Assembly (NCBI GenBank): GCA_035690365.1 | Contig: DASSKP010000078.1 | Location: 54,337 to 118,336, forward strand | Source of the DNA: Mycobacteriales bacterium | Lineage (GTDB): Bacteria; Actinomycetota; Actinomycetes; JAFAQI01 | DNA length: 64,000 bases | Direction of reading: 5' to 3' | In this document: piece after piece, positions 1 through 64,000 of the stretch | Layout of the letters: each line of letters starts with the position of its first letter | Numbering within the stretch: position 1 is the first letter of the stretch | Notes under the pieces: generated by a model | Told to the model about the DNA's origin: nothing | Databases searched by the model: none | What the model saw: the letters and a program-made list of their open reading frames with translations, nothing else | Position numbers and translations under genes: made by a program

Positions 1-109
1 CTCGAACCGCTCGCGAAGATCGTTCATGGCCCGGAACCTAGACCTGTCAGGACGCTCTCGCGAGAGCTACATCGGGTGGTCCTGACGACTTCGCCGTAGC
101 CTGGGCGAC

Positions 110-2041
110 ATGCCCGTCGAGTCGGTCTGGCCACGCCTGGAGCCGTTGCTGCCCCAGGTGTCGAAGCCGATCCAGTACGTCGGAGGCGAGCTGCACGCCA
201 CCGTCAAGGACTGGGACGTCGCCGGCGACGAGACCGTCCGCTGGTGCCTGATGTATCCCGACGCCTACGAGGTCGGACTGCCCAACCAGGGCGTGCAGAT
301 CCTTTACGAGGTGCTCAACGAGCGTGACGGCGTCCTGGCCGAGCGCACTTACAGCGTCTGGCCGGACATGGAAGCGGTCATGCGCGCGCAGGCGATCCCG
401 CAGTTCACGGTCGACGCGCACCGGCCGGTCAAGGCCTTCGACGTCTTCGGCATCAGCTTCTCGACCGAGCTCGGCTACACCAACATGCTGACCGCGCTCG
501 ACCTGGCCGGCATTGCGCTGCACGCTCGCGACCGCAGCGACGACGACCCGATCGTCGTCGCCGGTGGCCACGCGGCCTTCAACCCCGAGCCGATCGCCGA
601 CTTCGTCGACGCCGCAGTGCTCGGTGACGGCGAGCAGGCCGCGCTGCGCATCACCGAGATCGTCCGAGCCTGGAAGAGCGAGGGCCGGCCGGAAGGTCGC
701 CGCGGTCTGCTGATGCGGCTCGCGACCGACGGCGTCGCCTACGTCCCCTCCCTGTACGACGTCGACTACCTCCCCGACGGCCGGATCAGGCGCGTCACGC
801 CGGCTGTTGCCGGCGTCCCGTGGCGGGTCAGCAAGCACACGGTGATGGATCTCGACGCGTGGCCGTATCCCAAGAAACCGTTGGTGCCGCTCGCGGAGAC
901 GGTCCACGAGCGCTACAGCGTCGAGATCTTCCGCGGCTGCACGCGCGGCTGCCGGTTCTGCCAGGCCGGCATGATCACCCGCCCGGTACGCGAGCGCAGC
1001 ATCACGACGGTCGGTGAGATGGTGCAGCGCGGCATCGCCGCGACCGGCTTCGAAGAGGTCGGTCTGCTGTCGCTGTCGAGCGCGGACCACAGCGAGATCG
1101 GCGAGATCGCCAAGGGTCTCGCGGACCGCTACGAAGGCGAGAACGTCTCACTGTCCTTGCCCTCGACGCGGGTCGATGCGTTCAACATCACGCTCGCCGA
1201 CGAGCTGACGCGCAACGGCCGTCGTGCCGGCCTCACGTTCGCCCCGGAGGGCGGCAGTGAGCGCATGCGCAAGGTCATCAACAAGATGGTGACTGAGGAA
1301 GACCTGATCCGGACCGTGTCGACGGCCTACGGCAACGGCTGGCGGCAGGTGAAGCTCTACTTCATGTGCGGTCTACCGACCGAGACCGACGACGACGTCC
1401 TGCAGATCGCCGAGATGGCGAAGCACGTCATCGCCGCCGGGCGCGAGGCGGCGGGTCGCAAGGACATCCGCTGCACGATCTCGATCGGCGCGTTCGTCCC
1501 CAAGCCGCACACGCCGTTCCAGTGGGCCGCGCAGCTCGACTGGGAGACCGTCGACAGGCGGCTCCGGGCGCTCAAGGCGACGGTCATGAACGACCGCAAC
1601 TACGGCAAGTCGATCGGCATCCGCTACCACGACGGCCGGCCGTCGATCATCGAAGGACTGCTGTCCCGCGGTGACCGTCGCGTGGGTGCGGTCATCGAGC
1701 ACGTGTGGCGCGACGGCGGTCGCTTCGACGGCTGGAGCGAGCACTTCTCCTTCGAGCGCTGGTCTGCCGCGTGTGACGCGGTGTTCGCCGGGTCGCCGGT
1801 CTCGCTCGACTGGTACACGACCCGCGAACGTGACCAGTCCGAGGTGCTGCCCTGGGACCACCTCGACGCCGGCCTGGACAAGGACTGGATGTGGGAGGAC
1901 TGGCAGGACGCCCTGCGATCGGTTGAGGTCGACGACTGCCGCTGGACGCCCTGCTACGACTGCGGTGTCTGCCCGTCGATGGGCACCGAGATCCAGGTGG
2001 GTCCGACCGGACGTCCGCTCCTGCCCCTCTCGCCGGTCTGA
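110..2041 (+). CDS. B12-binding-domain radical SAM protein (TIGR03960-like)
   Basis: The ORF track gives a 643-aa protein with a canonical radical SAM cysteine triad, FRGCTRGCRFCQAG. A radical SAM gene in this position upstream of rne is conserved in actinobacteria. Confidence 0.85.
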   Translation: MPVESVWPRLEPLLPQVSKPIQYVGGELHATVKDWDVAGDETVRWCLMYPDAYEVGLPNQGVQILYEVLNERDGVLAERTYSVWPDMEAVMRAQAIPQFTVDAHRPVKAFDVFGISFSTELGYTNMLTALDLAGIALHARDRSDDDPIVVAGGHAAFNPEPIADFVDAAVLGDGEQAALRITEIVRAWKSEGRPEGRRGLLMRLATDGVAYVPSLYDVDYLPDGRIRRVTPAVAGVPWRVSKHTVMDLDAWPYPKKPLVPLAETVHERYSVEIFRGCTRGCRFCQAGMITRPVRERSITTVGEMVQRGIAATGFEEVGLLSLSSADHSEIGEIAKGLADRYEGENVSLSLPSTRVDAFNITLADELTRNGRRAGLTFAPEGGSERMRKVINKMVTEEDLIRTVSTAYGNGWRQVKLYFMCGLPTETDDDVLQIAEMAKHVIAAGREAAGRKDIRCTISIGAFVPKPHTPFQWAAQLDWETVDRRLRALKATVMNDRNYGKSIGIRYHDGRPSIIEGLLSRGDRRVGAVIEHVWRDGGRFDGWSEHFSFERWSAACDAVFAGSPVSLDWYTTRERDQSEVLPWDHLDAGLDKDWMWEDWQDALRSVEVDDCRWTPCYDCGVCPSMGTEIQVGPTGRPLLPLSPV

Positions 2042-2045
2042 GTCG

Positions 2046-2885
2046 ATGAGCCGGCAACCCGACCGGCCGCCCCCGCCGCCGGTGGTGCAGCGGCTGCGGA
2101 TCCGCTACGCCAAGCGCGACCGGATGCGCTTCACCAGCCACCGCGACGTCGCGCGAGCGCTGGAGAGGGCGCTCCGCAGAGCTCAGCTGCCGATGGCCTA
2201 CTCCGCCGGGTTCTCGCCGCACCCGAAGGTCTCCTACGCCGGTGCGTCGCCGACCGGCGTCGCGTCGGAGGCGGAGTACGTGGAGATCGCTCTCGCGGAC
2301 AAGCGCGACCCGGACGACGTACGGCGTGCTCTCGACGCCGCGCTGCCGCCGGGACTGGACATCGTCGAGGTCGTCGAAGCGGCGCCGGGCGCGTCGCTGG
2401 GGGAGCGGATCTCGGCGTCCCGCTGGCAGGTCGAGCTGCGCGAGGTCGATCCGGCGGTCGCAGGGGAGGCCATCGAGCGCTTCCTGGCGCTCGAGACCGC
2501 GCCCGTCGAGCGGCCGACCAAGGACGGCACCCGCACCGTGGACGCCCGCGCCGCCGTGGTCACCCTGGCAATCGCCGACCATCGGCCTTCTGTGGCCGAC
2601 ATTCGGCAATCGGCCGGACCTGGCGCGCCGCCGGGGGGAGATTTCGCCCCCTGTGCGATACTCGACCTGGTCGTACGGCACACAACACCCGCTGTCCGAC
2701 CCGACGACGTCATGATGGCGCTGCGTCAGGCGGCCGCCCTCCCGACACCCGTCACCCCCCTGGTGACGAGGCTGGCGCAGGGCCTGCTCGACGAGACGCC
2801 GTCCGCCTCCGACGGAACGCCGGACCACCCGGTCCAGCTGATCGACCCGCTGGCTGCAGACGCTGTCGAGGCTCCGCCGCAGTAG
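2046..2885 (+). CDS. Radical SAM-associated protein (DUF2344/TIGR03936-like)
   Basis: The start is an in-frame ATG (MSRQPDRPPP...) inside the longer track ORF 1671..2885. It is co-oriented with and 5 nt downstream of the radical SAM gene. The conserved N-terminus is RIRYAKRDRMRFTSHRD. Confidence 0.7.
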   Translation: MSRQPDRPPPPPVVQRLRIRYAKRDRMRFTSHRDVARALERALRRAQLPMAYSAGFSPHPKVSYAGASPTGVASEAEYVEIALADKRDPDDVRRALDAALPPGLDIVEVVEAAPGASLGERISASRWQVELREVDPAVAGEAIERFLALETAPVERPTKDGTRTVDARAAVVTLAIADHRPSVADIRQSAGPGAPPGGDFAPCAILDLVVRHTTPAVRPDDVMMALRQAAALPTPVTPLVTRLAQGLLDETPSASDGTPDHPVQLIDPLAADAVEAPPQ

Positions 2886-3015
2886 GGAAAACCGCGGTGG
2901 CGCCTTCCACCCAGGCTTCCGCAGGCAAGGCCCAGACCTCTGCCGGCGGCACGATCGGCTCCTGTGCGGAGCGCCCCGCGGGGCGCACCCGGGAGCGGAC
3001 GGGAGAACACCCCGC

Positions 3016-5790
3016 ATGCAGGACGACGAGCGCACGAACGCGCCCGACACGCCGACCACCGGCTCCGCAGGCAGTGCCGACGCGGCGTCGACGGCACCGA
3101 AGACCCCACGCAAGCGGGTCGCCAAGAAGGCGGCGGCCGGCGCTCCGCCGCCTCCGGACGAGGGCGCTGGCCCCGGCGCCGGGAGTGCCGAGACGCCGGT
3201 GAAGCCGGCTCGCCGGACCCGCAAGAGCGCGGCTGGTGCTGAACCTCCAGCGGAGGTCGAGACTTCAGCTGCGCCTGTCGACTCAGGCGCTGCCGAGCCT
3301 GCGCGCCCGACGCGCAGCCGCAGCCGCAAGACCGCCGCGCAGAAGGCAACGGCGGGAGCGGTCGAGGACACCGACGCGGCGGCGCGTGCCGTCGAGGACG
3401 AGGCTCCGCTGCCCGCCCTGGACACCAGTGCCGAGGAGCGCAGTGGCGTGCCGACGGTGCTCTTCCAGCCGCCGGAGCCGGCGGCGACGCCCCGCAAGCG
3501 CGCGCCGCGCAAGAAGGCCGCGCCGGCATCGCCGGCATCGGCGGCCGGGGACACGGGCGTGGCGGAGGACGGCGTCGTCGACCTGGCGAAGCGCCTGGCG
3601 GCCCTGGCGGACGCCGACGAGACCGACGCCGGCGCAGTCGCCGACGCGACGGCCGGCGACGAAGCTGCTGAGGGCGAGACTGCTGAGGGCGATCGCCCGG
3701 CGCGTCGCCGCCGGCGCGGTGGGCGCGGACGCGGTCGGGGCGCCGGCGGGGCCGGCGCTGAGGGCGGTCCGGACGGCGAGGCTGCTGACCAGGCCGACGC
3801 CGCCGCAGACGACGAGGCCGAGAGCGCGGAAGACGCGGAGGCCGCCGACGACGGTGACGAGTCCGAAGCGGCCGCCAACCGCCGCCGTCGCCGCCGTCGC
3901 CGCCGTCGCAAGGGTGACGGCGAGACCGACGCCAACGGCGAGGACGACGAGACCGTCGAGACCGTCGTACACGTCCGTGAGCCGCGTCCCGCGGCGAAGA
4001 AGACCGCCGGGAGCCGCAGTCGCGGCGGTGGCGGCGGGGGCGGAGCCGCCACCGGCGGTGAGGCCGACGAGGACGGCGTACGCGGGCTCAAGGGCTCGAC
4101 CCGTCTCGAGGCCAAGCGGCAGCGCCGCCGCGAGGGCCGGGACACCGGCCGCCGCCGCGTGCCGATCATCACCGAGTCGGAGTTCCTCGCCAGGCGCGAG
4201 TCCGTCGACCGCGTGATGGTGGTGCGACAGGCGGAGGACCGCACGCAGATCGGCGTGCTGGAGGACGGCATCCTCGTCGAGCACTTCGTGGCTCGCAAGG
4301 ACCAGACGTCGATGGTCGGCAACGTCTACCTCGGCAAGGTGCAGAACGTCCTGCCCAGCATGGAGGCGGCGTTCGTCGACATCGGTCGTGGCCGCAACGC
4401 GGTGCTCTACGCCGGCGAGGTCAACTACGACGCGAGTGCACTCGAAGGTCGCGCGCCGCGCATCGAGCAGGCGCTGAAGAGCGGCCAGTCGGTGCTCGTG
4501 CAGGTCACCAAGGACCCGATCGGTCACAAGGGCGCGCGGCTCACCAGCCAGGTCAGCCTGCCCGGTCGCTACATGGTCTACGTGCCGGACGGGCGCGTCT
4601 CCGGTATCAGCCGCAAGCTCCCCGACACGGAGCGCACCCGGCTCAAGGGCATCCTCAAGCGGCTCACCCCCGAGGACGCCGGCGTCATCATCCGCACCGC
4701 CGCGGAAGGCGCGACCGAGGAAGACCTCGAGCGCGACCTCAACCGGCTGCACGCGCAGTGGGAGGACATCGCCAAGAAGGCGCAGACCGCCGCCGCGCCG
4801 TCACTCATCTACGGCGAGCCGGATGTCGTCATCCGCGTCATCCGCGACATCTTCAACGAGGACTTCAAAGAGCTCATCGTCTCGGGTGCCGACGAGTGGG
4901 ACACCGTCGACAACTACCTGCGCTGGGTTGCGCCAGACCTCGCCGAGCGTGCCCGCCGGTGGACCGACGAGCAGGACATCTTCGAGGCCTTCCGAGTCGA
5001 CGAGCAGCTCGCGAAGGCTCTCGACCGCAAGGTGCACCTGCCGTCGGGTGGCTCGCTCGTCATCGACAAGACCGAGGCGATGGTCGTCGTCGACGTCAAC
5101 ACCGGGAAGTTCACCGGCAAGGGCGGCAACCTCGAGGAGACCGTCACCAAGAACAACCTCGAAGCTGCGGAGGAGATCGTCCGGCAGCTCCGGCTGCGCG
5201 ACATCGGCGGCATCATCGTCATCGACTTCATCGACATGGTGCTCGAGTCCAACCGCGACCTCGTGCTGCGGCGGCTGCTGGAGTGCCTCGGCCGCGACCG
5301 CACCCGTCACCAGGTGGCGGAGGTCACGTCGCTCGGGCTCGTGCAGATGACCCGCAAGCGGGTCGGTCAGGGTCTGCTCGAGGCCTTCAGCGAGACGTGC
5401 AAGGAGTGCGGCGGCCGCGGGGTTCTGCTGAACCTGGACCCGGTGGCGGGCAAGCGTCCGACCGGAGCGGGTACGCCGACCGTCGCCGGCTCCTCGAACC
5501 AGAACGGCGGGTCGTCCGGCGGCTCGGGCTCCGGCAAAACCGGCAGCGGCGGGTCCGGCAGGACCGGCGGCGAGGGCAACGGCGGCGGGTCCGGCAGCGA
5601 GGGCGAGCCGAAGAAGCGCCGCTCGCGCGGCGGCCGCGGCCGCAACAAGTCCGGCAACGGCGACGGCGGCAACGGCGAAGCCTCCACCGGCGAGGGCGGC
5701 GGCAACGTCGAGGCCTCGACCGGCGATGCGGCGACGGCGGACAAGGGTCCGGCGGACGCCGTACCGGCAGAGTCCTCAGCCGGCGCCTAG
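3016..5790 (+). CDS. rne: Ribonuclease E
   Basis: The 924-aa protein has a central S1/RNase E-G catalytic core (VYLGKVQNVLPSMEAAFVDIGRGRNAVLYAGEV...DIGGIIVIDFIDM). Long Arg/Asp/Glu/Gly-rich low-complexity N- and C-terminal extensions are typical of actinobacterial RNase E. Confidence 0.85.
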   Translation: MQDDERTNAPDTPTTGSAGSADAASTAPKTPRKRVAKKAAAGAPPPPDEGAGPGAGSAETPVKPARRTRKSAAGAEPPAEVETSAAPVDSGAAEPARPTRSRSRKTAAQKATAGAVEDTDAAARAVEDEAPLPALDTSAEERSGVPTVLFQPPEPAATPRKRAPRKKAAPASPASAAGDTGVAEDGVVDLAKRLAALADADETDAGAVADATAGDEAAEGETAEGDRPARRRRRGGRGRGRGAGGAGAEGGPDGEAADQADAAADDEAESAEDAEAADDGDESEAAANRRRRRRRRRRKGDGETDANGEDDETVETVVHVREPRPAAKKTAGSRSRGGGGGGGAATGGEADEDGVRGLKGSTRLEAKRQRRREGRDTGRRRVPIITESEFLARRESVDRVMVVRQAEDRTQIGVLEDGILVEHFVARKDQTSMVGNVYLGKVQNVLPSMEAAFVDIGRGRNAVLYAGEVNYDASALEGRAPRIEQALKSGQSVLVQVTKDPIGHKGARLTSQVSLPGRYMVYVPDGRVSGISRKLPDTERTRLKGILKRLTPEDAGVIIRTAAEGATEEDLERDLNRLHAQWEDIAKKAQTAAAPSLIYGEPDVVIRVIRDIFNEDFKELIVSGADEWDTVDNYLRWVAPDLAERARRWTDEQDIFEAFRVDEQLAKALDRKVHLPSGGSLVIDKTEAMVVVDVNTGKFTGKGGNLEETVTKNNLEAAEEIVRQLRLRDIGGIIVIDFIDMVLESNRDLVLRRLLECLGRDRTRHQVAEVTSLGLVQMTRKRVGQGLLEAFSETCKECGGRGVLLNLDPVAGKRPTGAGTPTVAGSSNQNGGSSGGSGSGKTGSGGSGRTGGEGNGGGSGSEGEPKKRRSRGGRGRNKSGNGDGGNGEASTGEGGGNVEASTGDAATADKGPADAVPAESSAGA

Positions 5791-5815
5791 CAGTCGCGGC
5801 GGGACAGCGCTCGGG

Positions 5816-6049
5816 CTAGGTGGAGGGGTAGCTGCGGACCATCGATCCTTCGGCCGCAGCCCCGCCCTCGGCCTGGTTACGCGTCAGAACCCGGCGGGCG
5901 ATCGCCATCGCGGCGTCCACGGCATCGCTGGCGCGGCTGGTGTCGCTTGCCTCGAGGGCGTACTTGGCCACGGCAAGGTGCTGGACGAGGTCGTCGAGCT
6001 CCTCTGCGTGCATGTGGCCAGCCTGACCGATCACCGTTCGGAAAGCCAT
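5816..6049 (-). CDS. Hypothetical small protein (77 aa)
   Basis: This is the only ORF in the 308-bp rne-rplU spacer. No recognisable SD was found, and no homology is recalled. Confidence 0.2.
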   Translation of the reverse strand: MAFRTVIGQAGHMHAEELDDLVQHLAVAKYALEASDTSRASDAVDAAMAIARRVLTRNQAEGGAAAEGSMVRSYPST

Positions 6050-6173
6050 GACTAACCGGAGTCATTTGTCCGAATAGTGCGAACCGCCCGCTGGGAGGAT
6101 GACGTTTGACCCGGTCCGGCGCAGATCCGGTACTCTCGATAGTCCCCATCAGCATGTGTCGAGGAGCTTCACC

Positions 6174-6491
6174 GTGTACGCGATCGTCCGCGCCGGCGGC
6201 CACCAGCACCGAGTCGCCGTCGGCGACACGCTGCAGGTCAACCGCCTGACCGCCGCTCCGGGTGACTCGATCACCCTTCCCGCGGTGCTGCTCGTCGACG
6301 ACGCTGGCGCGGTGACCTCCGACGCCGCCAAGCTCAGCGCAGCGCGGATCACCGCCGAGATCGTCGAGCACGGCAAGGGCCCGAAGATCGTCATTCACAA
6401 GTTCCGCAACAAGACCGGCTACCACAAGCGGCAGGGTCACCGGCAGGGGCTCAGCACGCTTCGGGTCACCGGCATCGAGACCGGGAAGTAG
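6174..6491 (+). CDS. rplU: 50S ribosomal protein L21
   Basis: The N-terminus is the L21 signature [14 protein letters not shown]... The GTG start sits 8 nt downstream of GAGGAG, inside the longer track ORF 6099..6491. Confidence 0.9.
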
Positions 6492-6497
6492 TCCGCG

Positions 6498-6764
6498 ATG
6501 GCACACAAGAAGGGCGCCTCGTCCTCCCGCAACGGGCGTGACTCCAACGCGCAGCGGCTCGGTGTGAAGCGGTTCGGCGGCCAGGTCGTCAAGGCCGGCG
6601 AGATTCTCGTCCGCCAGCGCGGCACCCACTTCCACCCCGGCCTCAACGTCGGCCGCGGCGGCGACGACACGCTGTTCGCGACGGCTGCCGGTGCGGTGGA
6701 GTTCGGCCACCTGCGCGGTCGCCGCGTCGTCTCGATCGTCCCGAGCGAGTCGCAGACCGCCTGA
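6498..6764 (+). CDS. rpmA: 50S ribosomal protein L27
   Basis: [29 protein letters not shown] is the L27 signature. The gene lies immediately after rplU. Confidence 0.95.
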
Positions 6765-6798
6765 CGCGGTCGCGCACTCGCTGTTTCGAGACACCAGC

Positions 6799-8274
6799 AT
6801 GGCCGCGACCTTCGTCGACCGCGCCGTGCTGCACGCCGCCGGTGGCAACGGCGGCCACGGCTGCGCCTCGGTGCACCGCGAGAAGTTCAAGCCGCTCGGC
6901 GGCCCCGACGGCGGCAACGGCGGTCGCGGCGGTGACGTGACGCTCGTCGTCGATGGCAGCGTCACGACGTTGCTCGACCTGCACCGCCATCCGCATCGCA
7001 AGGCCGGCAGCGGAAAGCCCGGCCAGGGTTCGATGCGCGACGGTGCCGAGGGCGGCGACCTCGAGGTGCCGGTGCCGGACGGCACAGTCGTCCGCGACGC
7101 CGACACCGGTGAGGAGCTGGCCGACCTGGTCGGCATCGGAAGTCGGTACGTCGTCGCTCGCGGCGGACGTGGTGGCCTCGGCAACGCCGCGTTGGCCTCG
7201 CCCCGCCGAAAGGCTCCCGGCTTCGCTCTGCTCGGCGAGCCGGGCGACGCCCGCGACGTCGTGCTCGAGCTGAAGACCGTCGCCGACGTCGCGCTGGTCG
7301 GCTTCCCCAACGCCGGCAAGTCCTCTCTCATCGCCTCGGTCTCGGCAGCCAAGCCGAAGATCGCCGACTACCCGTTCACGACGCTGGTCCCCAACCTTGG
7401 TGTCGTCGAGGCGGGCGAGACCGTGTTCACGGTCGCCGACGTGCCCGGTCTCGTGCCGGGTGCGTCCAGCGGGCGTGGGCTCGGGCTGGAGTTCCTTCGC
7501 CACGTCGAGCGGTGCTCTGTGCTCGTCCATGTCGTCGACTGCGCGACGGTCGAGCCGGACCGCGACCCGGCGAGCGATCTGCAGACGATCGAAGACGAGC
7601 TGACGTCGTACGGCGGTCTGCTGGACCGACCGCGGCTGGTCGTGCTCAACAAGGTCGACGTCCCGGATGCCCGCGAGCTCGCCGAGATGGTGCGCGACGA
7701 CATCGCTCAGCGCTGGGACTGGCCCGTGCATCTGGTCTCTGCCGCGACGCACGAAGGTCTGCGCGAGCTGCGCTTCGCGATGGCCGAGCGGGTCGCGGCT
7801 GCCCGCGCGGCCGCGCCGCCGGTCGAGGCGACCCGCATCGTGCTGCGGCCGACACCCACCAAGGACCCCGGCTTCTCGGTCGAGCAGACGGGTGACCAGG
7901 CGTTCGTCGTGCACGGCGACCGGCCGCGGCGCTGGGTTCTGCAGACCGACTTCAGCAACGACGAAGCGGTCGGCTATCTCGCCGACCGGCTCGCGCGGCT
8001 CGGAGTCGAGGACGCGCTGGCCGACCTCGGCGCCGTCGCCGGCGCGGAGGTGACGATCGGCGACGTGACCTTCGACTGGGTGCCGACGCTGCGCGCGAGT
8101 GCCTCACCGGTCGGCGGCCGCGGCACCGATGCGCGGCTCGAGCAGACCTCGCGACTTCGCGCCGAGGACCGCAAGGCCTCGCGCAAGGCGCGGCGCTCGG
8201 CGTTCGACGAAGAGGTCGAGTCCGACTGGACGTCACACGACGGCGACGGCGCGGAAGGCGACGAGACGTCGTGA
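6799..8274 (+). CDS. obg: GTPase Obg
   Basis: It has the Obg N-terminal glycine-rich fold ([34 protein letters not shown]), a G domain ([10 protein letters not shown]) and an actinobacterial C-terminal extension. The rplU-rpmA-obg synteny supports the call. Confidence 0.9.
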
Positions 8275-9392
8275 GCCGGCCGGAGATCGCCGCGGCGAAA
8301 CGGCTCGTCGTCAAGGTCGGCTCGTCGTCACTGGCGAGCCCGGCCGGTGGTGTCGATGAGGCGCAGCTGCGCCTGCTCGTCGACGCGATCGCGGCGCGAG
8401 CGAAGTCGGGCACGCAGGTCGTGCTCGTCTCGTCCGGCGCGATCGCGGCGGGGCTCAAGCCGCTCGGTGTCGGGAAGCGGCCGCGCGACCTCGCCACGCA
8501 ACAGGCGGCGGCGAGCGTCGGGCAAGGGCTGCTGGTCGCCCGCTACACGGCGGCGTTCGCCGAGCATGACCTTGCGGTCGGGCAGGTGCTGCTCACCAGC
8601 GACGACATCGTGCGGCGCGTGCACTACCGCAACGCGCAGCGGACGTTCGAACGGCTGCTGTCGTTCGGCGTCGTACCTGTCGTCAACGAGAACGACACTG
8701 TCGCGACCGATGAGATCCGGTTCGGGGACAACGACCGGCTGGCTGCACTCGTCACCCACCTCGTCCGTGCCGATGCGTTGGTGCTGCTGTCCGATGTCGA
8801 CGGTGTGTACGACGTCGACCCGGCGCACGGCTCGGCCGCCGAGATCGTCAGCGACGTGCGCAGCGACGCCGACATCGCACACGTCCGGCTGGGCCGGACC
8901 GGCGCGGCGGGTGTCGGCAGCGGCGGCATGGCGACGAAGCTCGACGCCGCGCGGATCGCTGCAGGTGCCGGGGTGCCGACGCTGCTCGCGCATGCCCGCG
9001 AGGTCGCGGCAGCGATCGGCGGCGAGGACATCGGCACGTGCTTCCATCCCACGGGTCCGCGGGCACCGGCCCGAATGCTGTGGCTGGCGCACGCGACGAC
9101 CCCCCGCGGCCGGTTGGTCCTCGACGACGGTGCGGTGCGTGCCGTCGTCGACCGGCGCACGTCGTTGCTTCCCGCCGGAGTTGTCCGGGTCGACGGCGAC
9201 TTCGCTGCGGGAGACCCGGTGGAGCTGATCGACGAAAACGGCCACGCGATCGCTCGCGGGCTGGTCAACTACGACGCAGAGGAGCTGCCCGCGCTGCTCG
9301 GTCGGTCCACGCAGGACCTGTCCGCGACGCTCGGCGCCGGCTACTCGCGTGAGGTCGTGCATCGCGACGACCTCGTCCTGCTCCGTCGTTGA
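8271..9392 (+). CDS. proB: Glutamate 5-kinase
   Basis: The GTG start overlaps the obg stop (GTGA). It has an amino-acid kinase fold ([11 protein letters not shown]) plus a C-terminal PUA domain. Confidence 0.9.
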
Positions 9393-9404
9393 GGGAGGCG
9401 CCGC

Positions 9405-9746
9405 GTGTCCGAGCCGCAGCTCTGGCACGTGACCCTCATGGTCGCGGGGGACCCGTTCGAACCGGCCGCAGTTCTCTCTGCGCTGGAGCGGCTCGCTCGC
9501 GAGCGGCCGTTCTTCCTCTCCGGACGGTACGACGGCGAACGCGCCGAGCTGCGCTACTGGGAAGAGGCAACCGACTGCACCGACGCCTGTGCGATGGCGC
9601 TACGGCTCTGGGGTGAGCATCGCGAGTCGGCCCTGCTGCCGCCGTGGCAGGTGTGCGGAGTCGAGGTGTTCTCGCGCGACGAGCACATGCGCCGGTCGGG
9701 GCAGTCGGTCTCGTCAGCGGGTGGCTGGAGCCGCTTCGGCGAGTAG
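9405..9746 (+). CDS. Hypothetical protein (113 aa)
   Basis: The GTG start is preceded by GAGGGAGG. It sits compactly between proB and the GuaB1-like gene. Its function is not recognised. Confidence 0.5.
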   Translation: MSEPQLWHVTLMVAGDPFEPAAVLSALERLARERPFFLSGRYDGERAELRYWEEATDCTDACAMALRLWGEHRESALLPPWQVCGVEVFSRDEHMRRSGQSVSSAGGWSRFGE

Positions 9747-11195
<1,449 letters not shown>

Positions 11196-11237
11196 CTCGC
11201 TCCCGGACTGTCCCTCGCCGGGTCTACGTTCCGGGAC

Positions 11238-11711
11238 ATGCGGACCGGTCGGCCTTCAATGCCTTCGGGCTACGGAATCGCTCGCGGCGACGACGGGCGG
11301 CTGCCGTGGAGCTACGTCGAGGAGCAGTGCATTGCCTCGCGGAACTACTGGGTGTGCACGACGCGGCCGGACGGGCGGCCGCACGCGATGCCGGTCTGGG
11401 GGCTGTGGCTCGACGATCGCATCGTGTTCTCGACAGATCCGCAGTCGTTGAAGGCGCGCAACTTTGCGTCTCGGCCGGAAGTGGTCGTGCACCTCGAGAG
11501 TGGCGACGAGGTGGTGGTCGTGGAGGGTCGGGTCGAGGCGATGGAGCCCGGGCTGCTCCCGGCGTTCCTGGATGCGTACGAGGTGAAGTACGACTACCGG
11601 CCGAGTGCGGATCAGACCGACGGGGTCTACCAGGTCAGGCCGCAGCGGGTGCTGGCCTGGCGGGAGCAGGACTTCCCGACATCGGCCACCCGCTTCGACC
11701 GCGGAAAGTAG
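11238..11711 (+). CDS. Pyridoxamine 5'-phosphate oxidase-family (F420/FMN-binding split-barrel) protein
   Basis: The 157-aa protein has the PPOX-like motif [21 protein letters not shown]. It lies in a different frame from the overlapping extended proA ORF. Confidence 0.7.
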
Positions 11712-11725
11712 TTACCCTCGTTGGT

Positions 11726-12997
11726 ATGGCGGGTGACGGTGCTTCGGCGGAGCAGGTGCTGGACGTCGCACGGCGGGCCCGATCGGCGGCGGCCCAGCTG
11801 GCGCCGATGCCAAGGGCGGCCAAGGACAAGGCCCTGCTCGCGATGGCCGAGGCTCTCGAGGCCCGCACGGACGAGGTCCTGAAGGCCAACGCCGAGGACA
11901 TCAGCCGCGGCCGCGAGAGCGGCCTGTCCGAGGCGCTGATCGACCGCCTGTCACTCGACGCGAAGCGGGTCGAGGCCATGGCGGACGGCCTCCGCCAGGT
12001 CGCGGGGCTTCCCGACCCGGTCGGCGAGGTCATCCGCGGCTCGACGCTGCCCAACGGGTTGCAGCTCAAGCAGGTGCGGGTGCCGCTCGGCGTCGTCGGC
12101 ATCATCTACGAGGCGCGCCCCAACGTGACCGTCGACGCCGCAGGACTGTGCGTCAAGAGCGGCAACGCCGTGCTCCTGCGCGGGTCGTCGAGCGCGCGCT
12201 CCAGCAATGCGGCGCTCGTCGACATTCTCGCCGAGGCGGGAGAGAAGGCCGGCCTGCCGACCGACAGCGTGCAGCTGGTGCCCGGCGGCGACCACGAGTC
12301 GGCGAAGCACCTGATGCGTGCCCGCGGCCTCGTCGACGTCCTCATCCCGCGCGGCGGCGCGGGTCTCATCCGTAGCGTCGTCGAGGAGTCGACCGTGCCG
12401 GTCATCGAGACCGGCGTCGGCAACTGTCACGTGTACATCGACAAGGATGCCGACCTCGACATGGCGGTCGAGATCACTCTCAACGCGAAGACCCACCGGC
12501 CGAGCGTCTGCAACGCGGCCGAGACGCTGCTCGTGCACCGCGATGTCGCCGACGCGTTCCTGCCTCGCGCGCTGACCGCCCTGCGCGAGGCAGGCGTGAC
12601 CGTGCACGGCGACGATCGCGTCCAAGCGGTGGGCGGCAAGGACGTCGTACCGGTGACCGACGAGGACTGGGCCGCGGAGTATCTCTCCCTCGACATCGCT
12701 GCGGGCGTCGTCGACTCGGTCGAGGACGCGGTCGCGCACATCCGGCAGTGGGGGAGCGGTCACACCGAGGCGATCGTGACCAACTCGCTGCCGGCGTCGC
12801 AGAAGTTCGTCATGGGCTGCGACTCGGCGGCCGTGATGGTCAATGCGTCGACGCGGTTCACCGACGGTGAGCAGTTCGGCTTCGGGGCCGAAATCGGCAT
12901 CTCGACACAAAAACTGCACGCGCGCGGACCAATGGGTCTGCCCGAGCTGACCAGCACCACCTGGGTGGTCACCGGAAACGGTCACATTCGGGCTTGA
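11726..12997 (+). CDS. proA: Gamma-glutamyl phosphate reductase
   Basis: The in-frame ATG ([13 protein letters not shown]...) lies within track ORF 11084..12997. It has an aldehyde dehydrogenase fold with catalytic Cys ([10 protein letters not shown]). Confidence 0.9.
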
Positions 12998-13053
12998 CGA
13001 TCACTGAACGCGTCACAGAGAGTGCTCGCACCTAGCCCACGGAAGCGAGCACC

Positions 13054-14547
13054 ATGCGCACTCGGACATATCTCGCACTTGGGACGGCCATCGCCTCCCT
13101 GACCGGCCTGTCGGCCATCGGCACCGGCGGCCTCGCCGGCGCTGCGACGACTGTCGGCCTGTCGATCTCGAACGCGTCGTTCAGTGACAAGTTCACCAAC
13201 AACGAGATCACCATCGCGGTCAACCCGCGCAACACGAAGAACCTCGTCATCGGCGACAACGACTACGCCGCCAACGACGGCTGCGGTGTCAACTACTCGA
13301 CCGACGGTGGCAAGACCTGGGAGAAGCACTCGTTCATCCCGCACATCACGAAGTACGACGACAACAACAACGTCACCGACGGGCAGTTCGACTTCGCCGG
13401 CGACCCTGCGGTCTCGTTCGCGCCTGACGGGACGGCGTACTTCGCCTGCTACGGCTACGGCATCCACGGCACCTTCAACAACGTGGTGCTGTTCGTGAGC
13501 AAGTCGACCGACGGCGGCAAGACATGGGGCCGACCGGCGCAGGTCACGTCCTGCGACTGCAGCGGCGTCGGCAAGGGTGCCGGTGGCGGCAGCAACGGCC
13601 AGTTCCCCGACCACGAGGCGATCACGGTCGACAAGTCACCGGGCTCGCCGCATTACGGACGCATCTACGTCGCTCAGGCGCAGTTCCACGGCAACGGCGG
13701 ACCGTCGCCGATCGAGGTCTTCTGGTCGGACAACGGCACGACCTGGTCGAAGCCGATCGAGGTCAGCCACAGCCCGCTCAACAGCAACCAGGACGGCATT
13801 CCGACCGTCGGCCCTGACGGCACGGTCTACGTGACGTTCGACAACGAGCACGCGGCGCCCAACGGGTCCGGCACGCAGACGTCGGTGTACATCGCGAAGT
13901 CGACCGACGGCGGGCAGTCGTTCGGGCAGGACAACCTGGTCGTCGACTGGGTCAACCCGGACGAGAGCACGCTGCCCAACAGTGAGTACCGGTCGGCGAG
14001 CTACGCCGTCCCGGGAGTCGACTCGCACAACCGGCTCACGGTCGTGTGGAACGACGGTCGGTCCGGTGCGAACCAGGTCTACGCGCAGCGCGCCTATGCG
14101 GCCGACCTCGACAAGGGTGCGTCGGCATGGACCACGCCGGCGCCGTTGCACGCGAGCACGAGGCAGCAGTTCTTCCCGTGGTTGTCCGTCGCCCCCAACG
14201 ACCGGGTCGACGTCATCTACTACGACCGGACGGCCGACCCGAAGGACTTCCTCGACTACGTCACCTACACGGCTTTGACGCCCACCACGGGCCTCGGGGT
14301 GAGCAACTTCACCAAGGCGATCACGCCGGCGACGTCATCCGACGGTTTCGACGGCAGTGTCGAGACCGGTCAGGTGACGACGTCCTGCAGCCCGTTCATG
14401 GGCGACTACATCGGCATCGCCTCGACGTCGACGGACGTCTACCTCGGCTGGACCGACAACGGCGGGACGAACAACTCCGACCCGCTCGGCAACGCTCTCG
14501 GCTGCGACGTCAACGAGGACGACTTCTCCGCCCATCTGACCTACTGA
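13054..14547 (+). CDS. Secreted BNR/Asp-box repeat protein (sialidase-like beta-propeller)
   Basis: It has an N-terminal signal peptide and three Asp-box repeats (STDGGKTWE, STDGGKTWG, STDGGQSFG). Confidence 0.7.
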   Translation: MRTRTYLALGTAIASLTGLSAIGTGGLAGAATTVGLSISNASFSDKFTNNEITIAVNPRNTKNLVIGDNDYAANDGCGVNYSTDGGKTWEKHSFIPHITKYDDNNNVTDGQFDFAGDPAVSFAPDGTAYFACYGYGIHGTFNNVVLFVSKSTDGGKTWGRPAQVTSCDCSGVGKGAGGGSNGQFPDHEAITVDKSPGSPHYGRIYVAQAQFHGNGGPSPIEVFWSDNGTTWSKPIEVSHSPLNSNQDGIPTVGPDGTVYVTFDNEHAAPNGSGTQTSVYIAKSTDGGQSFGQDNLVVDWVNPDESTLPNSEYRSASYAVPGVDSHNRLTVVWNDGRSGANQVYAQRAYAADLDKGASAWTTPAPLHASTRQQFFPWLSVAPNDRVDVIYYDRTADPKDFLDYVTYTALTPTTGLGVSNFTKAITPATSSDGFDGSVETGQVTTSCSPFMGDYIGIASTSTDVYLGWTDNGGTNNSDPLGNALGCDVNEDDFSAHLTY

Positions 14548-14550
14548 CGG

Positions 14551-15744
14551 TCAGGAGCTGCACGACACGAACGTGGTGCGCGCGCCTGTCGACTCGAGGC
14601 GCGCGCGCCCGTGTGATGTCGACACCCACTTGTGCAGGGCGCTGTCGAGGATCTGGGTGGCTGCTGCGTAGTCCATGACGATCGTGTCGCGCAGGCACCA
14701 ACGGTGGTCGCCAGCGCGCCAGGTCGAGTACTGGTCGCCTCCCCAGCCGGCAACGGCCTGGCGGGCGAGAGCCGTGCCGACGTGCTTCTGCAGCGCGAGC
14801 AGCAGCCCGATGAAGCCGAGGTCGCTGTGATCGACCCGTACGCCGTCCGATCGCGGCGTCGCCACGTGCTTCGGTGCGTCATGAGAGAAGTAGGCGGCAA
14901 CGTCGAAGAGCTGTTCGCTCGACACCGGGGGTGTGCGGAACCCCGCGTCGATGGCGGAGTTGCCGTTGTGCGCGACCAACGCCTTCACGAACTCCGGACC
15001 GATGATGTAGGGGAGACCGATCAGGATGAGCACCGTCTGCGGCACGTGCGGCGGCTCGGCGGTAGCGCCCTCCTCGCGCTTCGCGACGCTCTGGTCGGCT
15101 TTCGTCATCGTGGCTTCGTAGTCGATGCGAGTGCGCTCGGCATCGCCTTCGCTGAGCGCGGTGAAGGCGAGCTCCTTCTCCTGGTTGTCCTTGCGCAGCT
15201 GCGGCCGCCGCAGGCCGAACCACTGGTCGTCGAGAGCATGCGTCAGCTCGTGGGCCAGCACGGCCCGGACGCCGGGCGTCGCCTGCGTTCCGCGCACGTA
15301 GAGGTGCTTGTCCTTGAAGTCGTAGAAACCCAGCGTGCCGGCGTCGTACGCCGTCCGGAATGCCTTGACGACGTCCAGCCGCGGCGAGATCAGTCCGAGC
15401 GCAGCGAGGGTGGACGTGAGCTGCTCGACCTCGGCGGGCTTGGGCTGCCCCTGCTCGCCGCGCAGCTTCTTCAGGAACGCCTTTCGTCCGAGCAGGCGCA
15501 CCTGCACCGGGTGCTTGAAGCGCAGCCCTCGCTCGTGCTCCACGAAGCGTTCGATCGCCGGCAGCGCCTTGCGCAGAGGCTGCACCGGAGTCAGCCCGCC
15601 TGCGCCGGTGTCGGCGGAGTGGCTCGGCGACGGCCGGCCATCGGCGCTGCCGGTGCTGCCGGCGTTGCCGGTGCAGCCGCCGGTGAGCAGCGCGACGGCG
15701 ACCAGGGCAGCGGGGACACGGCGCATGCCCCCAGCCTTCCCCAT
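14551..15744 (-). CDS. Putative zinc metalloprotease lipoprotein
   Basis: It has a signal peptide with lipobox LLTGGC and an HExxH motif (LAHELTHALDD). It is convergent with the BNR gene with a 3-nt gap. Confidence 0.6.
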   Translation of the reverse strand: MGKAGGMRRVPAALVAVALLTGGCTGNAGSTGSADGRPSPSHSADTGAGGLTPVQPLRKALPAIERFVEHERGLRFKHPVQVRLLGRKAFLKKLRGEQGQPKPAEVEQLTSTLAALGLISPRLDVVKAFRTAYDAGTLGFYDFKDKHLYVRGTQATPGVRAVLAHELTHALDDQWFGLRRPQLRKDNQEKELAFTALSEGDAERTRIDYEATMTKADQSVAKREEGATAEPPHVPQTVLILIGLPYIIGPEFVKALVAHNGNSAIDAGFRTPPVSSEQLFDVAAYFSHDAPKHVATPRSDGVRVDHSDLGFIGLLLALQKHVGTALARQAVAGWGGDQYSTWRAGDHRWCLRDTIVMDYAAATQILDSALHKWVSTSHGRARLESTGARTTFVSCSS

Positions 15745-15843
15745 GCACCCGCGGATCCGACGACCGGCGACGCGCGCGGACGGGGCGACTAGAATGCCGT
15801 TCTAGTCCGCCGACAGCGACTGCGGCGAGAACGGAGCCCGTCG

Positions 15844-16704
15844 ATGCCCCTGTTCACCTCGCCCGAAGACGTCCGGGAGCGCCTCGCCACCACTGGCTAC
15901 CTCGCCGATGCCGCGATCGCGACGACGGTCTTCCTGGCCGACGCCCTGGGCAAGCCGTTGCTCGTCGAGGGTCCCGCCGGCACCGGCAAGACGGAGCTGG
16001 CCAAAGCCGTCGCGACCTGCGCCGACGCCGGACTCGTCCGGCTGCAGTGTTACGAGGGTCTCGACGAGGCGCGTGCGCTCTACGAGTGGAACTACCGCAA
16101 GCAGCTGCTGCGGATCCAGGCGGCGGGCGACGGCCAGAAGTGGGAAGAGACCCACGACGACATCTTCTCGGAGGAGTTCCTGCTCGCGCGGCCGCTGCTC
16201 ACTGCGATCCGCCGCGACGAGCCGACGGTCCTGCTCGTCGACGAGACCGACAAGGCCGACGTCGAGGTCGAGGGTCTGCTGCTCGAGGTGTTGTCGGACT
16301 TCCAGGTGACGGTGCCGGAGCTCGGGACCATCCAGGCGACGCAGAAGCCGTTCGTGGTGCTCACGTCCAACGCGACGCGTGAGCTGTCCGAGGCGCTCAA
16401 GCGCCGCTGCTTGTTCCTGCACGTCGACTACCCCGACGCCGAGCGCGAGAAGGCGATCGTGCTGACCCGCGTCCCCGAGGTGCCCGAGCAGCTCGCCGAG
16501 CAGCTGGTGCGCACCGTCCGGACGTTGCGCGCGCTCGAGCTGAAGAAGGCGCCGAGCATCGCGGAGTCGATCGACTGGGCCCGCACTCTCGTCGCGCTCG
16601 GACTCGAGACGCTCGACGAAGACGTGGTCTCGCAGACGATGGGCGTCGTGCTGAAGCACGCCTCCGACCATGTGCGGGCGGCCAAGGAACTCGGTCTCAA
16701 CTAG
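15844..16704 (+). CDS. MoxR-family AAA+ ATPase
   Basis: It has a Walker A (LVEGPAGTGKTELAKA) and a Walker B (LLVDETDKA). The 286-aa size is typical of MoxR/CoxD. Confidence 0.85.
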   Translation: MPLFTSPEDVRERLATTGYLADAAIATTVFLADALGKPLLVEGPAGTGKTELAKAVATCADAGLVRLQCYEGLDEARALYEWNYRKQLLRIQAAGDGQKWEETHDDIFSEEFLLARPLLTAIRRDEPTVLLVDETDKADVEVEGLLLEVLSDFQVTVPELGTIQATQKPFVVLTSNATRELSEALKRRCLFLHVDYPDAEREKAIVLTRVPEVPEQLAEQLVRTVRTLRALELKKAPSIAESIDWARTLVALGLETLDEDVVSQTMGVVLKHASDHVRAAKELGLN

Positions 16705-16706
16705 CG

Positions 16707-18125
16707 ATGGCCACCACCGGGCTGATCGACCGCCACGTCGCCTTCGTCGAGGCGTTGCGCGGCGCCGGCCTGCCGGTCTCGCTCGTCGAGTCACTCGACG
16801 CGGCCCGCGCGATGGCGACGGTCGACCTGCTCGACCGCGAGCAGCTACGGGCCGCCTATGCCGCGACCTCGGTGAAGCACGCCGCGCACCGCGCGACGTT
16901 CGACCGGCTCTTCGACCTGTGGTGGCCGCCGGCGGTCGGTGATCCCGAGTCGGCGCGCGGCGGCTCGGCCGACGGCGACGCCGATGGCGAGGAGCTCGAG
17001 GAGGTCGACCCGGCCGACCTCGATGCGATGCGCCAGCAGCTGCGCGACGCGTTGCGCGACGTCCTGCTGTCCGGTGACGACGAGGCGATCCGACGGCTCG
17101 CGCGCCAGGCCGTCTCCGGTCTCGGTCGCGCCGACACCCAGCCGGGCCGCCAGTCGTGGTTCACCTACCGCGTGCTGCGCGCGATGTCGCCGGAGACGTT
17201 GATGGCGTCTCTGCTCGAGGCGGTGCTCGCCGGCCAGGAGCGGGGCGGTCTGGCCGAGAAGGTCGCGCGTCAGATGCTGACCGAACGGATCCGCCAGTTC
17301 GAGGAGGCCGTCGAGGCCGAGGTACGACGCCGCCTGGCCGAGGACCGTGGCGTCGAGCAGATCGCGAAGACCGCCGTGAAGCCGCTGATCGAGCAGGTCG
17401 ACTTCCTGCGCGCGTCGCGCGACGAGATCGCCGAGCTCCGCCGCCGCGTCTACCCGCTCGCGCGCCGGCTCGCGACCCGACTGACCGCCAAGCGTCGCTC
17501 CGGCCGATCCGGTCGTCTCGACGTGCGCCGCACGGTCCGGGCATCGCTGTCGAGCGGCGGCGTACCGCTGACCACGATCTTCAAGCCGCGCAAGCCGCAC
17601 AAGCCGGAACTCGTCGTTCTCTGCGACGTCAGTGGGAGCGTCGCGGCCTTCGCGCACTTCACCGTGCTGCTCGCGTTCGCGTTGCGCGAGCAGTTCGCGA
17701 AGGTCCGGGTGTTTGCCTTCGTCGACACGTGCGACGAGGTGACGTCGTTCTTCGAGCGCGGTGGTGACGTGGTCGACGCGCTGGCGCGGATGTCGAAGGA
17801 AGCCGACGTCGTGTGGTTCGACGGGCACAGCGACTACGGGCACTCGTTCCAGGTCTTCACCGAGAAGTGGCCGGACGCGGTGACGCCGAAGACGTCGCTG
17901 CTGATCCTCGGCGACGCGCGCAACAACTACCGGGCCCAGTCGCTGCCCGCGCTGCGCTCGATCGTCCGGCAGGCCCGGCACGCCTACTGGCTCAACCCGG
18001 AGCCGCGGCAGTACTGGGGCTCCGGCGACTCGGCGGCCGTGCACTACGGCGACGTGCTGCCGATGATCGAGTGCCGTAACGCGGGCCAGCTCGAGGAATT
18101 CGTGGAAGGCATCCTTCCGGTCTAG
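16707..18125 (+). CDS. VWA domain-containing protein (CoxE-like MoxR partner)
   Basis: It starts 3 nt after the MoxR stop. The C-terminal VWA/MIDAS motif is VVLCDVSGSV. Confidence 0.8.
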   Translation: MATTGLIDRHVAFVEALRGAGLPVSLVESLDAARAMATVDLLDREQLRAAYAATSVKHAAHRATFDRLFDLWWPPAVGDPESARGGSADGDADGEELEEVDPADLDAMRQQLRDALRDVLLSGDDEAIRRLARQAVSGLGRADTQPGRQSWFTYRVLRAMSPETLMASLLEAVLAGQERGGLAEKVARQMLTERIRQFEEAVEAEVRRRLAEDRGVEQIAKTAVKPLIEQVDFLRASRDEIAELRRRVYPLARRLATRLTAKRRSGRSGRLDVRRTVRASLSSGGVPLTTIFKPRKPHKPELVVLCDVSGSVAAFAHFTVLLAFALREQFAKVRVFAFVDTCDEVTSFFERGGDVVDALARMSKEADVVWFDGHSDYGHSFQVFTEKWPDAVTPKTSLLILGDARNNYRAQSLPALRSIVRQARHAYWLNPEPRQYWGSGDSAAVHYGDVLPMIECRNAGQLEEFVEGILPV

Positions 18126-18134
18126 GTTCACCCC

Positions 18135-18779
18135 GTGCACACGCTGGGGGTGGTCGCCGGGTCTGTCGGAATGATGGCCGCGGCCGCCGGCATCGGATGG
18201 TTCTTCGTCTCGAAGATTCGCCGGGTGTGGCGCGGCGAGTCGCTGCGAATGCTGCCGATGGACACCTTTCGCGGGCCCGAGATCAACCACCGCAGCTATC
18301 CGGTCGCAGCCTCGTGGATGGCGATCGGCACGTTCGGCTTCGCGCTGGCCGGCGTCGGGTGGCTGACGGGGTCCGATGTGGTGATCTTCTTCGCGGCCGT
18401 GATCATCGTGCTTTCGATGGCGGTGATGTGGCCGTTGTGGATCTCGGTGAACGCCTGGAACCGGCCGCAGGCGCTGGTGCCGCCGCCGCATCGGCACGAG
18501 CCGGGCATTCGTCAGGCCCGCAAGCTGCGCAAGCAGCGGCGGCGGTCCGGAAAGCCGGACACCGAGCACCCCGTCGAGATCCTCGAGGCGCATCCGCTGC
18601 CGACCGACCCGGACCAGTACGAGCCCTATTACGTCGCGGTGTGCTCGCTCGATGACTGCGGCTGGACGAGCGATGTCGTCGATCTCGGTGCCGATCCGGT
18701 CGCGGCGCTGGCGAAGGTTCGTCGCGCAGCCGCCAAGCACTCCTCGGTCGTGACCGGCCCCCGTCGACCACTCGGCTGA
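18135..18779 (+). CDS. Membrane protein of unknown function
   Basis: It has two predicted TM helices followed by a basic stretch and a Cys-containing C-terminal domain. It follows the MoxR-VWA pair. Confidence 0.5.
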   Translation: MHTLGVVAGSVGMMAAAAGIGWFFVSKIRRVWRGESLRMLPMDTFRGPEINHRSYPVAASWMAIGTFGFALAGVGWLTGSDVVIFFAAVIIVLSMAVMWPLWISVNAWNRPQALVPPPHRHEPGIRQARKLRKQRRRSGKPDTEHPVEILEAHPLPTDPDQYEPYYVAVCSLDDCGWTSDVVDLGADPVAALAKVRRAAAKHSSVVTGPRRPLG

Positions 18780-18848
18780 TCTTCGCCGTCGTTGACGGCG
18801 CGACGGCGTGTCATGGCCAAAAGTGGTCGCAGCCGCGAAGATCAGCGC

Positions 18849-20156
18849 ATGTTCGATCCGCGGGCCGAGGCGATGTCGGCCGACGAACGACATGCCGTGC
18901 AGGGCCACCGGCTTCGCGATCTCGTCGACCGGCTGCTGGCCGCGGACGGCGTACAGGGAAGGCGGCTTCGGGAGGCGGGAGTGACCGCCGGCGCGGCGGT
19001 CGGGATGCGCGACCTGCCGAAGCTGCCGACCGTCGAGAAGCAGGACCTCTGGGACCACTACCCGTTCGGGATGCTCGCCGTCGCGCGCGAGGACGTGGTG
19101 GCGGTGCACGGCAGCAGCGGCACCGGCGGGCGGCCGACGCTCGTCGGGTACACGAAGGCCGACCTCGACCTGTGGGGCGAGATGGTCGCGCGGTCGCTCG
19201 GCTGCGCGGGTGCGACCAAGGGCACGATCGTCCACAACGCCTACGGCTACGGCTTGTTCACGGGCGGGGTCGGCTTCCACCTCGGCGGCATCCGGCTCGG
19301 CGCGACCGTCATCCCGATGAGCGGCGGCATGACCGACCGGCAGGTGCGGCTGATCGCAGATCTCCGGCCCCAGGTGCTCACGTGCACACCGTCGTACGCC
19401 GTCACGCTCGGCGAGGCCATCGCGCAGGAGCGTGTCGACGTATCGAGCCTGAGGGCGGGCATCTTCGGCGCGGAGCCGTGGAGCGAGTCGCTGCGCGAGC
19501 AGATCCAGCAGCTGCTGCCGTTGAAGGCGATCGACGTCTACGGGTTGTCCGAGGTCATCGGACCCGGCGTTGCGACCGAGTGCATCGAGGCGCAGTCCGG
19601 TCTGCACGTCAACGAGGACCACTTCCTCGTCGAAGCCGTCGATCCGGGCGACGGCGAACCGGTCGCGGATGGGACGCCGGGCGAGCTGGTGTTCACGACG
19701 CCGACGAAGGAGGCCTTGCCGCTGCTCCGCTACCGCACGGGCGACATCGCCTCGCTGCACCGTGAGCGTTGCCCGTGCGGGCGCACGCTGGTGCGGATGA
19801 GCAAGGTGCTCGGCCGCCGCGACGACATGCTCGTCGTGCGCGGCGTCAACGTCTATCCGAGCGAGATCGAGGCCGTGGTGCTCGCGCGGGCAGGGCTCGA
19901 GCCGCACTACCTGCTGGTCGTCGACCGCCGGCAACCGGCGACAGAGCTGATCGTGTGCTGCGAGGCCCGCGGACGCGGCGACGAGCACACAATGGCGCTC
20001 GGGCATGCGCTGCACGAACGGCTCGGCCTGCGGGCGGACGTCCGAGTGCTTCCCGTGGGCAGCCTGCCGCGCACGGAGGTGGGCAAGGCCGTACGCCGCC
20101 TGACCTGGGAGAGCGGTCCGCCGCCGTTGCCCGGTCTGGCCGACTCCCGCCGGTAG
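18849..20156 (+). CDS. Phenylacetate-CoA ligase family protein (PaaK/F390 synthetase-like adenylate-forming enzyme)
   Basis: It has PaaK-like N-terminal and AMP-binding core motifs (VHGSSGTGGRPT). The start at ATG 18849 (MFDPRAE) is preferred over the upstream TTG at 18792. Confidence 0.75.
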   Translation: MFDPRAEAMSADERHAVQGHRLRDLVDRLLAADGVQGRRLREAGVTAGAAVGMRDLPKLPTVEKQDLWDHYPFGMLAVAREDVVAVHGSSGTGGRPTLVGYTKADLDLWGEMVARSLGCAGATKGTIVHNAYGYGLFTGGVGFHLGGIRLGATVIPMSGGMTDRQVRLIADLRPQVLTCTPSYAVTLGEAIAQERVDVSSLRAGIFGAEPWSESLREQIQQLLPLKAIDVYGLSEVIGPGVATECIEAQSGLHVNEDHFLVEAVDPGDGEPVADGTPGELVFTTPTKEALPLLRYRTGDIASLHRERCPCGRTLVRMSKVLGRRDDMLVVRGVNVYPSEIEAVVLARAGLEPHYLLVVDRRQPATELIVCCEARGRGDEHTMALGHALHERLGLRADVRVLPVGSLPRTEVGKAVRRLTWESGPPPLPGLADSRR

Positions 20157-20165
20157 CCTTTCGCT

Positions 20166-20777
20166 GTGACGGCACGGCGTATCGGCGTGATGGGCGGGAC
20201 CTTCGATCCCGTGCATCACGGCCACCTCGTGGCCGCGAGTGAGGTCGCGACGGGGTTCGCCCTCGACGAGGTCGTGTTCGTGCCGACCGGCCAGCCGTGG
20301 CAGAAGTCCGACCGTGAGGTCACCGAGGGCGAGGACCGCTACCTGATGACCGTCATCGCGACGGCGTCCAACCCGCGCTTCACGGTGTCGCGGGTCGACA
20401 TCGACCGCGACGGGCCGACCTACACGATCGACACCCTGCACGACCTCCGCCGCTCTTACGGCGAGGACACGGAGCTGTTCTTCATCACTGGCGCCGACGC
20501 GCTCGCGCAGATCCTCGGCTGGCATCGTTCCGACGAGCTGTTCGAGCTCGCGCACTTCGTCGGCGTGACGCGACCCGGGCATCACCTCGCCGACCCCGGC
20601 TTTCCCGAAGGTCGCGTGACACTGGTCGAGGTGCCGGCACTGGCGATCAGCTCGAGCGACTGTCGTTCTCGTGTCGCCCGGGGCGAGCCGATCTGGTACC
20701 TCGTGCCCGACGGCATCGTGCAGTACATCGCGAAGCGCCGGCTCTACCAGGCCGCGCATGCCGAGGGGCGCGTGTGA
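20166..20777 (+). CDS. nadD: Nicotinate-nucleotide adenylyltransferase
   Basis: The motif [15 protein letters not shown] is the (H/T)xGH nucleotidyltransferase signature. Confidence 0.9.
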
Positions 20778-22111
20778 CCGGAAAGCGCCGCGCCGGTCGC
20801 GACCCGAAGTCCACCCCGCCCCCGGCTCCGTCCGAGCCGAGCCAAGCCCGCACCCCGGCACAGCCGTCCCGTACGCCGTCCGCCGGGCCATTCGTCGTCG
20901 CACGTACGCCGACCCGCCGCGAAGCGCGAATGCAGCGTCGCAGGCAGCGGCGGAAGAAGATCGGCGCCGCGGGGGTCGCCGGCATCCTCGCGGCAGCCGC
21001 GCTCGTCGCCATCGGGATCGGCTTCGGCGTGCACAAGGTCGCGTCGCATCACACGACCGTGACGCGGACCCAGACGACTCTGTTGTTCTCGCTCGTCGCG
21101 TCCGACGGCAGCTCGGCCGGCAGCGTGCTGTTGGCGCACGACTCCGCGACGCATGACGGCGTCGAGCTGCTCTTGCCGTCACGCACGTTGAGTGAGGTCT
21201 GCGGCTTCGGCTCGCAACAGCTCGGCCGCGTTCTCGCGCTGCCCGACGGGCAACGGCTGTCGACGCAGGCGGTCAGCAACATGCTGGGCGGGGTGACGGT
21301 CGATGGCTCCTGGCGGCTCACCGGAGCCGAGCTCACCCGGCTGGTCGACATCGTCGGCGGTGTGACGGTCAACGTCGACACCAACGTCATCAAGACGGTG
21401 AAAAACCGGCGGGTGCTTTATCTGCAGAAGGGCTCTGGCGAACACCTCACCGGCACACAAGCTGTCCTCTACGCGACCTACATCGCCGGTGGCGAGGACT
21501 CCAGCGGCAACCTGCCCCGGCTGCAGGCGGTGCTCGACGCATTGCTCGCGAAGCTTCCGGCGGATCCTGCCGCAGCTGGCAAGCTCGTGGCGTCGGTCGG
21601 GCCGGACGCAGGCTCGACGCTGGGGCAGCAGCGTCTGGGAGCGCTGCTGACCGGGCTGGCCGCGGATGACAAGTCCGCGAGCGGCGGCGTACTCCCCATC
21701 GTGCTGCCCGTTCAGAAGATCGACAGCGGGGGAGTGCCGGTATTCCGCGTCGACGATGACAAGACTCACGCGTTGGTCCTGAGCAACCTCGGCGCGTCAC
21801 TGCCGGCGTCGGCGCGCGTGCCGCGCAAGCGCATCCTGCTGCAGAACGGTGTCGGCACTCCTGGCCTGGTGGGGCCCGCGTGCCAGCGGCTGGTCGCTGC
21901 CGGGTACACGATCGTCGGCAGCGGTAACGCCAACAGCTTCGACTTCAACCAGTCGAAGGTGCTCGTCTTCGACAACTCGATCGCGTCTGCACAGCTCGGC
22001 GATCGTGTTGCGCAGACGTTGCGGTTGTCGACGGACGATGTCGCCGTGTCCAACGAGGGCCAGAACGTCGCTGACGTGATCGTGATCCTGGGAAAGGACT
22101 TCCGCCGTTGA
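20774..22111 (+). CDS. LytR-CpsA-Psr (LCP) family protein
   Basis: Its GTG start overlaps the nadD stop. It has a Pro/Ser-rich cytoplasmic tail, a single TM and an LCP-like extracellular domain. Confidence 0.75.
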
Positions 22112-22482
22112 CCGCATCAACGCGCAGCATCGAGCTGGCTGAGGCCGCGGTCTCGGCAGCAGCCGACAAGCTGGCGAGCGACCTCGTCATCCTGGATGTG
22201 AGCGAACAGCTGGTCATCACCGACTGCTTCGTGCTCGCGTCGGCGCCCAACGACCGGCAGGTGCGCGCTGTCGTCGACGCCGTCGAGGAGCGCCTGCTGG
22301 AGCTCGGCGCGAAGCCGGTGCGCCGTGAAGGTGAACGCGACGGTCGTTGGGTGCTGCTCGACTACGTCGACATCGTCGTGCACGTCCAGCACAGCGAGGA
22401 GCGCAGCTACTACTCGCTCGAACGGCTCTGGAAGGACTGCCCGGAGCTGCCGCTGCCCGACGCCGCCCGGCCGCCGGCATGA
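22108..22482 (+). CDS. rsfS: Ribosome silencing factor RsfS (Iojap)
   Basis: Its TTG start overlaps the LCP stop. The 124-aa protein has the motif LVILDVSEQLVITDCFVLASAPNDRQVRAV. Confidence 0.9.
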   Translation: MTASTRSIELAEAAVSAAADKLASDLVILDVSEQLVITDCFVLASAPNDRQVRAVVDAVEERLLELGAKPVRREGERDGRWVLLDYVDIVVHVQHSEERSYYSLERLWKDCPELPLPDAARPPA

Positions 22483-23126
22483 CCGCGCGTCGCGACTGGA
22501 AGGTCGTCCTGCTTCGCCACGGCCGGACCGAGTGGAACGCGAGCGGTCGCTTCCAGGGACAGATGGACTCGCCGCTCGACGGCATCGGCCGTGCGCAGGC
22601 GGAGGCAGCGGCTGTGGCCGTTGCGCCGATGCGACCGACGGCGCTCGTGACCTCAGACCTGTCGCGCGCAGCCGACACTGCCGCGGCCGTCGCGGCCGAG
22701 GCCGGCGTCGAACCGGTGGCCGACCCGCGGCTGCGCGAGATCTACCTCGGCTCCTGGCAGGGCCTCACGCGGGCCGAGGCACGGGCCAAGTTCCCCGAGG
22801 AGTACGCCGCCTGGCAGACCGGCGAGGACGCCCGCCGCGGCGACGGGGAGACCTACGCCGAAGTCGGCGCCCGCGCCGCCGCGTGCGTCACCGAGTGGCT
22901 CGAGACGCTCGGCAACGGCGCGCTTCTCATCGCGGTGACGCACGGCGGCACGGCTCGCGCGACGATCGGCACGATGCTCGACATGCCGCCGGACACGTGG
23001 TGGCGGCTGGCGCCGCTCGGCAACTGCCGGTGGTCGATGCTGAGCGACATCGGGCGGGGCTGGCGGCTGGAGGAGCACAACGCCGGCAGCCCGCCGGATG
23101 AGGAGACCGGCGACGACGCTCGGTGA
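22479..23126 (+). CDS. Histidine phosphatase family protein (phosphoglycerate mutase-like; GpgP-like by position)
   Basis: Its ATG overlaps the rsfS stop (ATGA). The RHG motif is VVLLRHGRTEWN. In mycobacteria the gene adjacent to rsfS in this position is a histidine phosphatase. Confidence 0.8.
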   Translation: MTARRDWKVVLLRHGRTEWNASGRFQGQMDSPLDGIGRAQAEAAAVAVAPMRPTALVTSDLSRAADTAAAVAAEAGVEPVADPRLREIYLGSWQGLTRAEARAKFPEEYAAWQTGEDARRGDGETYAEVGARAAACVTEWLETLGNGALLIAVTHGGTARATIGTMLDMPPDTWWRLAPLGNCRWSMLSDIGRGWRLEEHNAGSPPDEETGDDAR

Positions 23127-23222
23127 GTCTCATGATCAGCGCGGGCTCGTGGGGTTCTTGCCCCATCCGAGCGCGCTCAGGTCGAGCGGCCCTCGATAAC
23201 CGCTAGACTGGGCGGCGCTTTC

Positions 23223-23295
23223 GGGGCTGTGGCGCAGTTGGTAGCGCACTTGCATGGCATGCAAGGGGTCAGGGGTTCGAGTCCCCTCAGCTCCA
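23223..23295 (+). tRNA. tRNA-Ala (anticodon GGC)
   Basis: The sequence folds into a cloverleaf. Acceptor stem: GGGGCUG/CAGCUCC with the Ala identity pair G3:U70. D-arm: GCGCAGUUGGUAGCGC. Anticodon stem-loop: CUUGC-AUGGCAU-GCAAG, anticodon GGC. T-arm: GGGGUUCGAGUCCCC. The CCA end is not encoded. Confidence 0.85.
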
Positions 23296-23406
23296 CTCAT
23301 CTCTCTACCGGTCAGGCCGTTCCGGCTTGACCAAACACCCATCCCGCCCGGTCATACGCTCCCGGACGCGTGTTACTCGCGTGCACGCTGATGATGTCAT
23401 CGGCAG

Positions 23407-23421
23407 TACCCTGCGGGGGTA
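23407..23421. promoter_or_regulatory. CsoR-type operator (TACCCTGCGGGGGTA) upstream of csoR
   Basis: This is a GC-rich pseudo-palindrome 31 nt upstream of the csoR start. It closely resembles characterised CsoR operators (TACCC-N4-GGGGTA). Confidence 0.5.
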
Positions 23422-23451
23422 TGTTAAACCCTGACGTCAGGGAGGCCCGAG

Positions 23452-23733
23452 ATGCGCGGATACAGCGACGACAAGCAGGCGTTGCAGCAGCGACTGCGCC
23501 GCATCGAGGGCCAGGTCCGAGGCCTGCAGCGGATGGTCGATGAGGACGTGTACTGCATCGACGTCCTCACCCAGATCTCGGCCGCGACGAAAGCCCTCGA
23601 AGCGGTCGCGCTGAACCTGCTCGAGGGCCACCTGCGCCACTGTGTCCACGACGCCATCGCCACCGGCGGCCCAGACGCCGACGCGAAGATCACCGAGGCA
23701 GCTGACGCGGTTCGCCGCCTCGTCCGCTCGTAA
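23452..23733 (+). CDS. csoR: Copper-sensing repressor CsoR (DUF156 family)
   Basis: The 93-aa protein has the CsoR/RcnR fingerprint (YCIDVLTQISA...H...C). Confidence 0.85.
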   Translation: MRGYSDDKQALQQRLRRIEGQVRGLQRMVDEDVYCIDVLTQISAATKALEAVALNLLEGHLRHCVHDAIATGGPDADAKITEAADAVRRLVRS

Positions 23734-23843
23734 CAGGTGGCCATTCGAGTCGCGGCTGCGCCAAGCACCTTCGGCTGACCGGGACTTCCGTCCCTAGCGG
23801 ACTTGGTCCGTTGAGGTGAGGCTGGACATCGAAAGGAGTCACG

Positions 23844-24092
23844 ATGATGGGTTGGTACGGCGACGGACCCGGCTGGGGCGGGTGGGTCGTCATGACGTTG
23901 ATGATGTTGGTGTTCTGGGGGCTGCTGATCTTCGGCGGCATCGCGATCTGGCGGAGCGTCAACCGCGACGACCATCGGTCCCGCGAGGGGCGGCGCGACG
24001 CCGAGCAGGTGCTCGACGAGCGGTTCGCACGCGGCGAGATCGACGAAGACGACTACACGAAGCGCCGCGAGCTGCTGCGCACCGGACACTGA
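23844..24092 (+). CDS. SHOCT-domain membrane protein
   Basis: It has an N-terminal TM segment, then a C-terminal EQVLDERFARGEIDEDDYTKRRELL (SHOCT) domain. Confidence 0.7.
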   Translation: MMGWYGDGPGWGGWVVMTLMMLVFWGLLIFGGIAIWRSVNRDDHRSREGRRDAEQVLDERFARGEIDEDDYTKRRELLRTGH

Positions 24093-24093
24093 C

Positions 24094-24684
24094 GTGCGGC
24101 CCAGCGAGTACCTCCTCGCCGGGGCGGCGACGGCCGCGCTGACCGCTGCGTCCGTGGTGGCGATCGCCGCCAACGGCGTGCCGGCGCATACGAACACCTA
24201 CGGCATGGACCGCGTCGCTGCCTCGTGTGCCGCGCCCGCTGCATTGCCCGGCACGCGGGTGACCGCGGTGCTCGGCGACATGGGCCGAGGCGGCCGCGGG
24301 TCGATGATGGGCCGCGGCTCCATGATGGGCGGCTCGATGATGGGCGGCCACATGATGCTGCGGGCTCTCCCGCAGACGGTCCGCGCCGGGACGGTCAGCT
24401 TCGTCGCCGTCAACCGCGGGACACGAACGCATGAGCTCGTGGTGCTGCCGCTGGCGCCGGGTGCCCCCGTCGGCGCCCGCACCGTGGGTGCCGACAACAC
24501 GGTGTCCGAGGCCGGAAGCGTCGGCGAAGCGTCACACAACTGCGGCGCGGCCGCGGGGGAGGGCATCCGTCCTGGCGCGACCAGCTGGCTGACGCTGACG
24601 CTCGCCCCCGGCCACTACGAGCTCGTGTGCAACCTGCCGGGCCACTACGCCGCCGGCATGTACGCCGAGCTCGACGTCATTTGA
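24094..24684 (+). CDS. Cupredoxin-like copper-binding protein with Met-rich repeat
   Basis: The GTG start is 2 nt after the SHOCT stop. It has a signal/TM segment and a Met-rich stretch, GSMMGRGSMMGGSMMGGHMM. The C-terminal blue-copper ligand pattern is H...C..PGH...M. Confidence 0.65.
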   Translation: MRPSEYLLAGAATAALTAASVVAIAANGVPAHTNTYGMDRVAASCAAPAALPGTRVTAVLGDMGRGGRGSMMGRGSMMGGSMMGGHMMLRALPQTVRAGTVSFVAVNRGTRTHELVVLPLAPGAPVGARTVGADNTVSEAGSVGEASHNCGAAAGEGIRPGATSWLTLTLAPGHYELVCNLPGHYAAGMYAELDVI

Positions 24685-24715
24685 CAACTATACAACTACA
24701 CAGTTACAAAGGGGA

Positions 24716-25057
24716 ATGCCTCTCCCGAGCCCACTTCCCGATGCCCTGGTTGTGCTGATCGCTGAGCGCTTCCGCACCATCGGCGAACCGACGCGGATCC
24801 GGATCCTCGAGCGACTGCGTCAGGGCGAGGCCTCGGTGCAGGAGCTGGCCGAGCACGTCGACAGCTCACAGCAAAACGTGTCCAAGCACCTCGCGCTGTT
24901 GGCCCGGGCCGGCATCGTCGGCCGACGCAGGTACGGCACGTTCGCCTACTACCGAATCACCGACGAGTCGGTGTTGGCGATGTGCGAGCAGGCCTGCGGC
25001 GCCGTGCAGCGAGACATCAGTGACCTGGCCGCAGCGATCGAAGGGGCGCGGGCATGA
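24716..25057 (+). CDS. ArsR/SmtB-family transcriptional regulator
   Basis: It has a winged HTH (IGEPTRIRILERL...ELAEHVDSSQQNVSKHL). The C-terminal Cys pair is CEQAC. Confidence 0.85.
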   Translation: MPLPSPLPDALVVLIAERFRTIGEPTRIRILERLRQGEASVQELAEHVDSSQQNVSKHLALLARAGIVGRRRYGTFAYYRITDESVLAMCEQACGAVQRDISDLAAAIEGARA

Positions 25058-27234
25058 CCGCCCAACCGACGGTCGTCCGAAGCGCCGCCGCCTCGGTCGG
25101 CGATGAGGCGTCGTACGGGCCGCTCGGCCGGCTCGGGTTCTGGACGGCGAGTCACTTCCGCGCCGTCCTGCTCGTGTGGGTGGTCATCGCACTCGGATTC
25201 GGCGTGTTCGCGCCCAAGGCGCAGCACTCCCTCGCCGGCGCCGGATGGGAAGCCTCCGGGTCACAGTCGGTCGCTGCGCGGCAGCTGATCGACCGCCAGT
25301 TCGCGGGTCTGTCCAGCGCCGCCCTGCAGGTGGTCGTGCACTCGAGCTCTCGCCAGGTGAACGACCCGGCGGTGCAGGGTGTCATCGGGCGCGCCGAAGC
25401 ATTGCTGCGGGCCGACCAGCGGATCAGCCGGGTCGTTCCGCCGTCGGCCGGAGTCTCGATCAGCCGTGACGGGCACACCGCCGTCATCCAGGCCGGTGCC
25501 GCGGCCGACACCAATGCGATGGTCCGTGCGGCGGACGCATTGAAGGGTCCGTTGACGCGCTTGTCGGGCAACGGCACGACGGTCGCGCTGACCGGTTCCT
25601 CGGGGCTGTGGAGTGACTTCAACGCCGCGAACCACACCGCGATGATGAAGTCGGAGCTGTACAGCTGGCCGGTGACGATGGCGATCCTCGTGCTGGCGTT
25701 CGGCTCGCTCGTCGCCGCGGGGCTGCCGCTGATGCTCACGATCATCGGCCTGATGGCGGCGGCAGGTTCGCTGTACCTCGGCACGCAGATCGGCGCGATC
25801 TCGATCTGGGCGATGAACTTCGCGATGATGTTCGCGCTTGCCCTCGGCATCGACTACGCACTGTTCCTCGTCGTCCGCTTCCGCGGCGCGCGGTTCGGAC
25901 GGCACGAGGACGACCGGCACGCCGTCGCCGAGACCATGGACACCGCAGGAAAAGCGGTGCTGTTCTCCGGACTGACCGTGCTGATCTCGCTGTCGGCTGT
26001 CATGCTCGTGCCGTCACCGGCGTTCCGGTCCATGGCACTCGGCATCATGCTCGCCGTCATCTTCGTCCTGGGCGCAACGCTCACGCTGCTCCCCGCCGTG
26101 CTCGCCCGGCTCGGGAGCCGAGTCGACGGGCTTGCCTTGCCGTGGGTGCACGCCGGCGAGCACCGGTCGCCGACGTTCGCGCGATGGGCCGAGCGACTGT
26201 GGCGGCGTCCGATCGCGTACGGCGTGCTCGCGCTGACCGCTCTCATCGTGCTGGCCCTGCCGGTCCTCGGGCTGCGTACAGGGATGCCGAGCATCAAGGT
26301 CATCCCGACGAGCGCCACCGCCCGCGTGGGCTACGACCTCGTGCAGTCCGCGTTCGGACCGGGCGCGCCTGGAGCGCTGCAGGTGGTCACCCCGACGACC
26401 GAGTCGGCGCAGACGACGCGCGTGCTGACGAGCTCACCCGGCATCGCGCACGTGACGCCGGCCATGCCGTCTGCCGACGGCCGGTGGCAGATGATGCAAG
26501 CCACGCCGACCGTCGACCCGTCGTCCAAACAGCTCGGCACGATCGTCGATCGGCTGCGCGCGCAACTGCCGCGCGGCACCCTGGTCGGCGGAGCGGCTGC
26601 AGAGAACCACGACCTCGAGCACATCCTGTCCGCCCGGACGCCGCTGGTGATCGGCGTCGTCCTGGCGCTCGGGTTCCTGCTGCTCCTCGTCGCACTGCAG
26701 GCGCCGCTCATCGCCGCCCTGGGAGTGGCGACCAACCTGCTCGCGGTCGGCGCGGCGTTCGGCGTCGCGCGGTTGATCTTCCAGAACGGACACGGCGCAG
26801 GACTGTTCGGGTTCGAGTCGCAGCACTTCCTCGATGCCTGGGCGCCGGTCTTCTTCTTCGCGATGATCTTCGCGATCTCGATGGACTACACCGTGTTCCT
26901 GCTGTCGAGCGCGAAGGAACACTGGGAAGCCAGCCGCGGCAATGCCCGCGACGCGATGGTCGGCGGCGTCGCCCACTCCGGCCGGGTCATCTTTGCCGCG
27001 GCCGGCGTGATGGTCGCCGTCTTCTTCACCTTCGCCCTGTCCGGCCCGCTGCCTCCCAAGGAGATGGGTGTCGTCCTCGGCATCGCGGTCCTGCTGGACG
27101 CCTTGCTGATCCGGTTGCTGCTCCTCCCGGTGCTGCTGCGGTTGACCGGCCGGTGGGCATGGGCCTGCCCGCGCTGGCTGCGCCGAGTCCTGCCGCGGAT
27201 CCGCTTCTCGCACGCGACGACCCAGCAGAACTGA
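25054..27234 (+). CDS. MMPL-family (RND superfamily) transporter
   Basis: The 726-aa protein has 12 predicted TMs in two 6-TM bundles. Its start overlaps the ArsR stop (ATGA). Confidence 0.85.
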   Translation: MTAQPTVVRSAAASVGDEASYGPLGRLGFWTASHFRAVLLVWVVIALGFGVFAPKAQHSLAGAGWEASGSQSVAARQLIDRQFAGLSSAALQVVVHSSSRQVNDPAVQGVIGRAEALLRADQRISRVVPPSAGVSISRDGHTAVIQAGAAADTNAMVRAADALKGPLTRLSGNGTTVALTGSSGLWSDFNAANHTAMMKSELYSWPVTMAILVLAFGSLVAAGLPLMLTIIGLMAAAGSLYLGTQIGAISIWAMNFAMMFALALGIDYALFLVVRFRGARFGRHEDDRHAVAETMDTAGKAVLFSGLTVLISLSAVMLVPSPAFRSMALGIMLAVIFVLGATLTLLPAVLARLGSRVDGLALPWVHAGEHRSPTFARWAERLWRRPIAYGVLALTALIVLALPVLGLRTGMPSIKVIPTSATARVGYDLVQSAFGPGAPGALQVVTPTTESAQTTRVLTSSPGIAHVTPAMPSADGRWQMMQATPTVDPSSKQLGTIVDRLRAQLPRGTLVGGAAAENHDLEHILSARTPLVIGVVLALGFLLLLVALQAPLIAALGVATNLLAVGAAFGVARLIFQNGHGAGLFGFESQHFLDAWAPVFFFAMIFAISMDYTVFLLSSAKEHWEASRGNARDAMVGGVAHSGRVIFAAAGVMVAVFFTFALSGPLPPKEMGVVLGIAVLLDALLIRLLLLPVLLRLTGRWAWACPRWLRRVLPRIRFSHATTQQN

Positions 27235-27274
27235 ACCGGCGAGATTGACCCGCCCGGTTTCGGGCAAAACGTCA

Positions 27275-27301
27275 GGAGTGGCAACCCCCCGTTGCCACTC
27301 C
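27275..27301 (+). terminator. Stem-loop (11-bp perfect stem, 5-nt loop) after MMPL
   Basis: The sequence GGAGTGGCAAC-CCCCC-GTTGCCACTCC lies 41 nt after the MMPL stop, with no U-tract. It is preceded by a second small hairpin, GCCCGGTTTCGGGC. Confidence 0.45.
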
Positions 27302-27346
27302 TCGCCATCTCGTGGAGGCCGGCCGCTCGACACCGGGTGGGGATCC

Positions 27347-27712
27347 ATGTCGCACCGTGATCCGATCGCATCGACGTTGGAGCACACCGCCGAAGTGGCG
27401 GAGGAGAGCGCCAACGAGCAGCACCGCGCTGCGGAAGTAGCTCGCAAAGCGGCTCATGCTCGTCGCCGTGACGACTGGCCGATCCACGGGCCACAGCTCA
27501 CAGGCGCGCTGAGACTTGTGCTCGACCTGCTCGGCGGCAGCGCGGAGAAGCTCGCTGCTTCGGTCGGAGGTCTCCGGCGCGCGTGGGCGGCTGCCCTCGT
27601 GGAGCAAGGGCTGTCCACGCGGCACATCGGCGAGCGGCTCGGAGTCAGCCACCAACGTGTCTCCGCGTTGCTGACTCGCCATCGCAACGGCCCGACCAAC
27701 GGGCAGGGCTGA
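27347..27712 (+). CDS. Small HTH-domain protein (sigma region-4-like C-terminus)
   Basis: The ATG start follows GGGTGGGGA. The C-terminal HTH is LSTRHIGERLGVSHQRVSALL. It is translationally coupled (TGATG) to the downstream HATPase gene. Confidence 0.5.
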   Translation: MSHRDPIASTLEHTAEVAEESANEQHRAAEVARKAAHARRRDDWPIHGPQLTGALRLVLDLLGGSAEKLAASVGGLRRAWAAALVEQGLSTRHIGERLGVSHQRVSALLTRHRNGPTNGQG

Positions 27713-28284
27713 TGGCCACGGCGCCGCACGGGGGTGACGGCGAATCCGACCGGGCAACTGCGCGACGCGGATATGGCGTGAGTCTGGCGATCTGCCTGCC
27801 CAGAGACGAGCTGAGCGTCCCCGTCATCCGGCATTTGGTCCGATACGCTCTCGACCAGGTCGGTGTCATCGACGCCATCAGCAGCGACATCGAGGTGGCC
27901 CTGACCGAGGCCTGCGCGAACGTGCTGCGGCACGCCGGACCCGGCGACTCCTACGAGGTCGGCGTCGCCATCGGTCCCGACAACTGTGAGCTTCGGGTGG
28001 TCGACGCCGGCCGAGGCTTCGACCACTCGACGGTGCAGTCGACGTTGGGCCCGCATGACCTCGACGCCGAACGGGGGAGGGGGCTGCGGTTGATGCATGC
28101 GCTGGTCGACCACATCGAACTCGTCTCCGCGCCGGAGAAAGGGACCCTCGTGCACCTCGTCAAACAGCTCGTCTTCGACGACAGCGCACGGGCGCGGCGC
28201 CTGCTCTCGCAGTCGCCCGAGCAACACGACGAGCAGGTCCCACTGACGGACTTCGTGCCGTACCCGCAGGCAGGGAAGGGCTAG
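27712..28284 (+). CDS. HATPase_c anti-sigma-factor-like serine kinase (RsbW-like)
   Basis: It has GHKL ATPase motifs (EACANVLRHAG, VVDAGRGFD, GRGLRLMHAL). Confidence 0.7.
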   Translation: MATAPHGGDGESDRATARRGYGVSLAICLPRDELSVPVIRHLVRYALDQVGVIDAISSDIEVALTEACANVLRHAGPGDSYEVGVAIGPDNCELRVVDAGRGFDHSTVQSTLGPHDLDAERGRGLRLMHALVDHIELVSAPEKGTLVHLVKQLVFDDSARARRLLSQSPEQHDEQVPLTDFVPYPQAGKG

Positions 28285-28343
28285 CAGCGCCCTCAGGACC
28301 TTCGACTCTGGGCCGCGAGCGGACCTGCGGCGACGCTGACGAT

Positions 28344-29399
28344 GTGGTCGAAATCTCGATTGTCATCGACGAGAACCCGGCTCTTGAGCCGTGGACGATC
28401 GACGTCGCGGACTTCCCCTCGGGGGGCACGATGGCGGAAGCCATCGCGTTCTGTGTCCGATACGCCGTTCTTGCGCCGAGTGGGCACAACACCCAGCCTT
28501 GGTGGTTCGCCATCGACGGCAACCAGGTCGTCGTCGGTCTGGACCCGAGCCGAGGTCTGGCGGTGCTCGATCCGGACGACAGGGAAGCGACCATCAGCGT
28601 CGGCGCCGCAGTGTTCATGCTGCGCGTCGCGCTCGGCCACTTCGGGTTCTCGTCGAAACCGTTCTACTGGCCCGACCCGCACGACCCGGAAGCCTGCGTG
28701 CGACTGGAGGTGCTCGATGTCGGCACCCCCGACCAGGAGCTGGCGCCGTACTTCGACGCCATCACCCGGCGGCACACCAGCCGCATGCGCTTCCTGGGCC
28801 AGCCCGTCCCGCAGTCGTTGCTCGGTCAGCTGGCCGGAGATGCCCGCGCGGAAGGCGCCGAGCTCCTCACGCTGACCGACTACCCGTCTCGGCGCGCCCT
28901 CGCGGAGCTGGTCAGCGCCGCCGACCTGCAGCAGATGGACGATCGGCGCTTCCGCCGCGAGCTCGCGAGCTGGCTCCGCCCGGTGCATACCCGGCGGGGA
29001 GACGGCATCCGCGGTTACGGTTCCGGCCTCGCCGAGGTGATGTCGGTCGCTGCTCCGCTCGTCGTCCGCACCTTCGACGTCGGCGAAGGGCGTGCCGCGC
29101 GTGACGTCGAGCTGGCCACCGGCTCGCCCGTGATCGCCGTCCTGGCCACCACCGACGACGACCGCACCAGCTGGCTTCGGGCCGGCCAGGCACTCGCGCG
29201 GATGGCGCTCCGCGCCACCGCTGCGAACGTCCTCGTCGGTTTCCTCGACCAACCGGTGGAGGTCGCCGAGCTGCGCAACAAGGTAGCTGCCCTGGTCGGC
29301 ACTGACGCCCAGCCGCAGCTTGTCCTCCGTCTCGGTTACGGAGCTCCGGCTCCGCCCCAACCGCGACGTCCGCTTGCTGACGCGCTGGCTCGTCGCTGA
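28344..29399 (+). CDS. Acg-family nitroreductase-like FMN-binding protein
   Basis: The motif YAVLAPSGHNTQPWWFAIDG matches the Acg family (M. tuberculosis Rv2032-like). It has a two-domain nitroreductase fold. An alternative start is at M30 (28431). Confidence 0.75.
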   Translation: MVEISIVIDENPALEPWTIDVADFPSGGTMAEAIAFCVRYAVLAPSGHNTQPWWFAIDGNQVVVGLDPSRGLAVLDPDDREATISVGAAVFMLRVALGHFGFSSKPFYWPDPHDPEACVRLEVLDVGTPDQELAPYFDAITRRHTSRMRFLGQPVPQSLLGQLAGDARAEGAELLTLTDYPSRRALAELVSAADLQQMDDRRFRRELASWLRPVHTRRGDGIRGYGSGLAEVMSVAAPLVVRTFDVGEGRAARDVELATGSPVIAVLATTDDDRTSWLRAGQALARMALRATAANVLVGFLDQPVEVAELRNKVAALVGTDAQPQLVLRLGYGAPAPPQPRRPLADALARR

Positions 29400-29407
29400 C
29401 GCGAAGA

Positions 29408-29770
29408 GTGCTGTGGAGGTGCTCGATGACTACCCATCCGAGTCCGACGCTCTACCTCGTCCCGCGGCAGAGACTGTCCGAACTGCCATGGGAGAAGTTC
29501 CCCGGCAGCGAGGGCGTCGAGCAGCGCGTCCTCTATCGCGATGACCGCAGTGTTGCCGGCCTACTGCGCCTGCACCCTGGAGCGGGTGAGCTGACGCACC
29601 TGCACCTGCACGGCGAACACCACCTGTGGGTGCTCGGTGGCGTCGTCACGGTTGACGACACCATGCTCCCCGCCGACAGCTACCTGCACGTTCCTAGCCG
29701 GCTCGCCCACCGCGTCGTCGATGCCGGCGCCGGCAGCTTGTTGTTCTACGTCTTCTGCGCCACCGAGTGA
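29408..29770 (+). CDS. Cupin-domain protein
   Basis: It has the cupin motifs HLHLHGEHHLWVLGG and YLHVPSRLAH. Confidence 0.6.
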   Translation: MLWRCSMTTHPSPTLYLVPRQRLSELPWEKFPGSEGVEQRVLYRDDRSVAGLLRLHPGAGELTHLHLHGEHHLWVLGGVVTVDDTMLPADSYLHVPSRLAHRVVDAGAGSLLFYVFCATE

Positions 29771-29780
29771 AGGACATCTG

Positions 29781-31595
<1,815 letters not shown>

Positions 31596-31604
31596 CGCAC
31601 GACG

Positions 31605-32747
31605 ATGAAGCCCACCATCCGACTCGGCCGGGTTCGCGGCGTACCGCTCGGTGCGCACTGGTCGGTTGTGGTGATCCTTGCGCTGGTCGCCGACATGCTC
31701 GCGACGTCGATCCTGCCGGCGTCGGTGAAGGGCGCGTCGACGACGGCGTACTGGACCGTGGGGGTGCTGGTCGCGCTGGCGTTCCTCCTGTCGTTGGTCG
31801 CGCACGAGGCGGCGCACGCGATCGTCGCCCGGCGGTCCGGGATGAAGGTGAACAGCATCACGCTGTGGATGCTCGGTGGCGTCACGGCTCTGGAGGGCGA
31901 GCCGCCCGACGCTCGGTCGGACCTGCGAATCGCGATCGTCGGTCCGGCCGTGAGCATCGTCTGTGGTGTGCTCAGCGCCGCCGCAGCCGTCCTGCTGGAC
32001 GTGTCCCGCGCGCCGGCAGTCTTCGCGGCCGGCTTCGTCTGGCTCGCGGTCACCAACGTGGTGCTCGCCGTCTTCAACCTGTTGCCCGGAGCGCCGTTGG
32101 ATGGCGGCCGAGTGGTGCGCGCTCTGATCTGGCGACGTACGGGCGACCGCGACCGGGCGGAGCTGTCGGCTACCCGCGGCGGGCGCGCGACCGGCATCGT
32201 GCTGATCTGGTTGGGCATCGCCGAGGCCATCGCGACGGCCAACATCCTCAGCGGTCTGTGGCTGATGCTGCTCGGCTGGTTCCTGTTCTCCGCTGCGTCC
32301 GCTGAGTGGCAGGCCACGGTGAGCGGTCACGCCCTCGGTGGTCTGACCGTCGGTGACGTGATGCAGACGTCGTTCACCTACATACCTGGTTACCAGGCGG
32401 TCGGACCGGCTGCGCGTCGCGCCGTCGATGCGGAGGACGACTACTTCCCCGTCTGCGACTTCGAGGGGCGACTCGTCGCGATCGTCGGGACCGACCGGCT
32501 GGTCCAGGCGGTCGAGGAGCACCGGCTCGGCATGACCGTGCTCGACGTGGCGGTCGCGCTCCGCCCGAACATGGTCGCCGCCGCGGACGAGCTCCTGGTC
32601 GCTGCGCTGCGCCGCGCCGGCTCGCAAGGGCTCCTCGCCGTCCTGGACGGCGAGCAGCTCATCGGGATGGTGACGCCTGCGGTCGTCCGGCGTGCGCTGC
32701 GTCGCGGGCTCGTCGGTGCCGGGTCTCCGGCCCTCGTTTCGCAGTGA
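31605..32747 (+). CDS. Site-2 protease (M50) family protein with CBS pair
   Basis: It has an HExxH motif in a TM segment (HEAAHAIVARR) and an LDG motif (LLPGAPLDGGRV). The C-terminus carries tandem CBS domains. Confidence 0.85.
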   Translation: MKPTIRLGRVRGVPLGAHWSVVVILALVADMLATSILPASVKGASTTAYWTVGVLVALAFLLSLVAHEAAHAIVARRSGMKVNSITLWMLGGVTALEGEPPDARSDLRIAIVGPAVSIVCGVLSAAAAVLLDVSRAPAVFAAGFVWLAVTNVVLAVFNLLPGAPLDGGRVVRALIWRRTGDRDRAELSATRGGRATGIVLIWLGIAEAIATANILSGLWLMLLGWFLFSAASAEWQATVSGHALGGLTVGDVMQTSFTYIPGYQAVGPAARRAVDAEDDYFPVCDFEGRLVAIVGTDRLVQAVEEHRLGMTVLDVAVALRPNMVAAADELLVAALRRAGSQGLLAVLDGEQLIGMVTPAVVRRALRRGLVGAGSPALVSQ

Positions 32748-32809
32748 CCTGAGCGGCCGCGGCCACAACGACGAGTAGCCCGCGGCCCTCGACGGTAGGG
32801 TGCGGCGTC

Positions 32810-33355
32810 GTGACATCGGCAGAGGAGAGCCGCCGCTCCCACCATGAGCTGCCGATCGACCCCGATGTCGACGTTGCGGAAGACGCGCGACATCACCATG
32901 GCGCGGCGCCCGACATCGCGCCGCGGTCTGCGTGGCCCCGCTTCCGGGCGCCGGTCGTCGCGACCGTCTTCGTCGGTGGGTGCGTCGGGGGTCTCGCTCG
33001 TTATGCCGTCACCGAACACTGGTCGACGCCCGACACGCGCTTTCCCTGGCCGACGTTCACGGTCAACGTCGTCGGCGCCCTGATCCTGGCGATGCTTGTC
33101 GTCATCGTGAGCGATGTCCTGCGGGACTCGATCTACGCCCGGCCACTCATCGGCACCGGCTTCTGCGGAGCGCTGACGACGTTCTCGTCGGTGGTCGTCG
33201 TCGTCGACCGGCTCATCGCCCACGACCACCTCGGCCTGGGCGTCACCTATCTCGTCGTGAGCATCGTCGCCGGCCTGGCCGCAGGCGCGCTCGGCCTCGC
33301 CCTCGGACGCGCGTACGCCGCCGCGCGCCGGCCGGGCGACGGGGCAGCGGTCTGA
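32810..33355 (+). CDS. crcB: Fluoride exporter CrcB/FluC (subunit 1, with His-rich N-terminal extension)
   Basis: The core is a CrcB fold (GGCVGGLARY...GFCGALTTFSS). It has a roughly 55-aa Asp/His-rich N-terminal extension. No alternative in-frame start was found. Confidence 0.75.
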   Translation: MTSAEESRRSHHELPIDPDVDVAEDARHHHGAAPDIAPRSAWPRFRAPVVATVFVGGCVGGLARYAVTEHWSTPDTRFPWPTFTVNVVGALILAMLVVIVSDVLRDSIYARPLIGTGFCGALTTFSSVVVVVDRLIAHDHLGLGVTYLVVSIVAGLAAGALGLALGRAYAAARRPGDGAAV

Positions 33356-33720
33356 TGGTGACGCTCGCGGTGGCGCTCGCCGCAGGCATCGGCGCTGTCG
33401 CCCGTTACGTGTTCGACCAGATCGTCGAGCACAAGACCTCGGGCACCTTCCCGTTGGGAACGCTGCTGGTGAACGTCACCGGCTCGCTGCTGCTCGGTGT
33501 CGTCGTAGGACTCGGCCTTCATCACGGTCTGCCGACGACGCCCAGCGTCGTGGTCGGGGTCGGCTTCGCCGGCGGCTACACGACCTTCTCGACGTGGGCG
33601 TGGGAGTCGATCGCCCTGCACGAGGACGGCGCGCCGGGCCAGGCGATCGTCAACGCTCTGGGCAGCTTCGCGACGGGGCTGGTCGCCGCGGCCGCGGGCC
33701 TCGGACTCGCGCTGCTCTAG
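33355..33720 (+). CDS. crcB: Fluoride exporter CrcB/FluC (subunit 2)
   Basis: Its ATG overlaps the upstream stop (TGATG). The CrcB motifs are GTLLVNVTGSLLLG and GFAGGYTTFSTW. Confidence 0.8.
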   Translation: MVTLAVALAAGIGAVARYVFDQIVEHKTSGTFPLGTLLVNVTGSLLLGVVVGLGLHHGLPTTPSVVVGVGFAGGYTTFSTWAWESIALHEDGAPGQAIVNALGSFATGLVAAAAGLGLALL

Positions 33721-33735
33721 CCGCAGGACCACGAT

Positions 33736-34605
33736 GTGCAGATGACCACGTTCTCGACCCTGTCCTACGACGTCCGCGACGCCAAGGCCTACATCACCCT
33801 CAACCGGCCCGAGCGGCTCAACGCCATCAACGACGAGATGCCCGCAGAGATCCGGTCGGCCGTCGAGGACGCCAACGCCGATGACAGCGTCCGGGTCATC
33901 GTCGTGCAGGGTGCGGGCCGCGCCTTCTGCGCCGGCTACGACCTGAAGCAGTATGCCGAGGGCGACGCCGGCAACCGGTGGAACCAGGGTCCGGTCTGGG
34001 ACCCGGTGCGCGACTACCGCGAGATGCGGCGCAACACCGACGACTTCTTCACGTTGTGGCGTTCGCTGAAGCCGACGATCGCGAAGGTGCACGGGCATGC
34101 CGTCGCCGGCGGCAGCGACATCGCTCTGTCCTGCGACTTGCTCGTCATCGCCGACGACGCCCGGATCGGCTACCCGCCGGCGCGGGTCTGGGGCTGCCCG
34201 ACCACCGCGATGTGGGTCTACCGGATCGGCGCCGAACGCGCGAAGCGCATGCTGCTCACCGGCGACACGATCGACGGCGCGACGGCAGCCGCGTGGGGGC
34301 TCGCCGTCGAGTCAGCGCCTGCGGACCAGCTCGACGCGGCCGTCGAGCGTCTCGCTGACCGCATCGCCGGTGTGCCGACCAACCAGCTCGTCATGCAGAA
34401 GCTGATGATCAACCAGGCCTACGACAACATGGGCCTGCAGGGCACGCAGCTGCTCGCGACGCTCTTCGACGGCATCACGCGGCACAGCCCCGAGGGGCGA
34501 TGGTTCCGCGAGTTCGCCGAGCGCGACGGCTTTCACGCCGCTGTCGCCTACCGTGACTCCGGGCAGCGGATTCCTGACGGCGGCGGCCCGCTCCCGGCGG
34601 AGTGA
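33736..34605 (+). CDS. Enoyl-CoA hydratase/isomerase family protein
   Basis: It has a crotonase fold ([17 protein letters not shown]...[12 protein letters not shown]). Confidence 0.8.
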
Positions 34606-34611
34606 GCCGGG

Positions 34612-34992
34612 TCAGTCGACGGGGAGCTCGGCCCAGACCCGCTTGCCGTCGGGGACCGGTGTCGTGCCCCAGCCGGCGGCAAGCTCCTCGACGAGAACCA
34701 GGCCGCGACCGTTGTCGGCGAGGACGTCCGGCGCATCGTGCTCGGGCCGCTCCGGCGAAGGGTCCTGCACCTGGACCACGATCCGGTCGAGCCGGCGGCC
34801 GATCGACAGGGTGACCGCACCCCGGCTGTGCCGGATCGCGTTGGTCACCAGCTCGTCGACGACGAGCTCAACGTCGGCGGCCTGGTCCTCGAGACCCCAG
34901 CGGCTCAGGCACTCACGGGCGAAATGGCGCGCTTCGGCGACCGAACTGCCGTCCGGCTCCAGGCGAATCAACTGCGGCAGCGCAGCGGGCAT
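34612..34992 (-). CDS. HATPase_c anti-sigma-factor-like protein (RsbW-like)
   Basis: The 126-aa protein has GHKL motifs (ELVTNAIRHS, DNGRGL). Confidence 0.7.
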   Translation of the reverse strand: MPAALPQLIRLEPDGSSVAEARHFARECLSRWGLEDQAADVELVVDELVTNAIRHSRGAVTLSIGRRLDRIVVQVQDPSPERPEHDAPDVLADNGRGLVLVEELAAGWGTTPVPDGKRVWAELPVD

Positions 34993-35091
34993 GCGTCACC
35001 TCTCCACCTGACAGTGCAACACCGGCGGGGTCCCGTCAATGACCGTTGCTGACAAAGGACCTCGAGTGAGGTGTGCCCACAAGTCCTGCGG

Positions 35092-36657
35092 TCAGTCCGC
35101 GGAGCGTGCTTCGTCAAGGTCGAGCAGGCGCTGCACGTGCCGGCGCACCGGCTCGGAGATCCGGCCGGTGTCCACGAGCTCGTGCAGCCGGGCGCTCTGC
35201 ACGGCGATCAGCTCGCGGCGGAGCGTGCGCATCTCCTCCCGGGTCGCCTGCGGGCTTCCGCTGACGTCGGCGGCGGACAGCAGCTCCGCCGCCCGGTCGA
35301 GCCGGTCCGCGAACTCGCGCCGCAGCCAGTCGACGGCTGCCGGCGACGCCTCCTCGCGCTCCCGCAGCTCGTCGAGGCGGCTCATGGCAGCCGCGAGTGC
35401 GGCGTGCCGCGCGAGCGCTTGCTCGCGGCTTCGCACGGCCGGGTCGTCGACGACTCCGGTGCGCGAGACGACGGGACCGAGGGTGAGACCTTGGACGACG
35501 AGAGTCAGCGCGGTGCAGGTGGTCGCGAGCACCAGCAGCAGAGCACGGTGCGGGAACGCTGCACCCGCGTGAGCGGTGAGCGGGATCGACAGCGCCGCGG
35601 CCAGCGGGACCACGCCGCGGGTGCCTGCCCAGGACGAGACGGCCACGACGCGCGGGCGCGGCTGCTCGAGCGTCACCCCGGGCAGATAGGTCACCGCCCA
35701 CACCCAGGCGACGCGGACGACCAGCATCGTCGCCGTGACCGCGAGCGCGACGAGGACGAACTCGCGCTCGCTCGATGTGAGGTGACGGACGAGTGTCGGC
35801 AGCTGCAGTCCGATCACAGCGAAGACCGCGCTCTCCAGCAGGAAGACGACGACGCCGTAGAGATGCGCGATCTGCAACCGCGCGGGGCCCCGCGACATCT
35901 GGAAGCGGCGTCGACCGAGATAGAGACCGCCGAAGACGACTGCCGTCACGCCGGACGTGTGCGCGAGCTCGGCGGCGACGAAGACGGCGTACGGCGTCAA
36001 CAGAGAGATGACGGCTGCGACGACGGTGTCGTCGGTGCGTTGATGCAGCTGCCGGACGATGAACCCGCACGCGATGCCGATCGCTGCGCCGCCGCCGCCG
36101 AGCGCGAGGAAGCGCAGCGGGAACTCGACCGGACCGGCCAGGTGACCCGCGACGACACCGCTGACCACGACGCGGAAGAGCAGCAACGAGGTGGCGTCGT
36201 TGAGAAGGCTCTCGCCCTGGACCAGTGCGAGCAGCCGCGGCGGCAGCTGCAACCGCCGGGCGAGCGCACTCACCGCAACCGGGTCGGTGCTGGCGAGGAC
36301 GGCGCCGAGCACGAGCGCGACCTGCAGGCTGACCGACGGCGTGATCGCGTGCACGACGAGCGCGACCGCGACCGCGGTCGCAGCGACCAGGCCGAGGGCG
36401 AGGACGAGCACGGGCCGCAACACCGCGCGCAGGTCGGTGATGACGACGTCGACGGCTGCTGCGTAGAGAAGTGGGGGAAGGACCACAAGGCTCACGAGGT
36501 CAGGCGCGATGTGAACGTCCGGCACTCCGGGGAGCAGCCCGACAGCAAGACCGGCGAGGACCAGCAACGACGGCGCGGGCAGGCGAAGCCGGTCGGCGAA
36601 CACTGCGACGAGCGTCGCGAGTACGAGCAGGGCCAGCACGATCTCGGCCGTGTGCAC
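35092..36657 (-). CDS. Na+/H+ antiporter (CPA1/NhaP-type) with C-terminal cytoplasmic regulatory domain
   Basis: The 521-aa protein has about 12 TMs and a charged coiled C-terminus. Confidence 0.85.
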   Translation of the reverse strand: MHTAEIVLALLVLATLVAVFADRLRLPAPSLLVLAGLAVGLLPGVPDVHIAPDLVSLVVLPPLLYAAAVDVVITDLRAVLRPVLVLALGLVAATAVAVALVVHAITPSVSLQVALVLGAVLASTDPVAVSALARRLQLPPRLLALVQGESLLNDATSLLLFRVVVSGVVAGHLAGPVEFPLRFLALGGGGAAIGIACGFIVRQLHQRTDDTVVAAVISLLTPYAVFVAAELAHTSGVTAVVFGGLYLGRRRFQMSRGPARLQIAHLYGVVVFLLESAVFAVIGLQLPTLVRHLTSSEREFVLVALAVTATMLVVRVAWVWAVTYLPGVTLEQPRPRVVAVSSWAGTRGVVPLAAALSIPLTAHAGAAFPHRALLLVLATTCTALTLVVQGLTLGPVVSRTGVVDDPAVRSREQALARHAALAAAMSRLDELREREEASPAAVDWLRREFADRLDRAAELLSAADVSGSPQATREEMRTLRRELIAVQSARLHELVDTGRISEPVRRHVQRLLDLDEARSAD

Positions 36658-36872
36658 CGGTCACCTCGTCTCGGGGGGCGTCGTCATGCGATCGCCGACC
36701 AGACTTCCCGGCACACCTGTGTCGAGGTTAGGCCATCGCGCCGCAAACCGCCGGGATGGGCGGCATCACCGGTTGCTGGCCCGAAAGCACGGCACGAATC
36801 CGGCGGTCCTGTCGCCTACGACTGGTCGCTCGTCACCCGATCTAACTATTCTGGGCCGAACCACTGGCATCG

Positions 36873-37160
36873 TTGCGATCGACAGTGCACCGTTCGGTCA
36901 TGACCACAGGTGAGGGACCGCAGTCGCGGGCTCGCTCTGCGCCCACCGCGCAATGCCGGCTGTGCTCGGCGGTGGCGTCCATCGACGCCCCGACGACCGA
37001 CCAGCTGCGGATCAGCCTTCGCAGGTTCATGGCGGACCACCGGCACGACGGGCTCGCCGACATCGTCATCGACATCAGTGACGACGCCGATCCGGCCGAG
37101 GACGCCGACGACGAATCTGACGTCGTCCTCAGCTCGGGCGCGGCGGTCAGCGGGAGCTGA
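36873..37160 (+). CDS. Hypothetical acidic protein (possible STAS-like)
   Basis: It is a weak ORF with an acidic C-terminus. It is included only because two HATPase anti-sigma-like genes are nearby. Confidence 0.25.
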   Translation: MRSTVHRSVMTTGEGPQSRARSAPTAQCRLCSAVASIDAPTTDQLRISLRRFMADHRHDGLADIVIDISDDADPAEDADDESDVVLSSGAAVSGS

Positions 37161-38268
37161 CCGGCCCCAGCACCTGTTCGGCGATGAGTTCTTCCAGGTG
37201 ACGGTCGTCCCAGTAGTTGAGCTGCCATGACTTCGCGCGGCGGAAGTAGAGCTGGACGTCGAAGTCGAGGGTGAAGCCGTTGCCGCCGAAGACCTGCTGC
37301 GCCATCGCCGTGACGTCGCGGAAGGTCTTGCCGGCGTACAGCTTCGCCATCGGAGCGAGCCGCTCCACCGGCCGGTCCTCGGCTCGCGCCCACGCGGCCT
37401 CCCAGACGAGTGTCTGAGTGCCGTCGACTGCGGCGGTCGCGTCGGCGAGGTAGTGGGCAATCGCCTGGAACGCGCCGAGCGGCCGGTCGAACTGCTCTCG
37501 TTTCTGCGCGTAGTCGACGGTGAGCTCGAGAGCGGCGCGAGCGCCTCCGACTGCTTGTGCGGCGAGCAGGATCGCGCCGTCGAGCATCGTCTCCTGCCAG
37601 CACTCCCAGCTGTCGGCTGTGCCGAGCACTCCTTCGGCCGGCACCGTCACTCCGTCGAACGTCACGTGGAACTGCGTGTCGGACGCGACCGTCAACTGCT
37701 GCTCCAGCGTCAGTCCCGGCGCACCGGCATCGACGAGGACGAGTACGACGCCCTCGGGTGAGCGGGCGAGGACCAGCAACGCATCGGCCGCGCGGGCGAA
37801 CGACACGTGCTGCTTCACGCCGTCGAGGACGTAGCCGCCGCCGGCCGGCGTCGCGGTGACCTGGACGCCTTCCGGGCCGAAGCCGCCGCCCGGCTCGAGC
37901 CAGGCAACCGTGAGCACCGCCTCACCGGTCGCGATGCGTGGCAGCCAGCTCTGCTTCTGGGCGTCGCTGCCGGCGCGCCGCAACGCGCCGGCGGCGAGCA
38001 CGCAGGAGACGAAGTGCGGGCTCGGAGCAAGCGATCGGCCGAGCTCTTCGTAGACGATCGCGGCGTCGAGCATCGTCATGCCGCTGCCGCCGAACTCCTC
38101 CGGCAACGTCAGGCCGAGAAGGCCGAGCTCGGCGAGCGCGGTCCAGAACGCGGGGGAGTAGCCGACCGCGTCGTTCTCGAGCTTGCGCACCATGTCGAGG
38201 CCGCCGTGCCGCGTGCACGTGCGGCGGACCGAGTCGCGGAGCAGCTCCTGCTCGGGCGTGAAGTCCAT
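37147..38268 (-). CDS. Acyl-CoA dehydrogenase
   Basis: The in-frame ATG (MDFTPEQELLRD) lies inside the longer track ORF. It has the ACAD N/M/C domain pattern and is 373 aa. Confidence 0.85.
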   Translation of the reverse strand: MDFTPEQELLRDSVRRTCTRHGGLDMVRKLENDAVGYSPAFWTALAELGLLGLTLPEEFGGSGMTMLDAAIVYEELGRSLAPSPHFVSCVLAAGALRRAGSDAQKQSWLPRIATGEAVLTVAWLEPGGGFGPEGVQVTATPAGGGYVLDGVKQHVSFARAADALLVLARSPEGVVLVLVDAGAPGLTLEQQLTVASDTQFHVTFDGVTVPAEGVLGTADSWECWQETMLDGAILLAAQAVGGARAALELTVDYAQKREQFDRPLGAFQAIAHYLADATAAVDGTQTLVWEAAWARAEDRPVERLAPMAKLYAGKTFRDVTAMAQQVFGGNGFTLDFDVQLYFRRAKSWQLNYWDDRHLEELIAEQVLGPVSSR

Positions 38269-38291
38269 GTCCACGGAAAGGTGCTCCTCGC

Positions 38292-38777
38292 TCAGCTCTG
38301 CTCGGGTTGCCAGGACTCGCCTCGGCGGGTCCAGGGGTTGTCGTCGGCCGTCGTGGGGATCGCGACGCGTGCGGTGCAGGTCGTCGCCAGCCGGTCGTCG
38401 GCGTGCATCGTCACGTCGAGGGACACCCAGCCGCAGCCGGTGTCGTCGACATCGACGCCGGTCACCGTGCCGCGCAACGTCATCGTGTCGCCGGGGAACA
38501 CGGAGTCCTTCATCCGGAAACCGACCTTGCCGAGCCGGCCGCGGGGACCGGTCCAGTCGGTGATGTAGCGCTCGAACCACGCCGCCTGGTTGGGCGCGTT
38601 CATGAAGATGTCGCGCACGCCGTTGCGCTCGGTGGCGAAGTGGTAGTCGTGGTGCTGCGGTCGCCAGTCGCGCGTCGCCAGCGCGCCGACGACGACCGTG
38701 GTCGCCGTGACGTCGTAGTCGAGCTGCGGCAGCTGGTCGCCGACCTTGACGTTGTCGACGGTCAACGGAGTGGTCAT
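38292..38777 (-). CDS. MaoC-family (R)-specific enoyl-CoA hydratase, hotdog fold
   Basis: The start MTTPLTVDNVKVGDQLP lies inside the longer track ORF. The product is 161 aa. Confidence 0.8.
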   Translation of the reverse strand: MTTPLTVDNVKVGDQLPQLDYDVTATTVVVGALATRDWRPQHHDYHFATERNGVRDIFMNAPNQAAWFERYITDWTGPRGRLGKVGFRMKDSVFPGDTMTLRGTVTGVDVDDTGCGWVSLDVTMHADDRLATTCTARVAIPTTADDNPWTRRGESWQPEQS

Positions 38778-39286
38778 GCCGTCCTCCGGTAGCCGAAACC
38801 TGTCCAGGACTCGACGCCGACGAGCTCGCCGCGGTCGTTGCGGTACTCCACGTCGATGACCCAGAAGCGTCCGGTGCCGAGCTTGGTCTGCTTCTCCGGG
38901 CTCACCGAGCGCAGCCGCTGGCAGGTCGAGATGGTGTCGCCGGGGCGCACCGGCTCGTAGAAGGTGATGGTGTTGTCGGTCATCACCGCCTCCGGCAGTC
39001 CGAGCTGTTCCTTGAGGTCGAAGTGCACCTGCAGCGGAAGCCGCTGCACCTCGCGCCCCGGGGCCCAGTGGTGCGGGCGGAACCACGTCGACAGCATCGA
39101 CGGGGGAGCGATCGGCCCTCCGGTCAGCTCGGCGGCAACCTTGTCGTCCCAGAAAAGCGGGTTGCCGTTCTCGACCGACGCGGCCGACGTCCAGATGTAG
39201 CCGCGCTCGACGGGGAACTCGCCCGCCTCTTCGTACTGCATCTGGTCGATGAGTGCCGCGACCTCGGTCGGCAGCTCCTCACTCAT
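38774..39286 (-). CDS. MaoC-like N-terminal hotdog-domain protein (ChsH2-like partner subunit)
   Basis: The start is MSEELPTEVAALIDQ. It is translationally coupled to the neighbouring genes on both sides. Confidence 0.75.
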   Translation of the reverse strand: MSEELPTEVAALIDQMQYEEAGEFPVERGYIWTSAASVENGNPLFWDDKVAAELTGGPIAPPSMLSTWFRPHHWAPGREVQRLPLQVHFDLKEQLGLPEAVMTDNTITFYEPVRPGDTISTCQRLRSVSPEKQTKLGTGRFWVIDVEYRNDRGELVGVESWTGFGYRRTA

Positions 39287-40446
39287 GCGATCACCCCGTC
39301 GGTTCGAAGCTGTGCGATCTCGTCGGCTGTGAAGCCGGCGTCGGTCAGGACCGAGTCGGTGTCGGTGCGGCTGCGGTCCGGCAGGTCGTACGACGTCCTG
39401 CGACTCGCCCCGGCCAGCAGAGGAGCGAGCTGTCGGAACGACTTTTCGCCGGTCGGCGGTTGCGCGGTCGCGACTGCGTCGCGGTCGGTGAACTGTGCGG
39501 CCGACGATGCCTCGGCGGGTGACAGCACGGGGGCGACGCAGGTGTCGGATGCCGCGAGCTCCGCGACCCACTCGTCGCGAGTGCGCGTCGCGAAGCACTT
39601 CGCGAGCTCTGCCCGGACGTCTTCCTGCGCGTCGGCGTCGTACTGCTTGCCGGTCAGCTGCTCGAGCCCGAGCAGCCGGCAGAGGTTGCCCCAGAAGCGC
39701 GGTTCGATCGCCGCGACCGACAGCCACTCGCCGTCGGCGGCGACGTAGGTGTCGTAGCAGGCGTAACGGCCCCCGAGCGGAGCCGTGCCCGGCCCGGGCT
39801 CGCGTCCGGTCGCGAGGTGCTCGTCGACCTGCAGCGCCATCAACGACAGCATGCCGTCGGCGACCGAGACGTCGACGTAGGTCCCGTCACCGGTGTGCTC
39901 GCGCGCGACGAGCGCCGCCAGGATGGCCGTGACGGCATGCAAGCCGCCGCCGGCGCTGTCGGCGACGGTCGCACCGGGCACGGGCGGCTTGCCGCCCTCG
40001 CCTCGCTCGGAGTTGTGCAGGTAACCGGACACGGCGAGGTAGTTGAGGTCGTGACCCGCCCACTGCGACCACGGGCCGGTCTGGCCGTAGCCGCTCGTCG
40101 AGCAGTAGACGATGCGTGGGTTGCGGCTCTTCACGTCGTCGTAGCCGATGCCGAGGCGGGCGACGACGCCGGGACGGAAGCTCTCGAGCACGACGTCGGC
40201 GTGCTCGGTGAGGCGAAGGAACGTCTCGCGGCCGCCGTCGCTCTTGAGATCGAGCTGGATGCGCTGCGTGCCCCGGCCGCCGCTGTAGGCGTGGGCCGGC
40301 GGGGTGAGCTGGGCGCCGGCGTCCTTGGCGAGCGGCGCGACCTTGACGACGCAGGCGCCGTAGTCGGCAAGCCATGCCGCGGCGCGCGCCGAAGGACCGA
40401 CGCTCGACAGGTCGAGCACGGTCGTCTTCGCGAGCGGACCCGGCAT
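39283..40446 (-). CDS. CaiB/BaiF family III CoA-transferase
   Basis: The start is MPGPLAKTTVLDLSSVGPSA. It has family III CoA-transferase motifs and is 388 aa. It corresponds to the C-terminal half of the fused 797-aa track ORF. Confidence 0.85.
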   Translation of the reverse strand: MPGPLAKTTVLDLSSVGPSARAAAWLADYGACVVKVAPLAKDAGAQLTPPAHAYSGGRGTQRIQLDLKSDGGRETFLRLTEHADVVLESFRPGVVARLGIGYDDVKSRNPRIVYCSTSGYGQTGPWSQWAGHDLNYLAVSGYLHNSERGEGGKPPVPGATVADSAGGGLHAVTAILAALVAREHTGDGTYVDVSVADGMLSLMALQVDEHLATGREPGPGTAPLGGRYACYDTYVAADGEWLSVAAIEPRFWGNLCRLLGLEQLTGKQYDADAQEDVRAELAKCFATRTRDEWVAELAASDTCVAPVLSPAEASSAAQFTDRDAVATAQPPTGEKSFRQLAPLLAGASRRTSYDLPDRSRTDTDSVLTDAGFTADEIAQLRTDGVIA

Positions 40447-41627
40447 CAGAAGTTCTTCGGCAGCCCGAGCTTGCGGCGGGCGATGATGTTCTTCTGAACC
40501 TCTGAGGTGCCGCCGCCGATCGTGTCGAGCACGGTGTAGCGGTAGGTCGACTCGGCGCGGCCCTTCATCGGCGCGTCCTCGGTGCCGACCCGCAGCTGGC
40601 TGCCCGGCCCGGCGAGGTCCATCGACGCGTCGGCGAGCTTCTTGGAGAACTCCGTCGCGAACAGCTTGTACTCGCTCGCCTCGGCGGTGGGCGCCGCGCC
40701 GCCCTTCAACGACTTCGCCACGAACCGCAGGCCGAGCATGCGCGCGACCTCTGCTTGCGCGGCGAGCTGTGCGACGCGGCTGCGGATGATCGGGTCGTCC
40801 TTGAGCGGTTTGCCGTCGCGGGTCGCGGTCTGCAGGTGGTCGATGAGCAGGTCGAGCCGCGCCTTGATCGGCGAGAACGTGAACATCGTGAATCGCTCGA
40901 GGTCGAGCGCTTCGGAGATGTACTGGAAGCCGCGGTTGAGCTCGCCGACGACGTAGTCGTCTGACACGAAGACGTCGTCGAAGAAGACCTCGTTGGTGCG
41001 CTCGTCGCCCATCGTCCAGATCGGCTTGATGGTGAGGCCGGGGTGGTCCATCGGCACGAGGAACAGCGTGATGCCGAAGTGCTTCTTCGCCTCCGCGTCG
41101 GTGCGCGCGCCAACCCAGTACCAGTCGGCGAAGTGTGCCGATGTCGTCCAGATCTTCTGTCCGGACAGCACCCAGCCGCCTTCGACCTTGGTGGCCTTCA
41201 GGCTCATCGCGGCGGCGTCGCTGCCGGCGTTGGGCTCGCTGTAGCCGACGGCGAACTCGACCTCGGCGTTGAGGATCTTCGGCAAGAACTCCTGCTTCAG
41301 CTTGTCGCTGCCGTGCCGGAGGATCGTCTTGCCGATGATGCCGACGCCCTTGCCGATCTGCGGCGCTCCGCGACGGGCCAGCGCTTCGTTGAGGAGGTAC
41401 TCGTAGACGCCGTCGCTGTTCTTGCCGCCCCACTCCTCGGGCCAGGTGATGCCGAGCCAGCCGTGGTCGGCCATCTTCTTCATGAAGGCGCGGCGCTCGG
41501 GGGTGTCGACGATCTGCGCCATGTTCTCCCGGGTCGGGTCCGCGATGTCGGGAGTGGCGTGCTCGTCGAGGAACGCCTCTACCTCGGCGAGAAAAGCCTG
41601 CTGCTCGGGCGTGAAGTCGAAGTCCAC
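40446..41627 (-). CDS. Acyl-CoA dehydrogenase
   Basis: The 393-aa protein starts MDFDFTPEQQAFLAEV. Its stop overlaps the CoA-transferase start. Confidence 0.85.
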   Translation of the reverse strand: MDFDFTPEQQAFLAEVEAFLDEHATPDIADPTRENMAQIVDTPERRAFMKKMADHGWLGITWPEEWGGKNSDGVYEYLLNEALARRGAPQIGKGVGIIGKTILRHGSDKLKQEFLPKILNAEVEFAVGYSEPNAGSDAAAMSLKATKVEGGWVLSGQKIWTTSAHFADWYWVGARTDAEAKKHFGITLFLVPMDHPGLTIKPIWTMGDERTNEVFFDDVFVSDDYVVGELNRGFQYISEALDLERFTMFTFSPIKARLDLLIDHLQTATRDGKPLKDDPIIRSRVAQLAAQAEVARMLGLRFVAKSLKGGAAPTAEASEYKLFATEFSKKLADASMDLAGPGSQLRVGTEDAPMKGRAESTYRYTVLDTIGGGTSEVQKNIIARRKLGLPKNF

Positions 41628-41687
41628 TCTGCTCCTCGGGACTCACGGGGACCCAACCCCGCTCGGTCCCGGTCACTCTACGCGGTT

Positions 41688-41704
41688 TCTGACGGGTCGT
41701 CAGA
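41688..41704. promoter_or_regulatory. 17-bp palindrome TCTGACGGGTCGTCAGA (candidate operator)
   Basis: This is a perfect inverted repeat in the divergent ACAD/ACAD intergenic region, 38 nt upstream of ATG 41742. Confidence 0.4.
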
Positions 41705-41741
41705 TTTGGGTCGGGCCACGGCCGTTACGCTCGGCGACGCC

Positions 41742-42806
41742 ATGGACTTCACGTTTTCGCCGGAGCAGCGGGAGCTGCGCGAGGCGGTGCGCGCGCTGGC
41801 CGCCGACCGCTCGCCTTCCGCTCAGGTCCGGACGGCCATGGAGTCCGAGGCGCCGTACGACGCCGCGCTCTGGCGCGTGCTCGGTCAGGAGATGGGGCTG
41901 CTCGGCCTCGGGGTCGACGAGTCCCTGGGCGGAGCCGGCGGAGGCTTCGTCGACGCCGCGGTGGTCGTCGATGAGTCCGGCCGGGCGCTGATACCGGCGC
42001 CGGTGCTGCCGACGCTTGTGGCCGGCCAGGTGCTGGCGCGGGCAGGGAGGCCCGCTGCCGAGGCACTGTCCGGCGTGGTCTCAGGTGAGCAGGTGGCGAC
42101 CGTGGGCATGGCCGGCACCGGCCTGTCCGGTGGCGGCATCGGCTTCGGCGGCGACGCGGGCCTGAGCGGAGTCGTGCCCCACGTCGTGGACGGTGCGGCG
42201 GCGTCGTACATCGTGCTCGCGGGACGCGACGGGTTGTGGCTGGTGCGGCCCGGCGACCGCGGCGTCACGGTGTCGGCGCAGCAGCCGCTCGACCCGACGC
42301 GACGGCAGGCCGTCGTGCGACTGGACAAGGCGCCGGCGGTGGCGCTGGGCGACAGCGCAGCGGCCGATCGCGCGGTCGACGTGCTTCGCGTCGCCTACGC
42401 CGTGGAGTCCGTCGGCATCGCGCGTCGCTGTCTGGAGATGACGGTCGACTACCTCAAGACGAGGGAGCAGTTCGGCCGCGTGATCGGCTCGTTCCAGGCG
42501 CTGCAACATCGGGTTGCGGACATCGCCGTGCAGGTCGAGGCGGCCATGTCGACGGCGTACTACGCGGCCTGGACCGTGGAGGCGTCGCCGGAGGAGCTAC
42601 CGGTCGTCGCGCCACTCGCTCTCGCCGTCTGTGCGGATGCCGCGTGGTATGCGGCTGCCGAGTCGATCCAGCTCCACGGCGGCATCGGCTTCACGTGGGA
42701 GCACGACGCACACCTCTACTTCAAGCGGGCGACCACGACGCGTCTGCTGTTCGGCGATGCGCAGGAGCAGCGCCGCCTCGTGGCAGCACGAGCGCGCCTC
42801 CTGTAG
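41742..42806 (+). CDS. Acyl-CoA dehydrogenase family protein
   Basis: The in-frame ATG (MDFTFSPEQRELREAV) lies inside the longer track ORF. The 354-aa size resembles the shorter, non-catalytic subunit of a heteromeric ACAD. Confidence 0.8.
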   Translation: MDFTFSPEQRELREAVRALAADRSPSAQVRTAMESEAPYDAALWRVLGQEMGLLGLGVDESLGGAGGGFVDAAVVVDESGRALIPAPVLPTLVAGQVLARAGRPAAEALSGVVSGEQVATVGMAGTGLSGGGIGFGGDAGLSGVVPHVVDGAAASYIVLAGRDGLWLVRPGDRGVTVSAQQPLDPTRRQAVVRLDKAPAVALGDSAAADRAVDVLRVAYAVESVGIARRCLEMTVDYLKTREQFGRVIGSFQALQHRVADIAVQVEAAMSTAYYAAWTVEASPEELPVVAPLALAVCADAAWYAAAESIQLHGGIGFTWEHDAHLYFKRATTTRLLFGDAQEQRRLVAARARLL

Positions 42807-42807
42807 G

Positions 42808-43473
42808 TCAGAAGCCGAGCTCGCCCTCGGTCAGCGCCGTCAGCACGTCGTTGAACATGCGCTGCTTGATGACGGCGAGTGTCGCGCTGTCCTTGCCGGC
42901 GAGCCCGCGAACCCGCTCGACGGCGCGGGGTACGACCTCGTCCTCGGCCACGGCCTCGTCCACGAGCCCGGCGGCCAGCGCGTCGTTGCCGCCGTAGCGC
43001 CGACCGGTCGTCATGGCCTCGATCGCTGTCGACGGCGTCAGCTTGCAGCGGATCAGCGCGTCCATCCCCGGCGTGAACGGAATGTGGATGTCGACCTCGG
43101 GCAGGCAGAAGTAGCCCCGGTCCGCGCGCATGACCCGCCAGTCGTGCGCCAGCGCGAGCATCGCTCCTGCGGCGAACACATGGCCCTGGATCGCGGCGAC
43201 CGTCGGGGCCGGGAACGCCAGGATGCGCGCGAACAGACCGTGCACCCGCCGGACGTACGGCGCCAAACCGCCCGGATCCTGCCCGAGCCGGTCCAGGTCG
43301 AGGCCGTTCGAGAAGAACTTCCCAGTGGCCGTCGTCACCAGCGCTCTCGGCTGTGTCGCTTCTACCTCGCCGAGCAGTCTCTCGACGTCATCGAGCCATT
43401 CCGGCGTGAACCGGTTCTCGTCGCTGCCCAGATCGAGAAGGAAGACGTCACTGTCGCGGGAGAGGCTTGGCAC
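42808..43473 (-). CDS. Enoyl-CoA hydratase/isomerase family protein
   Basis: The 221-aa protein has a crotonase fold (AAIQGHVFAAGAMLALAHD). Confidence 0.8.
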   Translation of the reverse strand: MPSLSRDSDVFLLDLGSDENRFTPEWLDDVERLLGEVEATQPRALVTTATGKFFSNGLDLDRLGQDPGGLAPYVRRVHGLFARILAFPAPTVAAIQGHVFAAGAMLALAHDWRVMRADRGYFCLPEVDIHIPFTPGMDALIRCKLTPSTAIEAMTTGRRYGGNDALAAGLVDEAVAEDEVVPRAVERVRGLAGKDSATLAVIKQRMFNDVLTALTEGELGF

Positions 43474-43502
43474 GCGCCGACTCTAGGGCGCACACTCCGT
43501 CC

Positions 43503-43736
43503 ATGAGCGTCTCGCCTCTTCCCGCCCACGGCGGCGTTCACGTCGACGCGCGCGGCGACGGCCGGGCACTACGCGTCTCGGCCCACCCTGAGCTCGGCGT
43601 CGTCACGATCAGCATCTGGCGGGACAACCGCTGCGTCGCCACCCATCAGGTGCCGACGGCGGAGATGCCCGGCTTCATCGGGCTGTTGACCGAGGCGTTG
43701 CTCGATCGCTCCGTGCGGGCGTCCGCGGCCATCTAG
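43503..43736 (+). CDS. Hypothetical small protein
   Basis: It is an in-frame ATG within track ORF 43467..43736. It is not recognised. Confidence 0.3.
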   Translation: MSVSPLPAHGGVHVDARGDGRALRVSAHPELGVVTISIWRDNRCVATHQVPTAEMPGFIGLLTEALLDRSVRASAAI

Positions 43737-43789
43737 GTCAGACTGACGCCGAACCCGTCGATCACGATCGAGTCCTTACTCTTGGCCGG

Positions 43790-44731
43790 GTGTTTCGCCG
43801 CCGGGAGCATCGTCGCGCCGGGCGGGTGGTCCTTCTCTCGACCGACGGGCGGGTGCTGCTCTTCCGCGGCGGCGACCCGGCCCGGCCTGAAGCCGGCACC
43901 TGGTGGGTGACCCCCGGTGGCGGCACCGACCCAGGCGAGAGCACAGTCGAAGCGGCGCGGCGGGAGCTGTTCGAGGAGGCCGGCCTCGACGTGCCGACCG
44001 AGTCTCTCGGCGAAGTGAGATGGCGGCGTCGTATCCGCTTCGAGTTCGGCGGCGGGCGCTACCGGCAGGACGAGGATTACTACCTGCTCTACGGCCCGAG
44101 CTTCGAGGTCGACACGTCACGCTGGTCACCGCTGGAGCGCGAGTCGTTCGTCGAGTCGCGATGGTGGCCCATCGATGAGCTGCGCACGACCAAGGAGCGC
44201 ATCTACCCGCGACAGCTTGCGGACCTTGCGGAAGGCAAGCCGGTCAGGGATCGAAGGCAAGGGCTCGGTGGCATCGCGACCCGGCTTCTCGCCGCCTGGT
44301 CTCTGGTGGTCTTCCTCAACGGGGTCGGCGTGTTCGTGGAGCGCTCGATCGAGGCGCATGTGCTCTCCAACCCCGATCCGCACGCGTGGACCAACCCTTA
44401 TCCCTTCGGGCTCAACATGGGGTTGTTCCTGCTCTGGATCCTGGCCCTGCAGATCGCTGTCGCCGGTCTCGTCCTCGGTCTGGTTGACATCGCCAGGCGC
44501 ACTGTCGGCCGGATCTGGCGCGCGGTCGCTCTCCTCGTCGTCGTGGTCGGTGGCGCGGTCGCCGAGCTGGCTGTTGCCGGCGCTGCCAGCAACTCCGAGC
44601 CGCCGCCCGGCATCTTCTTGCACAGCAGCTGGTTGCACGATGGTCGCCTCAACGGGGTGGTGACGGCGCTGCTGGCGGTGACGGTTGCTGGCTGCTCCGC
44701 GTGGTTGCTCGGCTACTTCCAGCGGAAGTGA
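43790..44731 (+). CDS. NUDIX hydrolase fused to C-terminal multi-pass membrane domain
   Basis: The Nudix box is GGGTDPGESTVEAARRELFEEAGL. The C-terminal 130 aa are hydrophobic, with at least 3 TMs. It has a GTG start. Confidence 0.7.
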   Translation: MFRRREHRRAGRVVLLSTDGRVLLFRGGDPARPEAGTWWVTPGGGTDPGESTVEAARRELFEEAGLDVPTESLGEVRWRRRIRFEFGGGRYRQDEDYYLLYGPSFEVDTSRWSPLERESFVESRWWPIDELRTTKERIYPRQLADLAEGKPVRDRRQGLGGIATRLLAAWSLVVFLNGVGVFVERSIEAHVLSNPDPHAWTNPYPFGLNMGLFLLWILALQIAVAGLVLGLVDIARRTVGRIWRAVALLVVVVGGAVAELAVAGAASNSEPPPGIFLHSSWLHDGRLNGVVTALLAVTVAGCSAWLLGYFQRK

Positions 44732-44967
44732 ACGAAGACCCGGCCGAAGTTGTCCGAGTCCTTCTCCACCCGGTGGTACAGCGCCTTGACGTCCTTCTGC
44801 TCGAGAAACCTCAGGACGTGCTTCTTCAGCTGGCCTGATCCCTTGCCCGGGATGATCTCGACGAGCGGCGCCTTCTTCGCCACGGCCTCGTCGATGATGC
44901 GGCGCAGCGCGCGGTCGATCTCCTCGCCGCGGTTGTAGACGTCGTGGAGGTCGAGCTTGAGCTTCAT
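44713..44967 (-). CDS. Stand-alone Smr-domain protein
   Basis: The 84-aa protein is Lys-rich. Its Smr-like core is LDLHDVYNRGEEIDRALRRIIDEAVAKKAPLVEIIPGKGSG. Its 3' end overlaps the NUDIX 3' end by 19 nt. Confidence 0.7.
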   Translation of the reverse strand: MKLKLDLHDVYNRGEEIDRALRRIIDEAVAKKAPLVEIIPGKGSGQLKKHVLRFLEQKDVKALYHRVEKDSDNFGRVFVHFRWK

Positions 44968-44970
44968 GCG

Positions 44971-45375
44971 CTAGTCGGGCAGCGCTGCGGTGATGTCGAC
45001 CTCGACGAGCTGGCCGGGATAGCCGAGCTGTGCGACACCGAGCAGTGTGCTGGCCGTGCTCAGAGCTGCACCGATCTCAGACCGCGACAAGGCGGTCCAC
45101 ACGAGAGCCAGGTCGGCACGCTCGGTCGACGCGACGTAGATGACAGCGCGTACGACGTCCTCGGGGCTGGCGCCGATGTGCTCGAGGGCGACCGCGATGT
45201 TGTGCGCGACCTGGTTGACCTGCGCGACGAGATCGTCGGGTGCCACGACCATGCCGTCTTCATCGAGCGGGCTCTGTCCGGACAGGTGCGCGTAGCGCTG
45301 CGCCGTCGAGATCGTGACGTGGTGGTAGCCCGGCGTCGGGTGCAGGCCTGGGGGGTTGATCCGCTCGATGGTCAC
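44971..45375 (-). CDS. RidA/YjgF family protein
   Basis: The GTG start overlaps the TetR stop. It has RidA motifs (VNQVAHNIAVALE, AALSTAST). Confidence 0.8.
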   Translation of the reverse strand: MTIERINPPGLHPTPGYHHVTISTAQRYAHLSGQSPLDEDGMVVAPDDLVAQVNQVAHNIAVALEHIGASPEDVVRAVIYVASTERADLALVWTALSRSEIGAALSTASTLLGVAQLGYPGQLVEVDITAALPD

Positions 45376-46025
45376 CGGCGGGGAACCTTCGGCCCGGTCA
45401 CACCCCAGTAGACGAGCCGGATCATGGCTTCGCGAACATCGCCGAACTTGATGTCCCACGCCTCGAAGCCGCTCTGGTGTCCCGCGATCTGCGCGAGCAG
45501 GCCGATGAGCACACCTGCGGTCGCCATCGGGTCGACGTCGTCGTCCGGGTTGAGCTGGCGGATCTCCTCGGCGAGGGCCTTGGTCATGGCGTTGAGCATC
45601 ACCACGCGCAGGTGCCGGAACCGCCGGTCGCCCTCGGTCGAGAGCAGGTCGACGACGCGAAGCGTCGGCCGGTGGGTCCGCCAGAACTCGAGGAACCCGT
45701 CGACCAGCTCCTCCGCACTGTGTACGCCGCCCGCGCCTTTCCAGGTGCGGTTGGAGATCAGCGCGACGAGCTCGCGACCTTCCTCGGCCGTCTGTTCGGC
45801 GACCGCGAGAAGGACCGCCTCGAGATCGACGAAGTATTGGTAGAAGGTCGCCGGGGAGGTGCCGGCTGCACGGGTGATGTCCGTGATCTTCAGATCGCGG
45901 TACGGCGTCTTCGCGAGCAGCGCGATCGTGCAGTCGAGCAGCTTCTGGCGGGTGGCCAGACCACGTCGACCGGGTACGCGGCCGTCGACCGCCCGCAAAG
46001 GTGACACTGCGTCAGACATGGACAC
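45372..46025 (-). CDS. TetR-family transcriptional regulator
   Basis: The N-terminal HTH is TIALLAKTPYRDLKITDITRAAGTSPATFYQYF. Confidence 0.85.
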   Translation of the reverse strand: MSMSDAVSPLRAVDGRVPGRRGLATRQKLLDCTIALLAKTPYRDLKITDITRAAGTSPATFYQYFVDLEAVLLAVAEQTAEEGRELVALISNRTWKGAGGVHSAEELVDGFLEFWRTHRPTLRVVDLLSTEGDRRFRHLRVVMLNAMTKALAEEIRQLNPDDDVDPMATAGVLIGLLAQIAGHQSGFEAWDIKFGDVREAMIRLVYWGVTGPKVPRR

Positions 46026-46034
46026 GACCCGAGC

Positions 46035-46793
46035 CTAACCGTTGGAAGTGGACGAAGCCGTGAGGAACGTCGGTGGCTCGCCGCCCCCGTGGATGGCGAG
46101 GTCGGCGCCGGTGACGAACGCCGCCTCGGGCGACGCGAGGAACAGGCAGGCGGCCGCGACGTCCGACGGCTGCACCATCCGTCCCATGGGCACCGCGGCT
46201 CCCACAGCCGCGACACCGGCTGCGTCGCCGTAGTGCAGCTCCGCCTGCTCGGTCTCGAGGTAGCCGACGGTGACGAGGTTGACCCGCACCTTCGGCGCCC
46301 ACTCCATCGCCAGCGACTGGGTCAGGTTGGCGAGTCCCGCCTTCGCGGCGCCGTACGCCGCTGTGCCGGGGGAGGGACGCGTGCCGGAGAGGCTGCCGAT
46401 GTTGATGATGACGCCGCCGTCGTCCTGCTTCTGCATGACGGCGTTGGCGCGCTGGGCGACGTAGAACGGCGCGAGCAGGTTGAGCGCGACGATCTTCTCG
46501 ACGAAGCGTGGCGATGCCTGCGCCGCTTCGGCCGGCGGTGAGCCGCCCGCGTTGTTGACCACCACGTCGAGCCGGCCGAACCGGTCGACCGCGGCGTCGA
46601 CGACGCCGGCGGCCTGTCCGGGGTCGCGCAGGTCGGCGGCGACGAACTCGCCGGCGACCGGGCCGGCCGGCGCGTTGCGCGCGCACACCAGCACCTGGGC
46701 GCCGGCTGCGGCGAAAGCCTCCGCGATGCCGCGGCCGAGGCCTTTGGTGCCGCCGGTGACGAGCACGGCGCGACCGGTGAGGGCATGTGTCAC
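46035..46793 (-). CDS. SDR-family oxidoreductase
   Basis: The Rossmann motif is VLVTGGTKGLGRGIA. The catalytic motif is YGAAKAG. Confidence 0.85.
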   Translation of the reverse strand: MTHALTGRAVLVTGGTKGLGRGIAEAFAAAGAQVLVCARNAPAGPVAGEFVAADLRDPGQAAGVVDAAVDRFGRLDVVVNNAGGSPPAEAAQASPRFVEKIVALNLLAPFYVAQRANAVMQKQDDGGVIINIGSLSGTRPSPGTAAYGAAKAGLANLTQSLAMEWAPKVRVNLVTVGYLETEQAELHYGDAAGVAAVGAAVPMGRMVQPSDVAAACLFLASPEAAFVTGADLAIHGGGEPPTFLTASSTSNG

Positions 46794-46814
46794 CCGTATA
46801 TGGTGACACCCGAA

Positions 46815-46831
46815 TCTGACGTCGTGTCAGA
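46815..46831. promoter_or_regulatory. 17-bp palindrome TCTGACGTCGTGTCAGA (candidate operator)
   Basis: It lies in the divergent SDR / echA20-like intergenic region, 41 nt upstream of the TTG start at 46872. Confidence 0.4.
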
Positions 46832-46871
46832 AAGCCTGCGGTCGCGGCAGCGGAGCGAGGGAAATTCAGCC

Positions 46872-47642
46872 TTGGGCATCAGCAGCAGCGTCAGCGAGCA
46901 CGTCGCCGAGGTCGTCGTCGACGTGCCGCCGGTCAACGCCCTGCCCGTCGCAGGCTGGTTCGAGCTCGCCGACGTGATCACGCGTGCGGGTGCCGATCCC
47001 GACGTCCGGGCAGTGGTCCTGGCGGCCGAGGGCAAGGGTTTCAACGCCGGGGTCGACATCAAGGAGATGCAGTCGACCGACGGCTTCACGGCGCTCGTCG
47101 GAGCCAACCGAGGCTGCTACGCGGCGTTCGCCGCGGTCTACGAGTGCCCGGTGCCGGTGATCGCCGCGGTGCACGGTTTCTGCCTCGGCGGCGGCATCGG
47201 GCTCGCCGGCAACGCCGACATCATCATCGCGTCGGACGACGCGACTTTCGGCCTGCCCGAGGTTAAGCAGGGCGCGCTCGGCGCCGCGACGCACCTGTCG
47301 CGGCTCGTGCCCCAGCACCGGATGCGACACATGGTCTACACCGCCGAGCGCGCGACAGCGCAAGAGCTGGCGTCGTACGGCAGCGTGCTGAAGGTCGTCC
47401 CGCGCGACGAGCTTCGGGCGGCGGCGCGCGAGGTCGCGCTGCAGATCGCCTCGGTCGACCCGGTCGTCATGCGGGCGGCGAAGGAGTCGCTCAACGGCAT
47501 CGACCCGGTCGACGTCCGGCGCTCCTACCGCTTCGAGCAGGGATTCACCTTCGAGCTCAACCTCACCGGTGCGAGCGACAAGGCGCGCGATGCGTTCGTC
47601 GACAAGCGCGAGCAGTGGGCCAAGGACGAGGGCAAGGGCTAG
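46872..47642 (+). CDS. Enoyl-CoA hydratase (EchA20-like)
   Basis: It has a crotonase fold, and from memory its sequence closely matches mycobacterial EchA20 (AEGKGFNAGVDIKEMQSTDGFTAL...GLPEVKQGALGAATHLSRLVPQH). The TTG start follows GAGGGA. Confidence 0.8.
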   Translation: MGISSSVSEHVAEVVVDVPPVNALPVAGWFELADVITRAGADPDVRAVVLAAEGKGFNAGVDIKEMQSTDGFTALVGANRGCYAAFAAVYECPVPVIAAVHGFCLGGGIGLAGNADIIIASDDATFGLPEVKQGALGAATHLSRLVPQHRMRHMVYTAERATAQELASYGSVLKVVPRDELRAAAREVALQIASVDPVVMRAAKESLNGIDPVDVRRSYRFEQGFTFELNLTGASDKARDAFVDKREQWAKDEGKG

Positions 47643-47644
47643 CG

Positions 47645-48511
47645 GTGCCGGACAAGAGAACGACGATCGACGAGGTCGTCGGCGAGCTGCGCGACGGCAT
47701 GACCATCGGCATCGGCGGCTGGGGGTCGCGGCGCAAGCCGATGGCACTGATCCGCGCGCTCTGCCGGTCGTCGGTCAAGGACCTGACGGTCGTCTCCTAC
47801 GGCGGACCCGACGTCGGGCTCCTCTGCGCGACCGGCAAGGTGCGCAAGGTCGTTTTCGCGTTCGTGTCGCTCGACTCGATCGCCCTCGAGCCGCACTTCC
47901 GCACCGCGATGCAGACCGGCGCCGTCGAGACGCTTCAGCTCGACGAAGGAATGTTCCTGCTCGGCCTGCAGGCCGCAGCGTGGCGCGTGCCGTTCCTGCC
48001 GACGCGTGTCGGGCTCGGCTCGGACGTGGTCGAGCGGCAACGCGACGAGATCCGCACCGTCGTGTCGCCGTACGACGACCCGGAGACGGGCGAGGCCGAA
48101 GAGCTCGTCGCCATGCCGGCGCTGCGGCTGGACGTCGCGCTCGTCCACCAGAACCGCGCCGATGCCGGCGGCAACGCGCAGTTCCTCGGCCCGGACCTCT
48201 ATTTCGACGACCTGATGTGCCAGGCGGCGAAGCGCTCGTTCGTCACGTGCGAGCGAATCGTCGACACCGACGACCTGCTCAAGGAAGGCTCACACCACAC
48301 GTTGCGGATCAGCCGGCTGTGGACCGACGGCGTCGTCGAGACGCCCAACGGCGCGCACTTCACCTCGTGCGTTCCCGACTACGAGCGCGACGAGGCCTTC
48401 CAGAAGGAGTACGCCGCCAGCGCGAAGTCGCCGGAGGCCTGGCAGGAGTGGCGCACGGCCTGGCTCGACCTCGACGAGGACGGCTACCAGCGGAAGTTGG
48501 CGTCGCGATGA
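47645..48511 (+). CDS. CoA-transferase alpha subunit (IpdA-like)
   Basis: The GTG start is 3 nt after the ech stop. It has a glutaconate/3-oxoacid CoA-transferase subunit A fold. Confidence 0.8.
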   Translation: MPDKRTTIDEVVGELRDGMTIGIGGWGSRRKPMALIRALCRSSVKDLTVVSYGGPDVGLLCATGKVRKVVFAFVSLDSIALEPHFRTAMQTGAVETLQLDEGMFLLGLQAAAWRVPFLPTRVGLGSDVVERQRDEIRTVVSPYDDPETGEAEELVAMPALRLDVALVHQNRADAGGNAQFLGPDLYFDDLMCQAAKRSFVTCERIVDTDDLLKEGSHHTLRISRLWTDGVVETPNGAHFTSCVPDYERDEAFQKEYAASAKSPEAWQEWRTAWLDLDEDGYQRKLASR

Positions 48512-49281
48512 CGACGACGACTGACGCATCGGGCTCGGCGTCCGCGACCGCAGGGGTGCGCAGAGCCGACGTGTGCTGCGTCGCGATCGCCGAGTGCTTC
48601 CGGGGCGACGGGGAGATCGTCGCCAACCCGATCGGCACGATCCCGCGCATCGGCGGCCTGCTCGCCCGCGCGTCGTTCGAGCCCGACCTCGTCATGACCG
48701 ACGGCGAAGCGATGTTCAGCAACGCCGACGGCGTCGTCGAGGCGTGGAACCCCTACCGCTCGATGTTCGACGTCGTCTGGTCCGGTCGCCGTCACGTCAT
48801 CATGGGCGGCAGCCAGATCGACGCCATGGGCAACCAGAACTTCGCCGCGATCGGCGACATGAAGCATCCGAAGGTGCAGCTGCTCGGCTTCCGCGGTGCA
48901 CCGGGCAACACGGCCAACAACGTCACGTCCTACTGGGTGCCGGCGCACGGACCGCGTGTCCTCGTCCCGCAGGTCGACGTCGTGACCGGCATCGGCTACG
49001 ACCGCGCTGCTGCGGCTGGAGCCGCGGCGACGCGCTACCACTCGGTGCGGTTCGTCGTGACCAACCTCGCCGTGCTCGACTTCGAGACGCCGGACCACCG
49101 AATGCAGCTGCGTTCCGTGCACCCGGGCGTGACGGTCGACGACGTCGTTGCCGCGACCGGCTTCGAGCTCGTCGTCCCGGCTGACGTGCCGGAGTCGAGG
49201 ACGCCGACCGAGGCCGAGCTCGCGTTGCTCGAGCAGATCGACCCGGCGGGCGAGCGCTTCGCCGAGGTCCCCGATGCCTGA
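48508..49281 (+). CDS. CoA-transferase beta subunit (IpdB-like)
   Basis: Its ATG overlaps the alpha-subunit stop (ATGA). It corresponds to the C-terminal part of the 570-aa track ORF. Confidence 0.8.
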   Translation: MTTTTDASGSASATAGVRRADVCCVAIAECFRGDGEIVANPIGTIPRIGGLLARASFEPDLVMTDGEAMFSNADGVVEAWNPYRSMFDVVWSGRRHVIMGGSQIDAMGNQNFAAIGDMKHPKVQLLGFRGAPGNTANNVTSYWVPAHGPRVLVPQVDVVTGIGYDRAAAAGAAATRYHSVRFVVTNLAVLDFETPDHRMQLRSVHPGVTVDDVVAATGFELVVPADVPESRTPTEAELALLEQIDPAGERFAEVPDA

Positions 49282-50338
49282 CGCACTGGCGCCGATCGCG
49301 ACGCGGCTGACCGAGCTCTTCGGCATCCGCTACCCGATCGTCCAGACCGGCATGGGATGGGTCGCGACCCCACAGCTCGCCGCCGCGACGTCCGCGGCCG
49401 GCGGCCTCGGGATCCTCGCCGCCGCGACGATGTCGCTCGACGAGCTCCGTCGCGCGGTGAAAGAGGTACGCGAGCGCACCGACGCGCCGTACGGCGTCAA
49501 CATGCGCGCCGACCAGCCGGACGTCGTCGAACGGGTCGACCTGCTGATCCGCGAGGGTGTGCGGGTGGCGTCGTTCGCGATGGCGCCGAAGCAGGACCTG
49601 ATCAAGCGACTGCACGACGGCGGCGTGCTCGTGATGCCGTCGATCGGCGCGAAGCGTCACGCCGAGAAAGTCGCCGCGTGGGGCGTCGACGCGGTGCTCG
49701 TGCAGGGTGGTGAAGGCGGTGGCCACACCGGCTCGGTGCCGACGACACTGCTGCTGCCGCAGGTCGTCGACACCGTCGACGTACCCGTCGTCGCTGCCGG
49801 CGGCTTCTTCGACGGCCGAGGTCTGGTCGCCGCGCTGTCCTACGGCGCGAGTGGTGTCGCAATGGGCACGCGCTTCCTGCTGACGGCCGACAGTCCCGTG
49901 CCGGAGGCGGTCAAGCGGCACTACCTGTCCAAGTCGGTCACCGACACCGTCGTGACGAAGCAGGTCGACGGCGTGCCGCACCGAGTCCTGCGCAGTGATC
50001 TGGTCGACAGCCTCGAGTCGGCCGGCACGACGCGTCGGTTCGCCGGCGCGGTCCGCAGTGCGCTCGCGTTCCAGCGGCTGTCCGGCACGCCGTGGCGCGA
50101 CATGGTCCGGGAGGGCCGCGCCATGCGCCGCACTCAGGAGCTGAGCTGGAGCCAGGTGCTGATGGCGGCCAACACCCCGATGCTGCTGCGGGCGGCGATG
50201 GTCGACGGGCGTGACGACCTCGGCGTGATGGCGGCCGGGCAGGTGGTCGGCCTCATCGACGATCTGCCGACGTGCGACGAGCTGATCCGCCGCATCGTGA
50301 CGCAGGCGCACGACGTGCTGGCGGGTCTTCCGGCCTGA
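49274..50338 (+). CDS. Nitronate monooxygenase / NAD(P)H-dependent flavin oxidoreductase family (Rv3553-like)
   Basis: It has an FMN TIM-barrel with the motifs YPIVQTGMGWVA and GGEGGGH. Its start overlaps the upstream gene by 8 nt. Confidence 0.8.
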   Translation: MPDALAPIATRLTELFGIRYPIVQTGMGWVATPQLAAATSAAGGLGILAAATMSLDELRRAVKEVRERTDAPYGVNMRADQPDVVERVDLLIREGVRVASFAMAPKQDLIKRLHDGGVLVMPSIGAKRHAEKVAAWGVDAVLVQGGEGGGHTGSVPTTLLLPQVVDTVDVPVVAAGGFFDGRGLVAALSYGASGVAMGTRFLLTADSPVPEAVKRHYLSKSVTDTVVTKQVDGVPHRVLRSDLVDSLESAGTTRRFAGAVRSALAFQRLSGTPWRDMVREGRAMRRTQELSWSQVLMAANTPMLLRAAMVDGRDDLGVMAAGQVVGLIDDLPTCDELIRRIVTQAHDVLAGLPA

Positions 50339-50342
50339 CCGC

Positions 50343-51227
50343 TCAGGCGATCGCGGCGATGACCCGCGTGAGGGCGCGGATCGTCTCCTCGTTGATCGGC
50401 GTCACGACGAGAATCGCCTCGTCGACGCGGGCGTCGGCGAACGCCTGAAGCTGCTCGGCGATCCGCTCCGCCGACCCTGTGACCGGCGGGGTCGAGGCGG
50501 AGATCGGCCGGGTCGGCTCTCCCTCGTCGAGCACGACCTGCACGGTCGCGCTACGCCAGACCTCGCTCGGCTCTCGACCGATCTCCCGGAGGATCGCCGT
50601 GACGCGGTCGTTCTCGCGGGTGAAGCCGTCAGGGGTGTTGCCGAACCAGTCGTACCAGATGTTCCAGCCGTCGAGGTGTGGCAGCGCGGCGCGCAGCACC
50701 CGCTCGCCGGTCGATCCGACCATCAGCGCGGGTCGGGTGGCGGGCGCCGGCAGGAGTACGGCGTCTTGCAGGCCGCCGGCGTTGCCGTCGGTCGTCACTC
50801 GCTCGCCGGCCAGAAGCAGCCGAATGGTGTCGAAAGCCTCGACGAAGCGTGCGGCGCGGCGGTCGTAGGGCACGCCGAAGGCGCGGAACTCCGTTTCGTT
50901 CCAGCCGGCGCCGAGACCGAGCACGAGCCGGCCGCCGCTGATCTCCTGGACCGCCGCAGCCCGGCGGGCGAGCAGCCACGGCGGGCCGAACGCCGTACAG
51001 GAGACGAGCGGACCGAGCCGGACCGTCTGGGTGGCGGCCGCGAGCCCGGCCAGCAGCGACCAGGCGTCCCACGGGCCACGCTCCTCGCGGCCGTCGTCGC
51101 GATAGAGGAGATGGTCGCCGATCCAGATCGAGTCGAAGCCGCCCTCCTCGGCGGCCCGGGCCATGGCGACGTACTCCGGCCAGCGCACGAGCCGCTCGAC
51201 CTCCGGAAGCTGGACACCCCATCGCAC
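50343..51227 (-). CDS. LLM-class (luciferase-like) flavin/F420-dependent oxidoreductase
   Basis: It has a bacterial luciferase-like TIM-barrel (FDSIWIGDHLL, LGLGAGW). Confidence 0.8.
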   Translation of the reverse strand: MRWGVQLPEVERLVRWPEYVAMARAAEEGGFDSIWIGDHLLYRDDGREERGPWDAWSLLAGLAAATQTVRLGPLVSCTAFGPPWLLARRAAAVQEISGGRLVLGLGAGWNETEFRAFGVPYDRRAARFVEAFDTIRLLLAGERVTTDGNAGGLQDAVLLPAPATRPALMVGSTGERVLRAALPHLDGWNIWYDWFGNTPDGFTRENDRVTAILREIGREPSEVWRSATVQVVLDEGEPTRPISASTPPVTGSAERIAEQLQAFADARVDEAILVVTPINEETIRALTRVIAAIA

Positions 51228-51392
51228 GCCGTGCCTCCGCAGTTCGGGCGGTTCTCACCGGGCGTTCAGGTCCACCTCATCCTGCCGGGATCTTCTGGCG
51301 AGGTGGCGCTCAAGCCCCGCCGGGGTACCACCCGATACAGAGCCTGACAGGGATCGAGGCGTACTCGATCGACGAAGCGACTCCGGAACGAA

Positions 51393-52076
51393 GTGGCGGT
51401 GCCCCAGACCATGGTCGAGGCCACCACGTCCGAAGCCCACGCCGAGCGCCCCCACATCCGCGTGGTCCTGCGCCACCTCGGCCTCAGCCTGCTGTGGGCC
51501 AACGTCATCCCGGCCGCGTTGTTCTACACGAGCTTCCGGCTGGGCAACGTCTGGACGGCGCTGATCGTCGCGCTGACCTGGTGCTACGGCGTTCTAGGCT
51601 GGCGGCTCGCGACCGGGCGCCGGATGTCCGGTCTGCTCCTGATCACCGCACTCGGCCTCACCGTCAAGACGACGGTCACGCTCGCCACCGGCGACACGTT
51701 CCTGTACTTCGCGCAGCCTGCTGTCAACGACGCGGCTGTCGGCTTCATGTTCCTCGCGTCGTTGACCAGCACGCGACCGGTCGTCGCCCGGCTCGCCCAC
51801 GACTTCTTCCCGATGACGGAAGAGGTCGCCAGCCGGCCCGCCATCAAGCGGCTCTGCTACCGCCTGACGTTCTTCTGGGCCGGCGTCTGCATGGTGAAGT
51901 CGGCCTCGACGGTCTGGCTCCTCGAGAACACCCGGTTGTCGACGTTCGTCGCGATCAAGAGCGTGCTGACGCCGACGATTGCGGGGCTCGCGGTCGCGGT
52001 CACGCTGACCGTGGCCTACCGGGCGCTGCGCAACGAGGGGCTCCTGCACTCCACGCCGGCGCCGGTGCCGGCCTGA
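51393..52076 (+). CDS. Multi-pass membrane protein of unknown function
   Basis: The 227-aa protein has about 6 TMs. Confidence 0.55.
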   Translation: MAVPQTMVEATTSEAHAERPHIRVVLRHLGLSLLWANVIPAALFYTSFRLGNVWTALIVALTWCYGVLGWRLATGRRMSGLLLITALGLTVKTTVTLATGDTFLYFAQPAVNDAAVGFMFLASLTSTRPVVARLAHDFFPMTEEVASRPAIKRLCYRLTFFWAGVCMVKSASTVWLLENTRLSTFVAIKSVLTPTIAGLAVAVTLTVAYRALRNEGLLHSTPAPVPA

Positions 52077-52083
52077 CGGTCCG

Positions 52084-53265
52084 TCACCCGGACGTCGCCG
52101 CGAGCGCGTCCGACCAGCTCGTGCCCGCCGCGAGCAGGGGGTTGAGCTTCATCACCTGTCCCGCCGATCGCAGCCCGAAGACGCCGCCGAGCAGGTCGCC
52201 GGACCGGACGAGCGCGACCCACTTCGGATCGTCGAACGACCCGCGTACGACGGCGATCTCGTCTCCGGCCCCGGCGAAACCCAGGCACTGGAGCTTGGCG
52301 TCGTACTGGTCGGACCAGAAGTAGGGCACCGGGTCGAAGTCTGCGGGGTCGCCGCAGATGCCGCGCGCCACGTGGTCGGGTTGCTCGCTCGCGTTGGTCC
52401 AGTGCTCGAGGCGCACGGTGCGACCGAGGCGGGCCGACTGCCATCTGCAGACGTCGCCGACCGCCCAGACGCCTGGCGCGGCCTGCAGCGTCGCGTCACA
52501 CACGACGCCGTCGTCGATGGGGAGGCCGGAGCCGTCCAGCCAGCTCGTCGACGGCGCGACGCCGATGCCGACCACGACCACATCGGCGGGGAGCTGCGTG
52601 CCGTCGGTGAGAGTCACTTCCTCGACCTGGGCCTCGCCGCTGACCTGCGCGACGCCGACGCCACAGCGGATGTCGACCCCGTGCTCGGCGTGCAGCCGGC
52701 CGATCGCCTCGCCGACCTTGACGTCGAGGACACGCGCGAGCGGCGCGGCGAGGATGTCGACGACGGTGACGTGCGCCCCGCGGGCACGAGCGCTCGCCGC
52801 GACCTCGAGGCCGATGAAGCCGGCGCCCACGATGACGACACGAGTGCCTTCGTCCAGCTCGTCGCGCAGGGCGGCGCAGTCGTCGAGAGTGCGCAACGTG
52901 TGCACCCCTCGCAACCAGACTCCGGGCAACGTGCGCGGCTGCGCGCCGGTGGCGATGACGAGGTCGTCGTACGTGATCGTGGTGCCGTCGTCGAGGTCGA
53001 GCTGGCGGTTGGGTGGGCGCAGAGCCGTTGCGCGAACTCCCAGCCGTAGCGCGACGTCGAGCGCTGCCAGCTCACCACTGCTGCGCAGGGTCGCGGTCGA
53101 CGGATGCTTGTCGCCACGGAGCACCTCCTTCGACAGCGGAGGGCGGCTGTAGGGCGAGTGCTTCTCCTCACCGAGGAGAACGATGTCGCCGTCGTAGCCG
53201 CGGCGGCGCAGCGCCTCGCACGTGCGTACGCCGGCCAGTCCTGCTCCGACGACGACGACGGTCAC
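52084..53265 (-). CDS. FAD-dependent pyridine nucleotide-disulfide oxidoreductase (ferredoxin reductase-type)
   Basis: It has a GxGxxG motif at the N-terminus (VVVVGAGLAG) and a second one mid-protein (VVIVGAGFIGLE). Confidence 0.8.
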   Translation of the reverse strand: MTVVVVGAGLAGVRTCEALRRRGYDGDIVLLGEEKHSPYSRPPLSKEVLRGDKHPSTATLRSSGELAALDVALRLGVRATALRPPNRQLDLDDGTTITYDDLVIATGAQPRTLPGVWLRGVHTLRTLDDCAALRDELDEGTRVVIVGAGFIGLEVAASARARGAHVTVVDILAAPLARVLDVKVGEAIGRLHAEHGVDIRCGVGVAQVSGEAQVEEVTLTDGTQLPADVVVVGIGVAPSTSWLDGSGLPIDDGVVCDATLQAAPGVWAVGDVCRWQSARLGRTVRLEHWTNASEQPDHVARGICGDPADFDPVPYFWSDQYDAKLQCLGFAGAGDEIAVVRGSFDDPKWVALVRSGDLLGGVFGLRSAGQVMKLNPLLAAGTSWSDALAATSG

Positions 53266-54161
53266 GTGGTCTGCAGGTCAGGCTGCTTTCCCGCGACCAT
53301 CCGCCGGAAGCCCTCGCGCCAGCCGATCGTGGTGTGTCCGATGAGCTCGTGCATGCGGGTGAGGTCGAGGCAGACGCTCGCGAGCGACTGGTCGCTGGCG
53401 ACGAGCTTCGGTGTCACGCCGGTGAGCTCGCCGAGGTACGCCGTCCACTCCTCGACGCTCACGCGCTCGTCGCCGCCCCAGTTGGTGATGGTCGCAGGCA
53501 CGCTTGCGACATCGAGGAGCTTGGGCACCGTCGCGACGATGTCCTCGGAGTGGATCGGGTGGAACTCGCTCGGCGCGTCCGGGTGGACCGCGACCTCCTG
53601 GCCGCTCTGCATCAGCGCGAGGTGGAACATCGGCCAGCCCCAGCCGTCGCCGTAGGGCACGTTGAGGCGGGCGATCGTCGTCGGGAGGTTGTAGCGCCGG
53701 GCGCCGTGGCGGGCCGCTGCCTCGGCGGCGATCTTGCAGATGGAGTAGGTCGGCAGGAAGTAGTTGCGGTGGCTGTCGCCGAGCGGGGAGTCCTCGGTGA
53801 AGGCGGTGTGGCCGTCGGGCTGGTAGACGGCAGTGGTGCTGCAGTGCAGGAAGGCGCGGGCGTCGGCGTACTTCTCCATCAGCAACGCGAGGCCGCCGAC
53901 GTTGCCGTCGAGGTCGACGCCCCATTTCTGGCTCTTCACGACGGCGAAGTGCAGGACGTAGTCGACGCTGTCCGGCAGGTCGCTCAGGTCACCCTTGACC
54001 AGGTCGAGGCGCGCCGTCTTCACGCCGGCGGCGTGCAGCGGGTCGCGGGCTGCGTCGTCGCGGAAGCGGGCGGCACCGATGACCTCGTGCTCTTTGGCCA
54101 GTGCTTCGGCCACGGGACGCGCGACGTCACTCGTGACGCCCGTGACGAGATACCGCGCCAT
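53262..54161 (-). CDS. NAD-dependent epimerase/dehydratase family protein
   Basis: It has an N-terminal Rossmann fold (YLVTGVTSDVARPVAEALAKEHEV). Confidence 0.8.
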   Translation of the reverse strand: MARYLVTGVTSDVARPVAEALAKEHEVIGAARFRDDAARDPLHAAGVKTARLDLVKGDLSDLPDSVDYVLHFAVVKSQKWGVDLDGNVGGLALLMEKYADARAFLHCSTTAVYQPDGHTAFTEDSPLGDSHRNYFLPTYSICKIAAEAAARHGARRYNLPTTIARLNVPYGDGWGWPMFHLALMQSGQEVAVHPDAPSEFHPIHSEDIVATVPKLLDVASVPATITNWGGDERVSVEEWTAYLGELTGVTPKLVASDQSLASVCLDLTRMHELIGHTTIGWREGFRRMVAGKQPDLQTT

Positions 54162-54186
54162 GACGACCCCTCCACCCGATCACAAA

Positions 54187-54203
54187 TCTGACGACCCGTC
54201 AGA
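54187..54203. promoter_or_regulatory. 17-bp palindrome TCTGACGACCCGTCAGA (candidate operator)
   Basis: This is a perfect inverted repeat 26 nt upstream of the epimerase start on the minus strand. Confidence 0.4.
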
Positions 54204-54205
54204 TA

Positions 54206-55081
54206 CTAGCCGCGGCGGTGGCGGACGAGGCCTTCCTGGACGACCGAACAGATGCGCCGGCCGTCCTGGGTGTAGATGCCGCCGGTGCCGAGACCGCGAG
54301 CACCGCCGGCCCAGGGGGAGTGCTGGTCGTAGAGCAGCCACTGGTCGGCTCGGAACTCCGAGTGGAACCACATGGCGTGGTCGAGGCTCGCGATGAAGAC
54401 GTTGCCGTCGGAGAAGTCGATGCCGTGGGGGAGCAGCACGGAGTCGAGCAGCGTCATGTCGCTCGCGTAGGCGAGGACGCAGACGTGCAGCAGCGGGTCG
54501 TCCGGCAGCTCTCCGGCTGCTCGGATCCACACCTGCGAGTTCGGCGCGCGGCCGCCCGACTCGCCCTTCGTCGCTGCGATCGGCCAGGGATCGTCGACGT
54601 GCCGTAGGTCGATGGGTCGGGGCTGCCGCCGGCGGTGCGGGAACTTGTCGGCGAGTGGCGCCCACCGCTCCTCGAAGGTCGGCAGCGTCTCGGGGTCCGG
54701 GGCCGACGGCATCGGGTCCTGATGCTCGACGCCCTGCTCCGGGACCATGAACGACGCCGTCAGCACGAAGACCGCTCGTCCGTGCTGCAATGCGGTCACT
54801 CGTCGCGTGCTCATCGTGCGGGTGTCGCGCGTGATGTCCACGCTGTAGATCAGCGGCACCGCCGGGTCGCCGGCGTGCAGGAAGTAGGCGTGCAAGGAGT
54901 GGACGCGCCGCTCGGGATCAACCGTGCGGCCGCCGGCGACGAGCGCCTGGCCGGCGACCTGGCCGCCGAAGACCCGCTGGACCGAGGTGTCCGGAGACAG
55001 GCCGCGGAACAACGTGTCCTCGAGCTGCTCGATGTCGAGCAGCTTGAGCAACAGGTCGAGCGGCTGGTCCTCCGTCGTCAC
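54206..55081 (-). CDS. Acyl-CoA thioesterase II (TesB-like)
   Basis: It has a double hotdog fold, and its N-terminus aligns with TesB (LLKLLDIEQLEDTLFRG). The GTG start at 55081 is preferred, because ATG 55138 would overlap the divergent gene. Confidence 0.8.
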   Translation of the reverse strand: MTTEDQPLDLLLKLLDIEQLEDTLFRGLSPDTSVQRVFGGQVAGQALVAGGRTVDPERRVHSLHAYFLHAGDPAVPLIYSVDITRDTRTMSTRRVTALQHGRAVFVLTASFMVPEQGVEHQDPMPSAPDPETLPTFEERWAPLADKFPHRRRQPRPIDLRHVDDPWPIAATKGESGGRAPNSQVWIRAAGELPDDPLLHVCVLAYASDMTLLDSVLLPHGIDFSDGNVFIASLDHAMWFHSEFRADQWLLYDQHSPWAGGARGLGTGGIYTQDGRRICSVVQEGLVRHRRG

Positions 55082-55136
55082 CCGCCGATTGTCGCAGCGA
55101 CCGGCAGGTGTCAGGCCACCTGGATAGCGTCGGGCC

Positions 55137-55685
55137 ATGAGTCGCCTGGTCGTCATGTTGTCGATGTCGCTCGACGGGTTCTTCGAGGGACCGGACGCCG
55201 ACATCTCCTGGCACCACGTCACCGAGGAGCTGCACCGGGACATGAACGCGCTGCTCGGCGCGAGCGGCGGCCTGCTCAACGGTCGTCGCAACTGGGAGCT
55301 CATGGCCGGTTTCTGGCCCGACGTCCCCTCCGACGAGCCCGAGGTGATGCAGGAGTTCTCCGCCATTTGGAACCGGATCCCGCAGCATGTGTTCTCGACG
55401 ACGCTGGACCGGGTCGAGCACGGCGCGATCCTGCACCGATCTGTCGACGTCGTACCCGATCTGAAGGCGCAGGCCGACGGGGACCTCTACGCCGGCGGCG
55501 GCACACTGGCGGCCGAGCTCGCCAGACGCGGCTGGGTCGACAGCTACCTGCTGCACGTCGTTCCCGTCGTGCTCGGCGACGGGACGCCGCTGTTCGCCAA
55601 AGGGCAGCGCCAGGAGCTGCAGCTGGTGGCGCAGAAGACGTACGACGGCGGCGTCGTCCAGCTGAGGTACGACGTCATTCGGTGA
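55137..55685 (+). CDS. Dihydrofolate reductase-family protein (RibD C-terminal-like)
   Basis: It has the pattern LVVMLSMSLDGFFEGPD...LLNGRRNWE. Confidence 0.7.
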   Translation: MSRLVVMLSMSLDGFFEGPDADISWHHVTEELHRDMNALLGASGGLLNGRRNWELMAGFWPDVPSDEPEVMQEFSAIWNRIPQHVFSTTLDRVEHGAILHRSVDVVPDLKAQADGDLYAGGGTLAAELARRGWVDSYLLHVVPVVLGDGTPLFAKGQRQELQLVAQKTYDGGVVQLRYDVIR

Positions 55686-55703
55686 CGTCCGCGCCGGCAG
55701 CGG

Positions 55704-55982
55704 CTATTCGCCGTCGCTGCCGAGAAGCGCGGCGAGCAGGTCGGCGTCGACATCGTCCAGATCGAGCACCTTCGTCCGGCTCTTGAAGCCGGTCGCGATG
55801 CGCACGCTGTGCCGCGGCACCCCTAGCGCAGCCGACACCGACCTGAGCACGGCGTCGTTGGCCTTGCCGTCGACCGCAGGCGCGGTCACGCGCACGATCA
55901 GGATCGGCGGCTCGTCAGAGCCATAACGGCCGCCGACGCGCGCGTGCTTCGCACCCGGGTAGACGCGAACGCTCAGCCGCAC
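55704..55982 (-). CDS. DUF167 (YggU-like) protein
   Basis: It has a GTG start. The core is VRLSVRVYPGAKHARVGG...ANDAVLRSVSAALGVPRHSVRIATGFKSRTKVL. Confidence 0.6.
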   Translation of the reverse strand: MRLSVRVYPGAKHARVGGRYGSDEPPILIVRVTAPAVDGKANDAVLRSVSAALGVPRHSVRIATGFKSRTKVLDLDDVDADLLAALLGSDGE

Positions 55983-55993
55983 GACGCCATTGT

Positions 55994-56467
55994 TCAGGCT
56001 TCGTCGTAGGCGCGTTGCAGCTCGGCGACGTCGAGCTTCTGCATCTTCAGCATTGCCTGCGTCGCGGCCGCGGCGCGCTTGCTGTCCGGACCGCTGATCA
56101 GGCCGAACAGCTGCCGAGGCACGACCTGCCACGACAGGCCGTACTTGTCCTTGAGCCAGCCGCACTGGCTGTACTCGCCGCCTTCACCGAGCGCCTTCCA
56201 GTAGTGGTCGACCTCGTCCTGGTCGTCGCAGTCGATCTGCAGAGAGATCGCTTCCGTGAAGGTGAACTCCGGGCCACCATTGAGTGCGACGTACGGCCGG
56301 CCATCCAGCTCGAACTCAACAGTTCCGACACGGCCGGGTTCGCCGGGACCGCCTTCGCTCCAACGCATGATGCTGACGATCCGTGAGTTCTTGAAAAGCG
56401 ACGTGTAGAACGTCGCCGCTTCTTCCGCCTGGTCGTCGAACCACAGGAACGTCCGGATTGCCTGCAT
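55994..56467 (-). CDS. VOC-family protein (PhnB-like)
   Basis: The 157-aa protein has a glyoxalase-fold. Confidence 0.7.
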   Translation of the reverse strand: MQAIRTFLWFDDQAEEAATFYTSLFKNSRIVSIMRWSEGGPGEPGRVGTVEFELDGRPYVALNGGPEFTFTEAISLQIDCDDQDEVDHYWKALGEGGEYSQCGWLKDKYGLSWQVVPRQLFGLISGPDSKRAAAATQAMLKMQKLDVAELQRAYDEA

Positions 56468-56470
56468 GAA

Positions 56471-57238
56471 CTACGCCTTCCTCAACTTGAACGTCGCGCC
56501 ATGGGGGTCGAGGACGGCGGCAAGCCGGCCGTAGGGCGTGTCCTCCGGTGCGTGGACGACAGTGCTGCCGAGAGCAACTGCGTGATCGACCGTCGCATCG
56601 ACGCTGTCGACTGCCCAGTAGACCGACCAGCACGAGGGTGCGTCCGGCGGCAGGAACCCAGCGGCGTCCATGACGCCGGCCAACGGAAGGCCGCCGTACT
56701 GCAACGTCGTGTAGCGGAAGTCGTCGCTGTCGCTCTCGACATGCGTGTCCCAGCCGAAGACGTTGCGGTAGAACGCAAGCACCGCGTCGTAGTCGCGCGT
56801 GTGCAGCTCGAACCAGCTCGGCGAGCCCGGCTCCTCGACGATGCCGAAGCCTTGATGCGTGCCAGGCTGCCAGACGCCGACGCCCGCGCCGCCCGGGTCG
56901 GCGAGAAACGCCATCGTGCCGATGTCGTCGATGGGCATTGCGGCCACGTGGATCAGCCCGCCCTCCGACTCGGCGGCGGCCAGAGTCTTCTCCGCGTCCT
57001 CGCTGGCGAGGTAGACCGACCAGACGTCCGTCACGGGAGCGCCGGGCTCGCTGGCCATGCAGCCGGCGACACGGACGCCGTCCTTGCGAAAACTGAAGTA
57101 GCCACCGTGCGACTCGTCCGGCTCCTCAGCCGTCCAGCCGAAGATCGCGCCGTAGAACTCTCGGCTGGCCTCGGTGTCCGAGGTCATGAGATCGGTCCAG
57201 CAGGGCGCTCCGATGATGGCTCTGTCCCGTGTCGGCAT
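56471..57238 (-). CDS. VOC-family (glyoxalase/bleomycin-resistance/dioxygenase) two-domain protein
   Basis: The motifs FYGAIFGW and FYRNVFGW show the two tandem glyoxalase-fold modules. Confidence 0.75.
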   Translation of the reverse strand: MPTRDRAIIGAPCWTDLMTSDTEASREFYGAIFGWTAEEPDESHGGYFSFRKDGVRVAGCMASEPGAPVTDVWSVYLASEDAEKTLAAAESEGGLIHVAAMPIDDIGTMAFLADPGGAGVGVWQPGTHQGFGIVEEPGSPSWFELHTRDYDAVLAFYRNVFGWDTHVESDSDDFRYTTLQYGGLPLAGVMDAAGFLPPDAPSCWSVYWAVDSVDATVDHAVALGSTVVHAPEDTPYGRLAAVLDPHGATFKLRKA

Positions 57239-57308
57239 GGCTGCCTCCTCGCTGACGTGCTCAGACTGTCACGAGGTACGACGTCCTGCCGGGCCGGAAA
57301 TCATCGGC

Positions 57309-58412
57309 TCAAGGTGCGACGGACCCCAGGTCGGCGAAGCCGCTCGGCTGATGCCGGCCGATCGTCCCGTGCTCGAACAGCCCCCAGCCGACCGCGTCGC
57401 CGCACGTCGCGCGGGCGACGTGGTCGATGACCCCCCACGGCACACGCCCGGCGACCGCCGGATCGGTGAAGTCGTAGACGGCGCCTTCGATCCACTTCTC
57501 GCCCCGCCACGAGCCGTGCAGCCAGTCGGAGTCGCCGCCGTAGCCGCACCCGACGTGCAGCGGTACGGCGACCGACGGCTCGATGTCGATCGTGACCGGC
57601 GATCCGTCGCGCTCGCTCAGGTGGATGAGTGCGTGCTCGGGCTCACGGGTGCCGGACTTGTAGTCGATCTGCACGCGCGGCCAGCCGAGCTGGTCCACGC
57701 GGCCGTCACGCCAGATGCGCACGGCGTCGTTCAGCGTCCGGTGCCCGGAGCCGTCCTCCTGCGCGATGAGAACGATGGCGAACTGCTCGAACCGCAGCGG
57801 CACGTAGAGCCACCAGAACCCGAACCCGTCGTCATGCGCAGGGCGCCCGGCGGGCTCGCTCTCGCCGACCGGACGGATGCCCCACGAACGGTCGCGGCTG
57901 CCGACCCAGACGTCCGGGTCGACCTCGGTGTCGAGACCGTCCACGTGCAGCGTCCCGCTCCACGTGCCGAGCTGCGCGAACCGCCACGTGTCGATGATCG
58001 ACCGGCGACCGGTGCGCATCTGGTGGCGCTCCTCGTCGATGGCCGGGAACGACCCTTCCCACGTCAGGTCGAAGGCGATGCCGTGCGCAGCGGCGTCGCA
58101 GACGATGCGCACCTTGTGCAACGGGTCGATGACCTCGATGCGATACGGGCCGACGGTCGGGTGCAGCCGGTCGTCGTCGATCGCGTCGGACATCCGCACG
58201 ACCCACTGCTTGTCGCCGCGACGCACGGCGGCGTACGCATCCTTGACGCCGAGGTTCGGGTAGAAGCCCAGACCGGTGACGAGGAACGTCCCGCCGTCGC
58301 GGTCGTGCGCGTTGAAGTAGCACCGGTCGTAGAAGTTGCGGTCGCTCGATCCGACGTAGGAGAGCGACAGCGGTGTCTGGTGCAGCGGGTACTCGTCGAG
58401 CGGTGCAGGCAT
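57309..58412 (-). CDS. Conserved hypothetical protein (367 aa), function unknown
   Basis: It has protein-like composition throughout and Trp-rich motifs. It was not recognised from memory. Confidence 0.55.
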   Translation of the reverse strand: MPAPLDEYPLHQTPLSLSYVGSSDRNFYDRCYFNAHDRDGGTFLVTGLGFYPNLGVKDAYAAVRRGDKQWVVRMSDAIDDDRLHPTVGPYRIEVIDPLHKVRIVCDAAAHGIAFDLTWEGSFPAIDEERHQMRTGRRSIIDTWRFAQLGTWSGTLHVDGLDTEVDPDVWVGSRDRSWGIRPVGESEPAGRPAHDDGFGFWWLYVPLRFEQFAIVLIAQEDGSGHRTLNDAVRIWRDGRVDQLGWPRVQIDYKSGTREPEHALIHLSERDGSPVTIDIEPSVAVPLHVGCGYGGDSDWLHGSWRGEKWIEGAVYDFTDPAVAGRVPWGVIDHVARATCGDAVGWGLFEHGTIGRHQPSGFADLGSVAP

Positions 58413-58433
58413 CGGAACGTCTCCCGGAGATGG

Positions 58434-59552
58434 TCAGCTGAACAGGCGGTCGAGCTGGGCACGGTTGTAGATGAGCTCCTCCGGGTCGGCCGGTGCCTCG
58501 CGCTCACCGAAGTGCGTCTGCCGCTGACCCGTGCGAAGGAAGACGATGCCCCACTGCAGCGCGGAGTAGCGGCGGTAGAAGTCGAGGTCGCGCGGTGCGT
58601 CGCCGGTCAGCGACTCGTAGCGAGCGCACACGTCGTCGGCCTGCAGGAAGTGCGGCATTCCCTCGAGCCCGAGCGATGTCGTCAGCTCCTGGAAGACCTC
58701 GTGCGCGAAGACCAGCCACGCGACGTCGAGCTCCCGCGGACCGAGCCCGGCCATCTCCCAGTCGAGCAGCGCGACCGGGCGGAAGTCGCGGTAGATGACG
58801 TTGCCGATCCGCGAGTCGCCCCAGGACAGGACGGGGTCGCTCTCGTACGACGGCCAGTGCCGGCTGAGCCACTCGAAACCACGCTCGACGAGCGGTGAGC
58901 GACCGCCCTCGCGGGCGACCATGTCGTACCAGGCGCGCGTGTGCGCGACGTGCCGGCGGAGATAGGTGTCGCCGTCGTCCGGCCGCTCGAGGAACGCGAA
59001 CCGTTCGGTCGGCCGGTCGATCGCGTGCAACGCCGCGATCGCCTCGACCGTCGTGTCCTGCAGTCGCTGCTGATGGTCGCGCGGGGCGTCGTACAGCCAG
59101 TTGCCGCCGAACGGATAGGGCAGGACGTCCGGCGGGATCTCCCCGTCCACGCGACGCATCACGAAGAACGGAGCCCCGAGCGCGGCCGGGTCGGTCTCGC
59201 ACCACAGCGTGTCCGGCACCGGCGCGCCGGACAGCTCACCCGCCAGCCGTACGACGTCGAACTGCGCCTGCATGTCGTAGGTCGGGAAGACCGGTACGTC
59301 GGCCGCGTCGGGCGCGACCCGCGCGACCAGGGACTCGTCGCGTGTCGTGCCGTCGGTCTCCTGCCACGATGCGTCGAAGAGCAACGTGTCGCTGGACATG
59401 CCGTTGGCCTCGGTGCCGCGCACGTTGCGCACGCTCACGGCACCCGCGGATCCGATGACTGTCCCGAGCCAGCTCTCGAGGGTGGCCCGCACGGTTTGCG
59501 GCTCGCGGCTGCTGCGCCGCATCGGTGCGCCTGTGTCGGACGTCGCTGTCAT
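58434..59552 (-). CDS. Phosphotransferase (APH/ChoK-like kinase) family protein
   Basis: The in-frame ATG (MTATSDT) lies inside the longer track ORF. It has a Brenner-type catalytic motif (NVIYRD, DWEMAGLGPRELD). Confidence 0.75.
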   Translation of the reverse strand: MTATSDTGAPMRRSSREPQTVRATLESWLGTVIGSAGAVSVRNVRGTEANGMSSDTLLFDASWQETDGTTRDESLVARVAPDAADVPVFPTYDMQAQFDVVRLAGELSGAPVPDTLWCETDPAALGAPFFVMRRVDGEIPPDVLPYPFGGNWLYDAPRDHQQRLQDTTVEAIAALHAIDRPTERFAFLERPDDGDTYLRRHVAHTRAWYDMVAREGGRSPLVERGFEWLSRHWPSYESDPVLSWGDSRIGNVIYRDFRPVALLDWEMAGLGPRELDVAWLVFAHEVFQELTTSLGLEGMPHFLQADDVCARYESLTGDAPRDLDFYRRYSALQWGIVFLRTGQRQTHFGEREAPADPEELIYNRAQLDRLFS

Positions 59553-59571
59553 CGCCTCGTCCTCTTCACTC

Positions 59572-60141
59572 TCACTGCAGCGCCGCCATCGCGATCGCCG
59601 CGACCTCGGTCGCGAAGTCGTCCGCACCTTCCTCGCCGACGTTGAGTGCGCGCGCGAACAGCGCACCGAGCATGACCTCGAACAAGGTGTCCACCGACCG
59701 GGACGGCCGGTGGCCGTTGCGTGCGAGATAGGCCTCGAAGGACGCCTGCATCGGACGCACGGTGCGGTCGACCAGCCGCTGCCACATGCGCGGGTCGGTC
59801 TGATACTCACTCAGCAGACCGGGGATCGCCGCCCGCACCGGCGGCTGCGCGAGGTAGCCGAGGATGCGGCGGCAGTAGTCGGCGAGCTCGGTGCCGAGAT
59901 CACCGCCGATCTCGGCCGGCTCCATGAGATCGCTCGGGAAGACCGCGGCTTCGATCAGCTCGGCCTTGCTCGACCAGCGGCGGTAGATGCTCGGCGCGCT
60001 GACACCTGCGCGGCGCGCGATCGCCTGGATGCTGGTCGCCTGGTAGCCCTCGTCGACGAGCAGGTCGAGCGCGGCGCTGAGCACCGCCTCGTCGACCCGC
60101 GGGTCGCGCGGCCGGCCGACGACACGCGCCGCGACAGACAT
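59572..60141 (-). CDS. TetR-family transcriptional regulator
   Basis: The HTH is TSIQAIARRAGVSAPSIYRRW. Confidence 0.85.
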   Translation of the reverse strand: MSVAARVVGRPRDPRVDEAVLSAALDLLVDEGYQATSIQAIARRAGVSAPSIYRRWSSKAELIEAAVFPSDLMEPAEIGGDLGTELADYCRRILGYLAQPPVRAAIPGLLSEYQTDPRMWQRLVDRTVRPMQASFEAYLARNGHRPSRSVDTLFEVMLGALFARALNVGEEGADDFATEVAAIAMAALQ

Positions 60142-60193
60142 GGCGCGACCCTAATTCGTTCCACCCTCTAACGCAACGCACTCGACAGGAGGG

Positions 60194-61825
60194 TCAGGGG
60201 ACCTTGGGGGCGACCCTCGGACACTTGGCGAGCATGTCGGTGCACGTCCGCAGCCGTCCGGTGCGCGGGTCGGTCAGGTGGAACTGGCTGTAGTAGTAGA
60301 ACGACAGCGAGTCGAGGATCGACAGGCCGCCGATGCGATACGGCACGTTGCCGGCCATCGGGTCGCTCGGGTTGGCCGCCGCCGCCGACGGGTCGAAGAC
60401 ACCCGCGCCGATGGACACGACACCTTTGCTGTTGCGGTCGGCGCTCGTGTCGTAGTGACCGAGCGAGGTCAGCCGCTCGTACGCCGGCACCGACGTGAAC
60501 GGGTCGCGGTCATTGCGGAGGTAGCGGTCGAACCACGCGAGCGTGTAGTAGAAGGCGAACCGCTCGGACAGCTCGTTCGACGGCAGCACCAGGTCGATGT
60601 AGGTGTAGGTCAGGTGCGTGCCGTTGCGGAAGGACACGAGCTCCGTGTCGAGCCCTGCCTTCGCGAGGCTTTGGTAGCCCGAGTCGCCGGCAAGACCGCC
60701 GGCGTTGGTGTCGCCGTGCGGGTTGGGCACCGTCGTCGCGGGCTGCACGTTGAACTCGTAGTCGTTCGTCGTGGCGAGCGCCGGCGCGTGCAGCTTCCTC
60801 GACCGGTAGGGCTTCGGCACGGTGACGTTCGTCGCGCACTTCTTGACGTCGACCGGGATCAGGTCGTCCCACGCGACGACCGCCTTCACGCGTGTGTCGC
60901 ACTGGCTGACCCAGCTGACGGCCGACGCGCCGAGCGAGTGCCCGGCGATGCCGACATGACCGGCGTCGAGCGACGACCGGCCCGGGTTGGCACGGGACAG
61001 GAAGTAGTTGAGCGAGTCCTCGGCACCTTGGTAGAAGTTGTAGTTCTGCTGGTAGGGCACACCCGGGCAGCTGCTGGGCGACGTGCAGCTGGCGGGCAAC
61101 AGGTCAGAGTCACCCTGCCCCTGGACGTCGTACGTCATGACCTCGTAGCCGTACTGCGCGAGTCCCTCGGCAGCCCAGTAGTAGAGGTTCTCGTAGCCCT
61201 GCACCGACCCGTCGGTGATGACGACGCCGGGGTAGCCGCCGCGCGGGCGCGGCACCGACTTCGGCGGCATCCAGACGTGCCCGCGCAGCTGCGCGCCGTC
61301 GAGCGACGTGAACTTCACGCGGGTCGCCCGGCCGCCCGTGAGCTGCTGCCAGCGAGCGACCGACCGGAACGGGTCTGCGCCCTGCGAGCCCGGGATCAAC
61401 GTTGTGACGCCGCCGTGCAGATGCCCGGGGCCGTCCGACGCCTGTTCCTGCGCCTGCGCGGCCCACATCTCGCCACCGACGGTGAGGTCGCCGTAGCCGA
61501 ACGCCGGGCTGTCGAGCTGGTCGCGGACGCGCAGCAGCGCACAGTACTGGTTGATCTCGTCGCGCTGGATCCACGCCGGGTTGGTCGGGTGGCCGTTGCC
61601 GTCGGCCTGCGGGTCCGGGTGCCCGGCGGGCGCGAAGCACTGCGTGTCGACGCCGACAGGGGGAGCCTGGTACGCCGCCGGGACCGTAGCTGCGTAGCGG
61701 GCGAGCATCGCTCGCGCCTGCGATGCCGCGGTCGGTGCGGTGCCGCCGGCGAGGGCGAGCGGGGCCGCGACGGTGACGGCGGCGAGAGCGGCCAGGGCCG
61801 AGCTGCGGACGAGGGTCAGGCGCAT
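60194..61825 (-). CDS. Secreted alpha/beta hydrolase (lipase/esterase-like, GHSLG nucleophile elbow)
   Basis: The in-frame ATG (MRLTLVRSSALAALAAVTVAAPLALA, a signal peptide) lies inside the longer track ORF. The nucleophile motif is GIAGHSLGA. Confidence 0.7.
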   Translation of the reverse strand: MRLTLVRSSALAALAAVTVAAPLALAGGTAPTAASQARAMLARYAATVPAAYQAPPVGVDTQCFAPAGHPDPQADGNGHPTNPAWIQRDEINQYCALLRVRDQLDSPAFGYGDLTVGGEMWAAQAQEQASDGPGHLHGGVTTLIPGSQGADPFRSVARWQQLTGGRATRVKFTSLDGAQLRGHVWMPPKSVPRPRGGYPGVVITDGSVQGYENLYYWAAEGLAQYGYEVMTYDVQGQGDSDLLPASCTSPSSCPGVPYQQNYNFYQGAEDSLNYFLSRANPGRSSLDAGHVGIAGHSLGASAVSWVSQCDTRVKAVVAWDDLIPVDVKKCATNVTVPKPYRSRKLHAPALATTNDYEFNVQPATTVPNPHGDTNAGGLAGDSGYQSLAKAGLDTELVSFRNGTHLTYTYIDLVLPSNELSERFAFYYTLAWFDRYLRNDRDPFTSVPAYERLTSLGHYDTSADRNSKGVVSIGAGVFDPSAAAANPSDPMAGNVPYRIGGLSILDSLSFYYYSQFHLTDPRTGRLRTCTDMLAKCPRVAPKVP

Positions 61826-61877
61826 GCGGAGGGTTTCGTCACCGGCGTCCGGTTCCCCTGCCTCAGCAGCCCTGGAC

Positions 61878-63401
61878 TCAGCGACTGACGGCCACCTGCA
61901 CCGAGGACGCGCCGGGCAAGGTGCGCAGCACGAGGCGATCGGCGCCGGGATCGGACACGACCTGCGCGCCGCGCACGACGACGCGGTAGCCGGAGCCGAG
62001 CGCTCCGACAGGGATGTAGACGGTCGTGAGCGCGGACCGCAGGCTGCCACCCGCCGCCTGCGTGCTGTAGCTGAAGGAGAAGCGGTGCGCGCCGCGGCTG
62101 TAGGACCACGACGTCGGGGTGCCGGCGACAACCTGCGGATAGGGCTCCTCGAGGATCGCGAGCTTGGCCCACTTCACGTTGCTGCCGGTCGGCGGCTTGT
62201 GCAGGTCGCGCAGGATGCCCTCGGCCGGGCGTGGCGCCGACGGGTCGCCCCCGACGTAGGTCCACTCCTGCCACGAGTCCATGTGGTTGTCCGCCGCGGC
62301 CATCACCGACGTCAGCTCGGCAGCGTCGTCGGTGGCCCCCCACTCCGTGAGCAGCAACGCGTCGCCGCTCGTCGTGGACTGCTGGTCGGCGTTGGACAGG
62401 GTGCGGTTCTCGACCTGGTCGCACGCGGCGCGCGTCGGTGGCGTCTCGGGTGCTCCCACCGCGGCGGCGCAGTAGGCGTGGAACGCGAAGCCGGACAGTG
62501 CGTCGCCAGGATCACCGATCGAGGTGCCCGCGGAGAAGTCGAACGACAGCTGCGGCTCGTAGAAGACGAGGTGCTTCTGGTCGACCGACCGGATCGCCTT
62601 CAGCACCTTGGTGACGAACGGTGCGAGGAACTGCGTGTCGAACACCGGGCACCCGGCAGGGGACAGGCAGGAGTACCACTGGCTGCCCGGGAACGGCTCG
62701 TTGAACAGGTCGTAACCCATCACGCCGGTGTCGTTGCGGAAGTACGACGCCACGTGCGCCCACGCGGCGGCGTACGCGTCCTGCAGTCGCAGACCGGACT
62801 TCGTCGCGTCGTTGTTCCAGAAGTGGTCGTAGTTGCGCCAGAGCGCGGGCATCGCGAAGTAGTTGCCGGGGAACCCGGCCGGCGGATCCGGCGGCAGCCC
62901 GTCGTCGTTGGTCGCCCAGTTGGGCGCGCCTTCGCCTTGGTACTTCTCGTTCCACATGTCCTGGTGGAAGTCGATGAGCGAGTAGATGCCGTGCTGCGCG
63001 AGCATCGCCACCGTCGAGCCGACCGACGCGAGGTAGCTGTCGTCGAACCTGCCCGGCGCCGGCTCCAGACGCTTCCAGATCACGCCGAGCCGGATCGTCG
63101 TGAACCCGTGAGCCTGGAGGAACGCCGCGTCGTCCTCGCCGAATCCGGCCTGGGCGACGTCGTACGGCGGCAGCTTGGCGACCATGTTGAAGCCGTGCAG
63201 CACGACCACGCGTCCCTGCGGGTCGGTCAGCCACCGGCCGGCGTGGCCCAGGGGTGATGCGGCGGACTGCTCGGGGTGCCCATTGCCCCGGCCGTGGCCG
63301 TGGCCACCGGGCTTGGCCGACGACGGGGTGGCGACAGCGATGGCGCCGGCGACGGCCACGAGCGCGGCGGCGGCGGCGAACAGACGGCGGGAGGAGGCCA
63401 C
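61878..63401 (-). CDS. Glycoside hydrolase family 5 protein (endoglycoceramidase/cellulase-like), secreted
   Basis: It has a signal peptide. The catalytic acid/base is NEP (DLFNEPF) and the nucleophile is TEWG (LLLTEWG). Confidence 0.8.
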   Translation of the reverse strand: MASSRRLFAAAAALVAVAGAIAVATPSSAKPGGHGHGRGNGHPEQSAASPLGHAGRWLTDPQGRVVVLHGFNMVAKLPPYDVAQAGFGEDDAAFLQAHGFTTIRLGVIWKRLEPAPGRFDDSYLASVGSTVAMLAQHGIYSLIDFHQDMWNEKYQGEGAPNWATNDDGLPPDPPAGFPGNYFAMPALWRNYDHFWNNDATKSGLRLQDAYAAAWAHVASYFRNDTGVMGYDLFNEPFPGSQWYSCLSPAGCPVFDTQFLAPFVTKVLKAIRSVDQKHLVFYEPQLSFDFSAGTSIGDPGDALSGFAFHAYCAAAVGAPETPPTRAACDQVENRTLSNADQQSTTSGDALLLTEWGATDDAAELTSVMAAADNHMDSWQEWTYVGGDPSAPRPAEGILRDLHKPPTGSNVKWAKLAILEEPYPQVVAGTPTSWSYSRGAHRFSFSYSTQAAGGSLRSALTTVYIPVGALGSGYRVVVRGAQVVSDPGADRLVLRTLPGASSVQVAVSR

Positions 63402-63443
63402 GGAGAGGACTTCGACGCACCGGGTAGCGTTCCCTGTCAGAAA

Positions 63444-63460
63444 TCTGAGGAGGCGTCAGA
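63444..63460. promoter_or_regulatory. 17-bp palindrome TCTGAGGAGGCGTCAGA (candidate operator, one arm mismatch)
   Basis: It lies in the 58-bp divergent region between GH5 (start 63401) and the partial hydrolase gene (ATG 63460). An extra inverted half-site pair, GTCAGAAATCTGA, lies immediately upstream. Confidence 0.35.
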
Positions 63461-64000
63461 TGTCCGCTGCGGCCGCCGGCGTGCCGGCTCCGCGCAGCCC
63501 GCAACGTCCGTGGTGGGCCGAGCTCGGCAGCGTCGTGCCGCGCGCCGTCTCGACGGCGGTGCGGGCCACGCGCAGTGGCCCCGACTCCGCGACGCCGCCG
63601 CTCGCCGCCAACCCACTGACCTGGGCCACGTTGGCCGTCGACGAGCTCACCGTCTCGGCGGCGTACCTGCTGACCCGGCGCAGCGCCGAGGAGGTCAGCG
63701 AGCAGGCTGTCGACGACACCCGGGCAGCCGTCGCGGCGCTTCGGACGATCGGCGCGATCGACGACCCTCGGCTCGTTCACACGGTGCCGGGGCCACCGAC
63801 CGAGCTGCGGGTCACGCGACGGCGCCGGGCCGGCATCGACTTCGAGCACCTCTCGTTCGTCAGCCAGTACGAACCGCCGGTCGAGCTGCCGGGTGCACAG
63901 CGCTGGACTGACGGCGAGGCCAACCGGCGTACCCACGCCTACCTGCTGCGGCACGGCGATCGGCCGCGCCCGTGGGCGGTCGTCCTGCACGGTCACCGGA
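63460..64000 (+). CDS. Alpha/beta hydrolase-like protein (5' partial, runs off window)
   Basis: The ATG follows GGAGG. It is an open frame of 180 codons to the window edge, containing ...PRPWAVVLHGH. It is not in the ORF track because no stop is reached. Confidence 0.5.
   Translation, partial: MSAAAAGVPAPRSPQRPWWAELGSVVPRAVSTAVRATRSGPDSATPPLAANPLTWATLAVDELTVSAAYLLTRRSAEEVSEQAVDDTRAAVAALRTIGAIDDPRLVHTVPGPPTELRVTRRRRAGIDFEHLSFVSQYEPPVELPGAQRWTDGEANRRTHAYLLRHGDRPRPWAVVLHGHR

Follow-up and report, generated by a model that had tools for sequence, protein, structure and literature searches.

A recurrent palindrome at CoA-dependent catabolic genes of actinobacteria is a probable operator of a TetR_C_38-type repressor

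A palindrome of the form TCTGAC-N5-GTCAGA recurs in the 64-kb stretch of actinobacterial DNA analysed here (hereafter, the window). It is real, it is conserved, and the functions around it are coherent; as a gene switch it is of an ordinary kind, and apparently undescribed. From sequence comparison, the element is best explained as the operator of an uncharacterized TetR subfamily. Most likely, with a probability that we put at roughly three in four, the cognate repressor is the protein encoded at 45372-46025 (minus strand), a candidate regulator of 217 aa with TetR_N (PF00440) and TetR_C_38 (PF19352) domains, whose gene is the second of an SDR-TetR operon.

A search with up to one mismatch returned exactly four matches in the window, where dinucleotide-preserving shuffles predict 0.16, and none of 100 shuffles reached four sites. 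Three matches are exact (41688-41704, 46815-46831 and 54187-54203) and the fourth (63444-63460) carries one mismatch. The search and a reading back of the sequences reproduced all four coordinates and quoted sequences of the first-pass annotation of this DNA; the GC background, which it had put at about 72%, is 69.9% in the window. Degenerate copies with up to three mismatches are not enriched (27 found, 29.9 expected), so that the signal consists of four near-perfect copies and not of a diffuse word bias. Scanned over the 64 kb, a weight matrix made from 163 sites at TetR-homologue loci found only sites 1 to 4 to be strong (scores 29.8, 25.1, 33.5 and 21.0) and yielded approximately none in shuffles. 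Although only 12 bases are specified and site 4 carries a mismatch, the idea that a functionless word recurs here by chance has a negligible probability in view of the shuffles, the 163 further sites in related loci and the origin of most of the listed metagenomic matches in high-GC DNA, where an AT-rich word is least expected.

Symmetrized counts over the 163 sites extend the element to a 19-bp palindrome, A-TCTGACG-N3-CGTCAGA-T. The flanking A at -1 and T at +1, a feature already remarked on in the first-pass annotation, are present in 91% of the sites, and the inner G/C in 78%. The centres of the CTGAC and GTCAG cores lie 10 bp apart, which is one helical turn, and the whole has the geometry of a TetR operator (a palindrome of ~15-20 bp). 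With genes called from third-position GC and Pfam/NCBIfam matches, all four sites in the window fall between called genes, as had been claimed. The sites had also been described as lying at four divergent promoters of lipid-catabolic genes. Divergence holds for sites 1, 2 and 4, but site 3 separates co-directional thioesterase and epimerase-family genes; the lipid-catabolic label does not extend to site 4, which is flanked by a GH5 gene and an ORF lacking a Pfam match, neither of which shows any sign of lipid catabolism. Housekeeping genes, among them those for RNase E, Obg, IMPDH and MmpL, fill the first 37 kb of the window.

Site 1 (TCTGACGGGTCGTCAGA, 41688-41704) occupies a 114-bp spacer between divergent ACAD genes, 37 nt from the ATG at 41742 and 60 nt from the start at 41627. 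On the plus strand, the target gene (41742-42806) encodes a small ACAD subunit of IpdE2/PimD-like type (Tcur3481, 3.5e-38; NCBIfam IpdE2, 233 bits, under the cut-off of 450), which clusters with a site-flanking Streptomyces ACAD at a threshold of at least 40% identity over at least 60% of length. On the minus strand, Pfam matches outline a target operon (37147-41627) of a large ACAD subunit (40446-41627; 4x28_A, 9e-59; Tcur3483, 4e-55), a family III CoA-transferase (39283-40440), two MaoC/FAS1-dehydratase-like ORFs and a second ACAD (37147-c.38290). The ACAD pair thus resembles heteromeric steroid-type enzymes (4x28, Tcur3483, Tcur3481). Site 1 is the sole invariant block in the orthologous spacers of loci L001, L003 and L004, and has a counterpart in L201 at 15414, after which the gene order is the same as in the window. 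Eight nucleotides past the palindrome stands a hexamer, TAGAGT/TAGACT, conserved between the window and L001, L003 and L004; in the spacer alignment, the ATG of these three relatives lies 6-7 nt beyond it. The gene with this ATG in the relatives appears to be leaderless, with the hexamer as its -10 element.

Site 2 (TCTGACGTCGTGTCAGA, 46815-46831) lies in a 78-bp spacer, with the SDR-TetR operon on one side and an echA20-ipdA-ipdB-NMO operon (46872-50338, plus strand) on the other; it is 40 nt from the TTG at 46872 and 21 nt from the GTG at 46793. It is kept in the same spacer of L001, L002, L004, L201 and L202, and is displaced in L003. The SDR gene (46035-46793, minus strand; adh_short; PRK07856, 381 bits against a cut-off of 255) is the first of its operon. 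The facing operon, assigned through Pfam, comprises an EchA20-like hydratase (46872-47642; NCBIfam PRK07938, 416 bits against a cut-off of 260), IpdA (47615-48511; 6co6_A, 5e-102; 6con_A, 2e-95), IpdB (48508-49281; 6co6_B, 2e-69) and an NMO/IpdC-like protein (longest ORF 49148-50338, true start probably near 49280). Hydratase and SDR thus both exceed NCBIfam equivalog cut-offs. By their match scores, the window IpdA and IpdB are clear orthologues of solved IpdAB proteins (6co6 and 6con are the IpdAB structures of Rhodococcus and M. tuberculosis), whereas glutaconate CoA-transferase, the family next in rank, reaches only 2e-25. None of the window ORFs scanned was recognized as an hsa, ksh or kstD gene.

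Site 3 (TCTGACGACCCGTCAGA, 54187-54203), which has the best score in the window, sits in a 44-nt gap, 2 nt past the thioesterase stop (54206) and 25 nt before the ATG of an epimerase-family gene at 54161. Its target pair (52084-54161, minus strand; Pfam) consists of the epimerase-family gene (53262-54161) and a ferredoxin-reductase-type flavoprotein gene (52084-53265). The longest thioesterase ORF (54206-55366, minus strand) overlaps a RibD_C-family gene (55137-55685, plus strand) by ~230 nt; since the thioesterase domains start only at residue 127, the true start is probably much later.

Could the palindrome act instead as a nucleic-acid hairpin, that is, as an attenuator, a terminator, an RNA-processing site or a REP-like repeat? 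A stem of 7-8 bp with a 3-nt loop could form, and site 3 does lie just past a stop codon. However, both arms are conserved in sequence. Where they vary, it is in one arm only and mostly at the expense of pairing; compensatory changes are practically absent, in a set of sites whose selection by the matrix disfavours double changes. Neither a T-tract nor a terminator-like call accompanies the sites, most sites stand in divergent spacers upstream of both genes, and repeats or terminators would leave the coherent flanking functions unexplained. We regard the hairpin, as against a protein-binding site, as highly improbable.

Site 4 (TCTGAGGAGGCGTCAGA, 63444-63460) falls in a 58-bp spacer between a GH5 gene and a plus-strand ORF; 42 nt separate it from the GTG at 63401, and it runs into the ATG at 63460 of that ORF, which has high GC3, no Pfam match and exits the window (63460-64000). 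The possible target operon on the minus strand (57309-63401; Pfam), whose co-transcription is read from orientation alone, contains genes for a secreted GH5 protein (61878-63401), an alpha/beta-hydrolase-like protein (60194-c.61880), a TetR_C_11 regulator (59572-60141) and an APH-family kinase (58434-c.59570), and a last ORF (57309-58412). An extra GTCAGA half-site is found at 63436-63441, 2 nt upstream of the palindrome. Through its mismatch, site 4 gains a GAGGAGG placed 6 nt ahead of the ATG at 63460; operator, ribosome-binding site and start codon therefore overlap (63436-63462).

As sites 1 and 2 are kept in L201, they form the conserved core. Sites 3 and 4 are missing from L201, the sole relative checked, in which the genes are rearranged; they may therefore be specific to the lineage of the window, and could be weak or non-functional. 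Site 3 has no counterpart in L201, where the epimerase gene is joined into another operon, and no site precedes the TetR_C_11 operon there, GH5 and hydrolase genes not being called in that locus. In L201, the TetR_C_11, APH, 368-aa and epimerase genes form one contiguous operon (1552-5361) beside the ipd genes; within 53262-60141 of the window, ~3 kb (glyoxalase, 3-dmu-9_3-mt-family, DUF167, RibD_C and thioesterase genes) splits the epimerase gene from the other three. Relative to L201, site 3 is exactly at the new junction.

The candidate regulator belongs to a compact family. TetR 45372-46025 has 5407 homologues at E<=1e-20, the closest being from Mycobacteriales/Frankiales MAGs. Its AlphaFold model (pLDDT 87) has nine helices in an all-helical TetR fold, pairing a HTH with the all-helical ligand-binding domain expected of the family, and the top Foldseek matches are all TetR-family proteins, the nearest being EthR, SaFadR, FasR, DesT, BhFadR and TtFadR. 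The homologues form 85 clusters at 50% identity with E below 1e-30. The 30 closest clusters looked up are from Streptomyces, Acidimicrobiia, MAGs and Nocardia, with no mycobacterial cluster among them, and one Streptomyces cluster holds 673 members at 90% identity or more. An attempt to name the family through cluster members was dropped, as the names were generic in 30 of the 30 closest clusters. Both the HTH segment TSPATFYQYF and the half-site are conserved between the window and Streptomyces.

The conservation of the palindrome around this regulator was read from 80 loci of species-representative genomes: a few Frankiales/Mycobacteriales MAGs, several Acidimicrobiia and ~60 Streptomyces species, whose homologues are ~51% identical to the window TetR. 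These loci hold 163 sites with up to one mismatch in 1.46 Mb around the 80 TetR homologues, at 1-5 per 20 kb, a co-occurrence that is partly by design because the loci were fetched through the TetR. A matrix scan placed 193 of 224 strong sites between genes. In Streptomyces, the neighbours of the sites include Ltp-type thiolases (97 instances), acyl-CoA ligases (41) and an ACAD (37), together with DUF35/ChsH2-like proteins, an FMO-type oxygenase and an ADP-forming acyl-CoA synthetase; in Acidimicrobiia, they are Amidohydro_2 and isochorismatase-family genes.

A site adjoins the TetR_C_38 gene in every lineage sampled, three in number and otherwise differing in gene content. The arrangement of a site before an SDR-TetR operon is found in the window, L001-L004, L201 and L181; in L006 and L007 a site immediately precedes the TetR gene, whereas in L015, L090 and L182 it immediately follows that gene, ahead of the next one. 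Promoter regions, including that of the regulator's own unit, are thus occupied at site 2 and in L006 and L007, and the hexamer beside site 1 points the same way. Autoregulation, which had been suggested from the window alone, gains support from these sites, which in several lineages precede the SDR-TetR operon or the TetR gene itself.

The TetR gene of Streptomyces has no good site before it. The ~65 nt before its ATG are almost invariant (CCCCATTTGCA...GATCACCCCTCGGTAAGCTGACGGCATG; ~9935-10000 in L008-L080), and this leader contains a single invariant CTGACG half-site over a -10-like TAAGCT and the ATG. The position of TAAGCT, 6 nt before the ATG, suggests a leaderless transcript. An assignment of the kinase beside the Streptomyces TetR as AfsK and a mapping of the locus to SCO4377-4385 were dropped as the gene order did not fit.

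A test independent of the TetR was made by scanning metagenome contigs with ATCTGACGNNNCGTCAGAT alone, which matched at least 120 contigs. Among the matches listed, 102 of 120 contigs exceed 60% GC, the background in which such an AT-rich word is least likely. These high-GC contigs carry 103 listed sites, of which 91 (~88%) lie outside called genes and 12 inside. Among the matches listed, 78 of the 103 are within 250 nt upstream of a called start, with a median gap of 30 nt, and 13 are intergenic with no called target. The 97 flanking proteins of the matches listed include 24 ACADs, 12 Amidohydro_2 proteins, seven SDRs, six DUF35/ChsH2_C proteins, five family III CoA-transferases, three aldehyde dehydrogenases, two IpdA-type CoA_trans proteins, a single KshA_C and a single P450. 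An equal frequency of the motif in coding DNA, which had been named as the outcome that would speak against an operator, is not what the 91 of 103 listed sites outside genes and their coherent neighbours display. The regulon is far wider than the 64-kb window.

The palindrome might be a genuine operator that is read by another regulator, such as the TetR_C_11 protein or a factor encoded elsewhere, with the TetR_C_38 gene a mere member of the regulon. The TetR_C_11 gene is in the operon downstream of site 4, Streptomyces has no clear autoregulatory site, and 96 of the 102 contigs listed are without a TetR_C_38 gene, as would be expected for any dispersed regulon. Full-length homologues of the TetR are carried by six of the 102 listed motif-selected high-GC contigs (598 kb), a figure that stands without a measured background rate and is suggestive as a TetR-independent test of linkage. 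In contrast, no TetR_C_11-type protein is encoded on any of the 102 motif-selected contigs listed; L201 retains the sites around its TetR_C_38 gene but shows none before its TetR_C_11 operon; and a site is found next to the TetR_C_38 gene in three lineages that otherwise differ in gene content. Apart from the two TetR proteins, no DNA-binding regulator was recognizable by Pfam among the window ORFs scanned. Another regulator is therefore unlikely, and of the two binders put forward in the first-pass annotation, the TetR_C_38 protein is credible and the TetR_C_11 protein (59572-60141) is not.

Taking the TetR_C_38 protein as the cognate and partly autoregulated repressor, we infer that it binds the palindrome and represses the adjoining genes until an effector releases it. 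A TetR dimer would recognize both CTGAC(G) half-sites, which are spaced by one helical turn. The putative operator at site 1 would lie directly upstream of the conserved -10-like hexamer and so cover the -35/spacer region, and bound repressor would block RNA polymerase at the divergent promoters. A consensus promoter scan found no sigma-70-type promoter near any of the four sites, so the proposed overlap with promoters rests on reading the conserved TANNNT hexamers. The predicted targets in the window are the SDR-TetR operon (through autoregulation), echA20-ipdAB-NMO and the heteromeric ACAD operons, to which the lineage of the window may have added the epimerase/ferredoxin-reductase pair and the GH5 operon. 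As KstR2, FadR, FasR and FdmR suggest by analogy, the repressor would probably be released by a CoA thioester that arises as a pathway intermediate; the effector of KstR2 is the CoA thioester HIP-CoA. Because the structural neighbours of the regulator sense acyl-CoA and the regulon is centred on CoA, a CoA thioester is the most likely effector.

The closest parallel to this arrangement is KstR2 of Mycobacterium and Rhodococcus, likewise a TetR repressor encoded inside its cluster with palindromic operators in a few short divergent spacers. The KstR2 (Rv3557c) regulon has an SDR gene (Rv3549c) facing echA20-ipdA-ipdB-Rv3553, plus ACAD genes, and in mycobacteria KstR2 acts at three operators, which lie in divergent spacers close by (PMC3068626). 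The window has the same set of targets, an SDR gene facing echA20-ipdAB plus ACAD genes. However, the operator of KstR2 is the 14-bp AnCAAGnnCTTGnT (PMC3068626), unlike the 19-bp A-TCTGACG-N3-CGTCAGA-T of the window; the window regulator has a TetR_C_38 C-terminal domain, and its family reaches Streptomyces and Acidimicrobiia, with targets other than ipd genes in both. With up to two mismatches allowed, AnCAAGnnCTTGnT has no match in the four site spacers. Structures of KstR2 are present in the PDB, and no KstR2 or KstR chain was found among the PDB sequence matches (E<=0.01) or the top 50 Foldseek matches of TetR 45372-46025. No pattern match to the KstR operator, TnnAACnnGTTnnA, was found near the sites, and the KstR model NF033703 (NCBIfam) gave no match to TetR 45372-46025 and 23.6 bits, against a cut-off of 280, for TetR 59572-60141. 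The earlier judgement that the motif is neither that of KstR nor that of KstR2 therefore stands on operator and protein alike. As far as these comparisons reach, the system would work like KstR2 and fill its place in the window, yet neither its regulator nor its operator is KstR2-like.

The KstR2 pattern, again with up to two mismatches, has 20 matches in the window against 6.5 expected, mostly in coding DNA, an excess that may reflect codon bias. Two of them (43689-43702 and 43767-43780) are in the 43474-43789 spacer, beside hydratase and NUDIX genes.

Other known regulators were compared in the same way. The TetR-type FadR proteins of Bacillus, Thermus and Sulfolobus, FasR and DesT are structural neighbours of the candidate and acyl-CoA-sensing dimers with palindromic operators before lipid genes, but are only 16-23% identical to TetR 45372-46025, which scores far under the cut-offs of the NCBIfam FadR, FasR and FabR models. 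The operators of FadR, FasR and DesT differ from the window palindrome. FdmR (Rv0238) is described as a TetR repressor of fatty-acid degradation and modification genes in mycobacteria that responds to long-chain acyl-CoA (PMC12403877). The present regulon, too, is rich in ACADs. Papers citing FdmR give no motif for it, and among the known regulators compared it is the one that may yet correspond to the TetR_C_38 protein. Since the 30 closest clusters looked up include none that is mycobacterial or specifically named, orthology of TetR 45372-46025 to FdmR is unlikely. SRTF1 of Pimelobacter (Nocardioides) simplex is an autoregulated TetR-family repressor of steroid-catabolic genes with a palindromic operator (PMC7062782), and shares with the present case its protein family, a non-mycolate actinobacterial host and the palindromic form of its operator. 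Its operator is, however, AACTAGCCGTTCTGGCTAGTT, its effector is a free steroid (progesterone), and the parts of its protein sequence deducible from published primers are unlike TetR 45372-46025. An SRTF1-type sensor was accordingly rejected, the published oligonucleotide (AACTAGCC-N-GGCTAGTT) not fitting the 19-bp consensus.

Several further candidates were set aside: XNR_0706 (site TGCGGGGCGC-N35-GCCCCGCGCT), SAV7471 (site GAGAACN3CGTTCTC), Sco4385 (another protein, to judge by its cloning primers, with the N-terminus VNAADRT and lacking a defined native operator), Rv0158 (a GC-rich ChIP motif) and the TAC-N6-GTA motif of McGuire et al. In full-text literature, the half-site strings returned only primers and unrelated papers, and a limited search found no published description of the operator or its regulator. 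The proposal from which this work started, the operator of an undescribed TetR regulon, is thus supported, and 'undescribed' holds within that search.

On a wider and more tentative view, to which we give somewhat less than even odds, TetR_C_38 and the ATCTGACG-N3-CGTCAGAT box would be an ancient actinobacterial master switch for the CoA-dependent breakdown of cyclic and branched lipids, which displaced KstR2 at ipdAB in Frankiales-like bacteria, is a core regulator of acyl-CoA supply in Streptomyces, has never been characterized and senses a CoA thioester as yet unused in biosensors. The operator itself, if bound as proposed, would assign both a function and a DNA target to thousands of unnamed proteins of one TetR subfamily, including a near-invariant core gene of Streptomyces. 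It would also place ipdAB/echA20 steroid-ring-type genes outside mycolate bacteria under control other than that of KstR2, a case of non-orthologous regulator displacement. With the motif, the regulon can be predicted in any actinobacterial genome or MAG; it points to new catabolic genes, among them amidohydrolases, DUF35-thiolase pairs and FMO-type oxygenases. It may help to engineer acyl-CoA supply in strains that make antibiotics, or supply biosensors with a new ligand-responsive repressor. Only moderately surprising in itself, the finding should be useful in annotation, and to specialists in steroid and lipid catabolism and in Streptomyces.

Some smaller features of the regulator and its surroundings deserve mention. 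A weak operator-like sequence at 46000-46016 (reverse complement TCTGACGCAGTGTCACC, two mismatches) lies inside codons 4-9 of the TetR gene, with equivalents at the TetR 5' end in L002 (6408), L003 (9966) and L201 (10008), and could be a putative internal autoregulatory site. It (TCTGACGC...GTCAcC) encodes a conserved N-terminal peptide, S-D-A-A-S-P, which may be conserved owing to the DNA rather than the protein. Some TetR relatives of ~440-480 aa (P0129, P0141-P0145 and similar), one of them from a Phenylobacterium MAG, contain two tandem copies of the module, an arrangement that recalls Mce3R. Lastly, a second palindrome, GTGTCACC-N7-GGTGACAC at 46786-46808, overlaps the SDR start codon and adjoins site 2. 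Among the five spacers compared, both of its arms are kept only in the window and L002, and it was dropped as a second operator as the right arm is missing in L001, L003 and L004; its ACCATATACGG-like centre, kept in all five, may serve as a promoter element.

Follow-up and report, generated by a model that had tools for sequence, protein, structure and literature searches.

The window, by which we mean the whole 64,000-nt stretch of DNA that was analysed, carries four codirectional genes, echA20-ipdA-ipdB-ipdC, and a divergent unit of four genes (44713-46793) encoding an SDR, a TetR-family regulator, a RidA-like protein and a small Smr-domain protein (Table 1). The preliminary description of this DNA had claimed reading frames of 256, 288, 257 and 354 aa with translationally coupled starts, along with the divergent SDR-TetR-RidA-Smr unit, and all of this was borne out. 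The ORF check returned the same coordinates and sizes, the JGI gene calls on an identical metagenome contig agree on all four sizes, and the junctions consist of a TAG stop followed by 2 nt and the GTG of ipdA (echA20/ipdA), an ATGA overlap (ipdA/ipdB) and an 8-nt overlap (ipdB/ipdC). GC3 of the four frames is 0.79-0.90 (background GC 70%), and they are therefore coding and no chance ORFs. The TTG start of echA20 is supported because residue 5 aligned with position 6 of a curated profile model and because relatives, too, begin here, with ATG, GTG or TTG as the start codon and (M)GI(S/T) as the first encoded residues. The host is an uncultured soil actinobacterium that the sources label as Mycobacteriales or Frankiales.

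Table 1. Genes and candidate regulatory sites of the window
Feature	Position	Strand	Remarks
Third ACAD	37147..38274	-	last in five-gene operon; Pfam ACAD domains
MaoC/hot-dog hydratase subunits (two)	38774-39286, 38292-38765	-	Pfam FAS1_DH_region, MaoC
Family-III CoA-transferase	39283..40446	-	Pfam CoA_transf_3 288 bits
ACAD large subunit	40446..41627	-	first in five-gene operon; 4X28_A 9.1e-59, 6WY8_B 4.3e-55
Operator OA, TCTGACGGGTCGTCAGA	41688..41704	.	perfect 7-bp arms; 78-nt divergent ACAD spacer
ACAD small subunit, IpdE2-like	41706..42806	+	PDB 6WY8_A 3.8e-38, 4X28_D 2.2e-27
Second enoyl-CoA hydratase	42808-43473	-	in lineage-specific insertion (42808..44731); Pfam
orf77	43503-43736	+	in same insertion
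NUDIX protein with membrane tail	43826-44731	+	in same insertion; Pfam
Small Smr-domain protein	44713..44967	-	3-nt gap to RidA-like gene; Pfam Smr 58.8 bits
RidA-like protein	44971..45375	-	4-nt overlap with TetR gene; Pfam Ribonuc_L-PSP 61.6 bits
TetR-family regulator (TetR_N + TetR_C_38)	45372..46025	-	divergent unit
Half-degenerate operator copy, TCTGACGCAGTGTCACC on - strand	46000..46016	-	overlaps first TetR codons
SDR, Rv3549c/Rv3548c-type	46035..46793	-	divergent from echA20
Perfect inverted repeat GTGTCACC-N7-GGTGACAC	46787..46809	.	left arm overlaps SDR start codon
Operator O1, TCTGACGTCGTGTCAGA	46815..46831	.	40 nt upstream of echA20 start
echA20-type crotonase	46872..47642	+	TTG start, 256 aa
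ipdA (alpha subunit, predicted ring-C COCHEA-CoA hydrolase)	47645..48511	+	GTG start, 288 aa
ipdB (beta subunit)	48508..49281	+	ATG start, 257 aa
ipdC-type NMO/FabK-like FMN reductase	49274..50338	+	ATG start, 354 aa
Additional candidate operator, perfect copy	54187..54203	.	25 nt upstream of epimerase-like SDR operon
Additional candidate operator, TCTGAGGAGGCGTCAGA	63444..63460	.	43 nt upstream of GH5 gene

IpdAB orthology and conservation of the five-gene module

Far from being generic CoA-transferase paralogues of low identity, the two CoA-transferase-like subunits are 50-58% identical to solved IpdAB. IpdA aligned over its full length with the R. jostii chain (PDB 6CO6_A, E 1.2e-101, 58% identity) and matched that of M. 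tuberculosis (6CON_A, E 2.2e-95, 54% identity), and IpdB likewise aligned in full with 6CO6_B (E 1.8e-69, 50% identity) and matched 6CON_B (E 4.1e-60). The next-best PDB match of both subunits, glutaconate CoA-transferase, reached only 2e-25 (IpdA) and 2e-16 (IpdB), and the glutamate that is changed to alanine in 6COJ is kept in the window IpdA as E101. The solved IpdAB proteins (6CO6, 6CO9, 6COJ, 6CON) have the two-subunit class-I CoA-transferase fold in common with the window pair, from which they differ at 42-50% of residues. Judged by these comparisons, the pair is the IpdAB orthologue that the preliminary description had proposed and no generic paralogue, and its activity is predicted accordingly.

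The identities given earlier to the hydratase and the SDR were upheld by scores above curated NCBIfam equivalog cut-offs, namely PRK07938 for the hydratase (416.6 bits, cut-off 260; Pfam ECH_1 151 bits) and PRK07856 for the SDR (381 bits, cut-off 255). From its profile model and locus position the echA20-type crotonase is predicted to be the ring-D (HIEC-CoA) hydrolase, and the SDR is a candidate hydroxyacyl-CoA dehydrogenase of the pathway. IpdC matched Pfam NMO (295 bits) and has FabK as its nearest solved relative (1e-56), as has likewise been reported for Rv3553 (PMC5380842). The module is conserved: SDR-echA20-ipdA-ipdB-ipdC is kept beside ipdA in 60-77 of 80 genomes, with echA20 directly 5' of ipdA in 60 loci (median 71% identity), ipdC 3' of ipdB in 70 (median 61% identity) and the SDR present in 71; the SDR is lost in L005 and L099. 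This order is that of M. tuberculosis (Rv3549c | echA20-ipdA-ipdB-ipdC; PMC5380842), and its earlier reading as the core of the KstR2 regulon thus agrees with Rv3549c-Rv3553 as well as with the 80 genomes. The 80-genome set includes loci with a KstR2-type box (at most one mismatch), among them L059, which has an exact box and proteins 53-70% identical to those of the window, and L035 (Salinispora; box with at most one mismatch), whose proteins are 60-68% identical. IpdA homologues of 60-72% identity occur in Acidimicrobiia and Myxococcota, neither of which, to our knowledge, has been shown to degrade steroids.

An extended 12-gene cluster and a lineage-specific insertion

The functional unit is larger than previously noted and extends upstream to 37147 (added genes 37147-42806). 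In the relatives L130 and L131 the module is part of a compact cluster of 12 genes, in which it is joined by the large and small ACAD genes, the gene for the family-III CoA-transferase, the two MaoC hydratase genes and the third ACAD gene; an ACAD-MaoC-MaoC-CoA-transferase-ACAD block adjoins the module in L036 and L038. Conservation extends to the single components: the large ACAD subunit is 80-87% identical in related soil contigs, the third ACAD is 65% identical in L036 and L038 and is also found in L130 and L131, the CoA-transferase is kept within the cluster in these same four loci, and the MaoC pair is kept there and in L048, L052 and L054. The best NCBIfam model for the small ACAD subunit is IpdE2 of IpdE1-IpdE2 (= FadE30-FadE33), with 232 bits, below the equivalog cut-off of 450. 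Closest to the ACAD pair are the heteromeric alpha2beta2 enzymes of M. tuberculosis (4X28) and T. curvata (Tcur3481/3483, 6WY8), in which the genes for large and small subunit lie side by side as in the window, where, however, the two are divergently transcribed. We take 4X28 to be ChsE4-ChsE5; in the PDB records it goes simply by the name 'acyl-CoA dehydrogenase'. The PDB comparison of the MaoC proteins covered the 170-aa subunit (38774-39286; the 157-aa subunit is 38292-38765), and its sole solved relatives were ChsH1 and ChsH2, with weak matches of about 2e-6.

The RidA, Smr, NUDIX and second hydratase genes are a recent, lineage-specific insertion. L099, L101, L130 and L131 lack the stretch 42808..44731 at the corresponding place, where the TetR gene is followed by the ACAD pair, and the Smr gene is confined to the closest contigs (L086, L088). 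The RidA-like gene was found only in contigs whose TetR is at least 90% identical; that RidA and Smr ride with the regulator, as had been stated, therefore holds for these closest relatives and fails beyond them. In the closest MAG (L005), genes for an HsaB-like reductase, an Rv3520c-family oxidoreductase and a CasI/FadD17-like ligase lie beside TetR-echA20-ipdA.

A TetR_C_38 regulator and a conserved palindrome

There is no KstR2-like protein, the TetR regulator gave no KstR2 match in a PDB sequence search, and no KstR2 box is present in the window. The regulator instead belongs to Pfam PF19352 (TetR_C_38, 159.7 bits); its predicted fold is generic, with EthR as the best match and KstR2 outside the top 50, and indicates nothing firm about the ligand. 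By these sequence criteria the cluster is not regulated by KstR2, and its expression appears to depend on a repressor and an operator other than those of the mycobacterial system. The claim that the operator differs from that of KstR2 thus proved sound, the candidate being a 17-bp palindrome, TCTGACG-N3-CGTCAGA, that lies in both divergent promoter regions and at two further sites. These four sites compare with 0.2 expected in the window, and all fall within its 6% of non-coding DNA.

The palindrome is conserved and position-specific. Among 51 genome loci, 22 carry it in front of echA20 (background 0.009 per 210 nt); the core of O1, TCTGA-N7-TCAGA, does not change across 15 distinct related spacers while centre and flanks vary, and L005 has a copy of this core with one mismatch. 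L092, L099, L101, L103 and L130 have the identical OA 17-mer in their corresponding spacer, and the ACAD spacer of L131 holds a variant of it in one central base plus a second copy with one mismatch. The form TCTGAY-N5-RTCA was present at the TetR start or immediately ahead of it in 20 of 27 distinct sequences (background 0.01-0.05 per 105 nt), and its position relative to start codon and frame varies. The two further sites precede an operon for an epimerase-like SDR (53262-54161) and a ferredoxin-NAD+ reductase (52084-53265), and a gene for a secreted GH5 endoglycoceramidase-like protein (61878-63401, -). Beside O1, the inverted repeat at 46787..46809 contains a conserved block, GTATATGGTGACA, with the candidate -10 element TATGGT; its right half is kept in most relatives and its left arm only partly, and the repeat may have a regulatory role. 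All informative soil contigs whose TetR is at least 72% identical have the TetR gene next to the module, as do L005, L130 and L131. Distant TetR_C_38 homologues (35-39% identity) sit in ACAD/SDR/luciferase-like/amidohydrolase operons without ipd genes, and the palindrome accompanies even these.

Known systems and competing readings

The window has in common with the mycobacterial KstR2 system the gene order, the divergent layout and the tight four-gene coupling. Both clusters also contain the gene of a TetR-type repressor, and in both a palindromic operator lies between SDR and echA20 and again in another divergent spacer, before ACAD genes. The window differs in its TetR_C_38 regulator, which has no detectable specific similarity to KstR2, in its operator (that of the KstR2 system is AnCAAGnnCTTGnT), in having one SDR rather than two, and in its further gene content, with three ACAD genes, two MaoC hydratase genes and one family-III CoA-transferase gene instead of fadD3, fadA6 and ipdF; genes for a FadD3-type ligase, FadA6-type thiolase or IpdF-type SDR were found neither in the window nor in the compact clusters. 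The scd cluster of Comamonas testosteroni (ScdA, ScdC1C2, ScdD, ScdE, ScdF, ScdK, ScdY, ScdL1L2) follows the same logic, with a heteromeric ACAD, hydratase and dehydrogenase for the HIP side chain and with ScdK/ScdY/ScdL1L2 equivalent to IpdC/EchA20/IpdAB, but it is proteobacterial, includes the ATP-dependent ligase ScdA and the thiolase ScdF, and is regulated otherwise (PMC8399759; TA441 preprint).

It is highly improbable that the operon consists of generic paralogues (crotonase, CoA-transferase and NMO) from fatty-acid or ketone-body metabolism whose resemblance to the KstR2 core is superficial. The CoA-transferase-like subunits received only generic Pfam/NCBIfam names, and the beta subunit matched no NCBIfam model; however, E-value gaps of 76 (IpdA) and 53 (IpdB) orders of magnitude to the best true CoA-transferase, the equivalog-level hydratase, the module conserved across 80 genomes and E101 led us to reject it. 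We also consider it unlikely, if less so, that the host is no steroid degrader and has recruited IpdAB/EchA20-type hydrolases to degrade another kind of compound, an alicyclic or methyl-branched cyclic acid of non-steroid nature, for instance one derived from terpenoids or hopanoids. Ring A/B genes (kshA, hsaA-D, kstD) are absent within the 64 kb of this metagenome contig, as are the fadD3, fadA6 and ipdF equivalents; regulator and operator differ from the KstR2 system, the family-III CoA-transferase and MaoC pair lie outside its canonical regulon, and the IpdA homologues in Acidimicrobiia and Myxococcota and the ipd-free operons of the distant TetR_C_38 homologues point the same way, as does the caution that ScdL1/ScdY homologues should not be assigned without their cluster context (2026 TA441 preprint). 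Several points speak against this reading: IpdA is 54-58% identical to its biochemically characterised counterparts and keeps their glutamate, the five-gene arrangement is exactly as in M. tuberculosis, the proteins are 53-70% identical to those of KstR2-box loci, the module has cholesterol-cluster-type neighbours in L005 and L036, and every characterised steroid degrader is reported to have HIP catabolic genes (PMC5380842). In the literature consulted, no non-steroid substrate of IpdAB is described.

As to regulation, the palindrome might be real and yet be bound by another regulator, with TetR_C_38 controlling something else or another site such as the GTCACC-N7-GGTGAC repeat. In 21 genome loci the palindrome lies upstream of echA20 with no TetR_C_38 gene within 10 kb, and another protein could therefore bind there; a second conserved block adjoins the operator, and binding of the palindrome by the window TetR is something that we infer. 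Since the motif follows TetR_C_38 genes even at 35-39% identity into operons without ipd genes, occurs at or before the TetR start in 20 of 27 sequences independently of frame, and co-occurs with TetR in every informative soil contig, we regard another binder as quite unlikely.

The locus is thus probably a steroid C/D-ring (HIP branch) catabolic cluster controlled by the adjacent TetR_C_38 repressor through the 17-bp palindrome. We infer the steroid origin of the substrate, since a 64-kb contig cannot reveal whether ring A/B genes exist in this organism. IpdC would act as a reductase, EchA20 as the ring-D hydrolase and IpdAB as the ring-C retro-Claisen hydrolase, together converting a bicyclic CoA thioester to an open-chain methyl-branched dicarboxyl-CoA. 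The SDR and the upstream genes (heteromeric ACAD, MaoC-type hydratase pair, third ACAD and family-III CoA-transferase) would contribute the beta-oxidation-type reactions that precede and follow the opening of the rings, individual steps being assigned tentatively. The repressor would bind in both divergent promoter regions, at its own gene start (autoregulation) and at the two further promoters within the window, and a CoA thioester of the pathway, the presumed effector, would release it from the operator. The cluster is a known pathway in a new regulatory variant.

Enzymes of the echA20-ipdA-ipdB-ipdC module

In this DNA of ~70% GC, a codon-bias gene map and direct translation bore out the gene order and the sizes of 256, 288, 257 and 354 aa given in the preliminary description, as well as its translationally coupled starts, the junctions being a 2-nt gap (echA20/ipdA), an ATGA overlap (ipdA/ipdB) and an 8-nt overlap (ipdB/ipdC). 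A JGI soil metagenome contig (3300039444, 66.8 kb) is identical to the window, with independent gene calls of the same sizes, and the IpdC protein is also present in farmland assemblies. The order equals that of the mycobacterial genes (Rv3548c and Rv3549c, divergent from echA20, ipdA, ipdB and ipdC; PMC5380842; Kendall et al. 2010, PMC3068626), except that the window has one SDR gene.

Coordinates of the genes and sites discussed
Feature	Position	Strand	Remarks
MaoC-like subunit gene	38774-39286		
ACAD large-subunit gene	40446-41627		
High-GC3 ORF	40957-41244	+	antisense to ACAD large-subunit gene
Palindrome copy	41688-41704		ACAD divergent spacer, perfect 7-bp arms
ACAD small-subunit gene	41706-42806		
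Lineage-specific insertion	42808-45375		second enoyl-CoA hydratase, orf77, NUDIX protein with membrane tail, Smr, RidA-like; between TetR gene and ACAD pair
Small Smr gene	44713-44967	-	
RidA-like gene	44971-45375	-	4-nt overlap with TetR gene
TetR gene	45372-46025	-	
Half-degenerate copy	46000-46016		TCTGAC-N5-GTCAnn; overlaps TetR gene start; candidate autoregulatory site
SDR gene	46035-46793	-	
Inverted repeat	46787-46809		perfect, 8 bp
Palindrome copy	46815-46831		SDR/echA20 spacer
echA20	46872-47642	+	256 aa, TTG start
ipdA	47645-48511	+	288 aa, GTG start
ipdB	48508-49281	+	257 aa
ipdC	49274-50338	+	354 aa
LLM oxidoreductase gene	50343-51227		
Ferredoxin-NAD+ reductase gene	52084-53265	-	after epimerase-like SDR gene
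Epimerase-like SDR gene	53262-54161	-	behind palindrome 54187-54203
Palindrome copy	54187-54203		perfect, 25 nt upstream of epimerase-like SDR gene
Rv3169-family protein, APH-type kinase and TetR_C_11 regulator genes	57309-60141	-	Rv3169 family, 490 bits
543-aa secreted protein gene	60194-61825	-	after GH5 gene; GHSLG serine-hydrolase motif, no family match
Secreted GH5 protein gene	61878-63401	-	only curated match endoglycoceramidase I (253 bits, cut-off 700)
Palindrome copy	63444-63460		upstream of secreted GH5 gene

The CoA-transferase-like pair proved to be IpdAB and not a generic paralogue, as its E values against solved IpdAB lie far beyond those against glutaconate CoA-transferase and a key glutamate is kept. 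IpdA matched 6CO6_A of R. jostii at 1.2e-101 and 6CON_A of M. tuberculosis at 2.2e-95, and IpdB matched the same entries at 1.8e-69 and 4.1e-60, compared to only 2e-25 (IpdA) and 2e-16 (IpdB) for the next match, glutaconate CoA-transferase. Identities to solved IpdAB over the aligned regions were 58%, 54% and 50%, and both subunits carry the Pfam CoA_trans domain of the class-I CoA-transferase fold. Entry 6COJ shows a single aligned difference from 6CO6, a Glu-to-Ala change in MDEGM, and this Glu, which we take to be the catalytic Glu105 of Crowe et al. 2018, is kept in window IpdA as E101 (LQLDEGMF; MDEGM in M. tuberculosis).

EchA20 scored 416.6 bits with the NCBIfam equivalog PRK07938 (cut-off 260) and below the cut-off of every other crotonase model (the next at 218 bits); its best 120 database matches are all soil MAG proteins, close relatives with generic names. 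The SDR passed PRK07856 (381 bits, cut-off 255). IpdC contains Pfam NMO (295 bits), is 67% identical to a Rhodococcus sp. copy and has the FabK enoyl reductase as best PDB match (1e-56); likewise, IpdC/Rv3553 was described as an NMO-family protein with FabK as nearest relative (Crowe et al. 2017, PMC5380842). The enzymology is that of the known HIP branch. By homology, IpdAB, EchA20 and IpdC are predicted to open the rings of a HIP-type CoA thioester, with IpdAB as COCHEA-CoA hydrolase (ring C), EchA20 as HIEC-CoA hydrolase (ring D) and IpdC as 5-OH-HIC-CoA reductase; we hold this assignment more firmly than the steroid origin of the substrate.

A scan with IpdA over one genome per species yielded at least 593 confirmed relatives. 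Among the matches listed, the closest came from an uncultured 'Frankiaceae' MAG (85% identity) and the others, from Acidimicrobiia, Streptomyces, Salinispora, Rhodococcus, Actinomadura and Myxococcota among other taxa, reached at most 72%. We then counted homologues of window genes adjoining ipdA in the best 80 of the at least 593 loci and found IpdB in 77 (median identity 58%), the SDR in 71 (59%), IpdC in 70 (61%) and EchA20 in 60 (71%). Further recurrent neighbours in these 80 loci were the large (46) and small (27) subunits of an acyl-CoA dehydrogenase (ACAD) and a thiolase (25), a representative of which passed the 'steroid 3-ketoacyl-CoA thiolase' model PRK07850. The window-type TetR occurred in one of the 80 (L005, the closest MAG), and RidA and Smr adjoined ipdA in none.

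A TetR_C_38 regulator and its predicted operator

The window TetR has the Pfam domains TetR_N and TetR_C_38, and a PDB sequence search returned no match to KstR2 (4W97), the mycobacterial repressor of HIP genes, at E <=1e-3. Its AlphaFold model (pLDDT 89.6, all-helical) best matched EthR (TM 0.75), and the top 50 structural matches included several acyl-CoA-sensing TetRs and no KstR2; the fold search did not discriminate. The KstR2 operator in the SDR/echA20 spacer is AnCAAGnnCTTGnT (PMC3068626). No intergenic region of the window contains this box, the single match in 64 kb having 1 mismatch and lying within a gene (at 51954), and the earlier claim that the operator differs from that of KstR2 is thus upheld. 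The KstR2 regulon also takes in fadD3, fadA6, ipdF and fadE30-33. Genes for a large and a small ACAD subunit are present in the window and carry a copy of the predicted operator, tblastn detected no FadA6-like thiolase there, and by annotation alone none of the window genes was seen to resemble FadD3 or IpdF. Because the window departs from the KstR2 regulon in two defining features, regulator and operator, we conclude that the module works like the KstR2 core but outside the KstR2 regulon.

The site proposed instead is a 17-bp palindrome, TCTGACG-N3-CGTCAGA. An alignment of SDR/echA20 spacers from 15 distinct relatives revealed an invariant TCTGA-N7-TCAGA core with variable centre and flanks and, ahead of it, a conserved GTATATGGTGACA block with a -10 candidate of the TANNNT type; the L005 spacer has a 1-mismatch copy (CCTGA...) of the same geometry. 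At <=2 mismatches the window holds 4 sites versus 0.2 expected, all in the non-coding 6.2% of its length (P about 1.5e-5), and the ACAD-spacer site is kept in six relatives (L092, L099, L101, L103, L130 and L131). In 20 of 27 distinct sequences a half-degenerate copy is found where the TetR gene starts or just ahead of it (background rate 0.01-0.05 per 105 nt), and since its position and frame vary, this site is conserved at the DNA level. Contigs whose TetR_C_38 homologues are only 35-39% identical carry the motif before ACAD-large, ACAD-small, SDR and TetR operons and also beside SDR, luciferase-like and amidohydrolase genes, which ties the motif to the TetR_C_38 family and not to the ipd genes. 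On this comparative evidence the palindrome, present in the TetR's own and divergent promoters, is its predicted operator.

To gauge the breadth of the motif, we inspected <=200 nt upstream of echA20 in 51 genome loci where echA20 is adjacent. The palindrome (<=1 mismatch) was present in 22 loci (background 0.009 per 210 nt) and the KstR2-type box in 6; no locus had both and 23 had neither. What most weakens the assignment of the regulator is that 21 of the 22 palindrome loci are without a TetR_C_38 gene within 10 kb, L005 alone having one.

Several features of these promoters are recorded separately. Two tandem palindrome copies, 27 nt apart, occupy the ACAD divergent spacer of L131 (11708-11751). 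The perfect inverted repeat beside the palindrome was rejected as operator, since conservation is confined to its right half and the left arm runs into the start codon of the SDR gene; it is possibly a -10 element or an accessory site. In the window and L090, ~30 extra nt, including a GAGGGA Shine-Dalgarno sequence, separate operator and echA20 start (46832-46871), while in most relatives this gap is just 9-12 nt, which suggests a very short leader. A scan for sigma-70 promoters and terminators gave nothing useful in this high-GC region.

The larger conserved cluster and its partner enzymes

We scanned metagenomes with the TetR and retrieved 45 contigs. Wherever the flank is long enough and the TetR at least 72% identical, ipdC-ipdB-ipdA-echA20 is divergent from SDR-TetR, L099 having lost the SDR. 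The view that RidA and Smr ride with the regulator holds for the window and is limited elsewhere to metagenome contigs with a TetR at least 90% identical, failing in more distant contigs. In L092, L099, L101 and L103 (TetR 72-79% identical), two divergent genes, ACAD-small and ACAD-large, come next after TetR; L109, of the same distant group, shows just the small subunit. The window ACAD pair is the same pair, its large subunit being 80-87% identical in distant contigs. Two long contigs, L130 (382-kb NCBI MAG contig) and L131 (108-kb JGI contig), contain a compact 12-gene cluster in the order ipdC, ipdB, ipdA, echA20 / SDR, TetR / ACAD-small / ACAD-large, family-III CoA-transferase, MaoC, MaoC, ACAD, and in L036 and L038 an ACAD-MaoC-MaoC-CoA-transferase-ACAD block follows ipdC directly (59-77% identity). 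No insertion genes separate TetR and the ACAD pair in L099, L101, L130 and L131. On the basis of the compact cluster and of the block in L036 and L038, the genes between TetR and the ACAD pair of the window are a recent insertion. By gene order, then, the conserved unit spans 37147-50338 and is larger than first described.

The SDR gene is gone from the divergent unit in L099 (about 5780-6000, where an apparent N-terminal coding remnant was seen by eye) and L005 (9139-9249), and its absence from these two relatives indicates that it is dispensable in the cluster context. Within the window insertion, the NUDIX and Smr genes converge with a 19-nt overlap. The high-GC3 ORF on the strand opposite the ACAD large-subunit gene is no gene but a shadow ORF, as is typical of GC-rich DNA.

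The partner enzymes resemble steroid-pathway heteromers, as judged from their closest solved relatives. These are 4X28_A (9e-59) and 6WY8_B (4e-55) for the ACAD large subunit and 6WY8_A (4e-38), then 4X28_D, for the small subunit, the identity of both entries being partly our assumption; the best curated model for the small subunit, IpdE2, scored below cut-off (232 vs 450 bits). For the MaoC-like subunit encoded at 38774-39286, the PDB search returned ChsH1 and ChsH2 (E about 2e-6) and no other solved protein. As the HIP side-chain hydratase of R. jostii is entered as unknown in a review table (PMC8399759), this resemblance makes the MaoC pair a candidate for that enzyme.

Two further palindrome copies precede genes outside the cluster. 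The ferredoxin-NAD+ reductase encoded after the epimerase-like SDR is HcaD/AndAa-like (288 bits, below cut-off), suggesting an electron-transfer partner of an oxygenase in the same regulon. A tie of the GH5 gene to glycolipid or steryl-glycoside harvesting is speculation. The linkage of the Rv3169-family, APH and TetR_C_11 genes to the ipd cluster may be conserved, as L130 suggests, where matching Pfam architectures (TetR_C_11, APH and a 368-aa protein without Pfam match) lie with an epimerase-like gene beside the ipd cluster. The LLM oxidoreductase next to ipdC was excluded from the cluster, as it is not of the Rv3520c family and has no operator.

Origin of the substrate and implications

Is the substrate a steroid? 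Window proteins are 53-70% identical to those of loci with a KstR2-type box, exact in L059 and with one mismatch in L035 (Salinispora). Proteins of L036 pass the lipid-transfer/thiolase-domain models PRK07937 and PRK08313, which we take to be Ltp4/Ltp3-type, and L005 encodes a CasI/FadD17-like acyl-CoA ligase below both cut-offs, an Rv3520c-family F420 oxidoreductase above its cut-off (430 against 335 bits) and an HsaB-like flavin reductase short of its own (219 against 230 bits). Against this orthology and these neighbours stand the missing genes, as no ring A/B (kshAB, kstD, hsaA-D) or side-chain genes occur within the 64-kb window and none for a FadA6-type thiolase, a FadD3-type ligase or IpdF was recognised there, and the flank, the left 37 kb being housekeeping (RNase E, L21, L27, Obg, ProB, ProA, NadD, RsfS). 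Weighing both, we consider a steroid origin of the substrate fairly probable.

The three L005 genes, which the window lacks, lie directly upstream of ACAD-ACAD-TetR-echA20-ipdA (2998-6271). The housekeeping block of the window (1-23733) comprises a radical SAM protein, RNase E/G, L21, L27, Obg, ProB, a GuaB-like IMPDH, ProA, NadD, RsfS and a CsoR-type metal repressor; genes for an MMPL transporter and a 604-aa acyl-CoA synthetase come next.

In the literature searched we found neither the TetR_C_38/TCTGACG-N3-CGTCAGA system, nor the breadth of the palindrome (22/51 loci), nor the compact 12-gene cluster with CoA-transferase and MaoC pair; a text search for the motif returned primer noise only, and the motif is absent from a systematic paper on mycobacterial TetRs. 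We tentatively propose, as a possibility short of an expectation, that in a large part of the non-mycolate Actinomycetota TetR_C_38 and its palindrome take the place of KstR2 in governing steroid C/D-ring breakdown, that the compact cluster uses the MaoC pair as HIP side-chain hydratase and a family-III CoA-transferase in place of the ATP-dependent FadD3, and that the regulon here reaches the ferredoxin reductase operon and the secreted endoglycoceramidase-like glycosidase.

The known pathway chemistry is unchanged by these results. Steroid C/D-ring degradation is the end-point common to aerobic and anaerobic steroid degradation, and by our data uncultured Actinomycetota from soil and sea appear to carry the module far more widely than the well-studied mycolate bacteria, many of these uncultured organisms apparently having it under another repressor and operator. 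The 17-bp palindrome provides a simple sequence marker for regulon prediction in MAGs, the MaoC pair may be the HIP side-chain hydratase that is missing in actinobacteria, and the family-III CoA-transferase is a possible substrate-activating enzyme in place of FadD3 that lends itself to testing.
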